A stretch of DNA of 64,000 nucleotides from Lachnospirales bacterium (lineage in GTDB: Bacteria > Bacillota > Clostridia > Lachnospirales > CAMZNU01), in NCBI GenBank assembly GCA_047973385.1, contig JBKEBX010000012.1, positions 65,858 to 129,857 on the forward strand, written 5' to 3'. The position numbers were made by a program, and so were the translations under genes. The number at the start of each line of letters is the position of its first letter. Within the stretch, counting starts at the first letter, position 1. This document shows positions 1 to 64,000 of the stretch, piece after piece. The notes beneath the pieces were generated by a model, which made no database searches, was not told where the DNA came from, and was given only the letters and a program-made list of their open reading frames with translations.

Positions 1-1
1 A

Positions 2-937
2 GAAAATGCTTGTGCGTCAGGTTCTTCGGCACTTCTTGGTGCTAGAAATGCTATATTATCAGGTATGTGCAGTTCAGCACTTGTTATAGGCGTTGAAAAG
101 ATGACATCTCTTGATACAAAGGGTGTAACAAATGTTCTAGCAATGGCTTCACATGCCGTTACAGAAGCTGAAAAAGGTTTTACTTTTCCTGGACTCTTTG
201 CAGAATTTGCTAAGGGTTATATGGAAAAATATGATGTAGATGAAGAAACTATGCAAAGTTATTTACGAAAAATAGCAAGTAAAAATTACAAAAATGCATT
301 AAAAAATGATAAAGCACATATGCCAAGGGATTGGAGCGAGGAAGATATTGCAAATCTTCCAGATAAGAAAAATCCTATGATTGCATATCCTCTTAAACTT
401 CATGATTGCTCTTTAGTTTCTGATGGTGTTGCTTGTATAATTTTGACAAAAGAAGATTTACTTGAAAATCCAAATGACTTTGTTGAACTTGTTGATATTT
501 GCCATGTGACTGATTACTTAGAAATAAGCAAACGTAAAAACTATGAGTTTACAGGTGCAAAAGTGGCAGTTAAACAGTTGTATGAACGAAATAATATAAC
601 TGCTTACGACTTAGATTTTGCTGAAGTACATGATTGCTTTACAATAGCTGAACTTCTTGCATATGAGGCACTTCAAATAGCTGAAGATGGAAAAGCTTTT
701 AGTGTTTTAGATGAGGGAGTTGTATACCCAAGTGGTATATTACCTGTTAATGCGTCAGGTGGCTTAAAGGCGAAAGGTCATCCCGTTGGAGCAACGGGAG
801 TTTCAATGGCTGTTGTAGCAACAAGACAGTTGCAAGGCAATCCTCTAGGAGAAAAAATAGATAATGCAAAACTTGGTGTAACCCTAAATCTTGGTGGTAG
901 TGCTGTAAATAGTTATGCTTGTTTATTTAAAAAGTAA
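2..937 (+). CDS. thiolase-family protein (SCP-x/archaeal-type acetyl-CoA acetyltransferase-like), 5' end cut by window edge
   Basis: The frame of ORF 65..937 stays open back to base 2 and reads ENACASGSSALL (thiolase nucleophile-Cys motif). C-terminal GGLKAKGHPVGATG is a thiolase signature. Confidence 0.8.
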   Translation, partial: ENACASGSSALLGARNAILSGMCSSALVIGVEKMTSLDTKGVTNVLAMASHAVTEAEKGFTFPGLFAEFAKGYMEKYDVDEETMQSYLRKIASKNYKNALKNDKAHMPRDWSEEDIANLPDKKNPMIAYPLKLHDCSLVSDGVACIILTKEDLLENPNDFVELVDICHVTDYLEISKRKNYEFTGAKVAVKQLYERNNITAYDLDFAEVHDCFTIAELLAYEALQIAEDGKAFSVLDEGVVYPSGILPVNASGGLKAKGHPVGATGVSMAVVATRQLQGNPLGEKIDNAKLGVTLNLGGSAVNSYACLFKK

Positions 938-1016
938 CAAAGATATAAAATGTATAAATTTACATAAAGTTAAATAATGATGTTCAAAAAAATATAATCA
1001 AATGTTTCAGTTGTTA

Positions 1017-1045
1017 AATTCCTTTGGCACGAAACCAAAGGAATT
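1017..1045 (+). promoter_or_regulatory. perfect 11-bp stem / 7-nt loop hairpin 8 nt upstream of the SD of the GntP-family gene
   Basis: aattcctttgg-cacgaaa-ccaaaggaatt. No U-tract follows; AAGGAGG lies at 1054-1060. Confidence 0.4.
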
Positions 1046-1067
1046 AAGTTATTAAGGAGGTTTAGTA

Positions 1068-2399
1068 ATGTTAGGAGTGTTACTAATCGTATTAAGTTTG
1101 GGGCTACTTATGTACTTAGCATATAGAGGAATGTCTATTTTATGGATTTCTATTTTATGTGCCGGTATATTAGGTATATTAAGTGGTTTACCTATTACAT
1201 CATCAGGTGATGTTAAAGGTATATTAACAATTTTTGGAGAAGGTTTTGGTGGATTTGCTGGAAGTTATATGTTAATTTTCTTAACAGGTGCAATTTTCGG
1301 TAAACTTATGGAAGTTTCAGGAGCTGCTAAGGCAGTAGGTAAGCTAATCGTTGAGAAGCTAGGTGCTAAAAACGCAATTGCAGCAGTTATAATAAGTGCT
1401 GGTGTTTTATGTTACGGTGGTGTAAGTTTATTCGTTGTTGTTTTTGCAATCTATCCACTTGCTTTATCTTTATTTAGAGAAGCAAACATAACAAGACGTC
1501 TTATTCCGGCAAGTATTGCTGCAGGTGCTTTTACATTCTCTATGACAGCACTACCAGGTACTCCACAAATTCAAAATATTATCCCTATGGAGTATTTTGG
1601 AACTACTGCTATGGCAGCACCAGTTATTGGTATTGTTTGTGGTATGGTAATGATGTTCGGTGCAATTTTCTATCTTAACTCAAAGGAAAGAAAATATAGA
1701 GCTAATGGTGAAGTTTTTGATGAACCAACAGGTAAAGCAGCAGCTGAAGAAGGTGACGATGATGTTCCAAATCCATGGTTATCTCTTGTTCCACTTTTAC
1801 TTGTTTTAGTAACACTTAATATTGGTAACTTTATACCTAGTATTAATATTACTGTTGAAATAGCTTTATTAATTGGTATAGTATTTATTTTAGTAGTATT
1901 TTATAGTAGAATTCAAGGTAAAATCATTGAAACTATGAACTCTGGTGCTGCAGGTTCTATAATGGCACTTGGTAACACAGCAGCAGCAGTTGGTTTTGGT
2001 AGTATGGTTAAAGCAGTTCCAGGATTTACAGTACTTAAAGATATGATTTTAGGTCTTGATGGTGCAGTTTTAGCTTCAGAAGCCATAGCTGTTACAACTC
2101 TTGCAGGAGCAACAGGTTCGGCTTCAGGTGGTCTTGGTATAGCTTTATCAGCACTAGGTGAGCAGTATCTTGCTTTAGGTCAAGCAGCTGGTATTGACCC
2201 TCAAGTTCTTCATAGAGTTGCTTCAATTGCTTGTGGTGGTTTAGATAGTTTACCACACTGTGGTGCAGTTTTAACACTTCTTGCAATTACTGGTATGAAC
2301 CATAAAAAGTCATACTTTGATATTTTTATAGTTACAGTTGCTATTCCATTAGTTGCAACAGTTCTTGCAGTAATTCTTGGAACAGTAGGTGTTGTATAG
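1068..2399 (+). CDS. GntP-family (gluconate/organic-acid:H+ symporter-like) permease
   Basis: 443-aa polytopic membrane protein. The stretch GAIFGKLMEVSGAAKAVGKLIVEKLG...PLALSLFREANI parallels the E. coli GntP layout. Strong SD. Confidence 0.7.
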   Translation: MLGVLLIVLSLGLLMYLAYRGMSILWISILCAGILGILSGLPITSSGDVKGILTIFGEGFGGFAGSYMLIFLTGAIFGKLMEVSGAAKAVGKLIVEKLGAKNAIAAVIISAGVLCYGGVSLFVVVFAIYPLALSLFREANITRRLIPASIAAGAFTFSMTALPGTPQIQNIIPMEYFGTTAMAAPVIGIVCGMVMMFGAIFYLNSKERKYRANGEVFDEPTGKAAAEEGDDDVPNPWLSLVPLLLVLVTLNIGNFIPSINITVEIALLIGIVFILVVFYSRIQGKIIETMNSGAAGSIMALGNTAAAVGFGSMVKAVPGFTVLKDMILGLDGAVLASEAIAVTTLAGATGSASGGLGIALSALGEQYLALGQAAGIDPQVLHRVASIACGGLDSLPHCGAVLTLLAITGMNHKKSYFDIFIVTVAIPLVATVLAVILGTVGVV

Positions 2400-2429
2400 T
2401 AAACTCCAAATAATATAACATAAATACAG

Positions 2430-2465
2430 AAACTCTTTGGTAATTATTACTAAAGAGTTTTTGTA
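2430..2465 (+). terminator. intrinsic terminator after the permease gene
   Basis: aaactcttt...aaagagttt stem followed by a T-run. Confidence 0.6.
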
Positions 2466-2490
2466 TTGCAATGTGCCATTAATTTTCTGG
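2466..2490 (+). repeat. right-end fragment of the intergenic repeat family (TTGCAATGTGCCATTAATTTTC)
   Basis: Matches the module B end / module C start of the full-length copies at 24565 and 47652. Confidence 0.55.
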
Positions 2491-2537
2491 AGTAGTCATA
2501 TTTATATTTAGCAAATGAGAACACTGTATAAAAAATG

Positions 2538-2566
2538 TTGAAAAAACTTGTTTAACATGATATACT
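2538..2566 (+). promoter_or_regulatory. sigmaA-type promoter for the pilin-like gene
   Basis: TTGAAA, 17-nt spacer, TGaTATACT (extended -10). Confidence 0.55.
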
Positions 2567-2612
2567 ACTTGTCAGGGAAACTAATTATTATTAAAAAAGG
2601 AGTATGATTTTA

Positions 2613-3134
2613 ATGGAATTTTGGGAAATTTAAAAGGGAAAGAAAAAAGGATTTACACTTGTTGAGTTAATTGTTGTTATCGCTATAATTATTATTTTGG
2701 CTGCACTTGCAGTGCCTCGTGTAACAAAATATGTTGATGATGCAAAATATGCAAAAATAGCTCACAATCATGCACTTATGTATAGAAATGCAAGTTACGC
2801 TTATACAGAATTTCTAGCAGAAGGGAATAAGATAACTGGTCCTAATGGAACATATTTTTATGTTGAAAATAATGAAGTTCCTGATATCGTTCCTAATAAA
2901 GTTCTTACAACAGAGTTATCGAGTAAAATAGCAGATTTAGTTTCAAGTGATGTTGTGTTAAAGGATGGCACAATTAATATAGGTGACGATTATTTAAAAG
3001 AAAATCTTTATGCAGTGTGTATTGTACCAGAAGATGTATATGATGAGGATAATGTGTTGAGAAGTAAAAAAAGAATTAATATAAGATATATGGGATATGT
3101 TTCTCATGATGGCGTTATTGTAGACAGTTATTAG
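2613..3134 (+). pseudogene. type IV pilin/pseudopilin-like gene with an in-frame TAA (2631-2633) inside the leader peptide
   Basis: Translation reads ATG(2613) MEFWEI-TAA-KGKKKGFTLVELIVVIAIIIILAALAVP. G|FTLVE plus a hydrophobic helix is the prepilin peptidase motif. The only canonical start after the stop is TTG at 2697, which would delete that motif. Confidence 0.6.
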
Positions 3135-3169
3135 AAGGGTAACTAGTTTGTAGAATTACAATAAATATG

Positions 3170-3192
3170 AAAAAAGGCATTTAGCCTTTTTT
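3170..3192 (+). terminator. intrinsic terminator
   Basis: aaaaaaggc-attta-gcctttttt. Confidence 0.7.
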
Positions 3193-3246
3193 ATTGTGAC
3201 AAAATTTAAAAAATCCATAATGATTGTTATTATGTGAGTTATACTG

Positions 3247-3275
3247 TTGACAAAGTATGAAAAACATAGTATTAT
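3247..3275 (+). promoter_or_regulatory. sigmaA-type promoter upstream of the flavodoxin gene
   Basis: TTGACA, 17-nt spacer, TATTAT. Confidence 0.5.
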
Positions 3276-3347
3276 TTTGAGTATAGAAGTATTTATTAAA
3301 TTCCTATTGATTTGATATGGATTTGAACTGAAGTAAAGGGGGCTAAG

Positions 3348-3833
3348 ATGACAAATAGAATTTTAATAGTATATTTTTCATGTAATGGAGCAACAAAAAA
3401 AGTAGCTGAAGATTTTGCGAGAAATATACGTGCAGATTTATATGAAATACAGCCTGTTGATTTATATGTAAAAGATGATTTGAATTGGATGAACCCAAAC
3501 TCAAGAACTTCTATTGAGGAGAAAAATCCAGATTTCCGTCCTAAATTTGTAAAAAAGAATGTTGATATAGATTTGTATCAGAATATTTTGATAGGCTTTC
3601 CAATATGGTGGTGTAAAGCACCAAACATCATACATTCTTTTTTGGAAAGTTACAATCTTCTAGGTAAAAACATAGTTGTTTTTGGAACATCAGGTGGTAG
3701 TGGTTTTGGTGATACCATTGAAATTTTACAAAGAAGTTTACCGGAAACTGGAATAAGAGAATCTAAAATATATAATAAAAATATAACAAAAAGAGATATT
3801 TTAATGCTACTAAAAATTGTTTATAGTGGTTAA
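3348..3833 (+). CDS. flavodoxin-family protein
   Basis: ILIVYFSCNGATKKVAE FMN-binding N-terminus, 161 aa, SD GGGGG. Confidence 0.75.
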   Translation: MTNRILIVYFSCNGATKKVAEDFARNIRADLYEIQPVDLYVKDDLNWMNPNSRTSIEEKNPDFRPKFVKKNVDIDLYQNILIGFPIWWCKAPNIIHSFLESYNLLGKNIVVFGTSGGSGFGDTIEILQRSLPETGIRESKIYNKNITKRDILMLLKIVYSG

Positions 3834-3862
3834 AAAACATATATTAAAGGAGAGTTTGACTA

Positions 3863-4294
3863 ATGGTTGGAGTAGAGATTGATTTTGTTGTAAAAGACAC
3901 TCTTAAAGCGATAGAATCTTATAGAAAAGTTTTTGATGTAGAAACAATTGAAGAAACTAAGTTGCAAAGGGGGCAAAATGAGGTTATTTTCTCTATTTAT
4001 GGTACTAGATTTCATATGCTTGATGAAAACCATGAATATCAGCTTATTGCACCTATAAAAGATGTTCCACAATCTGTTTGGTTTAATGTTTTAGTCGAAG
4101 ATATTAAAGAAACGCATAAAAAAGCTTTAGCAGAAGGCTATACACAATTACAAGAAGTTACTGAAATGACTGATTTTGGTGTTTCGAATTGTATGTTTGC
4201 CGATAATTTTGGCTATATATGGATGTTACACCAAGTACATAGAGAAGTTAGCTTTGAAGACAGAATGAAGCTGTTTGAAGAAGGAAAGTTTTAG
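3863..4294 (+). CDS. VOC (glyoxalase/bleomycin-resistance fold, PhnB-like) family protein
   Basis: 143 aa. Sequence pattern resembles small VOC proteins. SD AAAGGAGAG. Confidence 0.5.
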   Translation: MVGVEIDFVVKDTLKAIESYRKVFDVETIEETKLQRGQNEVIFSIYGTRFHMLDENHEYQLIAPIKDVPQSVWFNVLVEDIKETHKKALAEGYTQLQEVTEMTDFGVSNCMFADNFGYIWMLHQVHREVSFEDRMKLFEEGKF

Positions 4295-4307
4295 ATTGGA
4301 GAGTAAT

Positions 4308-5153
4308 ATGGTTGATATAAAACTTAAAGATGGAAGTACTATACCAAAACTTGGTATAGGTTCATGGTATTTAGGGGAAAGTAGATATAAAAAAGACTTA
4401 GAGGCTTTAAAAACAGCACTTGATATAGGCGTAACTTTAATCGATACTGCTGAAATGTATGGTAGTGGAAAGGCTGAAAAGTTGATAGGTGAGGCTATAA
4501 AAGATGTTGACCGTAGTAAACTATATTTAGTTTCAAAGGTTTATCCTCATAATGCAGGAAAAAACAATATAAGAAAAAGCCTTTTAACTTCTATGGATAA
4601 CATGGGCGTTGATTACTTAGATATGTATTTATTGCATTGGAGAGGACAAGTTCCACTATCTGAAACAGTTATGTGTATGGAAGAACTTAAAGCCGAAGGT
4701 CTTATTAAAAATTGGGGAGTTTCAAACTTTGATACTGATGATATGATAGAGCTTTTTAATGTGCCAAATGGGGAGAAATGTGCCTTAAATCAAGTTTTAT
4801 ACCATTTAGGCTCACGAGGTGTGGAATATAGCCTTATGCCTTGGCTTAAAGAGCATAATGTGCCTCTTATGGCTTATTGTCCTATGGCTCAAGGTGGAGA
4901 TTTAAACAGAAATTTATTACAAAGTAAAATACTTAAAAGTGTAGCCCAAAAGTATGATATATCTACACAACAATTATTGTTAAAATTTGTTTTGGAACAA
5001 GATAACGTTATAGCTATACCAAGAAGTGGTAATTCTAATCATATAAAGGAAAATTGGTATATTAAGGATGTAGTAATTTCAAAGGAAGATTTGGATATAT
5101 TAGAAAGTGAGTTTCCGGCACCAAGTCGAAAAACTTTTTTAGATATTGTTTAA
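4308..5153 (+). CDS. aldo/keto reductase
   Basis: GIGSW...DTAEMYG...LHW AKR motifs. Start moved to MVDIKLKDG, which sits behind SD GGAGAG. Confidence 0.85.
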   Translation: MVDIKLKDGSTIPKLGIGSWYLGESRYKKDLEALKTALDIGVTLIDTAEMYGSGKAEKLIGEAIKDVDRSKLYLVSKVYPHNAGKNNIRKSLLTSMDNMGVDYLDMYLLHWRGQVPLSETVMCMEELKAEGLIKNWGVSNFDTDDMIELFNVPNGEKCALNQVLYHLGSRGVEYSLMPWLKEHNVPLMAYCPMAQGGDLNRNLLQSKILKSVAQKYDISTQQLLLKFVLEQDNVIAIPRSGNSNHIKENWYIKDVVISKEDLDILESEFPAPSRKTFLDIV

Positions 5154-5348
5154 AATAGTTGTAAAACCATGAAATATGTGGTAAAATATACAGGTACAAT
5201 ATACAAAGAATAGAAGTAGTTAAACTACACACACCCTTTAACTACTTCTGGATTTGTATGAGATATTAAGAAACATACTTTATAGATTCTTTTAACAAAA
5301 TTTTTGTTTTAAGTTTCTAAAATGTATGTTTCTTTTTTTTATTAGAAA

Positions 5349-5524
5349 ATGGCATATCGTCGCCACTTCTTGCGTTTGTCAAAAGTATGAAAATTCTGTT
5401 TTTTCTGCAATAATATATTATACTAAAGTCCTAGCCACGTAAACAGGGCTACAACTTAAGAATATAGTAATTTCCTATGGAAATTACTATGATGTGCCAT
5501 CATTTCAATTTTGTAACGTTTACG
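5349..5524 (+). repeat. intergenic repeat copy interrupted by an ~82-bp insertion (5411-5492)
   Basis: ...TTTGTCAAAAGTATGAAAATTCTGTTTTTTCTGCAA | insertion | TGTGCCATCATTTCAATTTTGTAACGTTTACG. The two flanks are contiguous in the other copies. Confidence 0.65.
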
Positions 5525-5553
5525 TATTTATTTATACACATCAAAGCTATATT

Positions 5554-5603
5554 AAAAGGGATATAAAAGTATTCGAAATGCGAATTTATTTATATCCCTT
5601 TTT
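5554..5603. terminator. bidirectional hairpin terminator
   Basis: aaaagggatataaa...tttatatccctttt, a 14-bp stem with an inner attcg/cgaat stem. Confidence 0.55.
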
Positions 5604-5625
5604 GCATTGTTATTGTTTATTTAGA

Positions 5626-6750
5626 CTAGTTAAGTGCTGTATAGTTGGTAATTGTAAACTCTAATGCACCATAAACGCCAGGAGCAATTGCATATTTTGG
5701 TAAAACAACAACTAACTGTGAATTATCGTTTATATAAAAGTTTGTATCTTCATCAATAACTAAATCATCAATGGAATCTTGGAAATAAAAACTATATTCT
5801 TCAGGGTCTTGTGCTTGTTGTACGCTTATTTGTGACTTTATTGAATTTTTTACAAATGTATTATAATCATCACCGTAAACATCTTCAAGAGTTAAAAAAT
5901 CGCCTGTTTCTTTATCGATAGTGTAGTATTTATCAGTTTGATTTGATGAACCAACTGCTACGAAAGAATATACTTGGAAAGATACATAATTATCGGAAAT
6001 ACCAACGATGTTGTAGCCAACTTCAGTACTTGGCTGTACATAGTCTTCAAGACTTCCACCAGTTTCCAAATAAGCATCTCTATATTCAGCTAAAATAGTT
6101 TCGTTGCTAATTTTAAAAGTATTCATATCTTCATTTACTGTTGAAAACAATACTTCTTCTGCTTGTGGAGAAAGACCAGCAGCAGCAATTTTATCTTCGA
6201 TTTGTTGACCATTATCTATAACATCAACATCATAATTAGGGTCAATATTTACGTCAACGTCATAATTAGGGTCGATATCTACGTCAACATCATAATTAGG
6301 GTCGATATTTGAATTTTCAGAGCCAGTAGGGTCTTGAATTTGTGGGCTGTTATCATATGGAGTAATTGCGTTTATAAAACGTGGAGAAACATAGGCTGTA
6401 TCCTTTGCGATTTTAGGAGCAGAAGCCTCAAGGAAAACTTCACCGTTGTACACATAGTTTCTATCGCCGATTGTAGCTTCAAAAACATCTTCGCCTTTTG
6501 TGAAAATGACTGTTTTAGTTTCAGCTATCCAAGAAACATCATATCCAAGAGCCTCAGCTGAAGTTCTTGCAGGGTCTAAGATTTCCATTGTATCACGGTC
6601 AATAACAGCGATTGGGTTAACGGCAGTAGCTGTTCCGTTACTTGTTGTTGTAACTGTGCTACTTGTAACTACGGGAGTTTCTGTATCTGCTAAAACAACT
6701 GTTGACAGAGCAAGTGTTGTTGCAAGTGTAAGAAAAACTAATTTTTTCAT
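5626..6750 (-). CDS. secreted protein: signal peptide + copper-amine-oxidase-N-like (stalk) domain + DPNYDVDV repeats + DUF3298/RsiV-like C-terminal domain
   Basis: MKKLVFLTLATTLALSTVVLA signal peptide. Domain assignment is from remembered family patterns. Start taken at MKKL. Confidence 0.55.
   Translation of the reverse strand: MKKLVFLTLATTLALSTVVLADTETPVVTSSTVTTTSNGTATAVNPIAVIDRDTMEILDPARTSAEALGYDVSWIAETKTVIFTKGEDVFEATIGDRNYVYNGEVFLEASAPKIAKDTAYVSPRFINAITPYDNSPQIQDPTGSENSNIDPNYDVDVDIDPNYDVDVNIDPNYDVDVIDNGQQIEDKIAAAGLSPQAEEVLFSTVNEDMNTFKISNETILAEYRDAYLETGGSLEDYVQPSTEVGYNIVGISDNYVSFQVYSFVAVGSSNQTDKYYTIDKETGDFLTLEDVYGDDYNTFVKNSIKSQISVQQAQDPEEYSFYFQDSIDDLVIDEDTNFYINDNSQLVVVLPKYAIAPGVYGALEFTITNYTALN
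6219..6310 (-). repeat. about 3 x 30-bp in-frame tandem repeat encoding DPNYDVDV(D/N)I
   Basis: gtcaatatttacgtcaacgtcataattagg / gtcgatatctacgtcaacatcataattagg, plus partial units on both sides. Confidence 0.9.
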
Positions 6751-6930
6751 AAGTATCACCATTCCTTTAAATAATATAATTTTCTATTGTATTTTTGATA
6801 AGTATAACCCTATTTATAAAAGTTATACATATTATAACGAGTTGAGCTTAAATTAAGTTTAAATTTTTAAGCTTATATTTATTATACGCATTCTTTAGTA
6901 AAATAGTTTCATAAATTTTAAAATCTAAGG

Positions 6931-9219
6931 TTAAAATCCTAATACAGTTAGAACTTTTTCTGCTACTTTTCTATTTTTACCTTTGAATGGGAAAGAATGT
7001 ATATGTATGGCAGGATTAAAGTTAAGTTCTATAATTCCATAATCTGAATTAGGGTTTGTGTAGTCTTCTATAATCATATCTACTCCATTAAATTTTGCAT
7101 CAACACTTTTTGATGAGTTTATAGCTACTTCTTTAAAAAAGGCATGTATGTTGTCTGTATGGTCTATACTGTCACCACCTGTTGAGATATTAGAATTCTT
7201 GCGTAAAAAAACTTGTTCATTATTTTGTGGGATATAGTTTTTATCAAGTCCTTTACTTTTTAAAAACATCTCCACGTTAGTATCAATTTTAATTTTCTCT
7301 AAAGGTGTTTTATAACCAACTCCACGAAGTATATTTTTATTTTTTTCTTCAACAAGTTTAGATATAGTAGATTTACCGTCACCAACTACGTTAGCGGGTA
7401 CACGCTCTAAAACTCCAGCAACTTCGTCACCTACAATTAAAAACCTGTATTCTATGCCTTTTATAAACTGCTCAACAATTACAGTGGTATCGTTTTTAAA
7501 GCCGACATCAATAGCTTGTTCTATATCTTCTTTACGTGCTTTTTCTTCAAATATAAACACGCCTATGCCGAAGTTTGTTGAGTTTGGTTTTATGACAAAC
7601 TTGCTATCTAAAGATAGTGCATATAAAAGAGCATCTTCTCTATTATTAAAGCTTTTACCCTTTGGAACAGGGATATTTTGCTCTTCTAAAATCTTTTTTG
7701 TAACAACTTTGTTTTCCATAATAAGCATAGATATATAGCTATCTTTACTTGTTTTTGTACACTGTTTTACATATTCAGTATGTCCATCTTTTGATAACTT
7801 TATAAAATTATCATTTTCATCTAAAATATCAACATATATTCCTTTTTTTATAGCCTCACGCATAAGTATTTGTGTTGATAACTCCATGTTTTCACAGCCA
7901 AAATATCTAAAAGGTGTTTTTAAAGCCTCTTTTTTATATTGGTTACCAAGCTTAACGAAATATTCGTCAAAATTATTTATGTTAATCATTTTTTGAAGTT
8001 TTGAATATAGCAACTGATTGTTAATGTAGTTTTGCTCAAAATCATTAACAATACTAAGGGAAGTTGGAATAGTTATGAAAACTTCTCGTATACGTCTAAA
8101 TATAGTATTTATATATGTATCTACTGTAAAACTACCGTCACAGAACTCTAAAAAAATATCTCTTGATGAACTAAGGGCGACTGTTTCTAAGTTGTTTTCG
8201 CCTTCAACATTCATAGTATCGCAATCACAGTCATCATATAGGAAACAAAAAAGTATAAATATTTTAAGTAAGTCAAGTTCTGCTAAAGATATACCACTTT
8301 TTTCAAGAGGGTTAACATCAATATTACGGATTTCAACATATTTAACCCCTTTTTCAACAATTTCCTGTAAGCTTGTTTTGTTTTTACCCTTTAGTCTAAT
8401 TGCTGTATAAATTTCTCGTTCGTCATAAATCTTTTTGTTTTTAATTGCATTTTTTACAGATTCAAGAAATATATCAACATTATCATAATCTAGGTCGATT
8501 GGTTCTGTATTTTTATATCCATATTTAGAATTTCTAAGAGAGTAGCCGGATATTTTATCTCCGTTTTTATCATATCCAAAAGGCGTAGCACCTTGCATAT
8601 AAGTTATAAAAAACTTATATCTATTATAGTTACGCATTATTTTAAAATAAACTTCCGTTCTAAAACGTTTATAAGTTATTTCTGTTTTTGAAAGAGTGTA
8701 AAATTTCTTTAAAAAAGTTTCTGAAAGAGAAAAGTTATAGTGTATACCAGAAATAAGTTGTTTATCTTTTCCGTATTTTTCTGTAAGATATTCACGGTAT
8801 CTTGTACTAGAGATGCCAAATTCTGTTTCATCAAACTTTGCGATTTCAATGGTATCTATATCAGTAATTTTAGGAAACCATGAGTATGGGTATATAATCT
8901 CATCTTCAGCTATTGCTTCTGAAAAAATATCATAACTTAAATTCATAAAGTTGTATAACTCTAGATTATTTTTGAAAACAGGGGATACAAACTCAAGTTG
9001 TGCCTCACTATAATCAGTCTTTATAAAAGGGTGTAGTTCTTTAGGTTCAAAAACCTTTGGGTGAGGGGTTCTTGATATAACACCTGAATCTTTGTGAACT
9101 CTAAGGGCTTCACGTTCTAAGCCTTGTTCTGTATCAAGTAAATCATATAAAAGGTTATTATCGTTTAGGAACGATAGTAACGCCGATTTGTTTTTTAACA
9201 AAGAATAAATAATATCCAT
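6931..9219 (-). CDS. gshAB: bifunctional glutamate-cysteine ligase / glutathione synthetase
   Basis: 762 aa. The N-terminal GLEREALRVH...TPHP matches gamma-glutamylcysteine ligase; the C-terminal half is ATP-grasp. Same architecture as streptococcal/listerial GshF. Confidence 0.85.
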   Translation of the reverse strand: MDIIYSLLKNKSALLSFLNDNNLLYDLLDTEQGLEREALRVHKDSGVISRTPHPKVFEPKELHPFIKTDYSEAQLEFVSPVFKNNLELYNFMNLSYDIFSEAIAEDEIIYPYSWFPKITDIDTIEIAKFDETEFGISSTRYREYLTEKYGKDKQLISGIHYNFSLSETFLKKFYTLSKTEITYKRFRTEVYFKIMRNYNRYKFFITYMQGATPFGYDKNGDKISGYSLRNSKYGYKNTEPIDLDYDNVDIFLESVKNAIKNKKIYDEREIYTAIRLKGKNKTSLQEIVEKGVKYVEIRNIDVNPLEKSGISLAELDLLKIFILFCFLYDDCDCDTMNVEGENNLETVALSSSRDIFLEFCDGSFTVDTYINTIFRRIREVFITIPTSLSIVNDFEQNYINNQLLYSKLQKMININNFDEYFVKLGNQYKKEALKTPFRYFGCENMELSTQILMREAIKKGIYVDILDENDNFIKLSKDGHTEYVKQCTKTSKDSYISMLIMENKVVTKKILEEQNIPVPKGKSFNNREDALLYALSLDSKFVIKPNSTNFGIGVFIFEEKARKEDIEQAIDVGFKNDTTVIVEQFIKGIEYRFLIVGDEVAGVLERVPANVVGDGKSTISKLVEEKNKNILRGVGYKTPLEKIKIDTNVEMFLKSKGLDKNYIPQNNEQVFLRKNSNISTGGDSIDHTDNIHAFFKEVAINSSKSVDAKFNGVDMIIEDYTNPNSDYGIIELNFNPAIHIHSFPFKGKNRKVAEKVLTVLGF

Positions 9220-10495
9220 AAGAGATAACTCCTTTCAAAATAGTTGTCACAAGTATTCCTAAAAATACTACCTCTGGTCCAAAATAATTAGTTAAGTACA
9301 AAGCAAATATAAGTCTTAGAGGTGTAATTATAAGGGATATATAGGCAGGTATTTGAGGTTTACCAATACCACTATACATACCGTTTCCAATCATTTCAAG
9401 TACACTGAAAAATTGACCTAGTGCAATAAACTTTAAGTACATTGCTGTATAAGTAACTGTCATAGTGTCTGCTATAAACAACTTAGCTATATTTTCTGCA
9501 AAAAAGAAAAATATAATACTCGTTAAAAATGCATAACATTCACCGATAGTTAAAGATATTTTAAAAGCTTTGTGTATTCTATCATAGTTTTTTGCTCCAA
9601 AATTTTGTCCTACAAATGCCGATGTAGCTGAAAGTAAACCAGCTGATACAAGCAAAGTTGCCGATTCAATTTGTAAACCTAACTTTTGTGCAGCAACAAC
9701 TTCATCTCCGAATTTGAAAAGTGCTGTTGCAACTAACATACTTATGAAAGTGAAAAAAAGTCTTTGAAGTGTGTAAGGTATACCAAGAGAAAAAATATCC
9801 TTAGTATACATATGATTTAAAGGTGTGTTAACCTTATAAGCTAAGTTTTCAAAATGTTTATATAGGAATATAAAAGTCATAAGCCCTTGGGCGATTAAGG
9901 TTGCAACAACTGCACCTGAAACACCAAAACCTAAAAAGTAAACAAACAATACATCTAAAACCAAATTTGTAATAACTCCAATAGTATTTACTTTCATATA
10001 TATTTTTGTAAGTCCAAGATTTGTTAAGACTCTTGTATATATTGTGTTTAAAAATGCGAAAATATTTACAAAGCCATATATACGTAAATAAGTAATTGCA
10101 GCTGTATATGTTTCAGCTTCATTTATTTTCATAATACTAAGAGTAAAACTTGGAAAAATTGTAAAAAAAACAAAGGAAATTATAGTTATTATACCATATA
10201 AAAAATATCCTGAGTTAAGGTATAGGTTATAGTCTTCTTTGTTGTTTGAACCAATTGAATGGGCTATTTTAACACCAGCACCAGTTACCACAAGAAAAAT
10301 AAGAGATACACCATAATTTATAAAAATAGATGCTGTGCCTACACCAGCTAGGGCGTTTTTACCTAAAACCCTACCTAAAACTAACATATCTACAATGTTA
10401 TATGTAAATTGCATTAGTCCTGCTAAAATAGAAGGAATGGCAACAGATAGGAGTAGCTTTAAAATACTACCCTCTGTTAAATCAATTTTTTTCAT
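9158..10495 (-). CDS. MATE-family efflux transporter
   Basis: 445 aa, 12-TM pattern, N-terminal LLSVAIPSILAGLMQFTYNIVD is typical of MATE. Confidence 0.85.
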   Translation of the reverse strand: MKKIDLTEGSILKLLLSVAIPSILAGLMQFTYNIVDMLVLGRVLGKNALAGVGTASIFINYGVSLIFLVVTGAGVKIAHSIGSNNKEDYNLYLNSGYFLYGIITIISFVFFTIFPSFTLSIMKINEAETYTAAITYLRIYGFVNIFAFLNTIYTRVLTNLGLTKIYMKVNTIGVITNLVLDVLFVYFLGFGVSGAVVATLIAQGLMTFIFLYKHFENLAYKVNTPLNHMYTKDIFSLGIPYTLQRLFFTFISMLVATALFKFGDEVVAAQKLGLQIESATLLVSAGLLSATSAFVGQNFGAKNYDRIHKAFKISLTIGECYAFLTSIIFFFFAENIAKLFIADTMTVTYTAMYLKFIALGQFFSVLEMIGNGMYSGIGKPQIPAYISLIITPLRLIFALYLTNYFGPEVVFLGILVTTILKGVISYGYYLFFVKKQIGVTIVPKR

Positions 10496-10511
10496 AAAGC
10501 CTCCAAGTTAC

Positions 10512-10533
10512 TATGTTTATTATAATAAACATA
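10512..10533. promoter_or_regulatory. perfect 22-bp palindrome immediately upstream of the MATE gene SD
   Basis: TATGTTTATTA|TAATAAACATA. On the minus strand GGAGG follows within about 7 nt. Confidence 0.4.
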
Positions 10534-10658
10534 AGTTAAAGCTATATTTACATAGCTACATATAGATAAGTATATCATTAATATTAATATAAGTAAATGC
10601 AAAACAACAATTGAATAGTAATAGAGAAAACTTAATGTTGTTAAATTAAAAATAATAT

Positions 10659-10700
10659 AAAAAACGCACAAATTCAACAATTAAAATTTATGCGTTTTTT
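10659..10700 (-). terminator. putative terminator after dnaJ
   Basis: aaaaaacgca...tgcgtttttt stem with a large loop, flanked by an A-run and a T-run. Confidence 0.5.
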
Positions 10701-10726
10701 ATGTGAAAAGAACATTGCCATTTTAT

Positions 10727-11857
10727 TTACTTATTGAATAATTTGTCAAAAAAACCACGTTTATGGTCTTTGTACTCATCGCCCATAGCTTCGGCAAAGT
10801 CCATTAGTTTTTGTTTCTGCTCTTCGTTTAATGATTTTGGTATTTGCACTTTGAATTTAACATACATATCACCAACATAACGATTGTTTCGTACATCAGG
10901 CACACCTTTGCTCTTTAAAGTTACAACTGTGTCTGTTTGTGTACCAGCACGAACAGAATAGCTATCATTGCCGTAAATTGTAGGTATTTCAACATCAGCA
11001 CCCAGTGTAGCTTGTACAAATGTGATAGGTAAGTCTAAGAAAATATCATTACCTTTTCTTACATAATATTCATGTGGCATTAAGTTTACAACTACAAGTA
11101 AATCACCTTGAGTTCCGCCATTTTCACCCATTGCACCTTTTCCACGAATACGGATACTTTGACCTGTATTTATACCCTTTGGTATTTCAATTTTAATAGC
11201 AGTGTTTTTACGATAATGCCCACTACCACTACACTTTTTACATGGATTTTCAATAATTTTACCTTTACCAGAACATTTTGAACAAGTTCTTACAGATGTC
11301 ATAATACCTAGCATAGTTTGTTGTTGAACACGTTCTTGACCTGAACCTTTACAGTTTGGACAAGTTTTAGGTATGCTTTTACCCTCAGAACCTGTTCCGT
11401 TACAGCTATCGCATTTTGTATCAATAGGAAGTGTTAACTCCTTTGATGCACCAAAAACACTTTCTTCAAGTGTTATGTTTATATTTGTTTGAAGGTCAGC
11501 ACCACGTCTTGGGCCGTTGCTGTTTCTTCTTGAACCTCCACCAAAGAAGTCGCCGAAAATATCTCCGAAGATATCTCCCATATCAAAACCGTAACTACCA
11601 CCATAGCCACCATATCCGCCACCAGCTCCGTTTTCAAAAGCTGAATGACCAAATTGGTCATACTTTTGGCGTTTTTGTGAATCTTGTAGTACGTCATAAG
11701 CTTCACTTAACTCTTTAAACTTTTCTTCTGCTTCTTTGTTATCAGGGTTAGCATCGGGGTGATACTTCTTAGCTTTTGTTCTATATGCTTTTTTTAGTTC
11801 AGCGTCTGTCGCATTTTTAGATACGCCTAATACTTCATAATAATCACGTTTTGACAT
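10727..11857 (-). CDS. dnaJ: molecular chaperone DnaJ
   Basis: J-domain with HPD, G/F-rich region, four CxxCxGxG zinc motifs. Confidence 0.97.
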
Positions 11858-11955
11858 TTTTTCTCTCCAATATTTAATATGTATGATAATATCACATAAA
11901 GAGTGAAGAAAGTTGATTCTCCACCCTTATGATATTTTTAAAACATTATTTTTTA

Positions 11956-14434
<2,479 letters not shown>

Positions 14435-14438
<4 letters not shown>

Positions 14439-15460
14439 CTATCTTTTTCTAAAATTTGTTCTAGTAATTTTGTTACACTATTGATTGTGTCAATTGTGTT
14501 TGTATATTCCATTCTTTTAGGCCCAATAACGCTTATACAACCACTTGCATTTTTAACTTTATATTTTGATTTTACAATAGAAAAGTTTTGCAGTTGTTCT
14601 TGTTCGTTTTCAGAACCTATAAGAATTTGTAAACTGTCAGAACTATCATCGCCTAGCATTGTAAGCAAAAGTTGTTTTTCTTCTAAGGCTTTAAATAATT
14701 CGACAGCATTACCTACGTCACTAAATTCAGGGTAGTTAAGAATTTTATCAGTACCCGATGTGTATACTTTATAATCTTGTTTTTTACTAAATTCTGAAAC
14801 AATTGCTTGTAAAATCGGAACAAGAATTGTTTCATCACCCTCAATACTAGATTTTATTGTGTTTATTTCTTCGTTTGTAACTTCAGATGCAAGTTTACCT
14901 TTAAACACTTGATTTAATCTTTTCGAGATAGTTTCGATGTCTTCGTTAGCACTGTCAAAACCAGAAACATCTACAAGTTGATTTTTGATTATAGTATCTT
15001 CCATAACCATAACTAAAAGTAGTGTATCAAAATCTATTTGAGATACTTGAATATGTTTAAAAGCTAATTCATCACGTTTAGGTTCACTTACAATGGTAAC
15101 ATAGTTAGTAAGAGAACTAATCATTTTGGCTGTTTCACGCATTAAAAAATCTATATGAGTAAGATTTTTATTAATCATTTGAGATATAAGTTCATAATCA
15201 AGGTTTGTTGATTTCTTTGGTACGATTTCATCAACGTACATTCTATAACCTTTGTCAGATGGTATTCTACCAGCTGAAGCATGAGGTTGTACAATAAGCC
15301 CAAGTTCCTCAAGGTCGCTCATTTCGTTTCTAATTGTAGCCGATGATAAACCTATATCATATTTTTTTGCAATAGTTCGTGATCCAATAGGTTCACTTGA
15401 TGAAATATACTCTGTAACAATTGCTTTTAAAATACTTTTCTTTCTATCATTTAAGTCCAT
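14435..15460 (-). CDS. hrcA: heat-inducible transcription repressor HrcA
   Basis: N-terminal winged helix (PIGSRTIAKKY...SSATIRNEM). First gene of the dnaK operon, with CIRCE upstream. Confidence 0.95.
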
Positions 15461-15545
15461 AGTTGAATCACCTCCTAAAGTCTATATTTATAACTATATC
15501 CATAATAACTTTAGATATACTTTTTGGGTACTTATTTTTTAGCTA

Positions 15546-15572
15546 TTAGCACTCACTGACTTCGAGTGCTAA
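15546..15572 (-). promoter_or_regulatory. CIRCE operator (HrcA binding site) of the dnaK operon
   Basis: TTAGCACTC-actgacttc-GAGTGCTAA, a perfect consensus. Confidence 0.95.
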
Positions 15573-15576
15573 TATT

Positions 15577-15604
15577 ATTATACACTATTTAAATATTTTG
15601 TCAA
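15577..15604 (-). promoter_or_regulatory. sigmaA promoter of hrcA-grpE-dnaK-dnaJ
   Basis: Minus strand: TTGACA, 16-nt spacer, TATAAT, ending 4 nt before CIRCE. Confidence 0.75.
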
Positions 15605-15743
15605 GGGGTAAAATAGATTTTTTTTAAATTAACACATTTTTTTAAACAATAATGTGAACAGTATTAGCTAAAAGAGTATACAATTTCTTTACTTTTTACC
15701 ATATATTTGATATAATATTATTAATATAAAGGGGTGTAAATCT

Positions 15744-17597
15744 ATGAGGTTATATAATGGTAGAATAATTGAGTTATTAGCTCCAGCAGGAAACTTAGAG
15801 ATATTTAAAGAGATTGTTGAGACAAACTGTGACGCTATTTTATTGGGCGGTGTTGATTTCAATATGCGAAGAATGAGAGATGGGTTTAACTTTACAAATG
15901 ATGAATTGCAAGAAGTTATGAAAATTGCAAAGATTTATAACAAAAAAATATATATTGCATTAAATGTATTGATAGCAAGTGAAGAAGTTGAAGAACTTAA
16001 AGATTATTTGGTTTTTTTAGATAATTTGAAACCTGATGCTATTATGGTTCAAGATTTTGCTATATTTGAGATTATAAAATCTATGAGACTTAAAAATCTA
16101 AACATACATTCTTCAATTCAAATGAATATTCATGAAGTTGAAAGCGTTAAATTACTTAAAGAGCTTGGTGTAGGTAAAATTGTACTTAGTTACGAATGTA
16201 GTGCTTTTGAAATACGAGAAATGTATAGAAAAACGAATATGGATTTTGAGTATTTTTGTTATGGAGAAATGTGTACAGTGAAAAATGCACAATGTGGAGC
16301 AAGTTCTTTTATTTTTGGGAACAATACAGGGCGTGGACGTTGTTTTAAAGTCTGTCGGTGGAACTATAACTTAGAACATGATGGTAAATTAGTTGAGCCT
16401 TTTTATCCACTTGGAACTAAGGATTTATCTATATTTCCGTATATTAAAGAACTTTTTGAATGTGGAATTACAACGTTTAATATTGAAGGCAGAATGAGAG
16501 ATGCAAGTTTTTTAGTTCCTGTTATAAATACTTTTGGTTATGCAATTGATGAGTTAATTGAACAGGGTAGTTATTCAAGATCATCATTTCTTTTGAATGA
16601 TACTAGAATTCGTGATTTATCTGTTGGATATTTAAAAGGTGACCCAAAACTTAACAATGTAAATGTTTACAATGAAAGTCATATAAAGAAGTTTAGTACA
16701 TCTGCTGAGATTTCAGAGATAGATGAGAAAACTACTGAGAAAATTATTGAATCTTTAAATATAAATGATGCTCCAAAAACGAAAAATCTATCTATATATG
16801 TAAGTAGAATTGATGCTTTAGAAGTTGCAATAAACGAAGGGGTTAGTCGTGTTTATATTTCAGATGAGTTTGAAAATATTATGCTTGATAACATCGAAAA
16901 GATAGATAAAAAAGATACTGAGATATTTTTTGCAACTCCAAGAACAATGTCCCCAGCTAGATTTCAGTTTGTTGAAGATATGATTAAATCTAAAATGTTT
17001 GATGGACTTCTATATACAACTTTTGGTTGTACAAAAAAGTTTAAAGATTACAAGGTTAAACTTGTTGCTGAATCAAATTTGCTAACTTATAATCATAAGG
17101 CAATTAAATTTATAACAGAAAATTTAAATACTGATGAAGTTACACTTAGCTATGAGCTTAATCAAAATGAACTTGCTTCCCTTTTAAAAGCTAATGATAA
17201 AGATATAGAAGTCATTGTACATGGTGTTTTTCCAATAATGTACACTCATAGAAGGCTTTTAGATTTCTTTGACCCAAAAGATGTAGAGTCAAATAAGTTA
17301 GTTTTAAAATCTGATAAAACTGATTTTGATGTTATAGAAGATAGATATTCAATGAGCAATATATTACCTCAAAAAGAATTTTGTTTACAAAATGTACTTG
17401 GTGAGCTTCAAAAATTTGAGCATATAAAACATTTTAGAATTGATGGTAGATTTTATGATAATGATGAGTTAAAGGATATTATACAAATATATAAAAATAC
17501 TATAAAGGCAAATGTTTTAGGTGATAACTACGAAAAATACGAAACAAAGAGAAAAGGCTTAACTTATGGTGCATTAAATTTCGGAGGAAATAAATAG
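15744..17597 (+). CDS. peptidase U32 family protein (long form)
   Basis: ELLAPAGNLEIFKEIVETNCDAILLGG N-terminus is typical of U32/YhbU-YegQ proteins. Confidence 0.75.
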   Translation: MRLYNGRIIELLAPAGNLEIFKEIVETNCDAILLGGVDFNMRRMRDGFNFTNDELQEVMKIAKIYNKKIYIALNVLIASEEVEELKDYLVFLDNLKPDAIMVQDFAIFEIIKSMRLKNLNIHSSIQMNIHEVESVKLLKELGVGKIVLSYECSAFEIREMYRKTNMDFEYFCYGEMCTVKNAQCGASSFIFGNNTGRGRCFKVCRWNYNLEHDGKLVEPFYPLGTKDLSIFPYIKELFECGITTFNIEGRMRDASFLVPVINTFGYAIDELIEQGSYSRSSFLLNDTRIRDLSVGYLKGDPKLNNVNVYNESHIKKFSTSAEISEIDEKTTEKIIESLNINDAPKTKNLSIYVSRIDALEVAINEGVSRVYISDEFENIMLDNIEKIDKKDTEIFFATPRTMSPARFQFVEDMIKSKMFDGLLYTTFGCTKKFKDYKVKLVAESNLLTYNHKAIKFITENLNTDEVTLSYELNQNELASLLKANDKDIEVIVHGVFPIMYTHRRLLDFFDPKDVESNKLVLKSDKTDFDVIEDRYSMSNILPQKEFCLQNVLGELQKFEHIKHFRIDGRFYDNDELKDIIQIYKNTIKANVLGDNYEKYETKRKGLTYGALNFGGNK

Positions 17598-17598
17598 A

Positions 17599-18669
17599 AT
17601 GAAAGATTTAAAATACCGACAGATTGTTAACTATTATAAAGACAAAATTAAAAATAACGAAATTTCACAAGGGGATAAAATTGCAACAGAGGCTGAACTT
17701 CAAAGTAAGTTTGATGTAAGTAGACATACTGTAAGACGTGCTTTAGAAGTTCTAGAGAAAGAAAATTATATATACAAAGAAAAAAGTGTGGGGTGTTTTG
17801 TTAAAAAAAGTGAGGGTTTTCAAGAAAATATAGTAGTTGTTATTACAACTCATGTTTCGGATTATATTTTTCCTTATATTATACGAGGCATACAAGATGT
17901 ACTTAGCAAAAATGGCTTCGACATAATGTTGCTTAGTACCAATAATGATAAAGATAAAGAGGCTATGCAACTTGAAAAATTACTTAGTTACAATATAAAA
18001 GGGGCAATTATTGAGCCGACAAATAGTGCAAAGGATAATATTAATAAAAAATATTATGACGAACTTTTTAAAAGAAATATTCCATTTGTAACTATAAATT
18101 CCTATTATGAAAACTATAATAATCCCTATGTAATTATGAAAGACAAAAAAGGTGGATATATAGCTACAAAACATCTTTTAGAACTTGGACATAAAAATGT
18201 TGCAGGAATATTTAAAGAAGATGATATGCAAGGGGTTATGCGTAAAGATGGATACTTAGAAGCTTTAGAGGAGTTTAATATAAACATTGATAAATCTTTA
18301 ATAGGGAGCTACAAAAGTAGTGACGAGGATTTTTACCCATATGCATTTGTAAAAAATCTGCTTAAAAATAATAAAGAATTAACAGGTATAGTTTGCTATA
18401 ATGATAAGATAGCTATGCAAGTTATTTTAGCACTGAAGGAGCTTGAAAAAAAAGTTCCTGAAGATGTTTCAATCGTAGGCTATGATAATAAATGGAGCTA
18501 TATAAATGGCATGGAAGATGGTATAACATCTGTTGAACATCCGAAAGAAGATTTAGGTATAAAAGCAGGTGAAATTTTACTTGATATGATGGAAAACAAT
18601 AGTAGGAACAATAGTCCGTACAAATTTGAACCTAAATTAATAATAAAAAATTCTACTAAGAAAATATAA
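17599..18669 (+). CDS. AraR-like regulator: GntR-type HTH fused to a LacI/PBP1 sugar-binding domain
   Basis: N-terminus has LPSE-like ATEAELQSKFDVSRHTVRRAL. The C-terminal 270 aa show a LacI-type periplasmic-binding fold pattern. Confidence 0.75.
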   Translation: MKDLKYRQIVNYYKDKIKNNEISQGDKIATEAELQSKFDVSRHTVRRALEVLEKENYIYKEKSVGCFVKKSEGFQENIVVVITTHVSDYIFPYIIRGIQDVLSKNGFDIMLLSTNNDKDKEAMQLEKLLSYNIKGAIIEPTNSAKDNINKKYYDELFKRNIPFVTINSYYENYNNPYVIMKDKKGGYIATKHLLELGHKNVAGIFKEDDMQGVMRKDGYLEALEEFNINIDKSLIGSYKSSDEDFYPYAFVKNLLKNNKELTGIVCYNDKIAMQVILALKELEKKVPEDVSIVGYDNKWSYINGMEDGITSVEHPKEDLGIKAGEILLDMMENNSRNNSPYKFEPKLIIKNSTKKI

Positions 18670-18680
18670 AGGAGAAGTTT

Positions 18681-19853
18681 ATGGAAAATTTTATTTACAA
18701 TAACAGAACAGAAATAATTTTTGGTAAGGATACCCAAAAAGAAGTAGGAATGCATTTGCAAAAAAGAGGTAGCAAAAAAGTTTTACTTCATTATGGAGGA
18801 GGCTCTATTAAAAGAAATGGTGTTTATGACGATGTTATAAAATCCTTAAATGAACATAACATAGAATATGTTGAGCTTGGTGGCGTTGAGCCAAACCCAG
18901 ACATTGACCTTGCAAGAGAAGGTTCTAGGCTTGTAAAGGAACATGGCTTAGATTTTGTTTTAGCCGTTGGTGGTGGTTCTGTTATAGATAGTGCAAAGGC
19001 TATTTCTATGGGGTCGAAATATGATGGCGATGTATGGGATTTTTATGTAAACAAAGCCGTTCCAACAGAGTTTTTACCTGTTGCAACAATTTTAACTATT
19101 CCAGCTACAGGGAGCGAAAGCAGTACAAGTACAGTTTTGAGCAACAGAGAACTTTCTATGAAAAGAGGTTTAAATCATATTGAAATTCGACCTATATTTA
19201 GTATTTTAAATCCTGAAACTTGCTATACATTACCTGTAAATCAAATTGCTTACGGTGTTACAGACATTATTGCACATATATTTGAACGCTATTTCACAAA
19301 TGTTAATTACACAAAAATTACTGATGTAATGGCTGAGGGTTGGATGAAAGTTCTAATAAATGAAGTTGACATTTTACTTAAAGATAAAACAGATTATGAT
19401 GCATGGGCTGAAGTTATGTGGGGTGGAACGCTTGCACATAATAGACTTCTTGACTGTGGTAGAATAGGTTGTTGGGGTTCTCATAGAATTGAACATGAGA
19501 TAAGTGCAATTTATCCGGAAGTAGCACATGGTGCAGGTCTTGCCGTTGTTTTTCCGGCTTGGATGAAGTATGTATATAAATCAAATATTGATATTTTTGT
19601 TCAATTTGCAGTAAATGTTTTTGGTGTAGATGTAAATATGCGTAATCAAGAAGCTATTGCGCTTGAAGGTATTGCAAGGCTTGAGAAGTTTTATGAAGGA
19701 ATGGGACTTTCAACAAATCTAAAAGACTTAGGTGTAAAAGAATCAGACTTTGAGATAATGGCTGAAAAAGCTGTTATGTTCGGTGACATTGGTGAGTTTG
19801 TAAAATTATCAAAAAATGATATTGTAGAAATTTTTAAAATTGCATATAAGTAA
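18681..19853 (+). CDS. iron-containing alcohol dehydrogenase (butanol dehydrogenase/YqhD-like)
   Basis: GGGS(V/I)IDSAK motif, conserved His cluster, 390 aa. Confidence 0.85.
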   Translation: MENFIYNNRTEIIFGKDTQKEVGMHLQKRGSKKVLLHYGGGSIKRNGVYDDVIKSLNEHNIEYVELGGVEPNPDIDLAREGSRLVKEHGLDFVLAVGGGSVIDSAKAISMGSKYDGDVWDFYVNKAVPTEFLPVATILTIPATGSESSTSTVLSNRELSMKRGLNHIEIRPIFSILNPETCYTLPVNQIAYGVTDIIAHIFERYFTNVNYTKITDVMAEGWMKVLINEVDILLKDKTDYDAWAEVMWGGTLAHNRLLDCGRIGCWGSHRIEHEISAIYPEVAHGAGLAVVFPAWMKYVYKSNIDIFVQFAVNVFGVDVNMRNQEAIALEGIARLEKFYEGMGLSTNLKDLGVKESDFEIMAEKAVMFGDIGEFVKLSKNDIVEIFKIAYK

Positions 19854-19869
19854 AAATAAATGGGATTTA

Positions 19870-19907
19870 TTGCAATGTGTCATTATTTTAGTTTTGCAAT
19901 GTTTCCA
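19870..19907 (+). repeat. right-end fragment of the intergenic repeat family
   Basis: TTGCAATGTGTCATTATTTTAGTTTTGCAATGTTTCC. Confidence 0.6.
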
Positions 19908-19912
19908 AATAT

Positions 19913-19949
19913 AAAAAAAGTGTGAATTTTCAAAATTCACACTTTTTTT
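19913..19949. terminator. bidirectional intrinsic terminator shared by the convergent adh and pflA genes
   Basis: A7-gtgtgaatt-ttcaa-aattcacac-T7. Confidence 0.85.
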
Positions 19950-19956
19950 ATATTAA

Positions 19957-20709
19957 TTATTTGTTTTTTTCAGATAAAGCTTTTTTCATACCATATAAAA
20001 TAAAACTTTTTGCATTTTTTGCATTTTCCTTAGGCAGAGCAGGAACATTTTTTAGTTTATATTCAAGTCCCATTTCTTTATATTTACTTACACCCATTGT
20101 ATGATATGGTAAAACATCAAGGGATTTAAGGCTTTTAAGCTTTGCTAAAAATTCGCCTAATTTTATTAAATAATCTTCATTGTATGTAATACCAGGTACA
20201 GCAACATGCCGTATCCATAAAGGTATATTTTTTTCAGAAAGATACAATGCAAAATCTAAAATATTTGTATTAGAAGAGCCTGTAAGCTTTATATGTTCAT
20301 CATTATCAATATGCTTAATATCTAGTATAACAATATCAGTGTACTTTAACAATTCATCAAATTTATCAAGATTGTTTCGACTAAAGGTTGCACCTGATGT
20401 ATCTATACAAGTATGAATATTTTTCTTTTTAGCCTTTTTGAAAAAATCTATAAGGAAATCAATTTGCATAAGTGGTTCACCACCTGTTACAGTTATACCA
20501 CCTTTGCAAAATTCCTTGTTTTTTTCATATTCCTCTAAAAGCTCGTTAGATGTTTTAGTAAAAGCATAACTGTTTAAATCAAGAGCATCAGGGTTGTGAC
20601 AGTATAAACATCTAAGAGGACACCCTTGGAGAAACAGGACAAATCTAATACCAGGACCGTCAACTGTTCCTAAGGTTTGTATAGAATGGATTTTACCTTG
20701 TATATCCAT
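19957..20709 (-). CDS. pflA: pyruvate formate-lyase activating enzyme (radical SAM)
   Basis: CPLRCLYCHNP CxxxCxxC motif, 250 aa, directly downstream of the pfl genes. Confidence 0.95.
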   Translation of the reverse strand: MDIQGKIHSIQTLGTVDGPGIRFVLFLQGCPLRCLYCHNPDALDLNSYAFTKTSNELLEEYEKNKEFCKGGITVTGGEPLMQIDFLIDFFKKAKKKNIHTCIDTSGATFSRNNLDKFDELLKYTDIVILDIKHIDNDEHIKLTGSSNTNILDFALYLSEKNIPLWIRHVAVPGITYNEDYLIKLGEFLAKLKSLKSLDVLPYHTMGVSKYKEMGLEYKLKNVPALPKENAKNAKSFILYGMKKALSEKNK

Positions 20710-20711
20710 AA

Positions 20712-20957
20712 TTATAAATTATTGTGGAAAGTTCTTGAAATAACGTCGTCTTGTTGCTCCTTTGTGAGTTTAATGAAGTTCACAGCATAACCTGAAACTC
20801 TAATTGTTAAATTAGGGTAGTTTTCAGGGTGCTTTTGAGCGTCAAGAAGTGTATCTTTGTTTAGTACATTTACATTTAGGTGATGTCCACCTTTTTCAAC
20901 ATATCCGTCTAAAATTGAAACTAAATTATCTATTTGTTGTTCTGGTACTTTATTCAT
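20712..20957 (-). CDS. stand-alone glycyl-radical subunit (C-terminal PFL domain, GrcA/YfiD-like)
   Basis: [56 protein letters not shown] corresponds to the PFL C-terminus, including the RVSGYAV radical glycine. It has its own SD AAGGAGAAG 8 nt before the ATG. Confidence 0.9.
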
Positions 20958-20978
20958 AATAAACTTCTCCTTATAAAA

Positions 20979-23105
20979 TTAATCTTCTATTGTAACATTT
21001 GGTAATGCACAAGGTTTTGACAAATCACAGTTTGGATCGCCATTGAATAAATCAAGGTCTATATCTAAATCACCAAGTATGATTTTATCTTCTTTACCTA
21101 GAGCATCAGGTATTATAGTGAAAGTATTTGAAATACCATCTTGTGAGTATTTGAAAGGAAGTTTTGCAACTGATGAAAGTGATGCAGCAGCACCGTTTTC
21201 GTCACGACCATGCATAGGGTTTGCACCAGGAGCAAGAGGAACTCCAACTTTTCTACCATCTGGTGTAGAGCCTGTCTTTTTACCGTAAACTACATTAGAT
21301 GTAATTGTAAGAATTGACATCGTCGGGATACTTTGACGATATGTGTGGTGCTTTTCTATTTTTTCCATAAAGTTTTTAACAAGCATAGATGCTATATCAT
21401 CAACTCTGTCATCGTTATTACCGTATTTTGGGTAATCTCCTTCGATTTCGTAATCTGTTATGATACCATCGTCATCACGAACAACTTTAACTTTTGCGTA
21501 TTTTATAGCAGAAAGTGAGTCAGCAACAACGGAAAGTCCAGCTATACCTGTTGCAAAATATCGCTTAACTTCTCTATCATGTAAAGCCATTTGAACTTTT
21601 TCATATGCATATTTATCATGCATGTAATGGATAACGTTTAAAGTATTTACATATAAGTTAGCTAACCATTCAGTCATGTCCTCATATTTTGTAAAAACAT
21701 CATCAAAGTCAAGGTATTCACCTTCAACGGCTCTTGAACGAGGACCAACTTGGATTTTCATTTTTTCGTCCATACCACCATTAATAGCGTATAGTAAGCA
21801 TTTCGCAATATTTGCTCTTGCTCCAAAAAATTGTAATTCTTTACCTAAAACCATACTAGATACACAACAAGCAATTGCGTAGTCATCACCATGGTAGCCT
21901 CTCATAAGATCATCATTCTCATACTGAATTGATGAAGATATAATTGACATTTTTGCACAGAATTTTTTAAATTCTTCAGGTAATGATGTAGACCATAAAA
22001 CAGTCAAGTTTGGTTCAGGAGCAGGGGATAATGTGTTAAGTGTGTTTAAGTATCTAAAAGAAGTTTTTGTAACAAGGTGCTTACCTGTTAAGCTAATACC
22101 ACCAATACACTCAGTAACCCATGTTGGATCTCCTGAAAAGAGTTCATCATATTCACTTGTACGAGCAAAACGTACAATACGAAGTTTCATAATGAAATGG
22201 TCAATATATTCTTGTGCTTGTTCTTCTGTCAAAGTACCTTCTTCAATATCTCTTTGAATATAAATATCGATAAAAGTTGAAGTTCTACCTAAACTCATGG
22301 CAGCACCGTTTTGTTCTTTAACTGCTGCAAGATATGCAAGGTATGTCCATTGTATAGCTTCTTTTGCATTTACAGCAGGTTTAGAAATATCAAAACCATA
22401 TATTTTACCAAGTTCAATAAGTTCATATAAAGAACGGATTTGTTCGGATAGTTCTTCTCTTAAACGTATATTTTCTCCAGTCATTCTAATTGGAGCTGCA
22501 GAAAGTTCTTCCTTTTTCTCATCAATAAGTATATCAACACCATAAAGGGCAACTCTACGATAATCGCCGATAATTCTACCACGACCGTAAGCATCAGGTA
22601 ACCCTGATATTATACCTGCTTTTCTAGCTAACTTCATTTCGTCAGTGTAGGCATCGAAAACACCAGCATTATGAGTTTTTCTATATTTTGTAAAAATTTC
22701 CTTAGTTTCTTCATCTATGTTATATCCATGTTGGGAAAGAGCCGTTTCAGCAACTCTTATTCCACCAAAGGGTTGGAACGCTCTTTTAAGTGGTGCATCA
22801 GTTTGGAGTCCTACTATTGTTTCTAAATCTTTATCAATATATCCAGCTTTATGAGAAGTAATTGTAGCAACTGTTTTGGTATCCATATCTAAAACACCAC
22901 CAGCATCACGTTCAGCTTGTGTAATTTCTGAAAGTTTTTCCCAAAGCTTAGTTGTTTTTTCTGAAGCATCAGCGAGGAAAGAGTCATCTCCATCGTATGG
23001 AGTGTAGTTAAGAGTGATAAAGTCACGCACATTTGGTGCATTTGTTGACCAAAGTCCAGGGATAAAACCTCTCCATTCATTTGAGAATAGTGTTTTGTTC
23101 GACAT
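20979..23105 (-). CDS. pflB: pyruvate formate-lyase large (catalytic) fragment lacking the glycyl-radical domain
   Basis: 708 aa with the active-site ACCVS Cys-Cys. Homology ends at ...PDALGKED and is followed by a 35-aa acidic non-PFL tail and TAA. Confidence 0.9.
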
Positions 23106-23526
23106 AATTTGAACTCTCCTTTAAGTTTAATACAAATGTAGTGGGTGCTACATTTAAGTTGTAGTGATTGCTACTTTACAAATATAGTTTAACATTTTTT
23201 TAGTAACTTGTCAATAATCTTTATTGTTTTGGTGGGAATTGACGTGTAGAAAAAAAGTGAATATTTTTGATGAATATATATTAATATATACATTTTACAT
23301 ATACATAAGTGTACAACTATAATAATTAGTTAGAAAATTAAAAATAATAAACAAAAAATATGGCATAATAAAAAAATAACAATTAATTTAATAGTAAAAT
23401 TACTTATTGATAAAAATTCTTAATAATTAAATTGTGTACTATACAGATGTGTAATATATGTAATTGAAATTATGTGTATTTATTGATATAATATACATAA
23501 GATTAAAATGATTTTTGGAGGATATT

Positions 23527-24483
23527 ATGAAAAAATATGCATTTGGTATAGATGTTGGTGGAACAACGGTAAAAGTTGGTTTTTTTGATATTGAAGTTGA
23601 CGGCACATTAATCGATAAATGGGAAGTTTCCACAAGAAAAGATGAAGGTGGGAAATATATTTTAAGTGATGTAGCTAAAACAATAAATGATAAACTTTCT
23701 GAAAAGAATATAAACATTGAAGAAGTTAAGGGGATAGGTATTGGTGTTCCTGGACCTGTTTTAGAAGAATCAATTGTAAATAAATGTGTTAATCTTGGTT
23801 GGGGAGTTTTTAATGTAGCAGAGGAATCAAGTTTAATTTTTGGAATACCAAAAGAGAATATTTTAGTTTCAAATGATGCTAGTGTTGCATGTCTTGGAGA
23901 AATGTGGCTTGGTGCAGGTCGTGGATTTAGAGATTTAGTTTTAATTACTCTTGGTACAGGAGTAGGTGGAGGAGTAGTTTTAAATGGTAAAATAGTTTCA
24001 GGTGCTTTTGGTGCAAGTGGCGAAATAGGTCATATGAAGATTTCTCATACAGAAGATTTACAATGTGGTTGTGGCAAAAAAGGTTGTCTTGAACAGTATG
24101 CTTCTGCAACAGGTATAGTAAGAAAAATAAATGAAAAATTAGTTAATACGGATACACCATCAATATTGCGACAAGAACATTATTTATCAGCGAAATCTGT
24201 CTTTGATGCTGCGAAAAAAGGTGATGAAATTTCTATGGATATAGTAGATGAAGTATGTGAAGATTTGGCTTTAGCATTATCCTATGTATCTTGTACAATT
24301 GACCCTGAAATTTTCCTTATTGGTGGAGGAGTTTCAAAAGCAGGTGATATGCTAACCGATAAAATTCAAGAACGTTATACAGAACATTGCTTTCATGCCT
24401 CAAAAGAAACTAAGTTTAAAATAGCTGAGCTTGGGAATGATGCAGGTATGTATGGTGCTGTTAAAATGATTATAGATAAATAA
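23527..24483 (+). CDS. glcK: ROK-family glucokinase
   Basis: FGIDVGGTTVK ATP motif and the CGCGKKGCLE zinc motif. Start at MKKYAF behind SD GGAGGA. Confidence 0.9.
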   Translation: MKKYAFGIDVGGTTVKVGFFDIEVDGTLIDKWEVSTRKDEGGKYILSDVAKTINDKLSEKNINIEEVKGIGIGVPGPVLEESIVNKCVNLGWGVFNVAEESSLIFGIPKENILVSNDASVACLGEMWLGAGRGFRDLVLITLGTGVGGGVVLNGKIVSGAFGASGEIGHMKISHTEDLQCGCGKKGCLEQYASATGIVRKINEKLVNTDTPSILRQEHYLSAKSVFDAAKKGDEISMDIVDEVCEDLALALSYVSCTIDPEIFLIGGGVSKAGDMLTDKIQERYTEHCFHASKETKFKIAELGNDAGMYGAVKMIIDK

Positions 24484-24510
24484 TGCAAGTAAAACTGTTG
24501 TGAAGTATGT

Positions 24511-24553
24511 GGACATGAAAGAAACATAATTAAAAATTGTTTCTTTTATGTCC
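24511..24553 (+). terminator. hairpin after glcK
   Basis: ggacatgaaagaaaca...tgtttcttttatgtcc, a 16-bp stem with one G-U; weak T-tract. Confidence 0.55.
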
Positions 24554-24564
24554 AATTTTGTTGT

Positions 24565-24690
24565 ATGGCGACCTTGCAAAATATAGAAAAATCCATTTTC
24601 ATAATAAAACAACGATTTATGGCTTTTGTAAAAAGTGTGAAAAATTTTTTTCTTTTGCAATGTGACATTTTTTCAATTTGCAACCTTTCT
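24565..24690 (+). repeat. full-length copy of the intergenic repeat family (modules A+B+C)
   Basis: ATGGCGACCTTGCAAAATATAGAAAAATCCATTTTCATAATAAAACAACG...GCTTTTGTAAAAAGTGTGAAAAAT...CTTTTGCAATGTGACATTTTTTCAATTTGCAACCTTTC. Aligns along its whole length with 47652-47778. Confidence 0.85.
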
Positions 24691-24823
24691 ATATAAAGAA
24701 TAATAAAGAATATTTTTTCTATTTTTTTCATAGAATAATTAATATAAAAATTACGCAAAATAAAATAAAATATGGTTTTATAGGAGGTTAATATTAAAAA
24801 ACAAAGAGAGGAATTGATTTTTT

Positions 24824-26014
24824 TTGTGTAAAAAATTTTTTGTATTATTTTTAATACTAATGATATTATGTATAGGTACAATTATATATAAAGATAATAT
24901 TTCATTAACAATTGGCGAATCTGTTGTAGTTGAAACTTTCAACAATGTAGATGTAGAAACAATAGGTCAAAGCATAGATGTTATAAAAAAAGAAGATATA
25001 GAAATTTTAGGCAAGGAATTGGGTTTAAGTAGTGTAAAATTAAATCTTCTTGGTGTGCCTGTGAAAAAAATAGATGTGGAAGTTACGGAACCGAAAAAAT
25101 TAATACCTGTTGGTGTGACTTTAGGAATACGCATAAATACTAAAGGTGTTTTAGTTTTAGGTACAGGCAATGTTACAGATTTAGAGGGTAAGACTATTAA
25201 TCCAGCGTCAGATAAGGTTTTTTCAGGTGATATTATATATAAAATTGATGATGTTGAACTAAAATCAAAGGAAGAACTTATGGAATATGTTGAAAAAAGT
25301 GAAAAAGAAAGTGCCATACTTACCATAAGCCATAATAACGAAGTAAGTGAAGTGGAAGTACCTATTGTTAAATCTCAAGTGGATAATGTTAATAAAATTG
25401 GCATTTGGGTTAGAGATAGTACTCAAGGAATTGGTACAATGACATACATAGACCCTGAAAACAATCAATATGCTGCACTTGGTCATGGTATTGTTGATGT
25501 GGATACTAAGGAACTTATGAATGTTAAGGAAGGTAAGGCGTACCTATCTTCAATCGTTTCGGTAACAAAAGGTGAAAAAGGCTCTCCTGGTGAGTTAGTG
25601 GGGGAGATTACTATTCATGATGAAGTTGCAAATGTTGAAAATAACAAAGATTTTGGTATATATGGTACAGTTCATGGCATTGACTTAATAACAAAAAATC
25701 GTGAAGCCATCGAGATAGCTAGAGAAGATGAAATAACCGAAGGAAGTGCATACATTTTATGTAGTGTTAATCAATGGGAAGTTGAAGAATATGAAGTTGA
25801 AATAATGAGTATTGACTTTAAAAATAAAAACAATAAAAATTTTATTATTAAGATTACCGATGATGAACTACTTTCTAAAACAAGTGGAATAGTACAAGGT
25901 ATGAGTGGGTCACCAATAATTCAAAATAATAAATTTGTAGGGGCTGTTACTCATGTTTTTGTACAAGATCCAACTAAGGGATATGGAATTTATATTGAAA
26001 ATATGATAGACTAG
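24824..26014 (+). CDS. spoIVB: SpoIVB peptidase (S55)
   Basis: PDZ-like region plus GIVQGMSGSPII catalytic Ser motif. TTG start. Confidence 0.9.
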   Translation: MCKKFFVLFLILMILCIGTIIYKDNISLTIGESVVVETFNNVDVETIGQSIDVIKKEDIEILGKELGLSSVKLNLLGVPVKKIDVEVTEPKKLIPVGVTLGIRINTKGVLVLGTGNVTDLEGKTINPASDKVFSGDIIYKIDDVELKSKEELMEYVEKSEKESAILTISHNNEVSEVEVPIVKSQVDNVNKIGIWVRDSTQGIGTMTYIDPENNQYAALGHGIVDVDTKELMNVKEGKAYLSSIVSVTKGEKGSPGELVGEITIHDEVANVENNKDFGIYGTVHGIDLITKNREAIEIAREDEITEGSAYILCSVNQWEVEEYEVEIMSIDFKNKNNKNFIIKITDDELLSKTSGIVQGMSGSPIIQNNKFVGAVTHVFVQDPTKGYGIYIENMID

Positions 26015-26040
26015 CCATTGTTTCAACTTTGCAACGTTTA
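26014..26040 (+). repeat. module C fragment of the repeat family, overlapping the spoIVB stop codon
   Basis: GCCATTGTTTCAACTTTGCAACGTTTA. Confidence 0.5.
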
Positions 26041-26096
26041 AAATTGACTTTCTAAACTATATATGATATACTTAGGAAAATTTTGGAGGTGGATGT

Positions 26097-27074
26097 ATGA
26101 AAATAGCAGTTATAGCACCATCAGCAGGGCTTGGGCAAGTTTTTCCTCATATGGTAGATTTAGCAGTGGAAAAGTACAAAAAATATTATAACATTGATGT
26201 TGAACTTTTTGAAACCATAAAGATGACTTGTGAAGACGTTCTGAATAATCCTAAAAAACGTGCAGAAGATATGAATAAAGCTTTTTACGATGAAAGTATA
26301 GACTATGTGCATTCTCTAATTGGTGGAAATGATTCCGTTAGAATTTTAGATTTTATAGATTTAGATGCTCCAGATAAAGTTATTATCGGTTTTTCTGATG
26401 CAACGCCATATTTATCGTATCTTGCTATAAATGGAAAAACAGCCTATTATGGAGCGAGTATCCTAGCAGGTATGGCTGAAATGGATTTTTTAGGTGAAAA
26501 GTTTATAAAACATTTTGATGATGTTGTTATAAAAAAAGAAAAAGAAGTTGTATACCCTATTTACGATTTCTATGTAGATGGATTTAAAGATTGGAATGAT
26601 AAAAACAATAAAGGTGAACTTTTAGAAAAAACAGATACCGAAGGTCCTCGCGTTTTAAATGGTCAAGGTAAAGTATCAGGTAAACTTTGGGGTGGTTGTA
26701 TGGATTCTATTGAACAGTTTAAACAAATTAAGTATTATCCCTCTGAAAAATATCTTACAGATAAAATAATATTTTTTGAAACTTCAGAAGATAAGCCTTC
26801 TCCAGACCTAGTTAAACGCTGGGTTAGAAATTATGCAATGCAAGGTTTGTTTAATAGAAACAAAGCTGTAATTTTTGGGAACTTTGCCTTTTATAATGAT
26901 GAAGAAAAAGAGCAAGTTTATAAATATATAAAAGATATTATAAGTGAGTACAACGAAGATTTACCTGTGGTTGTAAACTGTCCAATTGGTCATACATATC
27001 CAACATGGGTATTGCCGTATAATGAAGTTTTTGAGATAGATTTGGATAATCTTAAATTTACTTTGAAAAGATAA
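26097..27074 (+). CDS. S66 peptidase family protein (LD-carboxypeptidase/MccF-like)
   Basis: GGNDS, GFSDAT (nucleophile Ser), WGGCM, FETSED and IGH blocks align with the E. coli LdcA motifs. Confidence 0.8.
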   Translation: MKIAVIAPSAGLGQVFPHMVDLAVEKYKKYYNIDVELFETIKMTCEDVLNNPKKRAEDMNKAFYDESIDYVHSLIGGNDSVRILDFIDLDAPDKVIIGFSDATPYLSYLAINGKTAYYGASILAGMAEMDFLGEKFIKHFDDVVIKKEKEVVYPIYDFYVDGFKDWNDKNNKGELLEKTDTEGPRVLNGQGKVSGKLWGGCMDSIEQFKQIKYYPSEKYLTDKIIFFETSEDKPSPDLVKRWVRNYAMQGLFNRNKAVIFGNFAFYNDEEKEQVYKYIKDIISEYNEDLPVVVNCPIGHTYPTWVLPYNEVFEIDLDNLKFTLKR

Positions 27075-27124
27075 AATAATAAAATATTTAAAAGGCAATG
27101 ATATTTAAGTTAAGTAAAATATAT

Positions 27125-27164
27125 AAAACGCACAAATTTATGATTGAAATATGTGCGTTTTTTT
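27125..27164 (+). terminator. intrinsic terminator
   Basis: aaaacgcaca...tgtgcgtttt plus a T-run. Confidence 0.7.
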
Positions 27165-27177
27165 ACGCTAAAAGACT

Positions 27178-27277
27178 CTGCAACGTTGTAAAACTAAAAT
27201 GATGGAACATTGCAAAAGCCACAAAGCTGTTGTTTTGTTATGAAAATGGATTTTTCTATATTTTGCAAGGTCGCCAT
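27178..27277 (-). repeat. inverted-orientation repeat copy with an internal deletion
   Basis: Reverse complement reads ATGGCGACCTTGCAAAATATAGAAAAATCCATTTTCATAACAAAACAACAGCTTTGTGGCTTTTGCAATGTTCCATCATTTTAGTTTTACAACGTTGCAG. The segment between the two CTTTTG direct repeats is missing. Confidence 0.85.
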
Positions 27278-27354
27278 TTATACTATGATTTAGTCATGGA
27301 CTTGTATATTTTTATGAAATCATTTATAATATATATAATATAAAAATTGGAGGT

Positions 27355-28206
27355 ATGATTTTGAGTATTAGAGATATAGATGTTAGTATAATTACTGAAC
27401 ATGTTGAAAAAATGTGCATAGATAGTAATTATTATATAGGTAAAGATATTGAAAAATCATTTAATAATGCTCTTGAAATAGAGGAAAACCCTTTGTCAAA
27501 AGAACTTTTTGAAATTTTACTTGAAAATTCTAAAATAGCAACAGAGGAAAGTTTACCAATATGTCAAGATACAGGTATGGCTATTATTTTTATAGAAATT
27601 GGCCAAGACGTGCATTTTGTTGGTAACCTTGAAAATGCAATCAATCAAGGTGTAAGACAAGGTTATGAAAAAGGATATCTTAGAAAATCTGTTGTAAAAG
27701 ACCCTGTAAATCGTGTTAATACAAAAGATAATACTCCTGCTATTATACATTATAAAATTGTTGAAGGTGATAAAGTTAAAATTACTGTATCTCCTAAAGG
27801 TTTTGGTTCTGAAAATATGTCCAGAACTAAAATGCTTAAACCGTCAGAAAGTATAGAGGGTGTTAAAGATTTTGTTATAGAAACTGTGAAAATTGCAGGT
27901 CCTAACGCCTGTCCTCCTATGATTGTTGGTGTTGGTGTAGGTGGAAATTTTGAGAAAAGTGCAATAATGGCTAAAGAGGCTTTACTTCGTGATGTAGGTT
28001 CTAAAAATCATGATGAAGTATGGGGTGATGTTGAGGTTGAACTTCTTGAACGTGTAAATAACCTTGAAATAGGTATTGGTGGATTTGGTGGTAAAACTAC
28101 GGCACTTGCAGTACATATAAACTCATACCCTACACATATAGCAGGTTTGCCTGTTGCTGTAAATATTGGTTGTCATGTTACAAGACATAATCAAGTTGTA
28201 ATATAG
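27355..28206 (+). CDS. class I fumarate hydratase, alpha (Fe-S) subunit
   Basis: Two-subunit class-I fumarase/tartrate dehydratase alpha pattern (PICQDTG, Cys ligands). The start may instead be TTG 27361, which has better SD spacing. Confidence 0.88.
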   Translation: MILSIRDIDVSIITEHVEKMCIDSNYYIGKDIEKSFNNALEIEENPLSKELFEILLENSKIATEESLPICQDTGMAIIFIEIGQDVHFVGNLENAINQGVRQGYEKGYLRKSVVKDPVNRVNTKDNTPAIIHYKIVEGDKVKITVSPKGFGSENMSRTKMLKPSESIEGVKDFVIETVKIAGPNACPPMIVGVGVGGNFEKSAIMAKEALLRDVGSKNHDEVWGDVEVELLERVNNLEIGIGGFGGKTTALAVHINSYPTHIAGLPVAVNIGCHVTRHNQVVI

Positions 28207-28216
28207 GAGGTATAAA

Positions 28217-28759
28217 ATGAAAAAAGTTATAAATACACCTATATCCGTAGAAGATGCAAGAACTTTGGAAATAGGTGAAGTTGTTTATATTACAGGTACA
28301 ATTTTCACTTTGCGAGATGCAGGACATAAAAGACTTGTTGAAATGCTTCAAAAGGGCGAAAATCTCGATGTTGACCTAAGAGGGGCGACTATATACTATG
28401 CAGGCCCATGCCCTAACCCTCCAGATAAAGTAATTGGTAGTATTGGCCCTACAACTTCTGTAAGAATGGACGCATATTCACCTTATTTAATTAAATGGGG
28501 GCTTAAAAATATGATAGGTAAAGGCTTTAGAAGTGAAGAAGTTATTGATAGTGTAAGAGAAAATGAGGGACTTTATCTTGTTGCAGTAGGTGGTGCAGCA
28601 GCACTTATGAGCAAATGTATAAAAAAAGTTGAGATAGTTGCCTTTGAAGATTTGGGAACTGAAGCTCTTCGTAAAATGGAAGTTGAAAATTTACCTGTTA
28701 TAGTGTCCATTGATACAAGAGGTAATTATGTATATAGCAATGCCGAAAAATTAAACTAA
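28217..28759 (+). CDS. class I fumarate hydratase, beta subunit
   Basis: 180 aa. GTIFTLRDAGHKRL and GPTTSVRMD motifs; adjacent to the alpha subunit. Confidence 0.88.
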   Translation: MKKVINTPISVEDARTLEIGEVVYITGTIFTLRDAGHKRLVEMLQKGENLDVDLRGATIYYAGPCPNPPDKVIGSIGPTTSVRMDAYSPYLIKWGLKNMIGKGFRSEEVIDSVRENEGLYLVAVGGAAALMSKCIKKVEIVAFEDLGTEALRKMEVENLPVIVSIDTRGNYVYSNAEKLN

Positions 28760-28760
28760 T

Positions 28761-28863
28761 GGGACATTGCAAAGAAAAAACAAATTTTCATACTTTAACA
28801 AATACCACAAGGTCGTTGTTTTGTTATGAGAACGTATTTTTCTATATTTTGTAATGTCACCAT
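28761..28863 (-). repeat. inverted-orientation repeat copy (modules A+B, no C), starting 2 nt after the fumB stop
   Basis: Reverse complement reads ATGGTGACATTACAAAATATAGAAAAATACGTTCTCATAACAAAACAACGACCTTGTGGTATTTGTTAAAGTATGAAAATTTGTTTTTTCTTTGCAATGTCCC. Confidence 0.85.
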
Positions 28864-28882
28864 GTAGATAGGAGATGATATA

Positions 28883-29716
28883 TTGAGCGATAATAGACCG
28901 ATTGGTGTATTTGATTCAGGTGTAGGCGGTCTAACTGTCGCATATGAGTTGTTCAAAATTCTAAAGGGCGAGGAGTTAATTTATTTTGCTGATTCTTTGA
29001 GAGCTCCCTATGGTAGCCTTGATAGCGAAGTTTTACTTAAATATTCTTGTGAAGTGGTAGATTTTTTTATTGGTTGTGATGTTAAATCGGTGGTTCTTGC
29101 TTGTAATACACTATGTGCGGCAGTTTTAGATGATTTGAAAATTATATATAAAGAATATGATATAATTTTTCAAGGTGTAATTGATGCAGGAGTTTTAGAA
29201 ATAATAGAAGAAAAAAGTGAAAATGTAGGACTTCTTGCAACTAAAAATACTGTTGATTTAGGTACATATGCAACTAAACTTAAAGAATATGACAATACAA
29301 TTAAACTTGTTTCAAAACCAGCAGCTATCTTTGTTTCTATTGTAGAAAAAGATATTATAGATAAACCTTTAGCATATGAAGCTGTAAAGTATCATTTAAG
29401 AGATTTAATAAATGCAAAAGTTGATACAATTGTACTTGGCTGTACACATTTTCCAATAATGCAAGATTTGATTACTCATGTGCTAACAGAAGATTATAAA
29501 GTAAATGTGAAATTGATAAATCCTGCTAGAAAGTCGGCTTCAAACTTATATGAAATTTTAAAAAAGAAAAATATGCTTGGAAGTTGTAGTGGTAGTAACT
29601 ATAGTAGTAAAATAAGTTTTTATACGAGTGGTTCAGTATGTCAGTTTAAAGGAATTTTAGATAGGATTTTTGATGAAGAATATGAAGTTAACAGAATTGA
29701 GATAGGTGAATATTAG
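28883..29716 (+). CDS. murI: glutamate racemase
   Basis: IGVFDSGVGGLTV, ACNT and GCTHFP motifs. TTG start behind AGGAGA. Confidence 0.93.
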   Translation: MSDNRPIGVFDSGVGGLTVAYELFKILKGEELIYFADSLRAPYGSLDSEVLLKYSCEVVDFFIGCDVKSVVLACNTLCAAVLDDLKIIYKEYDIIFQGVIDAGVLEIIEEKSENVGLLATKNTVDLGTYATKLKEYDNTIKLVSKPAAIFVSIVEKDIIDKPLAYEAVKYHLRDLINAKVDTIVLGCTHFPIMQDLITHVLTEDYKVNVKLINPARKSASNLYEILKKKNMLGSCSGSNYSSKISFYTSGSVCQFKGILDRIFDEEYEVNRIEIGEY

Positions 29717-29796
29717 ATGGCGACCTTGCAAAAAGTATGAAAACTTGTTTTTCTTTTGCAATGTGCCATTATTTCAATTTTGCAACGTTTCCAGAT
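29717..29796 (+). repeat. short repeat variant (left TIR joined to module B+C), starting at the base after the murI stop
   Basis: ATGGCGACCTTGCAAAAAGTATGAAAACTTGTTTTTCTTTTGCAATGTGCCATTATTTCAATTTTGCAACGTTTCCAGAT. Confidence 0.85.
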
Positions 29797-29822
29797 TTAA
29801 AAATAAATGTAAGGGTGATTAA

Positions 29823-30287
29823 ATGAAGTGTCCATTTTGTAGTAGTACAGATGTTAAAGTTGTAAACTCAAGAAGTGTAAACGAGGATTTAGAAATTAGA
29901 CGTAGACGAGAATGTGATAATTGTAAAAAACGTTTTAGTACTATTGAACGTGTAGAACTTTTAGAATTATTCGTTGTAAAAAGAGATGGTACAACTGAAA
30001 AATATTCTAGAGATAAGTTATTTAGTGGTATAAGTAAGGCTTGTAACAAAAGACCTATCGACACTGAAGACATAGAATACGTTGTTAATCATATTGAAAA
30101 TGCCATTTTTGTTAAAGGTGTGGAAGTTATATCATCTATTGATATAGGCGTTTTGATTATGAATGAGCTAAAGAAAATTGATGATGTTGCATATGTTAGA
30201 TTTGCTTCGGTTTGTAAGCAATTTGAAGATATTGAGAAATTTCAAGAAGAATTAAATCAGATTATAAAAGAACGAAAAAACAGCTAA
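29823..30287 (+). CDS. nrdR: transcriptional repressor NrdR
   Basis: MKCPFCSS...CDNCKKRF zinc ribbon plus ATP-cone. Confidence 0.95.
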   Translation: MKCPFCSSTDVKVVNSRSVNEDLEIRRRRECDNCKKRFSTIERVELLELFVVKRDGTTEKYSRDKLFSGISKACNKRPIDTEDIEYVVNHIENAIFVKGVEVISSIDIGVLIMNELKKIDDVAYVRFASVCKQFEDIEKFQEELNQIIKERKNS

Positions 30288-30300
30288 TTAGCTGTTTTTT
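30275..30300. terminator. bidirectional terminator containing the nrdR stop codon
   Basis: aaaaaa-cagct-aatt-agctg-tttttt. Confidence 0.8.
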
Positions 30301-30321
30301 ATGTATTTGGTAAACTGCCAT

Positions 30322-30588
30322 TTAATAATTGAACATACATTTTTTTAGGTCAATATTTACTATAATTAAATCATCACCAATTTGCTCAATATCGCAAAAG
30401 GGTATTCTTATTTCTTGACTACTTCCAACAAGTCCGAAAAACTTACCACCAATGGGTATAACAATAAATTCTATTTGACCTGAATTTTTACAAAAGATTA
30501 TATCTGCAACGTTACCATAACGACTACCGTCACATATGTTTATTACTTCTTTTTCTCTAAGTTCACAAAAACTAATAATAAAAAACAC
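30322..30588 (-). CDS. YlmC/YmxH-family (PRC-barrel) sporulation protein
   Basis: ELREKEVINICDGSRYGNVADIIF...IVIP matches the YlmC/YmxH pattern. The start codon is uncertain; see findings. Confidence 0.8.
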   Translation of the reverse strand: MFFIISFCELREKEVINICDGSRYGNVADIIFCKNSGQIEFIVIPIGGKFFGLVGSSQEIRIPFCDIEQIGDDLIIVNIDLKKCMFNY

Positions 30589-30634
30589 CTCCTACCTTAT
30601 AATATAAGTGTATGGAGGTGTTTAAAATTTATAA

Positions 30635-32308
30635 CTATTTTTTTACTTTAAAAGAACTTTTTAAAGAAACTGTCTCGTTGAAAACCAGGTTATCTTTAGT
30701 AGATAATTTACAATCGTGACAATAGTAGCCGTTTCTAATAAACTGAAATCTATCTTCTAAAGAACAGTCTAAAATACTAGGTTCACATTTAGCGTTAAAT
30801 TCATAAATTGACGTTTCGTTTTTACGGTAACCACTTTCTTCATTTTCATCATCAAAAACTAAAAAATCAAACTTACGAGCTTTTGCTGAAACTGAAGTTG
30901 TTGCCTCAACCCAATGGATTGTACCTTTAACTTTACGTCCTGTGAAACCTGAGCCCGATTTTGTTTCAACATCATAAGTACAATGTACTTCTATAACATT
31001 ACCGTGTTCATCTTTAACTACATCATTGCATAAAATAAAATATGCACCTTTAAGACGAACTTCTTTACCTAAAGTTAAACGGTGGAATTTAGATGGAGCA
31101 TCTAACATAAAATCTTCTTGTTCTATATAAATTTCACGCCCAAAGGGAACTTTGCGACTGCCAAGACTTTCATCAAAGGCTGAGTTTGGTATGTCTACAT
31201 ATTCAAGTTCATTTTCAGGATAATTAGTAATTATAACTTTCAAAGGGTTTAAAACAACCATTTTAGAAAGGGATTTTTCTTTTAAATCTTCTCTTACACA
31301 ATGCTCTAAAAGTGCGTAATCAACTAAGTTGTTAGCCTTTGAGACACCAATTTTTTCACAAAAGTCATGAAGTGATTCTTTCGTGTAACCTCGTCTTCTT
31401 GCTCCTGCAATTGTTGCAAGTCTAGGGTCGTCCCAACCGTCAACAATGCCTTCTTCTACAAGTCCCTTAATATAACGTTTACCCATTATTGAATTTGCAA
31501 GTTTAAGTTTAGCAGATTCGATTTGACGTGGCTTTGATGGGAAGTTTTCACAACAGTTTTCAACAACCCAGTTATAAAGTGGTCTGTGTGCTTCGAACTC
31601 TAATGTACAAATAGAGTGAGTTACCCCCTCAATTGCATCTTGAATAGGGTGTGCAAAGTCGTACATAGGATAAATACACCATTTATCACCAGTGTTATGA
31701 TGTTCAAGGTGTGCAATTCTATAAATGATTGGGTCACGCATATTTATATTCGGGCTACTCATATCTATTTTAGCACGTAGTGTATATGCACCGTCAGGGT
31801 ATTTATCGTTTTTCATATCTTCAAAAATAGCTAAATTATCTTCAATACTCCTATCTCTATAAGGTGAATTTTTACCTGTTTCTGTAAGTGTTCCACGATA
31901 CTCACGCATTTCTTCAGGTGAAAGCTCACAAACAAAAGCAAGACCTTTTTTTATAAGAGTAACTGCACATTCGTAAGTTTGCTCAAAATAGTTTGATGCG
32001 TGTAAGGAAGTGCCAAATTCTGCACCTAACCACCTACAATCATTTTCAATAGATTCAACAAAGCGTGATTCCTCTTTTGCAGGGTTTGTATCATCAAAAC
32101 GCAGGTTGAATTTCCCACCATATTTTTTTGCAAGGTTGTAGTTTAAAAGAATATTTTTTGCATGACCTAAATGTAAATATCCACTTGGTTCAGGAGGAAA
32201 ACGTGTAATGATTTTGCATAAATCATCTTTTAAATCCTCTAAAACAAATTGTTCAATAAAGTTAATACTTTCTTTTTCTTCCATTTTATCTAATTTTTCT
32301 TCAGTCAT
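30635..32308 (-). CDS. glnS: glutamine--tRNA ligase
   Basis: [13 protein letters not shown] (HIGH) and MGKR-type (KMSKS-like) motifs; C-terminal GlnRS anticodon-binding barrels. Start moved to MTEEKL behind AAGGTAGG. Confidence 0.92.
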
Positions 32309-32321
32309 ATAATTCCTACCT

Positions 32322-32540
32322 TTATTTATAATCTTTATTATAAAAAATTGTGTTACAGTTTTCGCAGTACCCATATACACAGATTTCTTTTGTATTTTGA
32401 TTTAGAATAGAAAAGTTTAAATCAATTTTTATTTCTTCTTTTGTAGCACTACATAAATGTCTTTCAAAATAGAAATTTGAGACTTTTACAATATTTGGTT
32501 TGTTACTAAATAGTTTGTTAACATTATATATTAAATCCAT
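32322..32540 (-). CDS. hypothetical small Cys-containing protein (72 aa)
   Basis: SD AGGAGC 5 nt before the ATG. Ends 13 nt before glnS. Contains C30 and CxxxxCxxC. No family recognised. Confidence 0.45.
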
Positions 32541-32637
32541 AAAAAGCTCCTAAATACATTGACTTAAATCACTATTTATTGTATCATATATTATAGTATA
32601 AGTCAAAAAAGTTTTGACGATTAAAGAGGTAAAAATA

Positions 32638-33099
32638 ATGATTGTCTTTAAAGTTTTAGATGAAGATGTAAAAAGTTTTATGAATGAAATATATAGAGGT
32701 GAAGCTTTTTCAAAAATGCCAGTAAGATATTTTGAAGTTGATACATATATAAAATATAAAATTGATGGATATCTTGATAAAAATTATATAGAAAGTGATG
32801 AAGATTTTATTTTATGGGAGGAGGTTTTACCTTTCGCACTAAGTGCTTTAAAACTTAAAAATCTAAAACCAAAATCTGTTAAACTAGAGTTTTGCATGAG
32901 TAATGATTTAGTTAAAATAAATGACGAAGTGAAAAGCTTTCTTTTATATATGCAATATGACAATGAGGGAGTTCAACTTCAAAGTAATGTAGTTTTAAAA
33001 GAGTTTTCCCTAAATAAACATTATATAGATGAGTGGAATGAGTTTTTACTCAAATTTTTCAAAAAGTACAGTATACCAATTGTTACAGAAGAGATATAG
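32638..33099 (+). CDS. hypothetical protein (153 aa)
   Basis: ATG behind AAAGAGG. No motif recognised. Confidence 0.55.
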   Translation: MIVFKVLDEDVKSFMNEIYRGEAFSKMPVRYFEVDTYIKYKIDGYLDKNYIESDEDFILWEEVLPFALSALKLKNLKPKSVKLEFCMSNDLVKINDEVKSFLLYMQYDNEGVQLQSNVVLKEFSLNKHYIDEWNEFLLKFFKKYSIPIVTEEI

Positions 33100-33122
33100 A
33101 TGAAATCGTAGGAGGATTTTAA

Positions 33123-34799
33123 ATGAAGTCGGATATTGAAATAGCAAGAGAAGCTGAACTTGAGAACATTTATAAGATTGCCGAAAAGCTAAACATTAAT
33201 GAAGAATACGTTGAGCCATATGGTAAACATAAGGCTAAAATTGATTTGAAGATAATGGAAAGCTTAAAAGATGACAGTGAAAAGAAATTAGTTCTAGTTA
33301 CTGCAATTTCACCTACTCCAGCAGGTGAGGGAAAAACTACAACAACAGTTGGTCTAGGTGATGCACTTAATAAACTTGGTGAAAAAGTTGCCATTTGTTT
33401 GCGTGAACCGTCTGTTGGGCCAATTTTTGGCGTTAAAGGTGGAGCTGCAGGTGGAGGATATGCTCAAGTTGTTCCTATGGAAGAAATAAATTTGCATTTT
33501 ACAGGTGATATACATGCTATAACAGCTGCAAACAATTTAATTGCTGCTATGCTTGATAATCATATTTACCAAGGTAATGACTTAAATATTGACCCAAGAC
33601 GTATAACGTGGAAACGTTCAATTGATATGAATGATAGACAACTTAGAAACATTGTTTCAGGGTTAAGTGGAAGAACTAACGGTGTTCCACGAGAAGATGG
33701 CTTTAACATTGCTGTTGCATCAGAAATTATGGCGATTTTTTGCTTATCTAATAATCTAACGGAACTTAAAGATAGAGTTAGTAAAACTATTATAGCTTAT
33801 ACTTATGAAAATAAACCAGTTTATGTAAGTGATATAAAGGCACAAGGTGCAGTTGTTACACTTCTAAAAGACGCTTTCAACCCTAATTTAGTTCAAACTT
33901 TAGAGGGTACACCAACATTTATACATGGTGGGCCATTTGCTAACATTGCTCATGGTTGCAACTCACTTATAGCGACAAAACTTGCTAGAGGCTTATCGGA
34001 TATTGTTGTTACAGAGGCAGGGTTTGGTGCTGATTTAGGAGCAGAAAAGTTTATAAATATAAAATGCAGAAAATCAGGTCTATCTCCAAACGCAGTTGTT
34101 TTAGTTGCAACTATACGTGCTTTAAAATACCAAGGTGGAGAAAGCTTAGACAAGCTTAACCAAGAAAACCTTGATGCTCTAAAAAATGGTTGCAAAAACT
34201 TATGCCGTCATATAGAGAACATTAAAAATGGTTTCAATTTACCTGTTATTGTTGCACTTAATAGCTTTTTAAGTGATACGGATAACGAGTTTAAAGTTAT
34301 TGAGGAAGTTTGTAGCGAAATTGGTGTAGATGTTGTAAAATCAACTGTTTTTAGTGAAGGTAGTGTAGGCGGTATGGAACTTGCTAAAAAAGTTGTAGAA
34401 ACAGTAAATGCTGAAAAAGCACCTTTAATGAAATTTAGCTATGATGATGATATGCCTTTAAAAGAAAAAATCAAAAGTGTAGCATCTAGTGTATATAGAG
34501 CGAATAATGTTAAGTTTGCCGCCGGTACTATAACTAAGCTGAAATCCTTTGAAAAACTTGGATATGGCGATTTACCTGTTTGTATAGCTAAAACACAATA
34601 CTCTTTTTCTGACAACCCTAAAAAACTTGGTGCAACAGAAGACTTTGATATAACTATAAATAATGTTGAGTTAAATTCAGGTGCAGGTTTCATTGTATGT
34701 AGTGCAGGGAATATTATGCGTATGCCAGGGCTTCCTAAAGTTCCTTCAGCTGAAAAAATTGATGTAGATGAAAATGGTTTGATTGTTGGACTATCGTAA
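33123..34799 (+). CDS. fhs: formate--tetrahydrofolate ligase
   Basis: [15 protein letters not shown]-loop and overall FTHFS pattern, 558 aa. Confidence 0.96.
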
Positions 34800-34819
34800 A
34801 ACCTATAAAAACATAATTA

Positions 34820-34846
34820 TTAGCACTCATTTTAAATGAGTGCTAA
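34820..34846 (+). promoter_or_regulatory. second perfect CIRCE element, between fhs and htpG
   Basis: TTAGCACTC-attttaaat-GAGTGCTAA followed by TTTTTT. Confidence 0.9.
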
Positions 34847-34853
34847 TTTTTTG

Positions 34854-34882
34854 TTGACTTTTTCTATGTTTTAGTTTAAAAT
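34854..34882 (+). promoter_or_regulatory. putative sigmaA promoter of htpG
   Basis: TTGACT, 17-nt spacer, TAAAAT, starting 8 nt after CIRCE. Confidence 0.5.
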
Positions 34883-34938
34883 ATTATTGTAAGCAAAAAA
34901 ATTATAAAAATTATTAAAAATTTATTTGGAGGTTTCTT

Positions 34939-36795
34939 ATGGAAAAAGGAAATTTGTCGATTAATAGTGAAAATATTTTACCTATTATTAAGAAGTGGTT
35001 ATACTCTGATACAGATATTTTTGTGCGTGAGCTTGTATCAAATGCATCAGATGCTATTACAAAACTTAAAAAGTTAAATCAACTTGGTGATGTAAATTTA
35101 GGTGATGAAGACTTTCGTATTGATGTAAAAGTTGACAAAGAAAACAAGAAAATATATGTAGAAGATAACGGAATTGGTTTAACGGCTGAAGAAGTTAAAA
35201 AATATATAAATGATATTGCGTTTTCAGGAGCAACGGATTTTGTAAATAAGTTGAATTTAGAAGGTGAAAACAAGGAAGATATGACAGATATTATTGGTCA
35301 TTTTGGACTTGGGTTCTACTCATCTTTTATGGTTGCAGATGTTGTTGAAATCGAAAGTTTAAGCTATGAAGAGAGTGCAACGCCTATTCATTGGAAATGT
35401 GACGGTGGTATAGAGTTTGAACTTGAAGAAGGAACTCGTACAACTCGTGGTACAACAATTGTGTTAAATGTAAGTGATGATAGATTAGACTTTTTAGAGA
35501 GTTACAAAGTAAGTAGTATAATTGAAAAATATTGTGGGTTCATACCTAATGATGTGTATTTTACGGATTTGAATAAAGAACCAGAAGTAAACGAAGATGG
35601 TGAAGTAGTTGTTGAGGAAGAAAAGCCTATTAACAATAAGTTTCCTCTTTATTTAAAAAATCCTAATGAATGTACAGAAGAAGAATATAAAGAGTTTTAT
35701 AACAAAACTTTTATGGACTTTAATGAGCCGTTGTTTCATATTCATTTAAATATGGATTACCCATTTAGATTAAAAGGTATTTTATATTTCCCTAAGTTAA
35801 AACATGAACTTGAAAGTATTGAGGGACAAGTTAAGTTGTATAACAATCAAGTGTTTATAGCTGATAACATCAAAGAAGTTATACCTGAATATTTGTTGTT
35901 ACTTAAAGGTGTAATAGATTGTCCAGATTTACCTCTTAACGTATCAAGAAGTTTCTTGCAAAATGACGGATATGTAACGAAAATGAGTGATTATATAACT
36001 AAAAAAGTTGCTGATAAGTTAAAGTCTATTTTTAAAAGCGAACGTGAACAATATAATAAATATTGGGATGATATAAATCAGTTTATTAAATATGGCTGTA
36101 TACGTGATTCTAAATTCTATGAAAAAATGGAAGATTATTTAGTTTTTAAATCAACAAAGGGCGAGTATTTAACAATTTCTGAATACTTAGATAATAACAC
36201 TCATAAAACAACTGGAACAATTTTCTATACGGACAACCCTAATACACAGGCTCAATATGTAAAGATGTTTACAGATAATGAGATAGATGTAGCTGTACTT
36301 GAAACTAAGCTTGATGGGCCTTTTATGTCATATATAGAATCTAATAAAAGTGATGTTAAGTTTGGTAGAATAGATAGTGAAGTTTCTGATGTGTTTAAAG
36401 GTGATGAAGAAGTTGAAAATGCAACTGAGATTGAAGAAGTGTTTAAATCAGCTTTAAGTGATGATAGTCTTTCTATAAAAATTGAAAATTTAAAAGACGA
36501 GAAGATAACATCTATGTTACTTTTATCTGAACAAAGTCGTCGTATGGAAGAAATGATGAAGATGTATGGTGGTAGCTTTATGGGTATGGGAGATATGCCA
36601 AAGGATGAAACTCTTGTTTTAAACGGTAACTCTACAATTGTGAAAAAGCTAATAAGTAGTGAAGATAAAGACACTCAAAATTTAATTTGTAAATATTTAT
36701 ATGACCTTGCAAAAATTAGCCATAAGCCTTTAACTTCTGAGGAAATGAACGAGTTTTTAACAAGAAGCAATGATATTTTAACAAAAATTTTATAA
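34939..36795 (+). CDS. htpG: molecular chaperone HtpG (Hsp90)
   Basis: LYSDTDIFVRELVSNASDA, GHFGLGFYS, 618 aa. Confidence 0.96.
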   Translation: MEKGNLSINSENILPIIKKWLYSDTDIFVRELVSNASDAITKLKKLNQLGDVNLGDEDFRIDVKVDKENKKIYVEDNGIGLTAEEVKKYINDIAFSGATDFVNKLNLEGENKEDMTDIIGHFGLGFYSSFMVADVVEIESLSYEESATPIHWKCDGGIEFELEEGTRTTRGTTIVLNVSDDRLDFLESYKVSSIIEKYCGFIPNDVYFTDLNKEPEVNEDGEVVVEEEKPINNKFPLYLKNPNECTEEEYKEFYNKTFMDFNEPLFHIHLNMDYPFRLKGILYFPKLKHELESIEGQVKLYNNQVFIADNIKEVIPEYLLLLKGVIDCPDLPLNVSRSFLQNDGYVTKMSDYITKKVADKLKSIFKSEREQYNKYWDDINQFIKYGCIRDSKFYEKMEDYLVFKSTKGEYLTISEYLDNNTHKTTGTIFYTDNPNTQAQYVKMFTDNEIDVAVLETKLDGPFMSYIESNKSDVKFGRIDSEVSDVFKGDEEVENATEIEEVFKSALSDDSLSIKIENLKDEKITSMLLLSEQSRRMEEMMKMYGGSFMGMGDMPKDETLVLNGNSTIVKKLISSEDKDTQNLICKYLYDLAKISHKPLTSEEMNEFLTRSNDILTKIL

Positions 36796-36804
36796 TATTT
36801 CTAG

Positions 36805-36845
36805 CCCCTTTGAATACAATATAAAAAGTATTTAAAGGGGTTTTT
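36805..36845 (+). terminator. htpG terminator hairpin whose 3' arm is the SD of the next ORF
   Basis: cccctttgaatac...gtatttaaagggg plus TTTTT, then ATG at 36846. Confidence 0.65.
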
Positions 36846-38069
36846 ATGTACACTTCATATGTTATACATACTGATAAAGGTTTGATTTCCTATTACACAC
36901 AAAATAATATATTATACAAAAGAGTTTATTTTAAAGGGAAATGGTCAAACTCATCTGTTATTCAAACAGGTGTAAGACAGTTTTTTTCACTAAATATAAT
37001 TGAGTCAGAAAAGATATTAATATTCACTCATAGTATAAAAAATATTGTACATTTTCTATATGAAGATGAAGATAGAGAATTTAAAAACAAGCCAATTTTA
37101 GAAGCTAATAATTTACAAAAAAATCCATACTTCTTTTGTATGATAGATGGAAATTTGTTTACAATTATTTATGCTTATCAAATTGAAAAATATAAATTTA
37201 ATATTGAAAAAATGGTACTAGAAGATGGAGTTTGGTCGGATAGTGTTTTTATAGATACGGTATACTCAACAAATGGTGTACCTTTTTACACTGTTAAAAT
37301 ATCACTTAACCATTATATGTTATTTTATGATACTGTTCAAAATAGCTTGAATTTATGTTATAGAGAAATTACTCCAAACAAGATTTCAGAAAAAACAGTT
37401 TACCATACAACCACATACGGTTTAATTGATAAAACTTTTTTAGTAACAAAAAATAGTATTTATACTGCATTTTTACAAAAATCTCTATTTTCATATCAAC
37501 TTATGTTTAGACAAAAAAGCAGAAATGGTACAAATAATGTAAAAGTTGTAGTTGAGGGGACTAAACTGAAAAATATTTTCATGTTTTTTTATGATGAGTT
37601 TATATACATTTTTTATAGCTACGGCGATGAATTCTTTTATGTTTATGGTAAAGAAGATAATGATGTTTTTTTCTCGAAACCACATAAATTATTAAGTAAA
37701 TTCAATATAAAAAATAATATAAAAAAGATTTGTATTTTAAATAAAGATCGAGAATATAACCAGATGCTTGCAGATGAAAAAAGTCCATATCAACCTATTG
37801 TCATAAACAGTATTAACCCATTTTTTCAAGATGTTCCTTATAGAAAAGTGGAAAATACTGAAAAGGACATAGATGAAAAAGTAGTTGAAGAGGTGAAGAA
37901 AGAAAATGATGAGAAAGTTAAAAAAGAAAAACTGAAATCAGATTCTTTGTTTGAACAAATAAACCAACTTAAAACTGAAATTTATTTAAAAAATAATGAA
38001 ATAGCTGAAATGAGAACTTATATTTCTGAAATGGAGAGTAAAGAAGATATGGCAACACCTAAAGATTAA
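36846..38069 (+). CDS. hypothetical protein with aromatic-rich beta-repeat-like N-terminal ~330 aa and a K/E-rich coiled-coil tail
   Basis: 407-aa ORF. Recurrent YxxxxxL(Y/F) strand-like segments. The C-terminal EKVVEEVKKENDEKVKKEKLK...QLKTEIYLKNNEIAEMR looks like a coiled coil. Confidence 0.55.
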   Translation: MYTSYVIHTDKGLISYYTQNNILYKRVYFKGKWSNSSVIQTGVRQFFSLNIIESEKILIFTHSIKNIVHFLYEDEDREFKNKPILEANNLQKNPYFFCMIDGNLFTIIYAYQIEKYKFNIEKMVLEDGVWSDSVFIDTVYSTNGVPFYTVKISLNHYMLFYDTVQNSLNLCYREITPNKISEKTVYHTTTYGLIDKTFLVTKNSIYTAFLQKSLFSYQLMFRQKSRNGTNNVKVVVEGTKLKNIFMFFYDEFIYIFYSYGDEFFYVYGKEDNDVFFSKPHKLLSKFNIKNNIKKICILNKDREYNQMLADEKSPYQPIVINSINPFFQDVPYRKVENTEKDIDEKVVEEVKKENDEKVKKEKLKSDSLFEQINQLKTEIYLKNNEIAEMRTYISEMESKEDMATPKD

Positions 38070-38073
38070 AATA

Positions 38074-38135
38074 ATGGCAAATTATAAAAGGGCAACGGTG
38101 CCAAATTACTTTTTCTAGATTTTACAATTAGCCAT
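38074..38135 (+). repeat. possible degenerate minimal copy of the repeat family
   Basis: ATGGCAAATTATAA...TTACAATTAGCCAT; only the termini resemble the family TIRs. Confidence 0.3.
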
Positions 38136-38142
38136 ATAAAAT

Positions 38143-38167
38143 AAAAAAATGCCATAGGCATTTTTTT
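38143..38167. terminator. bidirectional terminator
   Basis: aaaaaaatgcc-ata-ggcattttttt. Confidence 0.85.
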
Positions 38168-38170
38168 ATT

Positions 38171-39052
38171 TTAAGTATATTTTTCTAACACATTTATAAA
38201 CTTATCTATACTTGTATTATCTGTTTGTCTATATGCACATATAACTTTGAAAAAATCTTTATATTCATCTATTTTTACAAATTTTACATTTTCCGTTGCA
38301 AAATGTTGCATATGACTTGCGAGTAAGGTTATACCTACTTTACATTCAACCATCATAAGCATATTAAACAAAGTATTTGCTTTATATTCAACTTTTGGGC
38401 TGAAACCATTTTCTAAACAAATATTATTGATTAGATTATAGTCGTGATAAGATTTTTTAGGGTTGATTTGCACAAAGGGTTCATCTTCAATTTCTAAAAT
38501 AGAAATAGAATCAAACTTTGCAAGTGGATGACTTTTATGTACAGCAACGCACATATCATCATAAAAAAAGTGTTTTCTTAAAAGATTAGGTATGTTAGGC
38601 AACTCACTATCAGGTAATATAGCTATATCAACTTCTTTTTCATGAAGTGCATTTATAAGGGGCGAATATGAAAAATCAAACAAATCAACTTTTATATTTG
38701 GATATAAATCGTTAAACTTATTAATTATTTCAGGCAAAGTTCTTATAACGGCTGTACCTAAAAAACCGATTTTTACATTACCAGTTATACCAGTACCCAT
38801 ATCTTGAGTCATTTTTATGGCTTCTTTGTATTTTTGAATAATTTTTATTGCTTCATTATAAAAAACTTTACCTGCATTTGTAAGCTGAACATCTCGTTTA
38901 GTTCTAATAAACAATTTACAACCTAAATTTTGTTCAATATTCACAATTGCCTTACTTAAGTTAGGTTGTGTAATATGTAATTTCTCTGAGGCTTTTGTGA
39001 AACTTAGTGTTTCTGCTAATGTTACAAAGTACTCTAATTGTGCAATATTCAA
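38171..39052 (-). CDS. LysR-family transcriptional regulator
   Basis: NIAQLEYFVTLAETLSFTKASEKLHITQPNLSKAI HTH. TTG start 6 nt after GGGAGG. Divergent from the catabolic cluster. Confidence 0.9.
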   Translation of the reverse strand: MNIAQLEYFVTLAETLSFTKASEKLHITQPNLSKAIVNIEQNLGCKLFIRTKRDVQLTNAGKVFYNEAIKIIQKYKEAIKMTQDMGTGITGNVKIGFLGTAVIRTLPEIINKFNDLYPNIKVDLFDFSYSPLINALHEKEVDIAILPDSELPNIPNLLRKHFFYDDMCVAVHKSHPLAKFDSISILEIEDEPFVQINPKKSYHDYNLINNICLENGFSPKVEYKANTLFNMLMMVECKVGITLLASHMQHFATENVKFVKIDEYKDFFKVICAYRQTDNTSIDKFINVLEKYT

Positions 39053-39066
39053 CTTATACCTCCCGT

Positions 39067-39081
39067 TTATTACTGTAATAA
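39067..39081. promoter_or_regulatory. 15-bp perfect palindrome with a T-N11-A core (candidate LysR box)
   Basis: TTATTAC-T-GTAATAA, in the divergent intergenic region. Confidence 0.4.
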
Positions 39082-39237
39082 GTATTATGAATTTCACTTT
39101 AAAATTAATAAATGTTACAATAAATATATAATAATTATACAACAATGTTAATTAAGTGTCACTACTTTTTGAGAAAAAAGTTTTTTTTATACTTGTTGTT
39201 TGATATTTTTTTGACAAAAAATAGTAGGAGGTTTGTT

Positions 39238-39585
39238 ATGATTAAACGTACTTTAGAGGAGTTACAAGCGTATGATGCACCGGGGCATTATAAAATGACG
39301 GCTATGCGTTTGCATGGTAAAGAAGAAACAGGAGCAGAAAAGTTTTGGGTTGGTTTATCAACATTTTTACCAGGTGGTGGAGCAGAGTATGCATATGAAG
39401 ATAACCCACTTGAAAAATTTTACTATGTTTTAGAAGGTGAAATAACTGTAAAAGAAAAAGATGGTACAGTGCATGTTGTTGGCAAAGGAGAAAGTATTTC
39501 ATTTAAGCCAAATGAAGGGCGTTATTTAGATAACTTAACAAACGCACCTGTTCAAATGCTTGTTGTTATCAACTATCCAGAGTAG
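39238..39585 (+). CDS. cupin-domain protein (115 aa)
   Basis: Start at MIKRTL behind GTAGGAGG. Small beta-barrel pattern G..YYVLEGEITV....G. Confidence 0.65.
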   Translation: MIKRTLEELQAYDAPGHYKMTAMRLHGKEETGAEKFWVGLSTFLPGGGAEYAYEDNPLEKFYYVLEGEITVKEKDGTVHVVGKGESISFKPNEGRYLDNLTNAPVQMLVVINYPE

Positions 39586-39599
39586 GAGGATTTTTATAA

Positions 39600-40391
39600 A
39601 TGATTAAGTTAGAAAAAGAATTCGTGAGTAAAATGTTTAATCTTGAAAATAAAGTTGCTATCGTTACAGGTGCAACGGGTGCGTTAGGCTCGGCAGTTGC
39701 TAAGGCTTACGGATATCAAGGTGCAAAAGTTGTTCTAACAGCAAGAAATGAAGAAAAACTTAAGGCTTTAGCCGAGGAGTTTAAAGGTGAAAGTATCGAG
39801 TGTAGCTATGTTGTAGCTGATCCAGGTGTTGAGGCTGATGCAAAAAAACTTATAGATGAAGCTATAAAACTTTATGGCGAACTTAATATATTAACTTTAT
39901 GTCATGGGTACAATGCTCCAAAGGGAATTTTAGATCAAAGCGTTGAAGAATGGCAGAAGATTATGGATGCAGACCTTAAAAGCGTGTACCTTGTAACGAA
40001 ATTTGGTGCTGAGAAAATGGTAGAGCAAAGTAAGGGTGGTAAAATCCTTATAACTTCATCTGCTAGAAGTAAAATGGGTATGAAAGGTTATACTGGTTAT
40101 TGTGCTTCAAAAGGTGGTTGTGATATCATGGCTCAATCAATGGCTTGTGACCTTGCACCACATGGAATAAATGTTAACACGATTAACCCTACTGTTTTCC
40201 GTTCAGACTTAACAGAGTGGATGTTTGATGAAACATCAGCAGTTTACCAAAATTTCTTAAAGAGATTACCGATTGGTAGACTTGGTGAAGTACAAGATTT
40301 TGTTGGTCTTGCAACTTTCTTAGTTTCTGATGCTTCAAATTTCTTAACAGGTGCAAACTATGACGCAACTGGTGGGTACTGGGGGAACTAA
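39600..40391 (+). CDS. SDR-family oxidoreductase (gluconate-5-dehydrogenase/KduD-like)
   Basis: TGATGALG cofactor motif and YCASK catalytic motif. Confidence 0.85.
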
Positions 40392-40392
40392 T

Positions 40393-41325
40393 ATGACAAT
40401 AAAAAAGGTATCAGTAATTGGTGCAGGACTTATGGGGAATGCAATTGCGATTGTTTTTGCTAAAAATCCTGACATACAAGTTTGTTTGTTTGATGTTGTT
40501 GATAAACCTGACTTTAAAGCACCAATAAAAGAAGTTTTAGATGTTATGATAGATGGAAACATTTTGACTAATGATGAAAGCCATAAAATCTTAGGAAAAA
40601 TATCATATGAAAAAGATTTGGAAAAAGCTGTTGAAAATGCAGATTTTGTTATAGAATGTGTACCTGAAATTTTAGATTTAAAGCAAAATGTTTTTGCTGA
40701 AATTGAAGGGTATGTTAAGGAAAGTACAATTCTTGCTACTAATACATCTGTTATGAGTGTTACAGAAATTTTTTCAAAATGTAAAATTAGAAATAGAGTT
40801 ATAGGTGCACATTTTTGGAATCCAGGGCATTTGATACCTTTAGTTGAAGTTGTGAAAACAGTTGATACAGATGATAAAGTTATTGATGTTGCTATGGAAC
40901 TTCTTAAAAAATCAGGTAAAAAACCGATTTTATGCAAGAAAGATGTTCCAGGTTTTATAGCAAATCGCTTACAACATGCATTATGGAGAGAAGCTTTCTA
41001 TATGGTTGATGAAGGTATAGCTGATCCTAAAACAATTGATGAAGCTTGTAACTATGGTCCAGGACTTAGATGGCCTGTTATTGGGCCTATGGAAAATTCT
41101 GATTTAGTAGGTCTTGACTTATCTTTAAACATACATAACTATATTTTGAAACATTTAGCTGATAACCATGAACCATCAAAGGTTTTAAAGGAAATGTATG
41201 AGAGTGGAAAAAATGGTTTCAAAACAGGTTCAGGTTGGCAGGATTATACTGAAGAAGAAATGAAAAGTATTAAAGATAATTTACAAAAATATTTGATAAA
41301 ATACAATGCAGAGAATAAATTTTAA
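40393..41325 (+). CDS. 3-hydroxyacyl-CoA dehydrogenase-family NAD-dependent dehydrogenase
   Basis: VSVIGAGLMGNAIA Rossmann motif and HFWNP motif. Start 1 nt after the SDR stop. Confidence 0.85.
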   Translation: MTIKKVSVIGAGLMGNAIAIVFAKNPDIQVCLFDVVDKPDFKAPIKEVLDVMIDGNILTNDESHKILGKISYEKDLEKAVENADFVIECVPEILDLKQNVFAEIEGYVKESTILATNTSVMSVTEIFSKCKIRNRVIGAHFWNPGHLIPLVEVVKTVDTDDKVIDVAMELLKKSGKKPILCKKDVPGFIANRLQHALWREAFYMVDEGIADPKTIDEACNYGPGLRWPVIGPMENSDLVGLDLSLNIHNYILKHLADNHEPSKVLKEMYESGKNGFKTGSGWQDYTEEEMKSIKDNLQKYLIKYNAENKF

Positions 41326-41342
41326 TGGAGGATTTTTAGATT

Positions 41343-42281
41343 ATGGGAAAGAAAGTATTTGTTGATTTAACTCACCCTTTTAGTGCGGATACACCACGTT
41401 GGCCTTATTTTGTTAAGCCAGTTATTGATAATATGCATTCACTTGCAAAAGGTGGAGTTTTAACTCAACGTATAGATTGTGTTCAACACACAGGTACACA
41501 CTGTGATGCACCTCGTCATGTTATGGAAAAAGAGTTTAACGGTAAACGTGCTAGATATACTCATGAAATGCCAGTTGATGCTTATACAGGTGAAGCTGTT
41601 TGTTTAGAAATAAAAGTTGACAAATGGGGGCTTATTTTACCTGAGCATTTAGAAGATGCTTGTAAACGTGCAAATATCAAGCCTGAAGAACTTGAGGGTA
41701 TGGTTGTTTGTCTAAACACAGGTATGCATAGATTGTTTGATGACTCTAAAGACTATTATCATTATTCTTGTGGTACAGGTGTTGAAGCAGGTAAATGGTT
41801 TGTAAAACATAAAGTTAAATGTGTTGCTATGGATATGCAGGCTCTTGACCACCCACTCCATACAGCTATGGGTAACAATGGTATGACAAGACTTAACTTA
41901 CTTGGTGCTTCTGGCAGACCTATTACTGAAGAATATACAGAGCAATTTGGTAAAGAGGCTTATGCCGAGTTTGATAAAGAGTTATACATTGAAGTTCATG
42001 GTAAAGAAAAATATGATGAAGTTTATGGAGAACTTGAAAGTGTATCAGGTTGGGGTACATGGGAACCTTGCCATAAGTTAATGCTTGGAAACGGTATTGT
42101 TGGTGTTGAAAACTTAGGCGGTAACCTTGACCAAGTAGCAGGTAAGCGTTTCAGATTTTTCTGTTTCCCAATTCGTTGGTATATGGGTGATGGTGCAATG
42201 GTTCGCTGTGTTGCAGAAATTGATGAAGATGATGTAGTAGACGTTCCAGAGCGTACATATACTTATGCTGGTTGCATCTAA
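41343..42281 (+). CDS. cyclase-family (kynurenine-formamidase-fold) metal hydrolase
   Basis: QHTGTHCDAPRH corresponds to the HxGTHxDxPxH motif of the putative-cyclase family; 312 aa. Confidence 0.75.
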   Translation: MGKKVFVDLTHPFSADTPRWPYFVKPVIDNMHSLAKGGVLTQRIDCVQHTGTHCDAPRHVMEKEFNGKRARYTHEMPVDAYTGEAVCLEIKVDKWGLILPEHLEDACKRANIKPEELEGMVVCLNTGMHRLFDDSKDYYHYSCGTGVEAGKWFVKHKVKCVAMDMQALDHPLHTAMGNNGMTRLNLLGASGRPITEEYTEQFGKEAYAEFDKELYIEVHGKEKYDEVYGELESVSGWGTWEPCHKLMLGNGIVGVENLGGNLDQVAGKRFRFFCFPIRWYMGDGAMVRCVAEIDEDDVVDVPERTYTYAGCI

Positions 42282-42352
42282 ATTTAATAAAAGAAAGTAT
42301 GGTTGGGTTATTTATATAATCCAGCCTATAATTGCAAATATAGGAGAGAAAA

Positions 42353-43198
42353 ATGAGTGATTTAAAAAATAAAAGAATTATAACTGTTGCGACAACAGGT
42401 GCATGGCCAACAAAAGAAAATACACCAAATGTACCAATTGAGCCACATGAAATAGCTGAAGAAATCTATAATTGTTGGAAAGAAGGAGCTTCTATTGCCC
42501 ATATTCATTGTAGAGATGATGAGGGTAGGGCAGCTATGGAATTTGAAAAATTCGAAGAAACTGTTAGACTTATTAGAGAAAGAAAAGATTGTGATATAAT
42601 AATAAATTTAACTACTTCTGGCGGGATTAACTTAAAAGAAGAAGATAGGTTACGTCCTTTTTATGAGTTGAAGCCTGAAATGGCAACTTTTGATTGTGGT
42701 TCTATGAACTGGCAATACAACGCAGTTTTTGAAAATCATCCACATTTTTTACAAAAGCTTGGACCAATGATGCAAGAAGTTAATGTTAAACCTGAAATAG
42801 AAGTTTTTGATCCAGGTATGATTTATGAAGCAGGGTACTATATTAAAAAAGGAATTTTAAAAACTCCTGCACATTTCCAATTTTGTATGGGCGTTCCAGG
42901 TGGTATAGCGGCAACAACTAAAAACCTTGTATTTATGAAAGGTGTTTTAGACGAGGTTGCTCCTGGTTCTACATGGTCGGCTTTTGGCGTTGGTAAAGGT
43001 GCTATGGAAATCATGTACGCTGCTATCGCTATGGGTGGTAACATACGTGTTGGAATGGAAGATAATGTACTTTATAAAAAAGGTGTTATTGCAGACTCTA
43101 ACATGCAGTTTGTAGCTAGAGCAAAAAGATGTATAGAAGAAGCTACTTTAGAAGTTGCAACTCCTGATGAAGCAAGACAAATTTTAGGGCTTAAATAG
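42353..43198 (+). CDS. BKACE-family beta-keto acid cleavage enzyme (3-keto-5-aminohexanoate cleavage enzyme-like, DUF849)
   Basis: IITVATTGAWPTKENTPNVPIEPHEIAEE...ASIAHIHCRD... is the typical BKACE TIM-barrel N-terminus; 281 aa. Confidence 0.8.
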   Translation: MSDLKNKRIITVATTGAWPTKENTPNVPIEPHEIAEEIYNCWKEGASIAHIHCRDDEGRAAMEFEKFEETVRLIRERKDCDIIINLTTSGGINLKEEDRLRPFYELKPEMATFDCGSMNWQYNAVFENHPHFLQKLGPMMQEVNVKPEIEVFDPGMIYEAGYYIKKGILKTPAHFQFCMGVPGGIAATTKNLVFMKGVLDEVAPGSTWSAFGVGKGAMEIMYAAIAMGGNIRVGMEDNVLYKKGVIADSNMQFVARAKRCIEEATLEVATPDEARQILGLK

Positions 43199-43423
43199 TT
43201 AAAATAAGACCCTTGACCTTAAGGTAATTACACAACAAAATAGTATATACTGAATATTTTTTGAAATTTTAGTTTACTTTGTTAGAAAAAATTAATATGG
43301 TTTATTTAGTACACATATACCTAAAAAAACTATTTAAACTTATGTTAGATTTTGAAATAAAGATTTTTAGTTTAGTTGATTTTAGAATATATTTGGTATA
43401 TATATTTTGATATAGAGGTGAAT

Positions 43424-44077
43424 ATGAAAGTAATTGGAAAAGATATATTTAAAGAGCATTTAAAAGATGGAATGTCCATTATGGTCGGTGGTTTTATGAC
43501 AAATGGAACTCCTGAAATTTTGATTGACTTAATTGTAGAATCAGAAGTTAAGGATTTAACTTTGATTTGTAATGATGCAGGATATGAAGATAAAGGCATA
43601 GGTAAACTTATAGCTAATGGTTTAGTTAAAAAACTTATTACTTCTCATATTGGGTTGAACCCTCTAGCGGGTAAGTTGATGAATGAGGGTAAACTTGATA
43701 TTGAGCTTGTACCTCAAGGTACTCTTGCTGAGCGTATACGTTCCTTTGGTGCAGGTCTTGGAGGTGTTTTAACTCAAACAGGTCTTGGCACAGACGTGGC
43801 AAATGGCAAGGAAACATTACAAGTTGACGGTAAAGAGTTTTTACTTGAAAAGCCACTTGGGGCTGATTTGGCAATTATAAGAGGAACTTTGATTGATAAA
43901 GCCGGAAATGTATTTTATAGTGGAACAACAAGGAACTTTAATCCACTTATGGCAACGGCTTGTAGCGTTGTTTTTGCAACTTGTGAGAAACTTGTTGAAG
44001 TTGGAGAAATCCAAAAAGAAGCTGTTATCACTCCGTCAATTTTTGTTGATTATGTAGTTGAGGGGGTTGAGAAATAG
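43424..44077 (+). CDS. 3-oxoacid/acetate CoA-transferase subunit A
   Basis: GMSIMVGGF...GTPE and [13 protein letters not shown] motifs. Start behind AGAGGTG. Confidence 0.9.
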
Positions 44078-44724
44078 TGAATAGCAAAGAGAAAATCGCA
44101 AGACGTGTTGCAAAAGAACTTAAAGATAATATGGTTGTAAACCTTGGTATTGGTGTTCCGACTATGGTTGCGAATTATATACCTGAAGATGTAAACATAT
44201 ATTTACAATCTGAAAATGGAATTATTGGAATGGGAGATGTTCCAAATGAAGAAAATTTTGATAAAAATATTGTAAATGCTGGTGGTAACCCTGTTACTGT
44301 AAAAGAAAATGCTTGTTTTTTTGATAGCTCAATGTCTTTTACAATTATACGAGGTGGTCATGTTGATTTGACAGTACTTGGTGCTTTGCAAGTTGATGAA
44401 AAGGGAAATCTTGCAAGTCACATTATACCAGGGAAAATGGTTCCAGGTATGGGTGGAGCTATGGATCTTGTAACAGGATCTAAAAAAGTTATTGTAGCTA
44501 TGAATCATGTTGCAAAAGGGGATAAACATAAAATTCTAAAAGATATTTTATTACCGGCTACGGCAAAGGGTAAAGTTAACTTAATCGTAACTGAACTTGC
44601 AGTTCTGGAAGTAACAGACAAGGGCTTGCTTTTAAAAGAGATTGCCGAAGAAACAACGTTAGAGGAAGTAAAAAAGCTTACTGAATGTAATTTGATTGTA
44701 AGTGAAAATTTATTGGAATTTTAG
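44077..44724 (+). CDS. 3-oxoacid/acetate CoA-transferase subunit B
   Basis: NLGIGVPT and SENG (catalytic Glu) motifs. GTG start overlaps the subunit A stop by 1 nt. Confidence 0.9.
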
Positions 44725-44757
44725 TTTTAGTAAAAATTTTATTTTAGGAGTTAAATA

Positions 44758-46044
44758 ATGAAAGATGGAAATAAGAATTCAGTTATAAATTTTGGAAAAG
44801 CTGGTTGGATGGTTATCATATATTGCTTACTTATGTTTTGGTTTTATGTGGGAATGGTCAATGATGGTTCTAACTTCACAGTTCCAGCAATTGCAGAAAG
44901 ATTAAATGTTGACAAAGGTATTATCTTAAACTTAAATTCTTTAGCCGGGTTAGTCGGAGTGTTGTTTTTTATAGTAATAGGTCAAGTGAATAGAAAAATT
45001 GGTGCAAGATATACATCAGGGATATGCACTATAATCGCAGGTGTATCTTACTTTATGTTAGGTAATTCATCAAGTTTGTTTATGTATGCAGTTTCTATGT
45101 GTTTTGTAGTGGGTGGTATGATGTCAGCAGGTTATATCGCAGGGGGGTCGTTGGTTGCACAATGGTTTCCTAAGAAAAAAGGTATAGTTATGGGATATAC
45201 AACAATGGGTCATAACTTAGCCTCTGCATTTTATGTGCCTCTTATAGGTATGTTGATTGGCTCAATGGGTATAAGTATGGGTGTTATGCCTATATCTGTG
45301 GCAGCTATTTTACTTGGTATTTTTGGTATAGTTTTTATTAGAAATACTCCACAAGAACGTGGGATAAATCCAGATAATGTAAGTGATGAAATTTTTGAGA
45401 CAGAATATGATAACACTCATGAAGATGATGAAGATGGTGGGTGGACAACAAAAAGTTTGCTTAAAACTAAGGAACTATGGCTTGCTGCTATAACAACAGG
45501 AGCTTTCCAAATATGTTCTGTTGGGGTTATGACACAACTTGTAAGTAGAAATATTGAACTTGGTTTCACAGAAGCGAAAGCTGTCGCAACTATGACTGTA
45601 CTCGCACTTGTTGGTGTTGGTGGGTCATGGCTGATTGGAGTTATAGATGATAAGCTAGGTACAAAAAAGACAATGGTAGGCTTTGGTTTATGGTATGCAA
45701 CGGCACTTTTATGCAATGCTACCGAAATTATGCCACTTGTATATTTATCATTGTTTATGATTGCTATTGGTATTGGTGGTTCTGCTAACTTTACCACATC
45801 TTTACCAACATCAATTTTTGGTAGACACGGTTTTTCAAAAGTTAACAGTGTAATTTTCCCAATTCAGGGAGCGATAACAGCACTTTGTTTTGCTGTTAAT
45901 GGTTTTGTTATGTTGCTAACAGGTAGTTTAAGAATGGCTTATGTTGCTTTTGCAATAGTTGCTATAGTAAATGTTGTTCTTGTACTTATGATACAAGATA
46001 AAAAATATAATAAGGACTTTTTAGCAGAACAAAAAAATACATAA
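44758..46044 (+). CDS. MFS transporter (oxalate/formate-antiporter-like)
   Basis: 428 aa, 12-TM pattern with a central acidic loop. Confidence 0.75.
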   Translation: MKDGNKNSVINFGKAGWMVIIYCLLMFWFYVGMVNDGSNFTVPAIAERLNVDKGIILNLNSLAGLVGVLFFIVIGQVNRKIGARYTSGICTIIAGVSYFMLGNSSSLFMYAVSMCFVVGGMMSAGYIAGGSLVAQWFPKKKGIVMGYTTMGHNLASAFYVPLIGMLIGSMGISMGVMPISVAAILLGIFGIVFIRNTPQERGINPDNVSDEIFETEYDNTHEDDEDGGWTTKSLLKTKELWLAAITTGAFQICSVGVMTQLVSRNIELGFTEAKAVATMTVLALVGVGGSWLIGVIDDKLGTKKTMVGFGLWYATALLCNATEIMPLVYLSLFMIAIGIGGSANFTTSLPTSIFGRHGFSKVNSVIFPIQGAITALCFAVNGFVMLLTGSLRMAYVAFAIVAIVNVVLVLMIQDKKYNKDFLAEQKNT

Positions 46045-46167
46045 TGCTTAAACATAAAGAAATTTTGTACATAGTTGTTAGATTAACATTATTTTTGTAG
46101 TATAATGTTAGTTATAGTTATACAAGGTTTAAAGTGTAAGAATATTTTGAACCTTGTATAAATTAAT

Positions 46168-46255
46168 ATGGCGACCTTGCAAAACATAGAAAAATTCAAA
46201 TTTTGAAATGTCTTGAATTTGCTTTGCAAATTGTTGCATCATTGCATTTTGTGGG
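46168..46255 (+). repeat. degenerate repeat copy (intact left TIR/module A start, diverged remainder)
   Basis: ATGGCGACCTTGCAAAACATAGAAAAATTCAAATTTTGAAATG...TTTGCAAATTGTTGCATCATTGCATTTTG. Confidence 0.6.
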
Positions 46256-46365
46256 TTACATCATATAGAAACAAAGGAGTTTAGTTTTAAAATTATAATG
46301 GCAGTTTCCATTATTTTTTTTACTAATTTTGCTTAGTTATACTTCTATAACCAAAGAGGTGAGAT

Positions 46366-47052
46366 ATGAATTTTGTAGATAAAAATTTAGAAACTTGTAA
46401 TAACTTTATTTTTCTAGGTGAAGCAGGGAGCGGTAAAAGTGAAATAGCTATAAATTTCGCTATATATTTAAAGAAACATACAAAAAAAGAAGTACATTTC
46501 TTTGATATGGACATGACAAAGCCTTTGTTTCGCTCAAGAGATTTAGAAAAAGAGTTAAGCGATTTAAATATAGTAATGCACTATGAAAAACAGTTTATGG
46601 ACGCTCCAACTATAGTTGGTGGTGTAAGGAGAAATCTTAAAAATAGAGACGCCTATGTAGTTATGGATATTGGTGGTGACTATATGGGGGCTAGAGCTAT
46701 TGGTGGCTTTGCAAGTGAAATAAACAAGGACAACTGTTTAACTTATTATGTAGTAAATCCTTATAGACCTTGGTCAACGAACATCGAGGGCATAGATAAG
46801 GTTTTGTCAAGTATTTTAGGTGTTTCACATGTAAAAATAGATAAAGTGAAAATTGTTAGCAATCCTAACTTGGGAATTTCAACAACACTAGACGATATTA
46901 TAATAGGAAATGAAAAGGTTTTTGAGATGATTGGTGAGTATAAACCGATAGAGTTTCTTTGTGTAAGTAAAAATATATACTCTGATGTAATTGGTAAAGT
47001 GAGTTCGGAGGTTTTCCCAATAGATTTATTTTTAACATATCCATGGGAGTAG
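46366..47052 (+). CDS. orphan P-loop NTPase (228 aa)
   Basis: Walker A GEAGSGKSE, then FFDMD and VVMDIGGD strands. No close family recognised. Confidence 0.6.
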   Translation: MNFVDKNLETCNNFIFLGEAGSGKSEIAINFAIYLKKHTKKEVHFFDMDMTKPLFRSRDLEKELSDLNIVMHYEKQFMDAPTIVGGVRRNLKNRDAYVVMDIGGDYMGARAIGGFASEINKDNCLTYYVVNPYRPWSTNIEGIDKVLSSILGVSHVKIDKVKIVSNPNLGISTTLDDIIIGNEKVFEMIGEYKPIEFLCVSKNIYSDVIGKVSSEVFPIDLFLTYPWE

Positions 47053-47058
47053 TATGGT

Positions 47059-47622
47059 TTGAAGTCTTTAAGGTCTGAACACGGTGATGTACGCTTTGTT
47101 TTAGAAAACTTATCCTTTAGTAGTATCTTGTACTCGATTATTGAAAAAGAACTAGATGTTGGCATAACCCTTGAAACTGATGTTTTAAAAGCACCTACTA
47201 TTGATAGTTGTGTCTTAACAGAGATACCGAGAGTTCTGGTCTATTCAAAAAATTACAATTTAAAAAATAATACTATTTTAGAACCTATGGATTTCAAAGA
47301 TGAATGGTTTTTAGTACCTAGAACCAATAGGGGAAGCTATATAAATGATTTATTGAATAGTTTTTGTGAACCTTATGGATTTAAGCCAAATGTACAAGAA
47401 GTAAGAAATACTGAATCGCTTACAAACTCAGTTGTAAATGGTTTAGGTGTAGCCGTAGTCGATTACTTTACATATGAATCATTAAAAAAACATTGCCACT
47501 GTATTGTACTGGAGTCAACAGCAACAATAGCGGCAATGTGGAGAAAGGATAATACTAATATACTAATAAAATCCTTTATACAAGAATTACAACATAGTTT
47601 AGAAAATTTTGAGATAAAATAA
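47059..47622 (+). pseudogene. LysR-family substrate-binding domain only (HTH and linker missing): truncated regulator remnant
   Basis: Starts at an internal-looking TTG. The sequence VRFVLENLSFSSILYSIIEKELDVGI... corresponds to roughly residue 95 onward of an LTTR. No upstream HTH is found in any frame. Confidence 0.6.
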
Positions 47623-47651
47623 AAACTGTTGTAATTATTGGCATGTTTTAT

Positions 47652-47778
47652 ATGGCGACATTGTAAAATATATAAAAATACATTTTTACAATAAAACAAC
47701 GGCTGTAGCTTTTGTCAAAAGTATGAAAATTTGGTTTTTCTTTTGCAATGTGCCTTGTTTCAATTTTTTGTCGATTCC
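47652..47778 (+). repeat. full-length copy of the intergenic repeat family
   Basis: ATGGCGACATTGTAAAATATATAAAAATACATTTTTACAATAAAACAACGGCTGTAGCTTTTGTCAAAAGTATGAAAATTTGGTTTTTCTTTTGCAATGTGCCTTGTTTCAATTTTTTGTCGATTCC. Confidence 0.85.
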
Positions 47779-47792
47779 ATATACAAAATTAT

Positions 47793-47832
47793 TGAGCTGT
47801 GAAACTTTTACGTTTCAACAGCTCATTTTTTT
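47793..47832. terminator. bidirectional terminator
   Basis: tgagctgtgaaac...gtttcaacagctca plus T7. Confidence 0.75.
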
Positions 47833-47857
47833 GTTTAATTATATAGGATGCTTTCGT

Positions 47858-48067
47858 CTAGCTTTCGTGCTTAAATTTACCTTGTTTTTGCAAAATAATT
47901 AAAGTAATAGTTACACCAATGAAACCAGATAAAAATCCACCAATACCATTATTCATAGCATTAGAAATTACTGTTGTAGGCATAGGAATTGCGAATAGGT
48001 TTAATAAAAATCCAATTGCAAAACCGAAAAGACCTGCTATAAATGCGTTTATTAAAATAACTTTCAT
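47858..48067 (-). CDS. small two-TM membrane protein (69 aa)
   Basis: SD GGGAGG; two hydrophobic helices; downstream of the flavoprotein gene. Confidence 0.6.
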   Translation of the reverse strand: MKVILINAFIAGLFGFAIGFLLNLFAIPMPTTVISNAMNNGIGGFLSGFIGVTITLIILQKQGKFKHES

Positions 48068-48118
48068 ACTAAAGTGCCTCCCTAAATTATAGTTTTAATT
48101 GAGCCTATAAGTTTTAAA

Positions 48119-49054
48119 CTATTTACTAGGCTTTGAACCTTGGATAAACTCTTTGTACTTTGCCATACGCTCTTTGTATTTATCTGTTTGCTTGTCTTCA
48201 CGCAATTTACCTTCGTTTTCTTTTATATCATTTGCATGAATCATTTTTCCTGAAATAGTATCATGTGCATGTTCAAGTTGTTCTTCTGGGAAATCAAAAG
48301 AATATTTGTCGTCTGTAACTTTTAAATCACCGATAATTCCACAAACTGTACAAATAGCTTTTTGGTCTTTATCTATGTAGAAGTTTCTAGAGTGACAATG
48401 TGAACAGACACCTTTATCTCCTAAGTATTTTGCTTCTTCAGGGTTGTTAACAGCGTTAACTAAGTTAACACCAACATTATGACATGTATCAACTTTTTCA
48501 TCATCAACAGCAATACTTTTTGACCATTGGAAAGCGTGTTCATCAATAATTGTCCACATTGGTGACATACAGAAAGTTTTAACATCTGATGAAATTCTAG
48601 TTGTCCAGTCACTACCACCAATTGAAATGAAAGATACAAACTTATCTCTATCAATTCTTGGGTCAGGACCAGCATTACCAGTTTTACCAGAAATCATTTT
48701 AGAAATTCTTACCATACCTCTGTCTTGGGAAGGCCCAGCAAAACGATCTTGTAAAATTTTGAAAATTGCAGGAACACCTTTTTCAAAAATAGGAATAGCA
48801 AAAACAATACCATCGGCATCAAGCAATCTATCTCTTAACCAATAATAATCATCACGTATAACACAACCACCGTCTTTACCTTGCATAAGGTTACCAACAC
48901 ATGCTATACAGCCCGTACAAGGCTTTAAATCTAAGTCGAAAAGATTGATAAAATCTATTTCTGCACCTTTTTCTTTAGCTCCCATTAGAGCTTCTCTACA
49001 CATTGCATCATTGTTACCGTTTTTTGTACCACAAGATATACCTAAAATTTTCAT
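48119..49054 (-). CDS. iron-sulfur flavoprotein-like NAD(P)H-dependent FMN reductase family protein with a C-terminal zinc-ribbon-like CxxC...CxxC
   Basis: MKILGISCGTKNG flavodoxin-like start, CTGCIAC compact cluster motif, CSHCH...CTVCG. Confidence 0.65.
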   Translation of the reverse strand: MKILGISCGTKNGNNDAMCREALMGAKEKGAEIDFINLFDLDLKPCTGCIACVGNLMQGKDGGCVIRDDYYWLRDRLLDADGIVFAIPIFEKGVPAIFKILQDRFAGPSQDRGMVRISKMISGKTGNAGPDPRIDRDKFVSFISIGGSDWTTRISSDVKTFCMSPMWTIIDEHAFQWSKSIAVDDEKVDTCHNVGVNLVNAVNNPEEAKYLGDKGVCSHCHSRNFYIDKDQKAICTVCGIIGDLKVTDDKYSFDFPEEQLEHAHDTISGKMIHANDIKENEGKLREDKQTDKYKERMAKYKEFIQGSKPSK

Positions 49055-49451
49055 TTTTTCTTCTCCTTACGATTATACTTAATATTGTTGATATTATACA
49101 AACAATGCATTATATTCATATAAAACATATGTATAAATCATATATTTTATATGATAATATTATAACATTTTAAAGATTATCTGTAAAATTAGTATATGTT
49201 TATATGGTTCATAACGTAGTAGTTATACTATATAACCACTATACTAATCTTCTAAAATTATAAGAAAATTAATAGAATTATATGTAAGTTATTTATAAAC
49301 AATTAGATTATTTAAGAAGTTTTAACTAAAGTAATATCTGGAATTTAGGCAGTTATTTTTTGAGAAAATCCTTTGTTTTACTTGTAGTAACTAGCTAAAT
49401 ATATATTAAAACAAAAATTTAAGATAATTTTAGTTTTTTTGAAATAAACTA

Positions 49452-49480
49452 TTGACAGATATATAGCTTTGGTGTATAAT
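49452..49480 (+). promoter_or_regulatory. consensus sigmaA promoter for the tRNA pair
   Basis: TTGACA, 17-nt spacer, TATAAT, ending about 20 nt before tRNA-Val. Confidence 0.8.
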
Positions 49481-49501
49481 ATATTTGTTGTTAAAAAATA
49501 T

Positions 49502-49574
49502 GGGAGCATAGCTCAGCTGGGAGAGCACCTGCCTTACAAGCAGGGGGTCAGTGGTTCGAGCCCACTTGTTCCCA
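49502..49574 (+). tRNA. tRNA-Val (anticodon TAC)
   Basis: Manual cloverleaf: 7/4/5/5-bp stems, loop CTTACAA, GGTTCGAGC T-arm. No encoded CCA. Confidence 0.9.
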
Positions 49575-49578
49575 TCAT

Positions 49579-49652
49579 GGCGGTATAGCTCAGTTGGCTA
49601 GAGCATACGGTTCATACCCGTAGTGTCGGCGGTTCAAATCCGTCTACCGCTA
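49579..49652 (+). tRNA. tRNA-Met, elongator type (anticodon CAT)
   Basis: Manual cloverleaf. The anticodon arm TACGGTTCATACCCGTA is like the B. subtilis elongator tRNA-Met, not tRNA-Ile2 or tRNA-fMet. Confidence 0.8.
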
Positions 49653-49657
49653 TTTTA

Positions 49658-49683
49658 AAGGGCGTCTTTTAGACGTCCTTTTA
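49658..49683 (+). terminator. terminator after the tRNA pair
   Basis: aagggcgtct-ttt-agacgtcctt plus TT. Confidence 0.7.
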
Positions 49684-49705
49684 TTCATAAAGAAATGAGG
49701 TTTTT

Positions 49706-50179
49706 ATGCGAGTTGGTTTTGGATATGATGTTCACAAGCTAGTTAAAGATAGACCCCTTATTTTATGTGGTGTTACTATACCCTTTGAACTTGGCCTGTT
49801 GGGTCATTCGGATGCTGATGTTGCAACCCATAGCCTTATGGATAGTATTTTAGGGGCTTTGGCTTTAGGGGACATAGGGACATTCTTCCCTGATACTGAT
49901 GATAAGTATAAAAATATTTCAAGTATGATTTTACTTGAAGAAGTTATGTTGATACTTAATGAAAAAAAATATATTATAAATAATATAGATTTAACTATTG
50001 TTGCTCAAAAACCCAAGATTTTACCCTATGTTAATGAAATGAGAAAATCTTTATCAGAAGCTTGTTGTATAGATATTGACAACATTAACGTTAAAGCTAC
50101 TACTGAGGAATATCTTGGTTTTACTGGTAATTTAGAGGGAATGAAATCTATATGTGTAGTTACAATTTTAAAAAAATGA
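49706..50179 (+). CDS. ispF: 2-C-methyl-D-erythritol 2,4-cyclodiphosphate synthase
   Basis: GFGYDVHKL...GHSDADV...DIG motifs, 157 aa. Confidence 0.96.
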
Positions 50180-50224
50180 TAAAATATATATAAAACGATG
50201 ATAAAAGAAAGTAACATATATTTC

Positions 50225-50414
50225 TTCTTTAGAGAAAATCTGGTTGGTGAAAAGATTTGAGGTGTATATGTGAAGTGCCTTTTGGAGTTCTTTGCCGAAA
50301 ATTTAGTAGTCAAAGACGTTTGCAACGTTATAGCAGATGAGATTAGCTTGATGAGAGCTATAGAGTGGAACCGTAGCGAAGCTACCTCTTAAATATAAGA
50401 GGTAGCTTTATTTA
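50225..50414 (+). promoter_or_regulatory. T-box leader (tRNA-Cys-responsive) upstream of cysS
   Basis: AGAGA box at 50231. Distal hairpin aaatc-tggttggtgaaaa-gattt. T-box sequence AGAGTGGAACCGTAG at 50362-50376. Terminator aagctacctctt-aaatat-aagaggtagctt plus a T-rich tail. Confidence 0.75.
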
Positions 50415-50435
50415 GATTTGTGAAAGGAGATAAAT

Positions 50436-51827
50436 ATGAAAGTATATAATACTATAAGTAAGCAAAAAGAAGAGTTTATTCCTATTGAAGATAAAAAGGT
50501 TAAGATGTATGTTTGTGGACCTACTGTTTATGATTTTATTCACATAGGTAATGCAAGACCAATTGTAGTTTTTGATACTGTTAGAAGATTTTTGACATAT
50601 AAAGGGTATGAGGTTAACTATGTGTCAAATTTTACCGATATAGATGATAAGATAATAAATAAAGCTGCCATTGAGGGCGTTTCATCTTCAGAAATTTCCA
50701 ATAGATATATTGATGAAGTTATGATTGATATGGAAAAACTTAATGTTTTACCTGCCACAAAACACCCTAAGGTGACAGAAGAAGTTGACGGAATAATTGA
50801 AATGATTACGACTCTTATTGATAAGGGCTTTGCTTATGAAGTAAATGGTTCTGTGTTTTTTGATGCAGTTAAATATGAAAACTATGGTAAATTATCAAAA
50901 CGTAATATTGATGATTTATTAAGCGGAGCAAGAATAGAAATCAATACAGAGAAGAAAAATAGTGTAGACTTTGTTTTATGGAAACCTGCAAAAGATGGAG
51001 AACCTTTTTGGAAGTCGCCTTGGGGTGATGGACGTCCAGGTTGGCATATTGAATGTTCTGTTATGGCAAAAAAATATTTAGGAAATACAATTGATATTCA
51101 TGCAGGAGGCGAAGATTTAGTTTTTCCTCACCATGAAAATGAAATTGCACAAAGTGAGTGTGCAAACTCTGCAACTTTTGCAAAGTATTGGCTACACAAT
51201 GGGTTCATTAATATAGATAATCAAAAAATGTCAAAATCAAAGGGGAATTTTTTCACTTTAAGGGATATAGTAGAAAACTATTCTTATAATGAAGTTAGAT
51301 TTTTTCTTTTATCAGGTCATTATCGTTCTCCAATTAATTTTTCTAGAGAACTTATGGATTCATCAAAAAAAGGCTTAGAGAGAATTATTAATGGTGTTGA
51401 GAAACTACAGATGATTAAGGAAAATTCATCTGTAACAGGTGCCGATGAAGAAGTAAAGGTAGAATGTGATAAGTTTTTACAAGTTTTTGATGATAAGATG
51501 AGTGATGATTTTAACACTGCTGATGCAATTTCTGTTGTTTTCGATTTAGTTAAATATAGTAATATAAAAGCTGATACCATGAGTAAAGAAACAGCACATT
51601 TGTTGTTAAATACAATTAATGTAATTCTTGATATTCTAGGTGTAAAGCCTGTTCGTGAAGTGGAGTCTAACATAAGCGAAGAAGAAATTTTACAATTGAT
51701 TGAAGATAGAAAAAAAGCAAAAAAAGAAAAAGATTTTGCAAGAGCCGATGAAATCAGAAATTACTTGTTTGAAAAAGGTATTGTTATAGAAGATACAAGA
51801 CAAGGTGTAAAATGGAGTGTTAAATAA
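50436..51827 (+). CDS. cysS: cysteine--tRNA ligase
   Basis: CGPTVYDFIHIGNAR (HIGH) and KMSKSKGN motifs. Confidence 0.97.
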   Translation: MKVYNTISKQKEEFIPIEDKKVKMYVCGPTVYDFIHIGNARPIVVFDTVRRFLTYKGYEVNYVSNFTDIDDKIINKAAIEGVSSSEISNRYIDEVMIDMEKLNVLPATKHPKVTEEVDGIIEMITTLIDKGFAYEVNGSVFFDAVKYENYGKLSKRNIDDLLSGARIEINTEKKNSVDFVLWKPAKDGEPFWKSPWGDGRPGWHIECSVMAKKYLGNTIDIHAGGEDLVFPHHENEIAQSECANSATFAKYWLHNGFINIDNQKMSKSKGNFFTLRDIVENYSYNEVRFFLLSGHYRSPINFSRELMDSSKKGLERIINGVEKLQMIKENSSVTGADEEVKVECDKFLQVFDDKMSDDFNTADAISVVFDLVKYSNIKADTMSKETAHLLLNTINVILDILGVKPVREVESNISEEEILQLIEDRKKAKKEKDFARADEIRNYLFEKGIVIEDTRQGVKWSVK

Positions 51828-52270
51828 TGGATTTAGATTTTGAAAGTACTTTATTACAAAAAACACTAAAAGAAAATAATAATAATAATAAAGCTATTAT
51901 AAATGGATATGGCAGTCTTTCCCTTGCTTATATAGGTGATGCAGTTTTTGAAATATTTGCAAGAAGTAAAGTAGTTATGGAAAATAATAGTAATGTAAAT
52001 AAAATGAATAATTTCACGAAGAAATATGTAAAGGCAGTTTCACAGGCCAAAATGTATCATAAAGCCCTTGAAATAGCCACAGAAGAAGAAATTGGTGTAC
52101 TTAGACGTGGACGCAATGCGAAAGCTAACCATAATGCTAAAAATGCATCTGTTGGCGAATATAAACAAGCCACAGGTCTTGAGGCACTTTTTGGATATTT
52201 GTACTTAACGGGACAAATAGATAGACTAGAAGAAATGTTTCGATATATTATAACTGTATTAGATGAATAG
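51827..52270 (+). CDS. mrnC: Mini-ribonuclease 3
   Basis: LAYIGDAVFE RNase III-like motif; position after cysS as in B. subtilis yazC. Confidence 0.88.
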   Translation: MDLDFESTLLQKTLKENNNNNKAIINGYGSLSLAYIGDAVFEIFARSKVVMENNSNVNKMNNFTKKYVKAVSQAKMYHKALEIATEEEIGVLRRGRNAKANHNAKNASVGEYKQATGLEALFGYLYLTGQIDRLEEMFRYIITVLDE

Positions 52271-52278
52271 GAGAAAAA

Positions 52279-53184
52279 ATGGCATACAACAAAGATAAAA
52301 AGAAAAGTGTGAAGAACTCTAAAAGTAGTTTTAAGAAAAACGACTTTAAAAAAAGTGACCGTAAAAAAAGCGACAAAGGTAGCTTTAAGAAAAATGATTT
52401 AGATAAAAGTAAAAAAACTAGAGATTTTGAAGATGACGAAAATGAAATTAATGAACTTCAACTTGAGGGTAGAAACCCAATACTTGCAGCTTTAAATGCA
52501 GATAAGAATATTGATAAGATTTTCTTTAAAAAAGGGGAAATTGAAGGTACTCTTAGAGTTATAAAAGCAAAAGCTATGGAAAAAGGTATAGTTTGCATAG
52601 AAACATCTAAAAATAGTTTAGATGAAATGTCAAGAAGTCATAATCATCAAGGTGTTATAGCTATTTGTCCTGCTAAAGAGTATGTTGAAGTAGAAGATAT
52701 TTTGAATTTTGCCAAAGAAAAAGGAGAAGAACCGTTAATTTTAATTTTAGACGGAATAACAGATACTTATAACTTAGGTGCGATAATTAGAACAGCACAT
52801 GTTTGTGGTGTTCATGGTATAATCATACCTAAAAGACGTTCAGCCACTTTAAACCATGGTGCATCTAAGGCATCTGCTGGGGCGATAAGCTTTGTTAATG
52901 TTGCAAAAGTTACAAACCTTTCAAGAGAAATTGAATATTTACAAAGTAAAGGCGTTTGGGTTGTAGGCACAGACTTTGATGGCAAGAAAATGTATGATGT
53001 TGATATGAAAATACCAACTGCTATTGTAATAGGTAGCGAAGGTGAGGGTATATCAAGCCTTGTTAAAAAGAAATGTGACTTTGTGGCTAAAATACCACAG
53101 ACAAATGATGAAATAGGTTCGTTAAACGCATCTGTTGCTACTGGTGTAATACTTTATGAGGCTGTAAGACAAAGAATTATGTAA
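52279..53184 (+). CDS. rlmB: 23S rRNA (guanosine-2'-O)-methyltransferase RlmB/YacO-like SpoU methyltransferase with a Lys-rich N-terminal extension
   Basis: EGRNPILAAL..., SpoU motifs (LDGITDTYNLGAIIRTA, IGSEGEGIS, GSLNASVA), synteny. Confidence 0.88.
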   Translation: MAYNKDKKKSVKNSKSSFKKNDFKKSDRKKSDKGSFKKNDLDKSKKTRDFEDDENEINELQLEGRNPILAALNADKNIDKIFFKKGEIEGTLRVIKAKAMEKGIVCIETSKNSLDEMSRSHNHQGVIAICPAKEYVEVEDILNFAKEKGEEPLILILDGITDTYNLGAIIRTAHVCGVHGIIIPKRRSATLNHGASKASAGAISFVNVAKVTNLSREIEYLQSKGVWVVGTDFDGKKMYDVDMKIPTAIVIGSEGEGISSLVKKKCDFVAKIPQTNDEIGSLNASVATGVILYEAVRQRIM

Positions 53185-53196
53185 TGGGGGCTATTA

Positions 53197-53814
53197 ATGG
53201 GTATTGATTATAGAAAATTAAATGATGAAGAATTAGTTAAGTTTGCATTAGATAACGAAGTTGCTCAAGAAGTTCTAATAAATCGATACTATAAGCAAGT
53301 AGAGATAATCAGCCGTTCATATTTTATATCAGGTAGTGATAGCGAAGATGTATTTCAAGAGGGGCTTATTGGCTTGTCTAACTCCATAAAAGCGTATAGA
53401 CATGGTGATGTGAAGTTTAGAACTTTTGCAAGTGTATGTATAGAAAGACAAATTTTAACGGCTGTTAAATCTGCTAATAGAAAAAAACATTTAGTCTTGT
53501 CACAAGCTTTATCTTATAACAGAGAAGTTGCTGATGAAAACTTTGAGCATGAATATATTTCTTATATGGAGAGTAATGCTAGTATTTATAACCCTGAAAA
53601 GATTATTTTATCAAGAGAAAATGTTAAGAATATAAAAAATAGTGTTTATGCTATACTATCTTCTATTGAAAAAGACGTTTTATACTTATATTTAAGAGGC
53701 GAAAGCTATGAAGATATTGGTAGTAAAATTTCAAAGGATACTAAGGCAGTTGATAATGCAATACAGAGAATACGAAAAAAATTAAAAATTGAAATTAACA
53801 AAATGGAGGTTTAA
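53197..53814 (+). CDS. sigH: RNA polymerase sporulation sigma factor SigH
   Basis: Sigma-70 region 2 (DVFQEGLIGL) and region 4; synteny with cysS-mrnC-rlmB. Confidence 0.88.
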   Translation: MGIDYRKLNDEELVKFALDNEVAQEVLINRYYKQVEIISRSYFISGSDSEDVFQEGLIGLSNSIKAYRHGDVKFRTFASVCIERQILTAVKSANRKKHLVLSQALSYNREVADENFEHEYISYMESNASIYNPEKIILSRENVKNIKNSVYAILSSIEKDVLYLYLRGESYEDIGSKISKDTKAVDNAIQRIRKKLKIEINKMEV

Positions 53815-53815
53815 A

Positions 53816-54367
53816 ATGAGCGAACATTTACCTAAAAACATAAATGAACATCTTACATTTAACAAAGAAAATTTTAAGGAAATATACGTAGCTGGTGGGT
53901 GCTACTGGGGTACTCAAGCATATATGGACAGGATTAAAGGTGTATATAAATCATCAGTTGGTTTTGCAAATGGTGTTGTAGAAAACCCAACCTATGAAGA
54001 AGTGTGTTTAGGTGATACAGGCCATGCTGAAACCACATACATTGTATATGATACAACTTACACTGATTTATTAACAATACTTGAAAGTTACTTTGAAACT
54101 ATAAATCCTACAACAATAAATCGTCAAGGTTTAGACCGTGGAACCCAGTATAGATCAGGAATTTACTATACTAATGAAAGTGATTTAGCTATTATAAAAG
54201 GATTTATAGATGACAAGCAAAAAGATTACGCTAAAGAAATAGTTGTCGAAGTTCTGCCACTTAACTGTTATTATATAGCTCATGAAGAACACCAAAAGTA
54301 TTTAGAAAAAAACAAAAACGGCTATTGCCATGTAAATTTAGATATACTTAGAGAAAAAGAACAATAG
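53816..54367 (+). CDS. msrA: peptide-methionine (S)-S-oxide reductase
   Basis: AGGCYWG (GCFWG-type) active site. Start at MSEHLP behind GGAGG. Confidence 0.92.
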   Translation: MSEHLPKNINEHLTFNKENFKEIYVAGGCYWGTQAYMDRIKGVYKSSVGFANGVVENPTYEEVCLGDTGHAETTYIVYDTTYTDLLTILESYFETINPTTINRQGLDRGTQYRSGIYYTNESDLAIIKGFIDDKQKDYAKEIVVEVLPLNCYYIAHEEHQKYLEKNKNGYCHVNLDILREKEQ

Positions 54368-54374
54368 GAAAAAT

Positions 54375-54416
54375 AAAAACATCACAAATTTCAACTTGAA
54401 ATTTGTGATGTTTTTT
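54375..54416. terminator. bidirectional terminator
   Basis: aaaaacatcacaaatttcaa-c-ttgaaatttgtgatgttttt. Confidence 0.9.
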
Positions 54417-54426
54417 AGTTTTAAAG

Positions 54427-55065
54427 TTAGTTAGCTACATCATCGTTTTTAGGTGTAATATCGTTTAGAGATTCCAAAGTAGGCGTTTCTGTTTCATTAG
54501 AAATTTTTTCAACAACTGCATCTTTAACTTCAGGTGCTTCAACAGATTCTACATTACCTACAGAGCTGCCCTCTTTCTTTTGTTGCTTTGAAAGTTCTTT
54601 TTCTGCTTTTTTATCAGCTTTAGCCTGAGCTTTTGCTTGGGCTTTTTCTTCAGCTTTTTGAACTTTTTCTTCTGCCTTTTGTTCAGCTTTTTGGATTTTC
54701 TCTTCAGCTTTTTGTTCAGCTTTTTGAACTTTTTCTTCAGCCTTTTTAGCTTTTCTTACTTCTTTAAATTCTTGACCCATTTTAATTTGGTAAAAAATTA
54801 TAGAAACTACATTAAGGACAGTTATAACAATAAGAAATACACCTGTTGCGATGAAAGTGTTGTCTATCAACGCTTCAATGTCATTACCTTGGAAAACATG
54901 TATACGGAAAACGTATATTTGTGCAAAAAGAGTTACTGAGCATAAAAATGTACTAAAAAATGAAGTTACAAGAACAAACTTGTTGTTGTAAATAGCAATG
55001 AGTGGTAAGAAAATCGCAAGGACTGCCATTACAACACTGATTACGTTAACTACAAAAGGTGACAT
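54427..55065 (-). CDS. membrane protein (4 TM) with a cytoplasmic K/A/E-rich repeat tail
   Basis: N-terminal hydrophobic helices, then KAEEKVQKAEQKAEEKIQKAEQKAEEKVQKAEEKAQAKAQAKA. Confidence 0.6.
   Translation of the reverse strand: MSPFVVNVISVVMAVLAIFLPLIAIYNNKFVLVTSFFSTFLCSVTLFAQIYVFRIHVFQGNDIEALIDNTFIATGVFLIVITVLNVVSIIFYQIKMGQEFKEVRKAKKAEEKVQKAEQKAEEKIQKAEQKAEEKVQKAEEKAQAKAQAKADKKAEKELSKQQKKEGSSVGNVESVEAPEVKDAVVEKISNETETPTLESLNDITPKNDDVAN
54649..54747 (-). repeat. 3 x 33-bp in-frame tandem repeat (KAE(E/Q)K units)
   Basis: ttcagctttttgaactttttcttctgccttttg / ttcagctttttggattttctcttcagctttttg / ttcagctttttgaactttttcttcagccttttt. Confidence 0.9.
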
Positions 55066-55182
55066 AAAAATTCCTCCTAACTTTTTGTTAGCCTTGCTAA
55101 CAATTTTAATGTGTGATTATTTGTTTTTCATTTTAATTATATATTACATAGAACAATTTGTAAATATTAAAGTTAAATTATT

Positions 55183-57285
55183 TTATAAAGTATCTTTATG
55201 AGATAGGTTAATTCTTCCTTGCTCATCAATTTCCATAACTTTAACTTTTAAAGAGTCGCCTACGTTTACAACGTCAGTAACTTTTTCAGTACGTTCTTTA
55301 GCAAGTTTAGATATATGAACTAGACCTTCTTTACCAGGTGCAAATTCAACGAAAGCACCAAAGTTCATAATTCTTGTAACTGTACCATCAAAAACAGTAC
55401 CAACTTCAGGGTCAAAAGCAATGCCTTTAATCATTTCAATTGCTTTATTAATTTTTTCTTGGCTCATATCAGCGATGTAAATTGTACCGTCATCTTCAGT
55501 ATCAATTTTCTCAACACCACTTTCTTCAAGAATAATTTTAATAGTCTTACCTCTTGAACCAATAACTTCTGCGATTTTTTCAACAGGAATACTAATTTGT
55601 TGAATTTTTGGTGCATAATCAGAAATTTGAGGTCTAACTTCAGGTATTGCTTTAAGCATTATGTCATCAAGTATATATTGTCTTGCTTCGTTCGTTTGAA
55701 CGAGAGATTTTTTAATAATTTCAGGTGTAAGACCTTCAATCTTGATATCCATTTGGATAGCCGTAATACCATTTTTTGTACCAGCAACTTTAAAGTCCAT
55801 ATCTCCGAAAAAGTCTTCAATACCTTGAATATCTGTAAGAAGTACAAAATCATTAACGTCAGCACCTGTTACAAGACCAACAGATATACCAGCAACAGGA
55901 GCTTTTATAGGTACACCAGCTGCCATAAGAGATAAAGTAGAACCACATACAGAAGCTTGAGATGTAGAACCGTTTGATGAAACTACTTCTGATACAAGTC
56001 TAATTGCATATGGGAAATCTTCTTCTGATGGTATAACAGGTAGTAAGGCACGTTCTGCTAAAGCACCATGACCTATTTCACGACGACCAGGGCCACGACT
56101 TGGTCTTGTTTCACCAACGGAATAACTTGGGAAGTTATAGTGGTGCATATATCGTTTGTTATCTTCTGATGTATCAAGCCCATCAAGTCTTTGAACTTCT
56201 CCCATTGAACCAAGAGTTGTAACAGTAAGAACTTGTGTTTGACCTCTTTTGAAAATTGCAGAACCGTGAGTTCTTTTTAATATGTCAACTTCAGCAGTAA
56301 GTTCACGAATTTGGTCAAGTTTACGACCATCAGGACGCTTGTGTTGTTCTAAAATCATACGACGTACAGTAGTTTTTTCAAACTTATACATAGCCTCATT
56401 TATTGATTTTTCAAGCTCTGAAGGGTTTTCGATATCTTCAGTTACAAGTTTTTGAATAACTTCTTCTTTAAGTGCTGAAACTTTTTCATCACGAATTTGT
56501 TTAAAGTCTGTGAAAACAGCTTCTTCCATACGGTCATCAGTAACGATTTCTACAACTTTGTTGTATACGTCCATATCAACGCCGCTTTCGATATATTCTT
56601 TTTTAGGCTTACCAACTTCGGCAACAATTGAATCTATAAATTCTACAAGTTTAACGTTTTCTTCATGAGCAAACATGATAGCCTCAAACATTTTATCGTC
56701 AGATATTTCGTTAGCTCCAGCCTCAATCATCATAACTTTATCCTTTGTTGAGGATACAGTAAGTGCAAGGTCTGATTTTTCACGTTCTTCAGCATTTGGA
56801 TTTATAACAAGTTTATCATCAACTAAACCAACGTTTAAAGAGCCAATTGTTTTTTGGAAAGGAATATCAGAAATTGAAAGGGCAATTGACGCACCTATCA
56901 TAGCACAAACTTCTGGGCTATAATCTTGGTCAACAGAAAGTACAGTAGCAACTATGGCAACGTCATTTCTATAATCTTTAGGGAAAAGTGGTCTAATAGG
57001 TCTATCTATAACACGAGAAGTAAGAACGGCACGTTCTGATGCACGACCTTCACGTTTTAAGAAACCACCAGGTATTTTACCAACTGAATAAAGGCGTTCT
57101 TCATAATCAATTGATAAAGGGAAAAAGTCGATACCATCTCTAGGTTTTTCACTAGCAGTAGCTGTAACAAGTACAGAAGTATCGCCATAATGCATGATAA
57201 CAGCACCGTTTGCAAGTTCGGCAACTCTGCCGATTTCAGCTGAAATTGTTTTACCAGCTAAATTGTGTTCGAAAATTTTAACCAT
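55183..57285 (-). CDS. pnp: polyribonucleotide nucleotidyltransferase (PNPase)
   Basis: Two RNase PH domains plus KH and S1, 700 aa. Start at MVKIFEH behind GGAGG. Confidence 0.97.
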   Translation of the reverse strand: MVKIFEHNLAGKTISAEIGRVAELANGAVIMHYGDTSVLVTATASEKPRDGIDFFPLSIDYEERLYSVGKIPGGFLKREGRASERAVLTSRVIDRPIRPLFPKDYRNDVAIVATVLSVDQDYSPEVCAMIGASIALSISDIPFQKTIGSLNVGLVDDKLVINPNAEEREKSDLALTVSSTKDKVMMIEAGANEISDDKMFEAIMFAHEENVKLVEFIDSIVAEVGKPKKEYIESGVDMDVYNKVVEIVTDDRMEEAVFTDFKQIRDEKVSALKEEVIQKLVTEDIENPSELEKSINEAMYKFEKTTVRRMILEQHKRPDGRKLDQIRELTAEVDILKRTHGSAIFKRGQTQVLTVTTLGSMGEVQRLDGLDTSEDNKRYMHHYNFPSYSVGETRPSRGPGRREIGHGALAERALLPVIPSEEDFPYAIRLVSEVVSSNGSTSQASVCGSTLSLMAAGVPIKAPVAGISVGLVTGADVNDFVLLTDIQGIEDFFGDMDFKVAGTKNGITAIQMDIKIEGLTPEIIKKSLVQTNEARQYILDDIMLKAIPEVRPQISDYAPKIQQISIPVEKIAEVIGSRGKTIKIILEESGVEKIDTEDDGTIYIADMSQEKINKAIEMIKGIAFDPEVGTVFDGTVTRIMNFGAFVEFAPGKEGLVHISKLAKERTEKVTDVVNVGDSLKVKVMEIDEQGRINLSHKDTL

Positions 57286-57324
57286 AATAACCTCCATCTT
57301 TGGTTGAAATTTGACTTTGGTATT

Positions 57325-57398
57325 GCCTAGTCTAATTTATAAGAATTTTTATGAAAGCAAAGGCACTCATAAAAACTCTCATATAGATTAGAATAGGC
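57325..57398 (-). promoter_or_regulatory. nested long hairpin in the rpsO-pnp intergenic leader
   Basis: Outer arms gcctagtctaat / attagaataggc (one mismatch); inner arms tttatga / tcataaa. Confidence 0.45.
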
Positions 57399-57414
57399 TT
57401 ACATAACGACTAAA

Positions 57415-57440
57415 GGCTGTTGTAAAAAATCACAACAGCC
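57415..57440 (-). terminator. rpsO terminator/attenuator hairpin
   Basis: ggctgttgt-aaaaaat-cacaacagcc. Confidence 0.7.
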
Positions 57441-57449
57441 TAATAATAA

Positions 57450-57707
57450 TTATTTTCTGATACCTAAATCAGCAATGAGTTCACGGTATTTAACAATGTC
57501 ATTGTTTTTGATATAGTTAAGTAAACCTTTACGTTGACCAACTAACATTAAAAGTCCACGACGTGAATGGTGATCTTTCTTATGCACTTTTAAATGCTCT
57601 GTTAAGTGGTTGATTCTAGCTGTAAGAAGTGCAACTTGTACTTCTGGAGAACCAGTATCTTGTGGGTTTCTACCGTATTTTGTGATAATTTCTTGTTTTG
57701 TCATCAT
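57450..57707 (-). CDS. rpsO: 30S ribosomal protein S15
   Basis: [37 protein letters not shown]. Confidence 0.97.
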
Positions 57708-57794
57708 TTGAACAAAACCTCCTATAATATATTTTTTGCCAAAAACTAAGTAATAGGACGGAGAACCCTATAACTGAGTATCGGCACACATATT

Positions 57795-57823
57795 AGTATA
57801 ACATATTTACTGTAGATTATCAA
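57795..57823 (-). promoter_or_regulatory. putative sigmaA promoter of rpsO
   Basis: Minus strand: TTGATA, 17-nt spacer, TATACT. Confidence 0.5.
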
Positions 57824-57852
57824 CAATTTTTAATAAGTTTCTTAGATTTTTT

Positions 57853-58614
57853 TTATACGCTCCAAGGAGTGAGTAATTTTTCTAGAACATCTAACAAAAT
57901 AAATATGGAAAAACCGATTAAACTAAGCAAAACTATACCTGTATACATATGTATGTAATTTGCAGATTGAAACATATCCATAATATAATAGCCAAGTCCA
58001 CCGTTTTTAGTGCCGAAAGTTTCAGTAAAAAACAGTACACTTATTGCCGTCCCAGTAGCTATTTTTAATGTTACAAAAAGTTGTTTAATAATAATAGGTA
58101 TAACAATGTAACAAAAAGTTTTTAACTTGCTTGCGCCCATAATTTTGAAGTAATTAAAATTACTTTTAGGTATATTTTGTATAGCACTTCTGACACTTGT
58201 TATAATTTGGAAAATAAGTATAGAAACAATCATAATAATTTTTGATGTTTCACCAAGACCAAAAGTCAAAATCACAATAGGAAGAAGTGCAAGTTTTGGG
58301 ATAGGGTAGGTTAGGTAAACAATGGGACTTAAAATACTATCGACTATTTTATTATAAGCCATAGATGCACCGATTATTGTCCCTAAAAAAACAGATATAA
58401 ACATTCCAATAGTTATACGTCTTAAACTATATAACACATGATTAAAAGTTTCGGGTTTGCTTAAAACTTCAGGTATATCAGCGAAAACCATAAAGGGACT
58501 AGGTAATATTTTACTATCTAATACAATACTTAAGATATACCATACAAGTATAAGAATGGGAATTGCAATAAGTATACCGATATATTTATTGAATTTGAAT
58601 TTTTTATTTATCAT
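57853..58614 (-). CDS. ABC transporter permease (NitT/TauT-SsuC type)
   Basis: 6-TM BPD-type permease pattern, 253 aa. Confidence 0.8.
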   Translation of the reverse strand: MINKKFKFNKYIGILIAIPILILVWYILSIVLDSKILPSPFMVFADIPEVLSKPETFNHVLYSLRRITIGMFISVFLGTIIGASMAYNKIVDSILSPIVYLTYPIPKLALLPIVILTFGLGETSKIIMIVSILIFQIITSVRSAIQNIPKSNFNYFKIMGASKLKTFCYIVIPIIIKQLFVTLKIATGTAISVLFFTETFGTKNGGLGYYIMDMFQSANYIHMYTGIVLLSLIGFSIFILLDVLEKLLTPWSV

Positions 58615-58621
58615 AATACAC

Positions 58622-59332
58622 CTAAATATTAAACAACTTACGAGTTTCTTTTACTTTTTGTAAAAAACCATCGCTAGTTTTATCTAATCCTTTTTCGTTA
58701 TCGAAAGCTTCTATAATTGTGCTTGGGTTGTCTCCTAAAATTATTATTTTATCTCCTAAATAAAGGGCTTCCTCTATACTGTGAGTAATAAGTAAAGTTG
58801 TACATTTTTGTTTGTCTAAATAGTTTAATAACTCTTTTTGCATTTCTTCACGTGTAAAATAATCTAAAGCTGAAAAAGGTTCATCTAATAGGAAAAGGCT
58901 AGGGTTTTGAACAATACTTCTAAGAAATGAAACCTTTTGTTTTTGCCCACCACTAAGTTCGTTAGGATATTTGTTTTTATGTTCATACATACCATAACTT
59001 TTCATAAGATTTTCAATGTAACACTTGTCAATGGGCATTTTTTTTATTTTCAACCCAAGAATAATATTTTGATATATATTTTTAAAATTATATAAATCAT
59101 AATGTTGGGTACTCATAGCGATTTTAACATCTTTATTAATGATAGGTTTTTTATTGAAAATTATCTCACCGTCATAGTCAATCAAGTTTGTGATAGCATT
59201 AAAAATCGAAGTTTTGCCTGAACCTGTAAAACCTAAAAATACGCAAATTTCACCATTATTAATAGTGAAATTTACGTTATCTATTACTTTTACATCGTCA
59301 TATTTGATACTTAAGTTTTTAAGCTCTAACAT
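58622..59332 (-). CDS. ABC transporter ATP-binding protein
   Basis: GFTGSGKTS Walker A, LSGGQKQK signature, LFLLDEPFSALD Walker B. Confidence 0.92.
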   Translation of the reverse strand: MLELKNLSIKYDDVKVIDNVNFTINNGEICVFLGFTGSGKTSIFNAITNLIDYDGEIIFNKKPIINKDVKIAMSTQHYDLYNFKNIYQNIILGLKIKKMPIDKCYIENLMKSYGMYEHKNKYPNELSGGQKQKVSFLRSIVQNPSLFLLDEPFSALDYFTREEMQKELLNYLDKQKCTTLLITHSIEEALYLGDKIIILGDNPSTIIEAFDNEKGLDKTSDGFLQKVKETRKLFNI

Positions 59333-59338
59333 AAAAAT

Positions 59339-60298
59339 TTACTCCATAGTATATGTAGCTTCTTCATAAGTTACATCTGTGTCAATCAACTCATGCTCCT
59401 TTGACCAGTTAAAAGCACTATAAAACTGTTCTTCGCTAGGTAATGTTAAAGGTATATGGATAGTTCTTGTTAGTGTATCTCTTATGCTTTCGTCATATTC
59501 AAATTTTTCGAATACATAGTTTAAAAAATCATCATCGCTCATAGCGTTAAGCTCTTCCACAGATTTATCATATGCAAGTAAAAAAGCGTCTGTTATATCT
59601 TGATTTTCTGCTAAAAATTCCTTTTCAACCCCAAAAGCTAAAACGTTAATGCCGTAATCGGAAGAATTTGCGATGTTTTTAGCACCACCAGCTTCAGCCA
59701 TTGTAAAAAATGGGTCAGGCATAAGTGCTGAATCGGCCTCTCCTTTTAACAGCATTTCAAGTCTAAGAGGCATAGCAGGGACTGCTTCTTTTGTTACCAA
59801 ATCAGGACTTAGACCAACTTCTTCTAATAACATATCAATTGTATAATCTATTACAGTGTTTTTAGAATATAAAATACTTCTACCTTCTAAATCTGATAAT
59901 GTTTCAATTCCAGAGTTTTCTCCTACAACAAGCCCCATATTTGAAGCGTATGTACCTGTGACTATTGCAGGTTTTTCACTTTTGTAGTATGTAGCCATAC
60001 CGATTAAATCACCAATAATAAAATCTATTTCATCAGCCAAATAAGCTATATCTCTATCTTTAGCAGATGAAAAAGTTTCAAGTTCTAAGTTTATTCCAAA
60101 CTCTTCATCTATTTTATTTTCTTCCATGTACAAAAAAGGTAGGTTCTCGATACTTGACATCATACCAATTGTAGCGGGATTGTCAGAGTTAACAAGTGTA
60201 TCATTAGTTTCTTCTGTTGAGTTGCCTGAATCTGTACAAGCCGCCAATACAATAGGTAGACCAATAAACACAGCTATAACAAATAAGTTCTTTTTCAT
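59339..60298 (-). CDS. ABC transporter substrate-binding lipoprotein (NMT1/THI5- or SsuA-like)
   Basis: Lipobox LAAC after the signal peptide. PBP type-2 pattern. First gene of a three-gene importer operon. Confidence 0.7.
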   Translation of the reverse strand: MKKNLFVIAVFIGLPIVLAACTDSGNSTEETNDTLVNSDNPATIGMMSSIENLPFLYMEENKIDEEFGINLELETFSSAKDRDIAYLADEIDFIIGDLIGMATYYKSEKPAIVTGTYASNMGLVVGENSGIETLSDLEGRSILYSKNTVIDYTIDMLLEEVGLSPDLVTKEAVPAMPLRLEMLLKGEADSALMPDPFFTMAEAGGAKNIANSSDYGINVLAFGVEKEFLAENQDITDAFLLAYDKSVEELNAMSDDDFLNYVFEKFEYDESIRDTLTRTIHIPLTLPSEEQFYSAFNWSKEHELIDTDVTYEEATYTME

Positions 60299-60449
60299 TG
60301 TAATACTTCCTTTTGGTTTATTTAGTTAACGTTGTATATTTTAACATATTAAATGCTATAAATCAAGCAAAATATTGCAACAAAAAATTATTTATAGATG
60401 CTTAATTGACTTGTTTTTATTATTGAAATGATTTTATTCTAAAACTATA

Positions 60450-60477
60450 TTGACAAATAATATAAATAGTGTATAAT
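60450..60477 (+). promoter_or_regulatory. sigmaA promoter for the ABC exporter pair
   Basis: TTGACA, 16-nt spacer, TATAAT. Confidence 0.6.
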
Positions 60478-60506
60478 AGATTTAAAAGTATATTTGAGGA
60501 GGGCAT

Positions 60507-62621
60507 ATGAAAGGGATTTTAAAATATTACAAACCCTATTTAGCTGTAATTTTATTATTGCTAATTATTGGGTTTTTAAGAGCTTTCGGTACACTTTATT
60601 TACCGAGTTTTTCAGAAAAAATAATAGATGTTGGACTTACAAGAGACGGAATAGGAGAAGTACCTATTGTTATAAGTGATTACATCTATGGTTTTTTAGA
60701 TGAATATGGTGTGGATTCAGATTTATATGTATCTTATAGTGAATATGAAGGGGAGAAGAACTTTGAAAATTTTTCAGGTGATTTAAATGGTGCTTATGTT
60801 TTAAAAGATGATGCAAAGATAAATGAAAATTTTCAAGATAGTCTTTTAACTTTGTTTTTTGAAAAAACATTAAGTGGCGAAATTACTTTACCAGAAGAAT
60901 ATCAATCTATGATAACAAGTGAAACAAGTTTGGAAGATTTTTCTTTAGAAGATATACCTAGCACAATAAAAGATTTACTAACCCTAGAATTTATAAAAAG
61001 TGAATATGGAATGTTTGGTTATGATGTAAATCAAGGAAGAACAGATTATCTTCTAAGGGAAGGAAGTGAAATGGTACTTGTTGCCTTTTTTATTTTATTT
61101 ATGGTTGTAGCAACTTCCCTATGTTCTTCCTATGTTTCTTCAAGAACTTCAAGGGATATACGAAAGGCTATATACGATAAAACTTTATCTTTTTCAAAAA
61201 AAGAATTGGAACAGTTTTCAACGGCATCTTTAATTACAAGAACTACAAATGACGTTGTTCAAATAACAAACACTACAAATATGGTTTTTCAAATCGCCTT
61301 GTATGCTCCGATTTTAGGTATTTGGGGAATTTACAAAACATACACAACGGCAGCTAATCTAATTTTAGTAAATGCATTTTCTGTTATAGCAATTGTAATA
61401 ATATTTTTTGTTTTAATGAGAGTATCTTTTCCACGATTCAAGGTAATACAAAAATTAATTGATAAAATGAATCTTGTAACAAGAGAAATGTTATCAGGCA
61501 TTTTGGTTATACGTGCCTTTGATAAAGAAACTAAAATGGAAGAAAAGTTTGATGAAGTAAACCAAGAAGTGAAGAATAACAACTTGTTTGTTGGGTATAT
61601 ACTATCTTCCATTTTTCCCATAATATCAGTTGTTATGAACTTAACTATTCTTGCTGTTGTATATTTCGGTGCTATAAATGTACAAAATGGAAATATGCAA
61701 TTAGGTAGTATATTTGCAGTTATGCAATACTCTATAAACATTCTTATGGCGTTTATGATGCTTAGTATGCTTAGTTTTCAACTTCCTAGAGCCTTTGTGT
61801 CTGCTGGAAGAATAAGTGAAGTTTTAGATACAAAACCATCTATAAAAGATGGATTGGTTAAAGATTTTGAAAATATAGGTAAAGTAGAGTTTAAAAATGT
61901 TACTTTTAAACATAATCAATCTGAAGAAGTTGAAAATGCTCTTGCAAATGTTACCTTTACAGCAAAACCTCAGCAAGTTACAGCTATAATTGGTTCAACA
62001 GGCTCAGGAAAATCTACAATTGTTAATTTAATTCAACGTTTTTATGATGTTACAGATGGTGAAATTTTAGTTGATAATGTGAATGTAAAAGATTACAAAA
62101 TAAGCGATTTAAGACATAAAATTGCTGTGGTGGCCCAAAAATCATTTCTATTTAGTGGGACAATCGGTAGTACGATAAAATATGCTCATGATGTTACAGA
62201 TGAAAGACTTATGGAAATAGCCGAGATAGCTGAGAGCAAAGACTTTATCATGGAAAAAGAGGGGGGCTTTGATGCTCCTATACATCAGGGTGGTAAAAAT
62301 GTTTCAGGTGGGCAAAGACAACGTTTGTCCATTGCAAGAGCTTTAACTAAAGGAGCTAAAATACTTGTGTTTGATGACAGTTTTTCTGCACTAGACTATA
62401 AAACAGATTTTAACTTAAGAAAAAATATAAAAGAAAAAATGAATGATGTAACTGTAATTATAGTTGCACAAAGAGTTAGTACAATAAAAGATGCTGATAG
62501 CATAATTTGTCTTGATAGTGGTAAAATTGTCGGACAAGGAACGCATAGTGAACTGCTTGAAAGTTGTATAGTTTATAAAGAGATTGTTGACTCACAATTA
62601 AAGAAAGGTGGTGAGTTTTAA
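60507..62621 (+). CDS. ABC exporter (fused TMD-NBD) with an enlarged first extracytoplasmic loop
   Basis: GSTGSGKST, VSGGQRQRLSIARAL and ILVFDDSFSALD motifs. 704 aa versus about 580 typical; roughly 140 extra residues lie between TM1 and TM2. Confidence 0.9.
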   Translation: MKGILKYYKPYLAVILLLLIIGFLRAFGTLYLPSFSEKIIDVGLTRDGIGEVPIVISDYIYGFLDEYGVDSDLYVSYSEYEGEKNFENFSGDLNGAYVLKDDAKINENFQDSLLTLFFEKTLSGEITLPEEYQSMITSETSLEDFSLEDIPSTIKDLLTLEFIKSEYGMFGYDVNQGRTDYLLREGSEMVLVAFFILFMVVATSLCSSYVSSRTSRDIRKAIYDKTLSFSKKELEQFSTASLITRTTNDVVQITNTTNMVFQIALYAPILGIWGIYKTYTTAANLILVNAFSVIAIVIIFFVLMRVSFPRFKVIQKLIDKMNLVTREMLSGILVIRAFDKETKMEEKFDEVNQEVKNNNLFVGYILSSIFPIISVVMNLTILAVVYFGAINVQNGNMQLGSIFAVMQYSINILMAFMMLSMLSFQLPRAFVSAGRISEVLDTKPSIKDGLVKDFENIGKVEFKNVTFKHNQSEEVENALANVTFTAKPQQVTAIIGSTGSGKSTIVNLIQRFYDVTDGEILVDNVNVKDYKISDLRHKIAVVAQKSFLFSGTIGSTIKYAHDVTDERLMEIAEIAESKDFIMEKEGGFDAPIHQGGKNVSGGQRQRLSIARALTKGAKILVFDDSFSALDYKTDFNLRKNIKEKMNDVTVIIVAQRVSTIKDADSIICLDSGKIVGQGTHSELLESCIVYKEIVDSQLKKGGEF

Positions 62622-64000
62622 TGGCTGAAGATAAATTAGTTGAAAAAGGTGAAACTCAAAACCGTAGTAGAGGTGGAGGGCATGGAAACCGAGGCGATTT
62701 TGAAAAACCTAAGAATTTTAAAAACTCATTTGTTAAATTACGCAAGGAACTTTCAAAGTATAAGATTGCTATTTTTATAGTTCTTATATGTTCAATATTC
62801 AGTGCAGCTTTCAATGTTGTAGGTCCAAAAATTTTAGGTAGTGCCATCACAAAGATTAGTACAGATTTGTTTAGTGTTGGAAAAGTTGATATTTTAAGTT
62901 TAAGTAAAACTTGTGGTATTTTAATTTCTATTTATTTGATAAGTTTAGGATTTTCTGTTTTCAGTGGTATTTTGATAACTAAAGTTTCACAAAATTTAGG
63001 TGTAGATTTAAGAAAAAGATTAAGCAGAAAGATAAGTGCCCTGCCACTTAATTATTTTGATAGAAACAAAACAGGAAATACAATTTCAAGAATAACAAAT
63101 GATGTTGATACAATAACTATGTCACTTAACCAAAGTTTACCTCAAGTTATAAACAGTACAGTAACTTTTATCGGGACTATAATAATGATGTTTAGTATAA
63201 ATGCTACTTTAGCTATGGTATGTATGGTGCTTATACCTATATCTATGGTTTTAGCAGGACTTATAATTAAAAAATCTCAAAGTTACTTTAAAGCACAACA
63301 AAGTTTAATAGGTAAGACTAATGGTTATATAGAAGAAACTTTTTCAGGTATTGAAGTTATAAAAAGCTATAATAGTGAAGAAAAGGCTGAAAGAGAGTTT
63401 AGTGAAATTAACAATGATTTAGCAAATGCTCAAAGGAAAGCAACTTTTGTATCATCGCTTATGATGCCTATAACTGACTTTTTGGGAAATATAGGCTATG
63501 TAGCAGTTGTAATAATCGGTTCATTTTTTGCAGCAGCAGGTAAAATGTCAATAGGTGATATTTCGGCATATATGCAATATGTAAAAAGATTTATGCAACC
63601 AATTGTTCAGATATCACAAGCTACAACAGTTTTACAATCAACGGTTGCAGCAGCAGAACGTATTTTTGAATTTTTAGACGAAGAAGATGAAGTAAAGGCT
63701 GAAACAACCGTTGATTTATCAGATATAAAAGGTGAAGTAGAGTTTAAAAATGTACATTTTGGATATACTGAAGACTTAGAAATTATTAAGAATTTTTCAG
63801 CTAAAATTGAAAATGGTAGGAAAATTGCAATAGTTGGACCAACAGGTGCAGGTAAGACTACAATTTTAAAACTACTTATGAGGTTTTATGAAATAAACAG
63901 TGGTGATATTTTTATAGATGATAAAAATATTACAAACATGAGTCGTGGTGACCTTAGAAGTCTGTTTGGTATAGTATTGCAAGATACTTGGCTACTAAGT
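62621..64000 (+). CDS. ABC exporter partner (fused TMD-NBD), 3' end cut by window edge
   Basis: ATG overlaps the upstream TAA (TAATG). The frame is open to the window end. Contains TM helices and the GPTGAGKTT Walker A near the end. Confidence 0.88.
   Translation, partial: MAEDKLVEKGETQNRSRGGGHGNRGDFEKPKNFKNSFVKLRKELSKYKIAIFIVLICSIFSAAFNVVGPKILGSAITKISTDLFSVGKVDILSLSKTCGILISIYLISLGFSVFSGILITKVSQNLGVDLRKRLSRKISALPLNYFDRNKTGNTISRITNDVDTITMSLNQSLPQVINSTVTFIGTIIMMFSINATLAMVCMVLIPISMVLAGLIIKKSQSYFKAQQSLIGKTNGYIEETFSGIEVIKSYNSEEKAEREFSEINNDLANAQRKATFVSSLMMPITDFLGNIGYVAVVIIGSFFAAAGKMSIGDISAYMQYVKRFMQPIVQISQATTVLQSTVAAAERIFEFLDEEDEVKAETTVDLSDIKGEVEFKNVHFGYTEDLEIIKNFSAKIENGRKIAIVGPTGAGKTTILKLLMRFYEINSGDIFIDDKNITNMSRGDLRSLFGIVLQDTWLLS

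Follow-up and report, generated by a model that had tools for sequence, protein, structure and literature searches.

A pyruvate formate-lyase encoded in two pieces, with a free-standing glycyl-radical domain, in gut Clostridia

Pyruvate formate-lyase (PFL) is the founding member of the glycyl radical enzymes. In gut anaerobes it provides a main route for using pyruvate and producing formate. In a 64,000-nucleotide stretch of DNA from a Lachnospirales bacterium (contig JBKEBX010000012.1; hereafter the window), homology to PFL is distributed over two consecutive open reading frames (ORFs), which are followed by pflA, the gene for the PFL-activating enzyme. Does this locus specify an enzyme naturally made of two polypeptides, a crippled gene flanked by a spare part, or an artefact? 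Features of the locus are listed below by their positions in the window.

23186..23214, minus strand: promoter-like site preceding the large ORF, TTGACA-17-TAAACT with TG (consensus scan)
20979..23105, minus strand: PFL large subunit, 708 aa and stop; catalytic body lacking the glycyl-radical loop
21858..21872, minus strand: ACCVS active-site Cys-Cys loop, residues 412–416, corresponding to E. coli C418/C419 (sequence, and alignment to PDB PFL chains)
21057..21092, minus strand: tail motif T1, residues 672–683, directly after ALGK
20982..21086, minus strand: non-PFL tail of the large ORF, 35 aa, residues 674–708, then TAA
20994..21029, minus strand: Cys module of the tail, C-x5-C-x-x-P-N-V, 12 residues (tail alignment and hhalign)
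20958..20978, minus strand: spacer of 21 nt, TTTTATAAGGAGAAGTTTATT, with the Shine-Dalgarno sequence AAGGAG 9 nt before the ATG
20712..20957, minus strand: GrcA3, the small subunit, 81 aa and stop; a glycyl-radical domain detached from the body, corresponding to E. coli PFL 679–759
20790..20792, minus strand: predicted radical glycine Gly56, codon GGT, in RVSGYAV (sequence; invariant column)
19957..20709, minus strand: pflA, radical-SAM PFL-activating enzyme, 250 aa (TIGR02493; ATG at 20709)
19908..19954, unstranded: AT-rich hairpin, long and with runs of T and A; it separates pflA from the Fe-ADH gene, the two being convergent (terminator scan)

The anatomy reported in a preliminary description of the locus (708-aa ORF with ACCVS, 35-aa tail, 21-nt spacer with a Shine-Dalgarno (SD) sequence, 81-aa ORF with RVSGYAV, pflA 2 nt further on) is correct in the sequence at every coordinate. 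The RVSGYAV motif spans residues 53–59 of the small ORF, and Gly56 lies 25 residues from the C-terminus. In the window both ORFs share one frame, being separated by TAA, 7 codons and ATG. Since pflA lacks an SD and starts 2 nt past the grcA3 stop, translational coupling of pflA to grcA3 is likely. The terminator scan revealed no terminator-like sites between genes of the operon, and the AT-rich hairpin downstream of pflA likely closes the operon as a bidirectional terminator. The promoter-like site is a consensus match only, such sites being as numerous in the region as expected from shuffled sequences. Conservation of a leader palindrome, GTAGCA-NN-CACTAC, was looked for in relatives, where the palindrome is not kept.

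The large ORF scores above the cut-off of model TIGR01255 (1082.3 versus 994.2 bits; profile positions 2–666 of 744), includes the PFL-like barrel domain PF02901 (Pfam, E 2e-216), and is ~58% identical to E. coli PFL. The Cys-Cys pair by which PFLs are recognized is present in the large ORF as ACCVS. Members of TIGR01255 are expected to carry the radical glycine on the same chain, ~25 residues before its C-terminal end, but no RVSGY motif is found on the large ORF, the motif being located on the 81-aa ORF. PFL homology of the large ORF reaches residue 673, and the Pfam Gly_radical domain is divided between the two ORFs, profile positions 2–51 falling in the large one, positions 51–106 in the small one. 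The insertion noted earlier between the two parts is delimited by the alignment to single-chain E. coli PFL, which places the break at D678|E679, with neither loss nor duplication, and leaves the 35-aa tail without a single-chain counterpart. The small ORF matches E. coli PFL from about residue 679 to residue 759 (the alignment covers 679–757).

The small ORF belongs to the GrcA3 family. It passes model NF038360 (163.9 bits, cut-off 158), residues 5–81 matching positions 2–78 of 78, and remains below the models for GrcA/YfiD (TIGR04365, 92.9 bits versus 170) and GrcA2 (NF008341, 111 versus 145). It also has the form of a GrcA3 protein, being a free-standing polypeptide of ~80 aa, close in length to its homologues of 77–86 aa, with a RVSGYAV finger and its own SD and ATG. 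The disordered N-terminal extension of ~60 residues typical of YfiD is missing in GrcA3, in which 5 residues precede the PFL-homologous part. GrcA3 relatives are more than 8000, and the top 120 all measure 77–103 aa. In an alignment of 30 GrcA3 sequences mean column identity is 85%, and 47 columns are invariant, including the column of Gly56. Such a strong conservation is as expected, judging from the alignment, of a part which would fit both the core and the activase. The PflA protein is also above the cut-off of its model (TIGR02493, 281.2 versus 231.75 bits), features domains PF04055 and PF13353, and is encoded next to the gene of its substrate.

An AlphaFold model of the joined ORFs (pLDDT 91.3, pTM 0.91) superposes on E. 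coli PFL (2PFL) with a TM score of 0.96, normalised to the full 759-aa target, and rmsd of 1.1 Å; the small ORF is therefore placed where the domain sits in single-chain PFL. The complete PFL fold, with a docked glycyl-radical domain, is predicted for this artificial fusion, by both ORFs together only. The input consisted of the two proteins linked by the 7 in-frame spacer codons, and the fold had already been seen by the network; the joined model indicates compatibility of the two parts, not association. A model obtained from a shallow alignment (58 sequences, ~70% identical) had a pLDDT of 54.7, and was discarded.

The split is not peculiar to the window. A survey of related genomes, envisaged in the preliminary description, revealed a separate small ORF in 77 of the best 80 genome loci; in ~60 of these loci the gene order is big-small(-pflA). 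The split architecture is found in dozens of unrelated assemblies from Lachnospiraceae, Oscillospiraceae, Ruminococcus, Acutalibacteraceae and Gastranaerophilales, as in the complete genome of R. callidus ATCC 27760. RVSGY is absent from all the 120 nearest large-subunit clusters. Spacers vary from 10 to 400 nt among genomes, and mostly are not multiples of 3; since their lengths differ between genomes, no one indel restores a single ORF. The proposal that the locus reflects gene fission, rather than a frameshift, is borne out by the conservation of the split across families, the varied spacers, and large subunits devoid of RVSGY. The split is no artefact of one data set either, as the three genes were retrieved, with 100% identical proteins, in the independent Logan assembly SRR30067236. 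By sequence comparison, split PFL is genuine, and common in gut Clostridia. A search of representatives clustered at 50% gave mostly fragments, and hence no worldwide fraction of split versus single-chain enzymes; it supplied the diverse sequences used for the AlphaFold model.

We consider it probable that three genes, pflB-core, grcA3 and pflA, form an operon here, and that the PFL made from it has two obligate subunits, of which the radical-bearing one can be replaced. The barrel of ten strands and the Cys-Cys site would come from the 708-aa protein, the C-terminal glycyl-radical domain of single-chain PFL (helix, strand beta10, RVSGY finger, last helix) from the 81-aa GrcA3. GrcA3 would dock non-covalently, at the canonical position, PflA would abstract the hydrogen of Gly56, and subsequent catalysis would proceed as in E. 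coli PFL. Oxygen destroys PFL, the chain being cut at the radical glycine. As the domain is detached, only the 81-residue protein would have to be remade after oxygen damage, and the radical carrier would be a consumable subunit, not a back-up part.

Free RVSGYAV polypeptides which work in trans with a PFL body, and are activated by PflA, are represented by GrcA/YfiD in E. coli and by Y06I in phage T4; the GrcA3 of the window is alike by sequence, and aligns to YfiD residues 68–126. In E. coli, YfiD comes into play only once oxygen has cleaved a PFL that was complete, whereas the body encoded here never has the glycine. Moreover, the 60-residue disordered N-terminus of YfiD is needed for binding, whereas GrcA3 has ~5 extra residues, and retains PFL helix 680–693. 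Proof of principle is provided by an engineered pair, in which E. coli PFL cut just before strand beta10 (tPFL, residues 1–695) is complemented in trans by truncYfiD (residues 61–127), and attains wild-type activity once the radical is installed, with a wild-type-like kcat of 204 per s (Andorfer et al. 2021, PMC8683613). Binding and activation of the engineered pair are poor when the 696–733 stump and the YfiD N-terminus are missing; the stump is required for YfiD binding, the KD being 14 µM with it, and undetectable without it (PMC8683613). The natural split lies 17 residues earlier (678|679) than the engineered cut, and the conserved tail may solve the same problem. By analogy, a replaceable radical cartridge fits the biochemistry of the E. 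coli proteins. Benzylsuccinate synthase (alpha-beta-gamma) and 4-hydroxyphenylacetate decarboxylase similarly combine a large catalytic chain with small chains. In these enzymes, however, the large chain keeps the glycine, and the small subunits, Fe-S or accessory proteins, are unrelated, whereas here the small chain is the radical domain.

The tail of the large subunit had been described as an acidic, non-PFL peptide. Acidic it is (8 acidic and 2 basic residues), but not merely so, being a composite of two conserved elements, T1 and the Cys module. A T1 sequence, D-[DSA]-x-[VLI]-F-x-G-D-[LI]-D-[IL]-[ED], directly follows ALGK in 120/120 nearest large subunits, where the Gly is retained in 116, the following Asp in 110, the next-but-one Asp in 117. 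T1 is found in every split locus, and is missing from the canonical fused relatives L049 and L066. The conservation of T1 in relatives supports the idea that the tail matters. In an alignment of 20 long tails the Pro of the Cys module is invariant, and both Cys are kept in at least 90%. The tail has pLDDT <50 in the AlphaFold model, with no structure and no placement. T1, which is acidic and strand-like, would adjoin the expected site of the GrcA3 N-terminal helix, and is followed by the Cys-x-x-Pro-Asn module; the tail may help to recruit, hold or gate GrcA3. Such a role would have a parallel in E. coli PFL cleaved by oxygen, where YfiD binding and activation depend on residues 696–733. We infer that the tail is an appendage whose function is linked to the split, and that it would act on GrcA3.

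In other genomes a protein of ~67 aa is encoded between the large- and small-subunit genes. Its C-terminal end is homologous to the Cys-x-x-Pro-Asn end of the tail (tails versus middle-ORF family: hhalign probability 94.9%, E 4.6e-8 over the Cys module), and its first 31 columns are homologous to the helix and strand of GrcA3 (hhalign probability 95%, E 2.5e-8). The family includes 2213 clusters, all named 'hypothetical protein', and resides in many Lachnospiraceae and Ruminococcus genomes. Both homologies would suit a different role for the tail and the ~67-aa protein, possible but doubtful to us, in which either is a glycine-less remnant of the radical domain that plugs the empty active-site funnel until displaced by activated GrcA3, working as placeholder or gate rather than docking aid. 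The E. coli cleaved stump 696–733 has similarly to move aside for YfiD (PMC8683613). The sole match of the Cys module to GrcA3, xPNL versus YPNL, falls just before the glycine finger, as a plug would have it, but with an E of 0.85 this likeness to the glycine loop lacks significance. In addition, the tail lacks the helix-strand part present in the middle ORF, and is not placed anywhere by AlphaFold. The hypothesis that the tail is a diverged copy of the GrcA3 N-terminus was rejected (hhalign E 0.85), homology of that kind being confined to the separate middle ORF.

Tentatively, split PFL might be viewed as a three-module machine, made of a body without radical domain, a GrcA3 cartridge, and a glycine-less remnant of the ancestral domain which controls cartridge loading. 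The remnant would be fused as a tail in the window (T1 plus Cys-x-x-Pro-Asn), and separate, as the ~67-aa protein, elsewhere; the conserved cysteines might make cartridge loading redox- or oxygen-sensitive. If so, what in E. coli is an emergency-repair route would have become the normal assembly route of PFL.

According to another reading, which we deem improbable, the truncated ORF is a decaying gene, crippled or inactive, and GrcA3 serves, like GrcA/YfiD in E. coli, to repair a full-length PFL whose gene lies elsewhere. NCBI curators name the GrcA3 family 'autonomous glycyl radical cofactor', a repair factor rather than a subunit, and in ~16 of the 80 loci no PFL gene accompanies grcA3, an example being a grcA3 next to the spoIIIA operon. 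Full-length pflB genes are absent from the 64-kb window, a result which covers that part of the genome only. Large subunits, however, are 66–86% identical across families, keep ACCVS, and have gained a conserved motif after ALGK, unlike a decaying gene. Moreover, pflA stays immediately downstream, and none of the 120 nearest relatives has a glycine of its own. An obligate two-subunit enzyme remains the preferred reading.

Programmed read-through of the TAA, giving a 797-aa active single chain and making the separate small ORF secondary, is very unlikely. It would agree with the in-frame arrangement seen here, and with L045, a natural fusion from a Treponemataceae MAG in which a Cys-containing insert is kept between body and domain. 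TAA is the least leaky stop codon, and the small ORF is served by a strong SD and ATG. Spacers in the closest relatives measure 43 and 144 nt, and most other loci also are out of frame; read-through is rejected because close relatives are out of frame. The least credible alternative is an artefact of sequencing or assembly, or else a nonsense mutation or insertion that very recently struck a single-chain pflB. It may be suggested by the frame shared by the two ORFs in the window, but is already refuted by comparative data, as the independent assembly is identical, and the split is conserved in hundreds of genomes whose spacers, 10–400 nt long, are for the most part not multiples of 3. In addition, single-chain PFL has nothing that corresponds to the 35-aa tail or the 5-residue leader, and the small ORF has its own SD.

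If two-piece PFL dominates in Ruminococcus, Lachnospiraceae and Oscillospiraceae, the labels 'formate C-acetyltransferase' and 'repair cofactor' misdescribe a very abundant enzyme. A naturally detached radical domain also offers a handle on how the activase gains access to the barrel-buried glycine, and on whether PflA acts on free GrcA3 or on the complex only. Industrial use of glycyl radical enzymes is limited by oxygen sensitivity; a consumable 81-residue radical carrier suggests a cheap form of oxygen tolerance, which might be transplanted to other glycyl radical enzymes.

The preliminary description was aware of no characterised two-piece PFL. This holds for the literature, a full-text search of which yielded neither a description nor an experimental test of a natural two-piece PFL; likewise, no experimental report of expression, association or radical formation was found for any GrcA3 operon in the literature searched. 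In a 2026 review (PMC13450708) spare-part proteins still appear solely as a rescue after damage, and natural split enzymes go unmentioned. Databases, in contrast, already hold both the GrcA3 family NF038360 and the PDB entries 38la and 38lb. The small-protein family is thus already annotated by NCBI, though as a repair part only. The 81-aa ORF of the window is a member, and homologues in Dorea, [Clostridium] hylemonae, Extibacter and Clostridium boliviensis share the name; the label implies repair, and no link from it to PFLs without radical domain, or to the conserved tail, was found.

Entries 38la and 38lb ('Formate acetyltransferase', 687 and 739 residues) are the best PDB sequence matches of the large ORF (1067 and 1045 bits). 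Being missing from a structure library ending 2026-04-08, they were probably released later; no associated paper was found, and a sequence search of PDB gave no GrcA3-matching small chain from these entries. Both are devoid of the radical domain, and 38lb continues with ALGKSGNVMFGECDM, a T1-like motif.

The split PFL genes lie on the minus strand, and are listed here with their flanking signals:

23214-23186, minus strand: promoter-like site upstream of the large ORF (sequence scan)
23105-20979, minus strand: large ORF, PFL body, 708 aa, ending in TAA (read from sequence)
between this TAA and the small ORF, minus strand: 21-nt spacer, TTTTATAAGGAGAAGTTTATT (read from sequence)
20957-20712, minus strand: small ORF (grcA3), 81 aa (read from sequence)
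20709-19957, minus strand: third ORF, pflA, 250 aa (TIGR02493, 281 bits; cut-off 231.75)
19908-19954: long hairpin after pflA (terminator scan)

The terminator scan detected no terminator-like sites between the three ORFs. Translation of pflA seems to be coupled to that of grcA3, since no separate Shine-Dalgarno sequence precedes pflA, whose start lies 2 nt past the grcA3 stop. The large ORF matches Pfam PFL-like (E 2e-216) and TIGR01255 (1082 bits; cut-off 994), the latter over profile positions 2-666 of 744 only; it carries ACCVS at residues 412-416, and RVSGY is absent. The Pfam glycine-radical domain is distributed over both ORFs, the large one matching profile positions 2-51 and the small one 51-106. 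In the alignment to E. coli PFL, large-ORF homology ends at D678 and the small ORF corresponds to E679 to 757, a clean cut with no residues lost and none duplicated. The 708-aa body, the separate 81-aa radical ORF and the resumption of PFL homology in the latter, as drawn in the preliminary description, were all found in the window.

The survey of related genomes which that description had proposed covered one genome per species, and retrieved 597 relatives of the small ORF. Among the best 80 loci, the small ORF is free-standing (77–84 aa) in 77; about 60 of those loci feature the order large ORF, small ORF and, usually, pflA. The nearest 120 clusters of the large protein measure 687–712 aa, and none contains RVSGY. 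Two longer ENA-derived relatives, P0129 (821 aa) and P0130 (805 aa), contain blocks of ~100 residues repeated verbatim; evidently, they are misassembled split-type large subunits rather than fused enzymes. Hosts include Lachnospiraceae, Oscillospiraceae, Ruminococcus (among them R. callidus ATCC 27760, complete genome), Acutalibacteraceae, Gastranaerophilales, and one Treponemataceae MAG.

The 35-residue tail of the large subunit reads as non-random sequence. The motif D-[DSA]-x-[VLI]-F-x-G-D-[LI]-D-[IL]-[ED] directly follows ALGK in all of the 120 nearest relatives, with Gly conserved in 116 and two Asp in 110 and 117; the large ORF in the window has its own 12-residue version. In the motif, hydrophobic residues alternate with acidic ones, a pattern resembling a strand with one apolar face, which by geometry would adjoin the N-terminal helix of GrcA3. 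L049 and L066, single-chain relatives of canonical type, lack the motif and have ALGKDEENAKDNLVALLDGY in its place. The tail terminates in a Cys module, C-x5-C-A-L-P-N-V; an alignment of 20 long tails taken from other genomes gives DC-x2-4-AC-x-x-P-[NT]-[LI], Pro being invariant. Similarity of the tail to GrcA3 is not significant (hhalign, E 0.85). The tail, earlier described as acidic and non-PFL, is thus present, but is composite, made of a conserved motif and a Cys module, and more than acidic.

The locus probably encodes an obligate two-subunit PFL, in which the radical-bearing subunit would be cheaply replaced following oxygen damage and the body kept. The main rival, a classical spare part lying beside a crippled pflB gene, is improbable on the evidence of the 64-kb window and the relatives, as it fits badly with the conservation of the body, the new conserved motif of the latter, and the linked activase gene. 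Read-through of the TAA is effectively excluded. The two ORFs of the window are in the same frame (20957-20981; TAA, 7 codons, ATG), and read-through would yield one 797-aa chain; spacers elsewhere measure between 10 and about 400 nt (43 and 144 nt in close relatives) and mostly are not multiples of three, so the shared frame is probably a coincidence. Variable, mostly out-of-frame spacers also rule out a single indel or read-through as the cause of the whole family. Least probable, and effectively excluded too, is a sequencing or assembly artefact, since the split is kept in relatives and an independent contig from run SRR30067236 has the same gene order and 100% identical large and small proteins. 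Identical independent assembly, retention in relatives and varied spacers support the original view of a gene fission, not a frameshift.

Roughly half of the operons have a short tail (15–25 residues), and there the ~300-nt 'spacer' encodes a middle ORF of 66–80 aa. This was found in about 28 of the operon loci, as in:

L032, 3733-3936: middle ORF
L033, 3725-3934: middle ORF
L001, 3754-3987: middle ORF

In the middle ORF, the first 31 aligned columns show homology to the GrcA3 helix and strand (hhalign probability 95%, E 2.5e-8), and the last 20 show it to the Cys module of long tails, that of the window included (94.9%, E 4.6e-8); the C-terminal end bears a Cys-x-x-Pro-Thr/Asn motif and an invariant A-C. 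No Pfam or NCBIfam family matched, and the 2213 clusters retrieved by the profile search are all named 'hypothetical protein'. Being homologous to the N-terminal part of GrcA3 and devoid of the glycine, the middle ORF looks like a remnant of the radical domain, and the tail in the window like a shortened middle ORF fused to the body. Oxygen cleavage of E. coli PFL leaves a stump (residues 696-733) that comprises a duplicate beta10 strand and half of the glycine loop, and is needed for YfiD binding and activation (PMC8683613). The remnant of split systems, tail or middle ORF, may parallel this stump in a recognition role, or may be a placeholder plug. That tail or separate small protein is a domain remnant governing loading of the radical-bearing cartridge is a tentative proposal.

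Neighbour-joining on 668 columns of the bodies (without support values) places all split forms in one clade and distant single-chain PFLs outside it, with three fused relatives nested within:

L045, 1865-4225: single-chain PFL (Treponemataceae MAG, 786 aa), its body and radical domain separated by a Cys-containing insert of 38 residues
L049, 2018-4246: single-chain PFL (Jutongia hominis), canonical junction
L066, 1994-4219: single-chain PFL, canonical junction

These look like re-fusions. The split form reaches Melainabacteria and a spirochaete, which we take as a mark of transfer. Tree topology and the universal post-ALGK motif suggest one old fission, spread partly by transfer, with occasional re-fusion. 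In about 16 of the best 80 loci (L006, L011, L014, L020, L027, L034, L038, L041, L047, L054, L067, L069, L071, L072, L075, L076) grcA3 is unlinked to any PFL, and hence could function at a distance or be an additional copy; these orphans are nearly identical to operon copies, and neither PFL nor PflA was found within 4 kb. By eye, from translations, the L041 and L071 orphans adjoin a spoIIIA-like operon, that of L011 an apparent Crp/Fnr-type regulator.

Biochemical work in E. coli offers independent evidence that a detached radical domain can function with a PFL body: after activation, PFL(1-695) paired with YfiD(61-127) shows a wild-type-like kcat (Andorfer et al. 2021, PMC8683613). The large and small proteins were modelled as one chain, joined via the seven in-frame spacer codons. 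The AlphaFold model from a shallow alignment was useless (pLDDT 54.7); that from a more diverse alignment reached pLDDT 91.3 and pTM 0.91, falling below pLDDT 50 only at residues 674-716 (tail and linker) and leaving the tail unplaced. The joined model superposes on E. coli PFL 2PFL (Foldseek TM 0.96 relative to the whole 759-residue target; rmsd 1.1 Å), so the small ORF is predicted to occupy the single-chain radical-domain position, a measure of compatibility of the two parts and not of association, the fusion being artificial and the fold familiar to the network.

The small ORF scores 163.9 bits (cut-off 158) with NF038360, the curated NCBI model for 'autonomous glycyl radical cofactor GrcA3', and is below the cut-offs of both the GrcA and GrcA2 models. 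RefSeq homologues are already named GrcA3, a name implying a repair role, not an obligate subunit; relatives of the large protein are annotated simply as formate C-acetyltransferase. Full-text literature searching retrieved no published description of a natural split PFL, and a review on glycyl radical enzymes from June 2026 deals, among spare parts, with E. coli YfiD/GrcA alone (PMC13450708). As far as found, the two-piece architecture is labelled in databases and apparently not known to the literature. In the PDB, the sequences closest to the large ORF are 38la (687 residues) and 38lb (739 residues), four chains per entry, labelled 'Formate acetyltransferase' (38la_A, 38lb_A); both lack the radical domain, and 38lb continues past the body as ALGKSGNVMFGECDM... 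A PDB sequence search with the small ORF found no GrcA3-like chain from either entry. Both are probably very recent, being absent from a structure library ending 2026-04-08, and split PFLs may already be under structural study by others.

Further features flank the PFL genes:

23138-23151 and 23161-23174, minus strand: GTAGCA-NN-CACTAC, present twice without mismatch, 23 bp apart, between promoter-like site and pflB start
18681-19853, plus strand: iron-type alcohol dehydrogenase (Pfam)
17599-18669, plus strand: GntR-type regulator with periplasmic-binding-protein domain (Pfam), just upstream of the dehydrogenase

The GTAGCA-NN-CACTAC copies, a possible operator pair, have no other matches in the 64 kb (0.1 expected); the downstream one extends to a perfect palindrome, TGTAG-N6-CTACA. 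Contig L081, identical in other respects, has a change in one copy, and relatives lack the sequence. The dehydrogenase gene is convergent with pflA, the hairpin at 19908-19954 being common to both. With the GntR-type regulator (domains of both from precomputed Pfam matches on L081) and the PFL genes, it makes up a small fermentation neighbourhood. Tandem tRNA-Val(TAC) and tRNA-Met(CAT) followed by a T-box leader (116 bits), at 49501-49653 and 50189-50392, are ordinary and unrelated to the split PFL.

Follow-up and report, generated by a model that had tools for sequence, protein, structure and literature searches.

The Correia elements (CREE/NEMIS) of Neisseria and the RUP elements of Streptococcus pneumoniae are bacterial MITEs, i.e., non-autonomous DNA transposons. 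The repeat family described here resembles them in a length on the order of 100-160 bp, in terminal inverted repeats, and in non-coding, dispersed intergenic copies on both strands. Further points of likeness are that many copies exist, that long and short forms differ by an internal deletion, that the element is able to fold into a long hairpin, and that the repeats at its flanks are very short. For repeats of the REP, ERIC and BOX type, a role as stabiliser or terminator at the 3' end of transcripts has been proposed. Two MITEs of the IS6 family, MITEBth2 and MITEHarch3, are listed in ISfinder (PMC6807381, PMC7986276). The inverted repeats of the IS6 family follow the consensus GGTTCTGTTGCAAA, in which G1, G2, G7 and G10 are nearly invariant (Harmer and Hall, PMC6807381). 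The TTGCAA in the ends of IS6/IS26 acts as a bidirectional -35 box (PMC6807381).

The family was found in a window of 64,000 nucleotides (the whole stretch of DNA that was analysed), which has a G+C content of 31 %. The window is ordinary chromosome and carries the dnaK operon, pyruvate formate-lyase, spoIVB, fumarase, nrdR, tRNA synthetases and PNPase. Its SpoIVB is identical to MFV0440303.1 from a "Lachnospirales bacterium" MAG, and the next relatives are 58-60 % identical. The repeats are small (less than about 300 bp) and non-coding, with terminal inverted repeats and multiple dispersed copies, as is general for MITEs. We therefore read them, with a probability of about 0.7, as a MITE of about 125-135 bp at full length, which would be moved by a transposase encoded elsewhere. 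This supports the original prediction of a MITE/REP-like intergenic element, in which the repeat had been divided into modules A, B and C.

The left end of the element reads (T)ATGGCGACCTTGCAAAA. On the right, the same motif of about 19 nt occurs twice in tandem, about 24 nt apart and inverted relative to the left end. The first occurrence, U1 (TTTTGCAATGTGCCAT), is the end of module B, and the second, U2 (TTTTGCAACGTTTCCAT, with the variant TTTAGGYGTTGCCAT), is module C. The terminal inverted repeats are formed by the left end with U2 or U1 over about 15-19 nt. The left end is close to the reverse complement of the module B end, as had been claimed, with a 1-nt difference in length. The inverted ends of the family and its modular deletion variants are real; because the end motif is present twice in tandem on the right side, the outer right terminus is module C (U2) and not module B. 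Modules A and B together can form a long imperfect hairpin via pairing of the left end with U1.

An nhmmer profile was built from three full copies (24562-24695, 47649-47785 and 28729-28866) and run over the 64-kb window, over which separate left-end and right-end profiles were also run. All 11 loci were recovered by the full-copy profile on both strands, with E values from 1e-37 to about 0.1, and a general search for repeats across the whole window grouped the direct and inverted matches into these families again. The copies, with short names in brackets where these are used below, and the hairpins near them are as follows.

24562-24695 (24565), plus strand: full-length copy with the left end ATGGCGACCTTGCAAAA, internal region, U1 and U2; nhmmer E 7e-37.
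47649-47785 (47652), plus strand: full-length copy, 89 % identical to the 24565 copy; nhmmer E 5e-37.
About 28730-28866 (28863r), minus strand: full-length copy, inverted; nhmmer E 6e-37.
27174-27280 (27277r), minus strand: internal-deletion variant, about 30 nt lost between CTTTTG direct repeats; nhmmer and end profiles.
29714-29796 (29717), plus strand: short variant of about 80 nt, left end fused to module B; full-copy and end profiles.
38046-38138 (38137r), minus strand: short form, diverged, both ends present (ATATGGCTAATTGTAAAA ... TTAGGTGTTGCCATAT); left-end profile E 4e-6, right-end profile E 2.5e-8.
46166-46255, plus strand: intact left end with a degenerate remainder; left-end profile E 3e-10.
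5349-5527, plus strand: degenerate left end, module B (5366-5411), an insert, and U1 plus U2 (5490-5527); profiles and sequence.
19860-19911, plus strand: minimal variant ATGGGATTTA-TTGCAA-TGTGTCAT ... U2; right-end profile E 1.5e-10.
26014-26044, plus strand: right-end fragment, partial U1 plus U2; right-end profile E 2.5e-6.
2457-2506, plus strand: right-end fragment, U1 plus degenerate U2; right-end profile E 3e-3 and direct-repeat family.
2420-2465, 5268-5334, 19915-19950, 24510-24556, 27105-27150, 38140-38165 and 47794-47830: terminator-type hairpins near copies.

The full-length copies 24565-24690 and 47652-47778 had been reported to align end to end, and they did so with 89 % column identity. 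Moreover, the full-copy profile matched 27180-27279 (minus strand, E 3e-17), 29721-29796 (plus, 8e-15), 5366-5411 (plus, 6e-6), 46167-46198 (plus, 2e-5) and 38047-38187 (minus, 3e-3), with weak matches at 19869-19911, 2456-2489 and 5492-5523. The right-end profile found 10 occurrences in the window (E 5e-14 to 3e-3), and the left-end profile 7 (E 2e-12 to 3e-5). The predicted number of at least 10-11 copies in 64 kb was thus borne out by the profiles at 11 loci, and every further locus that had been named proved real with the full-copy and end profiles. A locus that had been given only as a possibility, 38074-38135, is a true member with an actual span of about 38046-38138. The supposed fragment at 19870 is also a real locus, but it looks like a minimal complete copy that starts from ATGG at 19860. 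The copies measure 52-137 bp, except for the copy of 179 bp with a foreign insert. The pattern GG-N5-TTGCAAA occurs seven times in the window against 0.76 expected from shuffles, and six of the seven lie inside elements, which excludes a chance origin of the repeats.

On comparison of the copies, the short variants are deletions between short internal direct repeats. The direct repeat shared by modules A and B, which had been noted at the outset, is real, and the 29717 copy is the exact deletion product between its halves, with the left end joined to module B across the 19-nt repeat. The minimal copy 19860-19911 would fit a fusion of two TTGCAA hexamers, one from the left end and one from U1, with loss of the DNA between them, if its first part is correctly taken for a left end. 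The copies are also mosaic: the 24565 and 27277r copies are alike in the left 50 nt (48/50 matches) and diverged in the right 46 nt (32/46). The copy 5349-5527 is interrupted at TTGCAA|TGTGCCAT by a unique insert of about 85 nt (window 5411-5491). This insert contains the perfect hairpin AGTAATTTCC-TAT-GGAAATTACT, and no second copy of it was found in the window or in related loci.

The flanks of the elements read A-N-A-T on both sides, in direct and not inverted orientation; on each side it is the second base that varies. They match exactly in the 29717 copy (AGAT/AGAT) and in the 47652 and 38137r copies (ATAT/ATAT), are one base off in the 24565 and 28863r copies, and are unmatched in 27277r. 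A direct flank match of 2-4 bp was present in three to five of the six complete copies, depending on boundary placement. The informative flank base matched in four of the six, with an estimated p of about 0.07, so that a target duplication is not statistically established. The flanks would fit a duplication of 2 bp, in which case the termini would be TG...CA, or one of 3-4 bp, in which case they would be GG...CC(A); with six copies, duplication and target preference would fit alike. No flank duplication of 5-9 bp was present in the six complete copies, and a duplication of 8 bp was absent at all 81 boundary offsets.

The last result bears on an alternative in which the family is an IS6/IS26-derived MITE moved by an IS6-type DDE transposase, with TTGCAA also acting as an outward -35 box, as in IS26/IS257. 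In its favour, the U2 end reads GGAAACGTTGCAAA inward, has G1, G2, G7 and G10 together with TTGCAAA, and agrees with the IS6 consensus at 10 of 14 positions. The enrichment of the GG-N5-TTGCAAA skeleton and the precedent of MITEBth2 and MITEHarch3 point the same way. However, the left end (GGCGACCTTGCAAA) is without G7 and agrees at 9 of 14 positions, and no element end comes within 3 mismatches of the 14-bp consensus. The 8-bp target duplication that defines the IS6 family was missing at every offset, and a conserved AT dinucleotide lies outside the GG at either end, which sets the elements apart from IS6 ends. Furthermore, no IS6 transposase (DDE_Tnp_IS240) was found among the window ORFs, and the bases G1, G2, G7 and G10 are not specific, occurring in the ends of other IS families too (PMC6807381). 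Because of the ends at 9-10 of 14 positions and the missing 8-bp duplication, the IS6/IS26 likeness is kept as resemblance and not as membership, and descent from this family is considered unlikely.

The copies of the preferred MITE reading are placed between genes that are functionally unrelated, and five consecutive intergenic regions (24.5-29.8 kb) hold one copy apiece. The claim that every copy is intergenic was nearly true, with two copies that touch coding sequence (28730-28866 and 26014-26044). The right end of the former overlaps the last 30 nt or so of the ORF for the beta subunit of fumarase, whose stop is at 28759, and its left end lies 17 nt ahead of the start of a racemase ORF (28883); the latter is cut exactly at the spoIVB stop codon. 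The 24562-24695 copy sits between the terminator of a ROK kinase gene and spoIVB. The copy 29714-29796 begins right after the racemase stop (29716) and lies 26 nt before nrdR. The copy 47649-47785 is flanked by a stop codon (47622) and a terminator hairpin (about 47794-47830), and the minimal copy follows the alcohol dehydrogenase stop codon by 7 nt, with a bidirectional terminator next to it. A terminator hairpin also adjoins the copy 38046-38138, and the fragment 2457-2506 stands directly after one. Overall, seven of the eleven copies have a terminator-type hairpin no more than about 20 nt away, and eight are oriented as the upstream gene. The proximity to terminators could reflect an insertion preference for the adjacent AT-rich DNA, or just the small size of the 3' intergenic regions. 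No transposase, integrase or Y1/RAYT domain was detected in the 60 main ORFs of the window, in agreement with what had been observed at first.

Some neighbouring features are described for their own sake. The genes of spoIVB and an LD-carboxypeptidase are adjacent in the window (24824-27074), and in the related contigs L111 (5812-15017) and L126 (6204-11653) they are 4-6 genes apart, separated by TetR, glycosyltransferase and other genes. The truncated fragment 26014-26044 at their junction suggests that the adjacency may have arisen by an element-associated deletion. The pyruvate formate-lyase gene (20712-23105, minus strand) is split: a 708-aa ORF stops in the middle of the glycine-radical domain (profile positions 2-51), and positions 51-106 are encoded by a second ORF of 81 aa, which has an AAGGAG ribosome-binding site to itself. 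The gene appears to be truly divided in two, in a manner resembling GrcA/YfiD, rather than broken by a frameshift. A 187-aa ORF (47059-47622) directly upstream of the 47652 copy has only the LysR substrate-binding domain, without HTH, and may be a truncated regulator. Three tandem repeats of 30 nt at 6221-6310, 87-93 % identical, encode a 10-residue repeat within the ORF 5626-6762 (minus strand), which has the domains Cu_amine_oxidN1 and DUF3298. Overlapping periodic repeats of 9-21 nt (CTTTTTCTTCAGC...) were found at 54619-54767 in the ORF 54427-55065 (minus strand), whose protein has a low-complexity, charged segment and gave no confident Pfam match.

The window was compared with a second strain, an independent Logan assembly of run SRR30067236, which is 99.5-99.9 % identical to it. 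The contig L112 (2,674 bp) of this assembly has both ends inside copies, namely 24565 and 27277r. Another contig, L129, ends inside the 47652 copy at window position 47733, and its full length of 17,970 bp would place the other end inside the 29717 copy, judging from its size. These contig ends inside copies, three observed and a fourth deduced, indicate the behaviour of a high-copy repeat in short-read assembly. No insertion polymorphism or empty site was seen in this sole comparison strain, which has the same copies, and the diverged copies 38046-38138 and 46166-46255 showed no indels in it.

Diverged members were also present in relatives with about 58 % SpoIVB identity, at non-orthologous positions.

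L110 (related metagenome contig), 21112-21185 and 13485-13612: diverged members; E 9e-6 and 4e-3.
L126 (related MAG, GCA_047974615.1), 11972-12009: well-kept U1-U2 module, 31/35 positions shared with the window; E 7e-8.

Family members were not detected in six further related contigs (L111, L125, L127, L128, L130 and L131). The relatives carry other repeats as well. A second kind of MITE-like repeat, about 165 nt long, occurs in L126 at 7660-7822 and 11813-11975, with the inverted ends (GA/GG)GGTGCTGATAAAGTC ... GACTTTATCAGCACC. The copy at 11813-11975 directly abuts the U1-U2 module, and the outer inverted repeat of this copy (CAATGGAG / CTCCATTG) passes into TTGCAATG of U1. L110 has an intergenic repeat of 94 nt in two copies (13383-13476 and 18770-18863; 76 % identical), one of which stands immediately upstream of the diverged member 13485-13612.

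The family had been called undescribed, and no match was found for it in Rfam, PLSDB, phages, viral contigs, JGI metagenomes or the literature, where the end sequences did not occur in the full text of about 8 million papers. At the gathering threshold, Rfam reported only a T-box and two tRNAs in the whole window. The T-box leader (50189-50392, 116 bits) lies upstream of the cysteinyl-tRNA synthetase gene (50436-51827), and the two tRNA genes are adjacent (49502-49652). A permissive Rfam scan of 24400-30000, which covers five copies, gave no match in any of them. With blastn, PLSDB plasmids and INPHARED phages yielded nothing beyond short, AT-rich matches by chance; the best of them, in a Clostridium butyricum megaplasmid, falls in an unannotated spacer at a partition gene. 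In viral contigs, a 17-mer had 8 chance matches and two right-end patterns had none. In JGI metagenomes, a 28-mer had no match, and a degenerate right-end pattern had 11 chance matches, none of which was confirmed by nhmmer. Against a genome collection, the 17-mer ATGGCGACCTTGCAAAA had at least 101 chance matches in unrelated phyla, and the element was in none of the matches listed. As far as these searches tell, the repeat family is uncatalogued.

The coding and structural properties of the element were then considered. A small protein was proposed because the element starts with ATG, and this was rejected: the frame from that ATG is interrupted in five of six copies, with early stops in all but the 24565 copy, where it is open for 43 codons. 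A sigma-54 promoter (TGGCAC-N5-TTGCA) was rejected from the sequence, because the GG-to-GC spacing is 9 nt here and not 12. Outward hybrid promoters from TTGCAA were also set aside; 38 promoter-like sites were found against 30 +/- 6 expected, with poor spacings at the copies. No terminator-like sites were called inside the elements. Fold z-scores against shuffled sequence ranged from -0.3 to -4.9 across copies; most were unremarkable (-0.3 to -1.8), and the best-folding copy was 28730-28866, for whose two strands the scores were -2.6 and -4.9. RNAalifold predicted 14 pairs between the left end and U1, with a covariation term of +1.45. The end pairing raised in the original prediction showed no covariation in this analysis; substitutions mostly break the pairs, with a single double change. 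A structured RNA was thus rejected in view of the missing covariation, the mostly unremarkable z-scores and the lack of an Rfam match, and no sign of structural selection on the element was found. The broken pairs would fit ends that are recognised by a protein rather than a selected RNA or DNA structure.

These results weigh on the idea of a cis element maintained by the host, in which the two TTGCAAYGT repeats of U1-U2, spaced at 24 nt, would serve as an array for protein binding, or the hairpin would stabilise or terminate transcripts at their 3' ends. U1-U2 is the most widespread and best-conserved part of the family, present at 10 of the 11 window loci and kept at 31 of 35 positions in a species with 58 % SpoIVB identity, which is better than neutral decay and counts against the MITE reading; the strong right-end conservation could instead reflect a host function. 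Such a function is also in line with the nearby terminator hairpins, the shared orientation with the upstream gene and the copies that fold better than shuffled sequence. However, both orientations occur, the copies are truncated, mosaic and interrupted, covariation is absent, the pairs are broken by substitutions, and the z-scores are mostly ordinary. Terminator-like sites inside the copies and an excess of promoter-like sites are missing, as are Rfam matches, and the flanking genes have unrelated functions. This explanation is regarded as rather improbable.

A freer reading, which we hold to be quite improbable, is that U1-U2 (about 40 nt, found alone at several 3' gene ends) is the functional core, a putative binding array for a host or element protein that marks terminator-proximal DNA, with the hairpin part optional, or that an IS26-like enzyme moves the family without the 8-bp duplication. 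Either possibility, if true, would make the family more than a decaying selfish repeat. Finally, a REP-like palindrome spread by a RAYT (an IS200/IS605-like tyrosine transposase), with the minimal form ATGGNNNNN-TTGCAA-NNNNCCAT as the basic unit and the long forms as expansions, would agree with the minimal copy 19860-19911, which is in essence a palindrome of about 24 nt around a central TTGCAA, with U2 after it, with the intergenic, terminator-proximal location, with the lack of a clear target duplication, and with ANAT at the left flank and right terminus, reminiscent of IS200/IS605 cleavage sites, but it is very improbable, since the window has neither a RAYT nor a Y1 transposase, the copies are single and not in BIME-like arrays, and the full element of about 130 nt, with 19-nt inverted ends, far exceeds REP size and has true inverted-repeat ends instead of subterminal hairpins on one strand.

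Under the preferred reading of a non-autonomous MITE, the end motif of about 19 nt, with one occurrence at the left end and two at the right, would provide binding sites for a transposase acting in trans. The element would insert at A-N-A-T sites in AT-rich DNA between genes, frequently next to a terminator, with a short duplication of 2-4 bp. The element would have built up to high copy number in the host species and then decayed. Slippage or recombination between the TTGCAA, CTTTTG and 19-nt A/B repeats may have produced the short forms and the right-end-only fragments, and exchange between copies the mosaics. The existence of the family, its structure, its lack of coding capacity, its abundance and its occurrence in relatives are established, and transposition, the enzyme and the duplication are inferred. 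Counting against this reading, a transposase with matching ends was not found in the window, and the comparison strain showed neither an empty site nor insertion polymorphism.

It is no surprise to meet an uncatalogued MITE in an uncultured Firmicute, and the practical value of the family is modest. It explains the fragmented assemblies of the host lineage, because contigs end inside copies. Moreover, copies mark rearrangement junctions, such as that of spoIVB and the LD-carboxypeptidase gene with its truncated copy, and the family offers a ready marker for strain typing and insertion polymorphism in this uncultured Lachnospirales clade. If the true partner were an IS6/IS26-like transposase, the family would represent an unusual, massive chromosomal amplification of a MITE from a clinically important family; nothing yet requires this.

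Compared with known systems, the elements share with IS6/IS26 ends the GG-N5-TTGCAAA skeleton, whose palindromic TTGCAA occupies positions 8-13, and one of the end types has G7 and G10 as well. At 227 and 336 bp, the known MITEs of IS6 (PMC7986276) are longer than the present element of about 130 bp. The ERIC/IRU and REP/BIME repeats of Enterobacteria are, like the present family, imperfect palindromes in intergenic and often 3'-proximal transcribed regions, whereas the sequences and the organisation differ, with no RAYT in the window and no alternating clusters here. REP/BIME are clustered palindromes of 20-40 nt that go with a RAYT; the units here are single, about 80-135 nt long, and no Y1 gene is in the window. 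To our knowledge, the family is unrelated in sequence to the Correia and RUP elements. It differs from both in the A-N-A-T flank in place of a strict TA, in the end motif that occurs twice in tandem on the right, and in its host, which belongs to an uncultured Lachnospirales lineage.

Follow-up and report, generated by a model that had tools for sequence, protein, structure and literature searches.

A Lachnospirales gene cluster that probably encodes fermentative phloroglucinol degradation and is headed by a conserved cupin

Between positions 38171 and 46044 of the window (the whole 64,000-nucleotide stretch of DNA that was analysed, the remainder of which carries housekeeping genes) lies a cluster of nine genes, and the question it raises is which compound its enzymes degrade. 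Phloroglucinol (1,3,5-trihydroxybenzene) is a common ring fragment set free from plant polyphenols, namely flavonoids and tannins. We estimate a probability of roughly 90% that the locus represents an operon under LysR control that serves the fermentative use of this compound. The corresponding pathway was characterised in Clostridium scatologenes and reconstituted in vitro (Zhou et al., mBio 2023; PMC10470551). An earlier note on this DNA had proposed an unknown substrate resembling a sugar acid or a betaine; this proposal gives way to the observation that the four core enzymes match the phloroglucinol diagnostics residue for residue (PMC10470551). Judged by these diagnostics, which come from the in vitro characterised C. 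scatologenes enzymes and on which the four enzyme assignments rest, the cluster appears to be a gut-type Lachnospirales copy of the anaerobic phloroglucinol degradation cluster known since 2023.

An ORF check of the window recovered all nine ORFs on the strands given in the earlier note, and their Pfam matches agreed with the stated families (E values from 7e-13 for Cupin_2 to 8e-104 for BKACE), so that its gene inventory was borne out. A second, independent assembly from the same organism (L081, Logan SRR30067236) gave identical gene calls. Several starts were corrected. The LysR-family regulator (38171–39052, minus strand; Pfam HTH_1 and LysR_substrate) has 293 aa rather than the 324 aa of the maximal ORF, and begins at a TTG codon with a Shine-Dalgarno sequence, GGAGGT, 6 nt upstream (39064–39059). 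On the plus strand, the single-domain cupin now spans 39238–39585 (115 aa) and is 100% identical to a database protein from a Lachnospirales MAG (P0121), while the HADH-family gene starts at 40393 (310 aa) and that for CoA-transferase A at 43424 (217 aa).

The SDR (39600–40391, plus strand, 263 aa) had been likened to sugar-acid dehydrogenases, a likeness that reflects generic SDR similarity and falls below every NCBIfam cutoff. Its nearest match was PDB 5G4K (370 bits, 64% identity), which carries a generic name in the PDB and which we take to be the phloroglucinol reductase (PGR) of Clostridium sp. ATCC BAA-442 (Conradt et al. 2016). The next-best SDR scored 128 bits, leaving a gap of 240 bits. 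The motif T47-A-R-N aligned with T-G-R-N in 5G4K, at residue 167 is the catalytic YCASK motif, and the protein is 60% identical to C. scatologenes PGR (CsPGR), this and all other identities to C. scatologenes proteins being computed over MS peptides only. Of the 16 residues of one CsPGR peptide, 15 agree with 5G4K, lending indirect support to 5G4K as a phloroglucinol reductase. The SDR is thus predicted to be the NADPH-dependent first enzyme of the pathway, responsible for ring reduction, and not a sugar-acid dehydrogenase.

The cyclase-family protein (41343–42281, plus strand; Pfam Cyclase, E = 6e-32) is predicted to be a dihydrophloroglucinol cyclohydrolase (DPGC). It retains both Trp20 and Tyr22, carries the metal motif HTGTHCDAPRH (HxGTHxDxPxH) at residue 49 and is 79% identical to CsDPGC peptides; the reference enzyme is Mn-dependent (PMC10470551). 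Its 312 aa, regarded earlier as unusually long, are the family norm, as homologues (75–88% identical) typically have 311–312 aa (range about 308–338). The HADH-family protein TfD (40393–41325, plus strand; Pfam 3HCDH_N and 3HCDH) has as its best PDB match a free-acid dehydrogenase, 4OM8, and is 55% identical to CsTfD peptides. It keeps the catalytic residues S119/H140/N191, and in the alignment the CoA-contacting Lys56 and Asn221 of Hbd are replaced by Ile57 and Arg226. The CoA contacts appear to have been lost, as would suit oxidation of a 3-hydroxy acid in its free form, the earlier note having foreseen the oxidation step, and the predicted role of the protein is that of an (S)-3-hydroxy-5-oxohexanoate dehydrogenase.

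The BKACE (42353–43198, plus strand, 281 aa) is equal in length to the triacetate acetoacetate-lyase of C. scatologenes (CsTAL), is 57% identical to its peptides compared with 42% to Kce, and is accordingly predicted to be a TAL. It scored 227 bits against the NCBIfam equivalog for 3,5-dioxohexanoate:acetyl-CoA acetone transferase and failed the cutoff of 430; a protein nearly identical to the characterised CsTAL, serving as its proxy, failed equally (218 bits), because the model fits a different clade of 307–310-aa proteins. Downstream, ctfA (43424–44077) and ctfB (44077–44724), both on the plus strand, passed TIGR02429 (214 bits, cutoff 128.5) and TIGR02428 (294 bits, cutoff 243.6), respectively, and CtfA is 58% identical to CsCtfA peptides. 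The pair probably constitutes an acetoacetate:acetyl/butyryl-CoA transferase, with the role of acetoacetate activator anticipated for it; CtfAB also belongs to the published cluster. The last gene encodes an MFS transporter (44758–46044, plus strand, 428 aa; Pfam MFS_1) with weak similarity to the lactate/OFA type. Its orthologues (58–67% identity) adjoin DPGC in 11 loci, L017 among them, and it is a candidate phloroglucinol importer.

In the pathway proposed here, phloroglucinol would be taken up by the MFS transporter and reduced by PGR with NADPH to dihydrophloroglucinol, whose ring DPGC would open by metal-dependent retro-Claisen hydrolysis to give (S)-3-hydroxy-5-oxohexanoate. Oxidation of the free acid by TfD would give triacetate (3,5-dioxohexanoate), from which TAL would move an acetoacetyl unit to acetyl-CoA, yielding acetoacetate and acetoacetyl-CoA, and CtfAB would convert the acetoacetate to a second acetoacetyl-CoA. 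The cluster holds no thiolase gene, and genes elsewhere in the genome may supply the thiolase and the acetate/butyrate branch that complete the pathway. The lower-pathway logic of the earlier note (oxidation, cleavage by a BKACE that acts on a beta-keto acid with acetyl-CoA to release acetoacetate and an acyl-CoA, then activation of the acetoacetate) is preserved after ring opening. Its placing of the cyclase-fold enzyme upstream of the HADH likewise stands, although the predicted reaction is a retro-Claisen C–C hydrolysis and not the hydrolysis of an amide or lactone.

Analysis of 80 DPGC-anchored loci from named genomes showed that the gene combination is conserved, a strongly positive outcome for the neighbourhood test that the earlier note had named among its possible refutations. 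DPGC itself is 80–89% identical across these loci. An SDR matching the window PGR was found in 72 loci (60 at ≥45% identity), an HADH in 66 (36 at ≥42%), a BKACE in 67 and CtfAB in 48–50; the Trp signature of TAL was present in 61 of the 67 BKACEs. One locus (L017) is a minimal cupin-PGR-DPGC-MFS module. The four core enzymes share their diagnostic residues with those of C. scatologenes CSCA_1081–1091 (peptide identities of 47–79%), and both clusters have a cupin immediately 5' of PGR as well as CtfAB, an MFS transporter and an associated regulator (PMC10470551). They differ in gene order. TfD lies here between PGR and DPGC, with TAL after DPGC; C. scatologenes instead has TAL and TfD downstream of ctfAB and thiolase (1081 cupin, 1082 PGR, 1083 DPGC, 1085 CtfA, 1087 thiolase, 1088 TAL, 1091 TfD), an order mirrored in a close relative of that species (L028). 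The cluster studied here also differs in being without a thiolase and in its host, an uncultured Lachnospirales MAG.

Two other readings of the lower pathway were weighed against these data. Identifying the BKACE as Kce, and the cluster as a piece of the lysine fermentation pathway, has a negligible chance of being correct. Kce was indeed the best match both in NCBIfam and in the PDB (2Y7D, 228 bits), and the two proteins belong to the same TIM-barrel family with the same metal-binding motifs HxH and GxEDN (HIH at residue 50 and GMEDN at 234, aligned with VIHLH and GFEDN of Kce) and share acetyl-CoA-dependent cleavage of a beta-keto acid with release of acetoacetate. However, the NCBIfam score of 311.5 bits falls short of the Kce cutoff (382), and the genomic partners of the BKACE are PGR and DPGC. 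At the defining residue the identity is refuted: where Kce has TGAETT the window protein has TGAWPT, Trp18 replacing Glu14, the residue through which Kce binds the 5-amino group of its substrate (PMC10470551). No kamA, kamDE, kdd or kal was found among the scanned window ORFs of at least 150 aa (0–53.8 kb). The earlier view that this is not Kce is upheld. Very improbable, too, is a beta-hydroxy-acid pathway for a sugar-acid- or betaine-like substrate, analogous to carnitine catabolism. The Pseudomonas module (carnitine dehydrogenase, BKACE and DhcAB) has the same architecture of HADH, BKACE and two-subunit 3-oxoacid CoA-transferase, in which a free 3-hydroxy acid is oxidised, then cleaved by the BKACE, and the acetoacetate handled by the transferase; the HADH and the SDR also show weak matches to carnitine dehydrogenase and to gluconate/glucose dehydrogenase models, respectively. 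Yet the carnitine dehydrogenase models were missed widely (163 bits against 592; 137.5 against 414), the sugar-acid SDR models all fell below cutoff with the PGR structure scoring threefold higher, the diagnostics of DPGC and TAL belong specifically to the phloroglucinol route, and the whole combination accompanies DPGC. Nor does the carnitine module have a counterpart to the steps that would produce the substrate here, in which a phenol is reductively dearomatised and its ring hydrolysed. The reading is already disfavoured.

What remains novel is the cupin, which the earlier note listed and passed over; it is the sole gene of the locus that published work leaves unexplained, being undiscussed in the text of PMC10470551, and the four-enzyme pathway was reconstituted without it, so that it is not strictly required in vitro. 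The cupin is the first gene of the cupin-PGR-DPGC module and a conserved fifth member of this upper module of ring reduction and ring opening, being present in 66 of the 80 loci, usually 10–85 bp upstream of PGR. Reciprocally, among cupin-anchored loci PGR followed in 69 of 76 and DPGC was present in 48 of 49. When C. scatologenes was grown on phloroglucinol, proteomics detected the orthologue, CSCA_1081. The closest folds to its AF2 model (pLDDT 82) were TM1459, a Mn cupin of Thermotoga maritima (TM about 0.8, 28% identity), and RemF, a cupin-fold polyketide cyclase (TM 0.77, 26%). In the alignment with TM1459, E54/N56/K60/R95 stand in place of its four metal-ligand histidines, so the metal site has not been kept. 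Among the invariant residues are Y12, H17, W37, Y53, E59, K60, Y62, E93, R95, N99 and N102. We would guess first at a tautomerase, isomerase or binding helper that works without a metal on phloroglucinol or dihydrophloroglucinol. NCBIfam gave a single specific match, which was also the best and covered the full length: Rv1717 of M. tuberculosis (NF050094; 116 versus 115 aa). The families of Rv1714, Rv1716 and Rv1718 are presumably SDR, cyclase and BKACE. Rv1717 lies within the predicted operon Rv1714–Rv1718 (PMC2724278), and M. tuberculosis is listed as having a phloroglucinol-type cluster with a homologue of DPGC.

This cupin is also what gives some weight to the idea that the substrate is a close relative of phloroglucinol (methylated, acylated, carboxylated or conjugated) and that the cupin carries out an extra step, which we consider unlikely. 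Such a step would be a decarboxylation, deacylation or deglycosylation yielding the PGR substrate. In its favour, a conserved cupin without an assigned function heads the module, and the one relative of it that has been characterised, Rv1717, a cupin of M. tuberculosis reported to be a beta-galactosidase of the cell wall, hydrolyses the aryl glycoside pNP-beta-Gal (Km 0.38 mM). The family also includes a tandem cupin that is anchored to the cell wall and carries three SLH domains, an arrangement suggestive of an external substrate. However, Rv1717 has diverged (the cupin family scores 63–86 bits against its model, well short of the equivalog cutoff, 175) and the activity reported for it concerns an artificial aryl galactoside; the window cupin lacks a metal site, and its N-terminus (MIKRTLEELQAYDAPGHYK...), judged by eye, has no signal-peptide-like hydrophobic stretch. 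The pocket diagnostics carried by PGR, DPGC, TfD and TAL are those of enzymes proven on unsubstituted phloroglucinol and its products, and C. scatologenes, which bears the cupin, grows on plain phloroglucinol (PMC10470551). Phloroglucinol itself remains the more probable substrate.

As for regulation, the 225-bp gap between TAL and ctfA (43199–43423), correctly placed by the earlier note ahead of the transferase genes, gave no terminator-like site and no Rfam match, and a weak promoter-like match at 43213–43241 marks a possible internal promoter. Where ctfAB lies with respect to the core genes differs among DPGC loci, consistent with ctfAB being a separable module. The regulator fell below all NCBIfam equivalog cutoffs; divergent LysR orthologues (40–51% identity) occur in 18 of the 80 loci, whereas others use different types, such as HxlR in L017. 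The divergent control region (39053–39237) contains promoter-like sites on the plus strand (TTAATA-16-TATAAT, 39105–39132) and the minus strand (GTGACA-17-TATAAT, 39162–39134), although the region is around 75% A+T and such matches occur no more often than shuffled sequence predicts (40 against 40.2 expected). It also holds a perfect dyad of the T-N11-A form, TTATTAC-T-GTAATAA (39067–39081), whose centre is ~65 bp upstream of the start implied by the predicted plus-strand promoter, a spacing that would correspond to the classical LysR arrangement.

The SDR, cyclase-family protein, HADH-family dehydrogenase and BKACE encoded at 38171-46044 of the window have their counterparts in a cluster that was discovered in Clostridium scatologenes and reconstituted in vitro (Zhou et al., mBio 2023, PMC10470551). 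In that study, residue-level diagnostics were given for each of the four enzymes: phloroglucinol reductase (PGR), dihydrophloroglucinol cyclohydrolase (DPGC), (S)-3-hydroxy-5-oxohexanoate dehydrogenase (TfD) and triacetate acetoacetate-lyase (TAL). We checked each diagnostic on the corresponding window protein, and all were present in all four. The two-subunit CoA-transferase (CtfAB), the MFS transporter and the regulator are also described parts of the published cluster (PMC10470551), and both CtfA and CtfB scored above their TIGRFAM subfamily cutoffs. Judged by these sequence diagnostics, the region is an anaerobic phloroglucinol degradation cluster, a member of a kind that has been in the literature since 2023. 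Phloroglucinol thus replaces the substrate that the earlier note had left as unknown or thought to be sugar-acid- or betaine-like.

The nine genes proposed in that note for 38171-46044 were borne out in order and orientation by an ORF check and by Pfam. They encode a LysR-type regulator (HTH_1 and LysR_substrate), a cupin at 39238-39585 (Cupin_2), the SDR (adh_short), the HADH (3HCDH_N and 3HCDH), the cyclase-fold protein (Cyclase), the BKACE (BKACE, E = 8e-104), CoA-transferase A and B from two genes (CoA_trans) and a transporter (MFS_1). In a second, independent assembly of this organism (L081) the locus is identical, with calls of 293, 115, 263, 310, 312, 281, 217, 215 and 428 aa, and only start codons needed correction: lysR begins at TTG 39052 behind GGAGGT, the HADH gene at 40393 and ctfA at 43424. 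PGR, DPGC, TfD and TAL are encoded together on a single strand, within a 7.9-kb cluster to which the divergent regulator also belongs, and the flanking genes are housekeeping genes (htpG, fhs, tRNA ligases, ispF, cysS, the dnaK operon and pfl). An exact-sequence database look-up with the window DPGC retrieved no match.

The window SDR aligned to PDB 5G4K/5G4L with 370 bits and 64% identity over 261 columns, the next PDB SDR scoring 128 bits. It has the YxxxK motif and the NADPH 2'-phosphate motif T..R(S/N), which reads T47-A-R-N in the window protein and T-G-R-N in 5G4K. The PDB name of 5G4K is generic; we take the entry to be the phloroglucinol reductase of Clostridium sp. ATCC BAA-442 (Conradt et al. 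2016). A 16-residue proteomics peptide of the C. scatologenes enzyme (CsPGR) agrees with 5G4K at 15 of 16 positions and with the window SDR at 13 of 16, which lends indirect support, at the level of sequence, to 5G4K being a PGR. The likeness of the SDR to sugar-acid dehydrogenases noted earlier had pointed to the wrong role; it is the PGR. At proteobacterial loci, from Brenneria, Klebsiella and Martelella (L019, L022, L023 and L072), the SDR adjacent to the cupin is 33-37% identical to the window PGR and the DPGC 80-84% identical, and the ring reductase of these bacteria may belong to a different SDR lineage.

Trp20 and Tyr22 of DPGC, which replace substrate residues of isatin hydrolase, were singled out as characteristic (PMC10470551); the window cyclase has W20 and Y22 at identical numbering, together with the cyclase metal motif HTGTHCDAPRH, and is 79% identical to four CsDPGC peptides. 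Its length of 312 aa, which had been called unusual, is also that of CsDPGC, and most of the 120 homologues listed, which are 75-88% identical to the window DPGC, have 311-312 aa.

Aligned to Hbd of C. butyricum (4KUG), the window HADH keeps the catalytic residues Ser117, His138 and Asn188 (as S119, H140 and N191) and has Ile57 and Arg226 at the positions of the CoA contacts Lys56 and Asn221. The same pattern, catalytic residues kept and CoA contacts lost, has been described for CsTfD (PMC10470551), and the closest PDB match of the window protein, 4OM8, is a free-acid dehydrogenase. As a carnitine dehydrogenase it scored 163 and 137.5 bits against cutoffs of 592 and 414 (NF005716 and NF005471, respectively); on the strength of defining residues and cutoffs we rejected a carnitine reading of the cluster.

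In the BKACE, the TGAETT of Kce (2Y7D) aligns to TGAWPT, the Glu14-to-Trp replacement that defines TAL, and the metal-site motifs HxH and GxEDN are kept (HIH and GMEDN). The protein is 57% identical to CsTAL peptides and 42% to Kce, it shares with CsTAL a length of 281 aa, and the Trp signature is found in 61 of the 67 BKACEs adjoining DPGC. The exclusion of Kce, the lysine-fermentation enzyme, in the earlier note therefore stands: Glu14, the residue that binds the 5-amino group in Kce, is Trp, the score on the Kce model (NF052387) is 311.5 bits against a cutoff of 382, and none of the lysine-fermentation partners kamA, kamDE, kdd and kal was found among the window ORFs of at least 150 aa that were scanned (0-53.8 kb). 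On the equivalog model NF053538 (3,5-dioxohexanoate:acetyl-CoA acetone transferase) the window BKACE reached 227 bits against a cutoff of 430, with the C-terminal half alone aligning well. As a control we used the TAL of Clostridium sp. OS1-26 (L028), which contains the CsTAL peptides almost verbatim and served as a stand-in for CsTAL; it scored 218 bits on NF053538 and 316 on the Kce model, essentially as the window protein did. A 307-aa BKACE near DPGC in MAGs of sulfate reducers reached 393 bits on NF053538. Given 218 bits for the CsTAL proxy and 393 for the 307-aa protein, NF053538 represents another clade, and it misses the experimentally characterised CsTAL clade. The window BKACE is an orthologue of CsTAL outside the NF053538 clade, and failing that model has no bearing on this orthology. 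The 307-aa class lies at ~18.7 kb and 17.4 kb in L031 and L059 (Desulfatiglandales/Desulfobacterales MAGs), carries the motif 'TGAIHT' and shares 34% identity with the window TAL, so that triacetate cleavage may be carried out by two BKACE clades that are not orthologous.

Activities on phloroglucinol, dihydrophloroglucinol, 3-hydroxy-5-oxohexanoate and triacetate, as well as induction by phloroglucinol, were shown for the C. scatologenes enzymes only (PMC10470551), and we infer the same steps for the window proteins. PGR would reduce phloroglucinol with NADPH to dihydrophloroglucinol, which DPGC, with Mn2+, would open by a hydrolytic retro-Claisen reaction to (S)-3-hydroxy-5-oxohexanoate. TfD would oxidise the latter to triacetate in an NAD(P)+-dependent reaction, and TAL would cleave triacetate with acetyl-CoA into acetoacetate and acetoacetyl-CoA, CtfAB transferring CoA onto the acetoacetate. 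Because the cluster contains neither a thiolase nor genes of an acetate/butyrate branch, these would have to be encoded elsewhere. The MFS protein would import phloroglucinol, a role suggested by the recurrence of this family beside DPGC, including in a minimal module from Aminipila, and the divergent LysR would regulate the cluster. The lower half of this scheme, in which a free 3-hydroxy acid is oxidised, cleaved by a BKACE and the acetoacetate activated, had been anticipated from the sequence and matches the published pathway (PMC10470551). The ring opening that had been foreseen is correct too, DPGC being the enzyme concerned. As a whole, with the substrate and the role of the SDR misjudged, the earlier interpretation is partly supported.

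The conservation of this neighbourhood, on which the earlier reading had been made to depend, was strongly positive. A genome scan with DPGC returned 338 relatives, the best 80 loci of which were analyzed. Counting any tblastn match with E ≤ 1e-10 that covered 60% or more of the query, we found PGR (SDR) matches in 72 of these 80 best loci, TAL (BKACE) in 67, TfD (HADH) and the cupin in 66 each, CtfA and CtfB in 48 and 50, LysR in 27 (18 of them divergent, 40-51% identity) and MFS in 15. At stricter identity thresholds, 60 loci had PGR (at least 45%), 65 TAL (at least 50%) and 36 TfD (at least 42%); the weaker HADH and SDR matches may come from elsewhere in these two large families. The gene combination recurs among the 80 genome loci and among 80 metagenome loci anchored on the cupin. 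Two genomes, Lachnospiraceae bacterium ZAX-1 (L006 and L007) and the Deltaproteobacteria MAG Pcl387_bin95 (L065 and L074), contain two separate DPGC clusters each, differing in gene order and HADH type, which points either to paralogous pathways of the phloroglucinol type or to clusters specialised for different substrates.

Such genes are publicly annotated as 'cyclase family protein', 'kynurenine formamidase', '3-hydroxyacyl-CoA dehydrogenase', '3-keto-5-aminohexanoate cleavage protein' and 'cupin domain-containing protein'. Owing to these labels, routine annotation gives no sign of gut Lachnospirales fermenting polyphenol rings to acetate and butyrate, and the main value of the cluster is correct annotation. 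The finding is real. What further value it has lies in the conserved cupin, a concrete and testable lead; the cupin owes its sole functional label to a diverged homologue from a mycobacterium.

The published pathway was reconstituted with four enzymes; the cupin has no role in its scheme, and the main text mentions no cupin. Yet CSCA_1081, a 113-aa Cupin_2 protein whose gene directly precedes those of CsPGR (CSCA_1082) and CsDPGC (CSCA_1083), is listed in the proteomics supplement among the proteins detected in phloroglucinol-grown C. scatologenes (PMC10470551). Peptides of CSCA_1081 align to the window cupin (115 aa), which is matched at 100% identity by a protein of a Lachnospirales MAG. A search for literature pairing 'cupin' with 'phloroglucinol reductase' found none, and searches of the later literature on the cluster, including one preprint discussing PGR and DPGC, turned up no mention of the cupin.

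In a cupin-PGR-DPGC module the cupin gene is conserved in first place, usually ending 10-85 bp before the PGR start in the DPGC-anchored loci. In the cupin-anchored metagenome sample, which covers close family members alone (64-82% identity), 69 of the 76 loci with room for one have the start of a PGR-like gene no more than 200 bp away, and DPGC is found in 48 of the 49 loci having at least 2.5 kb downstream. The linkage of the cupin to PGR and DPGC is as tight as that between PGR and DPGC themselves. Since the cupin is retained beside them in loci without TfD and TAL, we assign it to the module that reduces and opens the ring. The minimal arrangement is seen in an Aminipila MAG (L017, 7713-12412) and also in L018 and L026, where a divergent HxlR-type regulator is followed by cupin, PGR, DPGC and MFS, with no TfD, TAL or CtfAB near the module; these organisms may take degradation no further than 3-hydroxy-5-oxohexanoate, or may have another lower pathway encoded elsewhere.

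The family counts 469 representatives (E of 1e-3 or better) among 1.84 billion, almost always stand-alone proteins of ~115 aa. A Rosetta-stone search of the 1.84 billion representatives found no fusion of the cupin to PGR or DPGC, the matches being limited to bicupins, forms with N-terminal extensions and a single SLH-anchored tandem cupin. The latter (P0253, 450 aa) carries two cupin domains of the phloroglucinol-cluster family (126 bits) behind three S-layer-homology domains, a cell-wall-anchored tandem version that echoes the reported cell-wall association of Rv1717 from Mycobacterium tuberculosis. The structure nearest to the AF2 model of the window cupin (pLDDT 82) is TM1459, with RemF, a cupin-fold polyketide cyclase, next. 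A metal-dependent cupin was considered and rejected: in a residue mapping made by sequence alignment to TM1459 only, the His ligands of this nearest structure fall on E54, N56, K60 and R95. K60 and R95 are 98% conserved in 66 cupin orthologues, and Y12, H17, W37, Y53, E59, Y62, E93, N99 and N102 are conserved as well.

A role as tautomerase, isomerase or ligand-delivery protein, which we offer only as a hypothesis, is suggested because the cupin is metal-free and has a conserved Lys/Arg/Tyr/His pocket, and its partner enzymes handle an enolisable cyclic tri-/di-ketone. One possibility is that, as a keto-enol tautomerase or isomerase, it would supply PGR with the reactive keto form of phloroglucinol; alternatively, it might deliver the diketo form of dihydrophloroglucinol to DPGC. 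The hypothesis is consistent with DPGC being the slowest reconstituted step, with a kcat of ~1 s-1 compared with 22-25 for PGR and 78-395 for TfD (PMC10470551). Read from its only characterised relative, the cupin would instead be an enzyme of the beta-galactosidase type: Rv1717 is reported to be a beta-galactosidase of the cell wall that acts on pNP-beta-Gal (PMC7873859), and the SLH-anchored tandem cupin speaks on the same side. However, the model for Rv1717-type cupin beta-D-galactosidases (NF050094) has a cutoff of 175 bits, and the window cupin scored 69 and seven other cluster cupins 63-86. The cluster cupins match this model over their full length, far below its cutoff, and are homologues but not equivalogs.

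The label of Rv1717 itself is open to question. Rv1714, Rv1716 and Rv1718 presumably belong to the SDR, cyclase and BKACE families. Because Rv1717 lies within the predicted five-gene operon Rv1714-Rv1718 (PMC2724278), and M. tuberculosis is listed among the organisms having a DPGC homologue in such a cluster (mBio supplement, PMC10470551), the beta-galactosidase label may not reflect its physiology, and the name may be a misassignment now spreading through annotation. With a probability of roughly one in three, the 115-aa metal-free cupin may be a genuine, unrecognised fifth component of anaerobic phloroglucinol catabolism that acts with PGR and DPGC on the ring; by extension, Rv1717 would be a misassigned protein of a phloroglucinol-type operon (Rv1714-Rv1718). 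Once a function is assigned to the cupin, either a pathway considered complete gains a step, or a label now propagated by NCBIfam is corrected.

The 185-bp control region between lysR and the cupin gene (39053-39237) contains a perfect dyad with 7-bp arms, TTATTAC-T-GTAATAA (39067-39081), of the T-N11-A form, whose centre lies ~65 bp 5' of the transcription start that the best promoter match on the + strand would give. We consider it a candidate LysR recognition site, though in a very AT-rich region. Promoter and terminator scans gave counts equal to the shuffled expectation, promoter-like matches being no more frequent. A shared operator was sought across the 18 loci with a divergent lysR, and only a short TAAT-N4-ATTA dyad emerged (13 of 18, mostly close relatives), which is not convincing as a shared operator in AT-rich DNA. 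The 225-bp gap before ctfAB-MFS (43199-43423), a possible boundary between two transcripts, holds no terminator-like site or Rfam element, and across the whole cluster, gaps included, Rfam detected neither a riboswitch nor an sRNA.

Directly 3' of the MFS gene, two ORFs lie at 46366-47622: one of 228 aa, CbiA/ParA-like with a P-loop, and one of 187 aa, which consists of a LysR substrate-binding domain alone, without HTH, and could be a second, truncated regulator. In L047, L062 and L079, too, a homologue of either ORF lies 3' of the phloroglucinol cluster. On the other side, between htpG and lysR, a 407-aa ORF without a Pfam match (36846-38069) occupies the lowest-GC stretch of the window (26%) and is followed by a bidirectional terminator-like hairpin with a 17-bp stem at 38137-38173.
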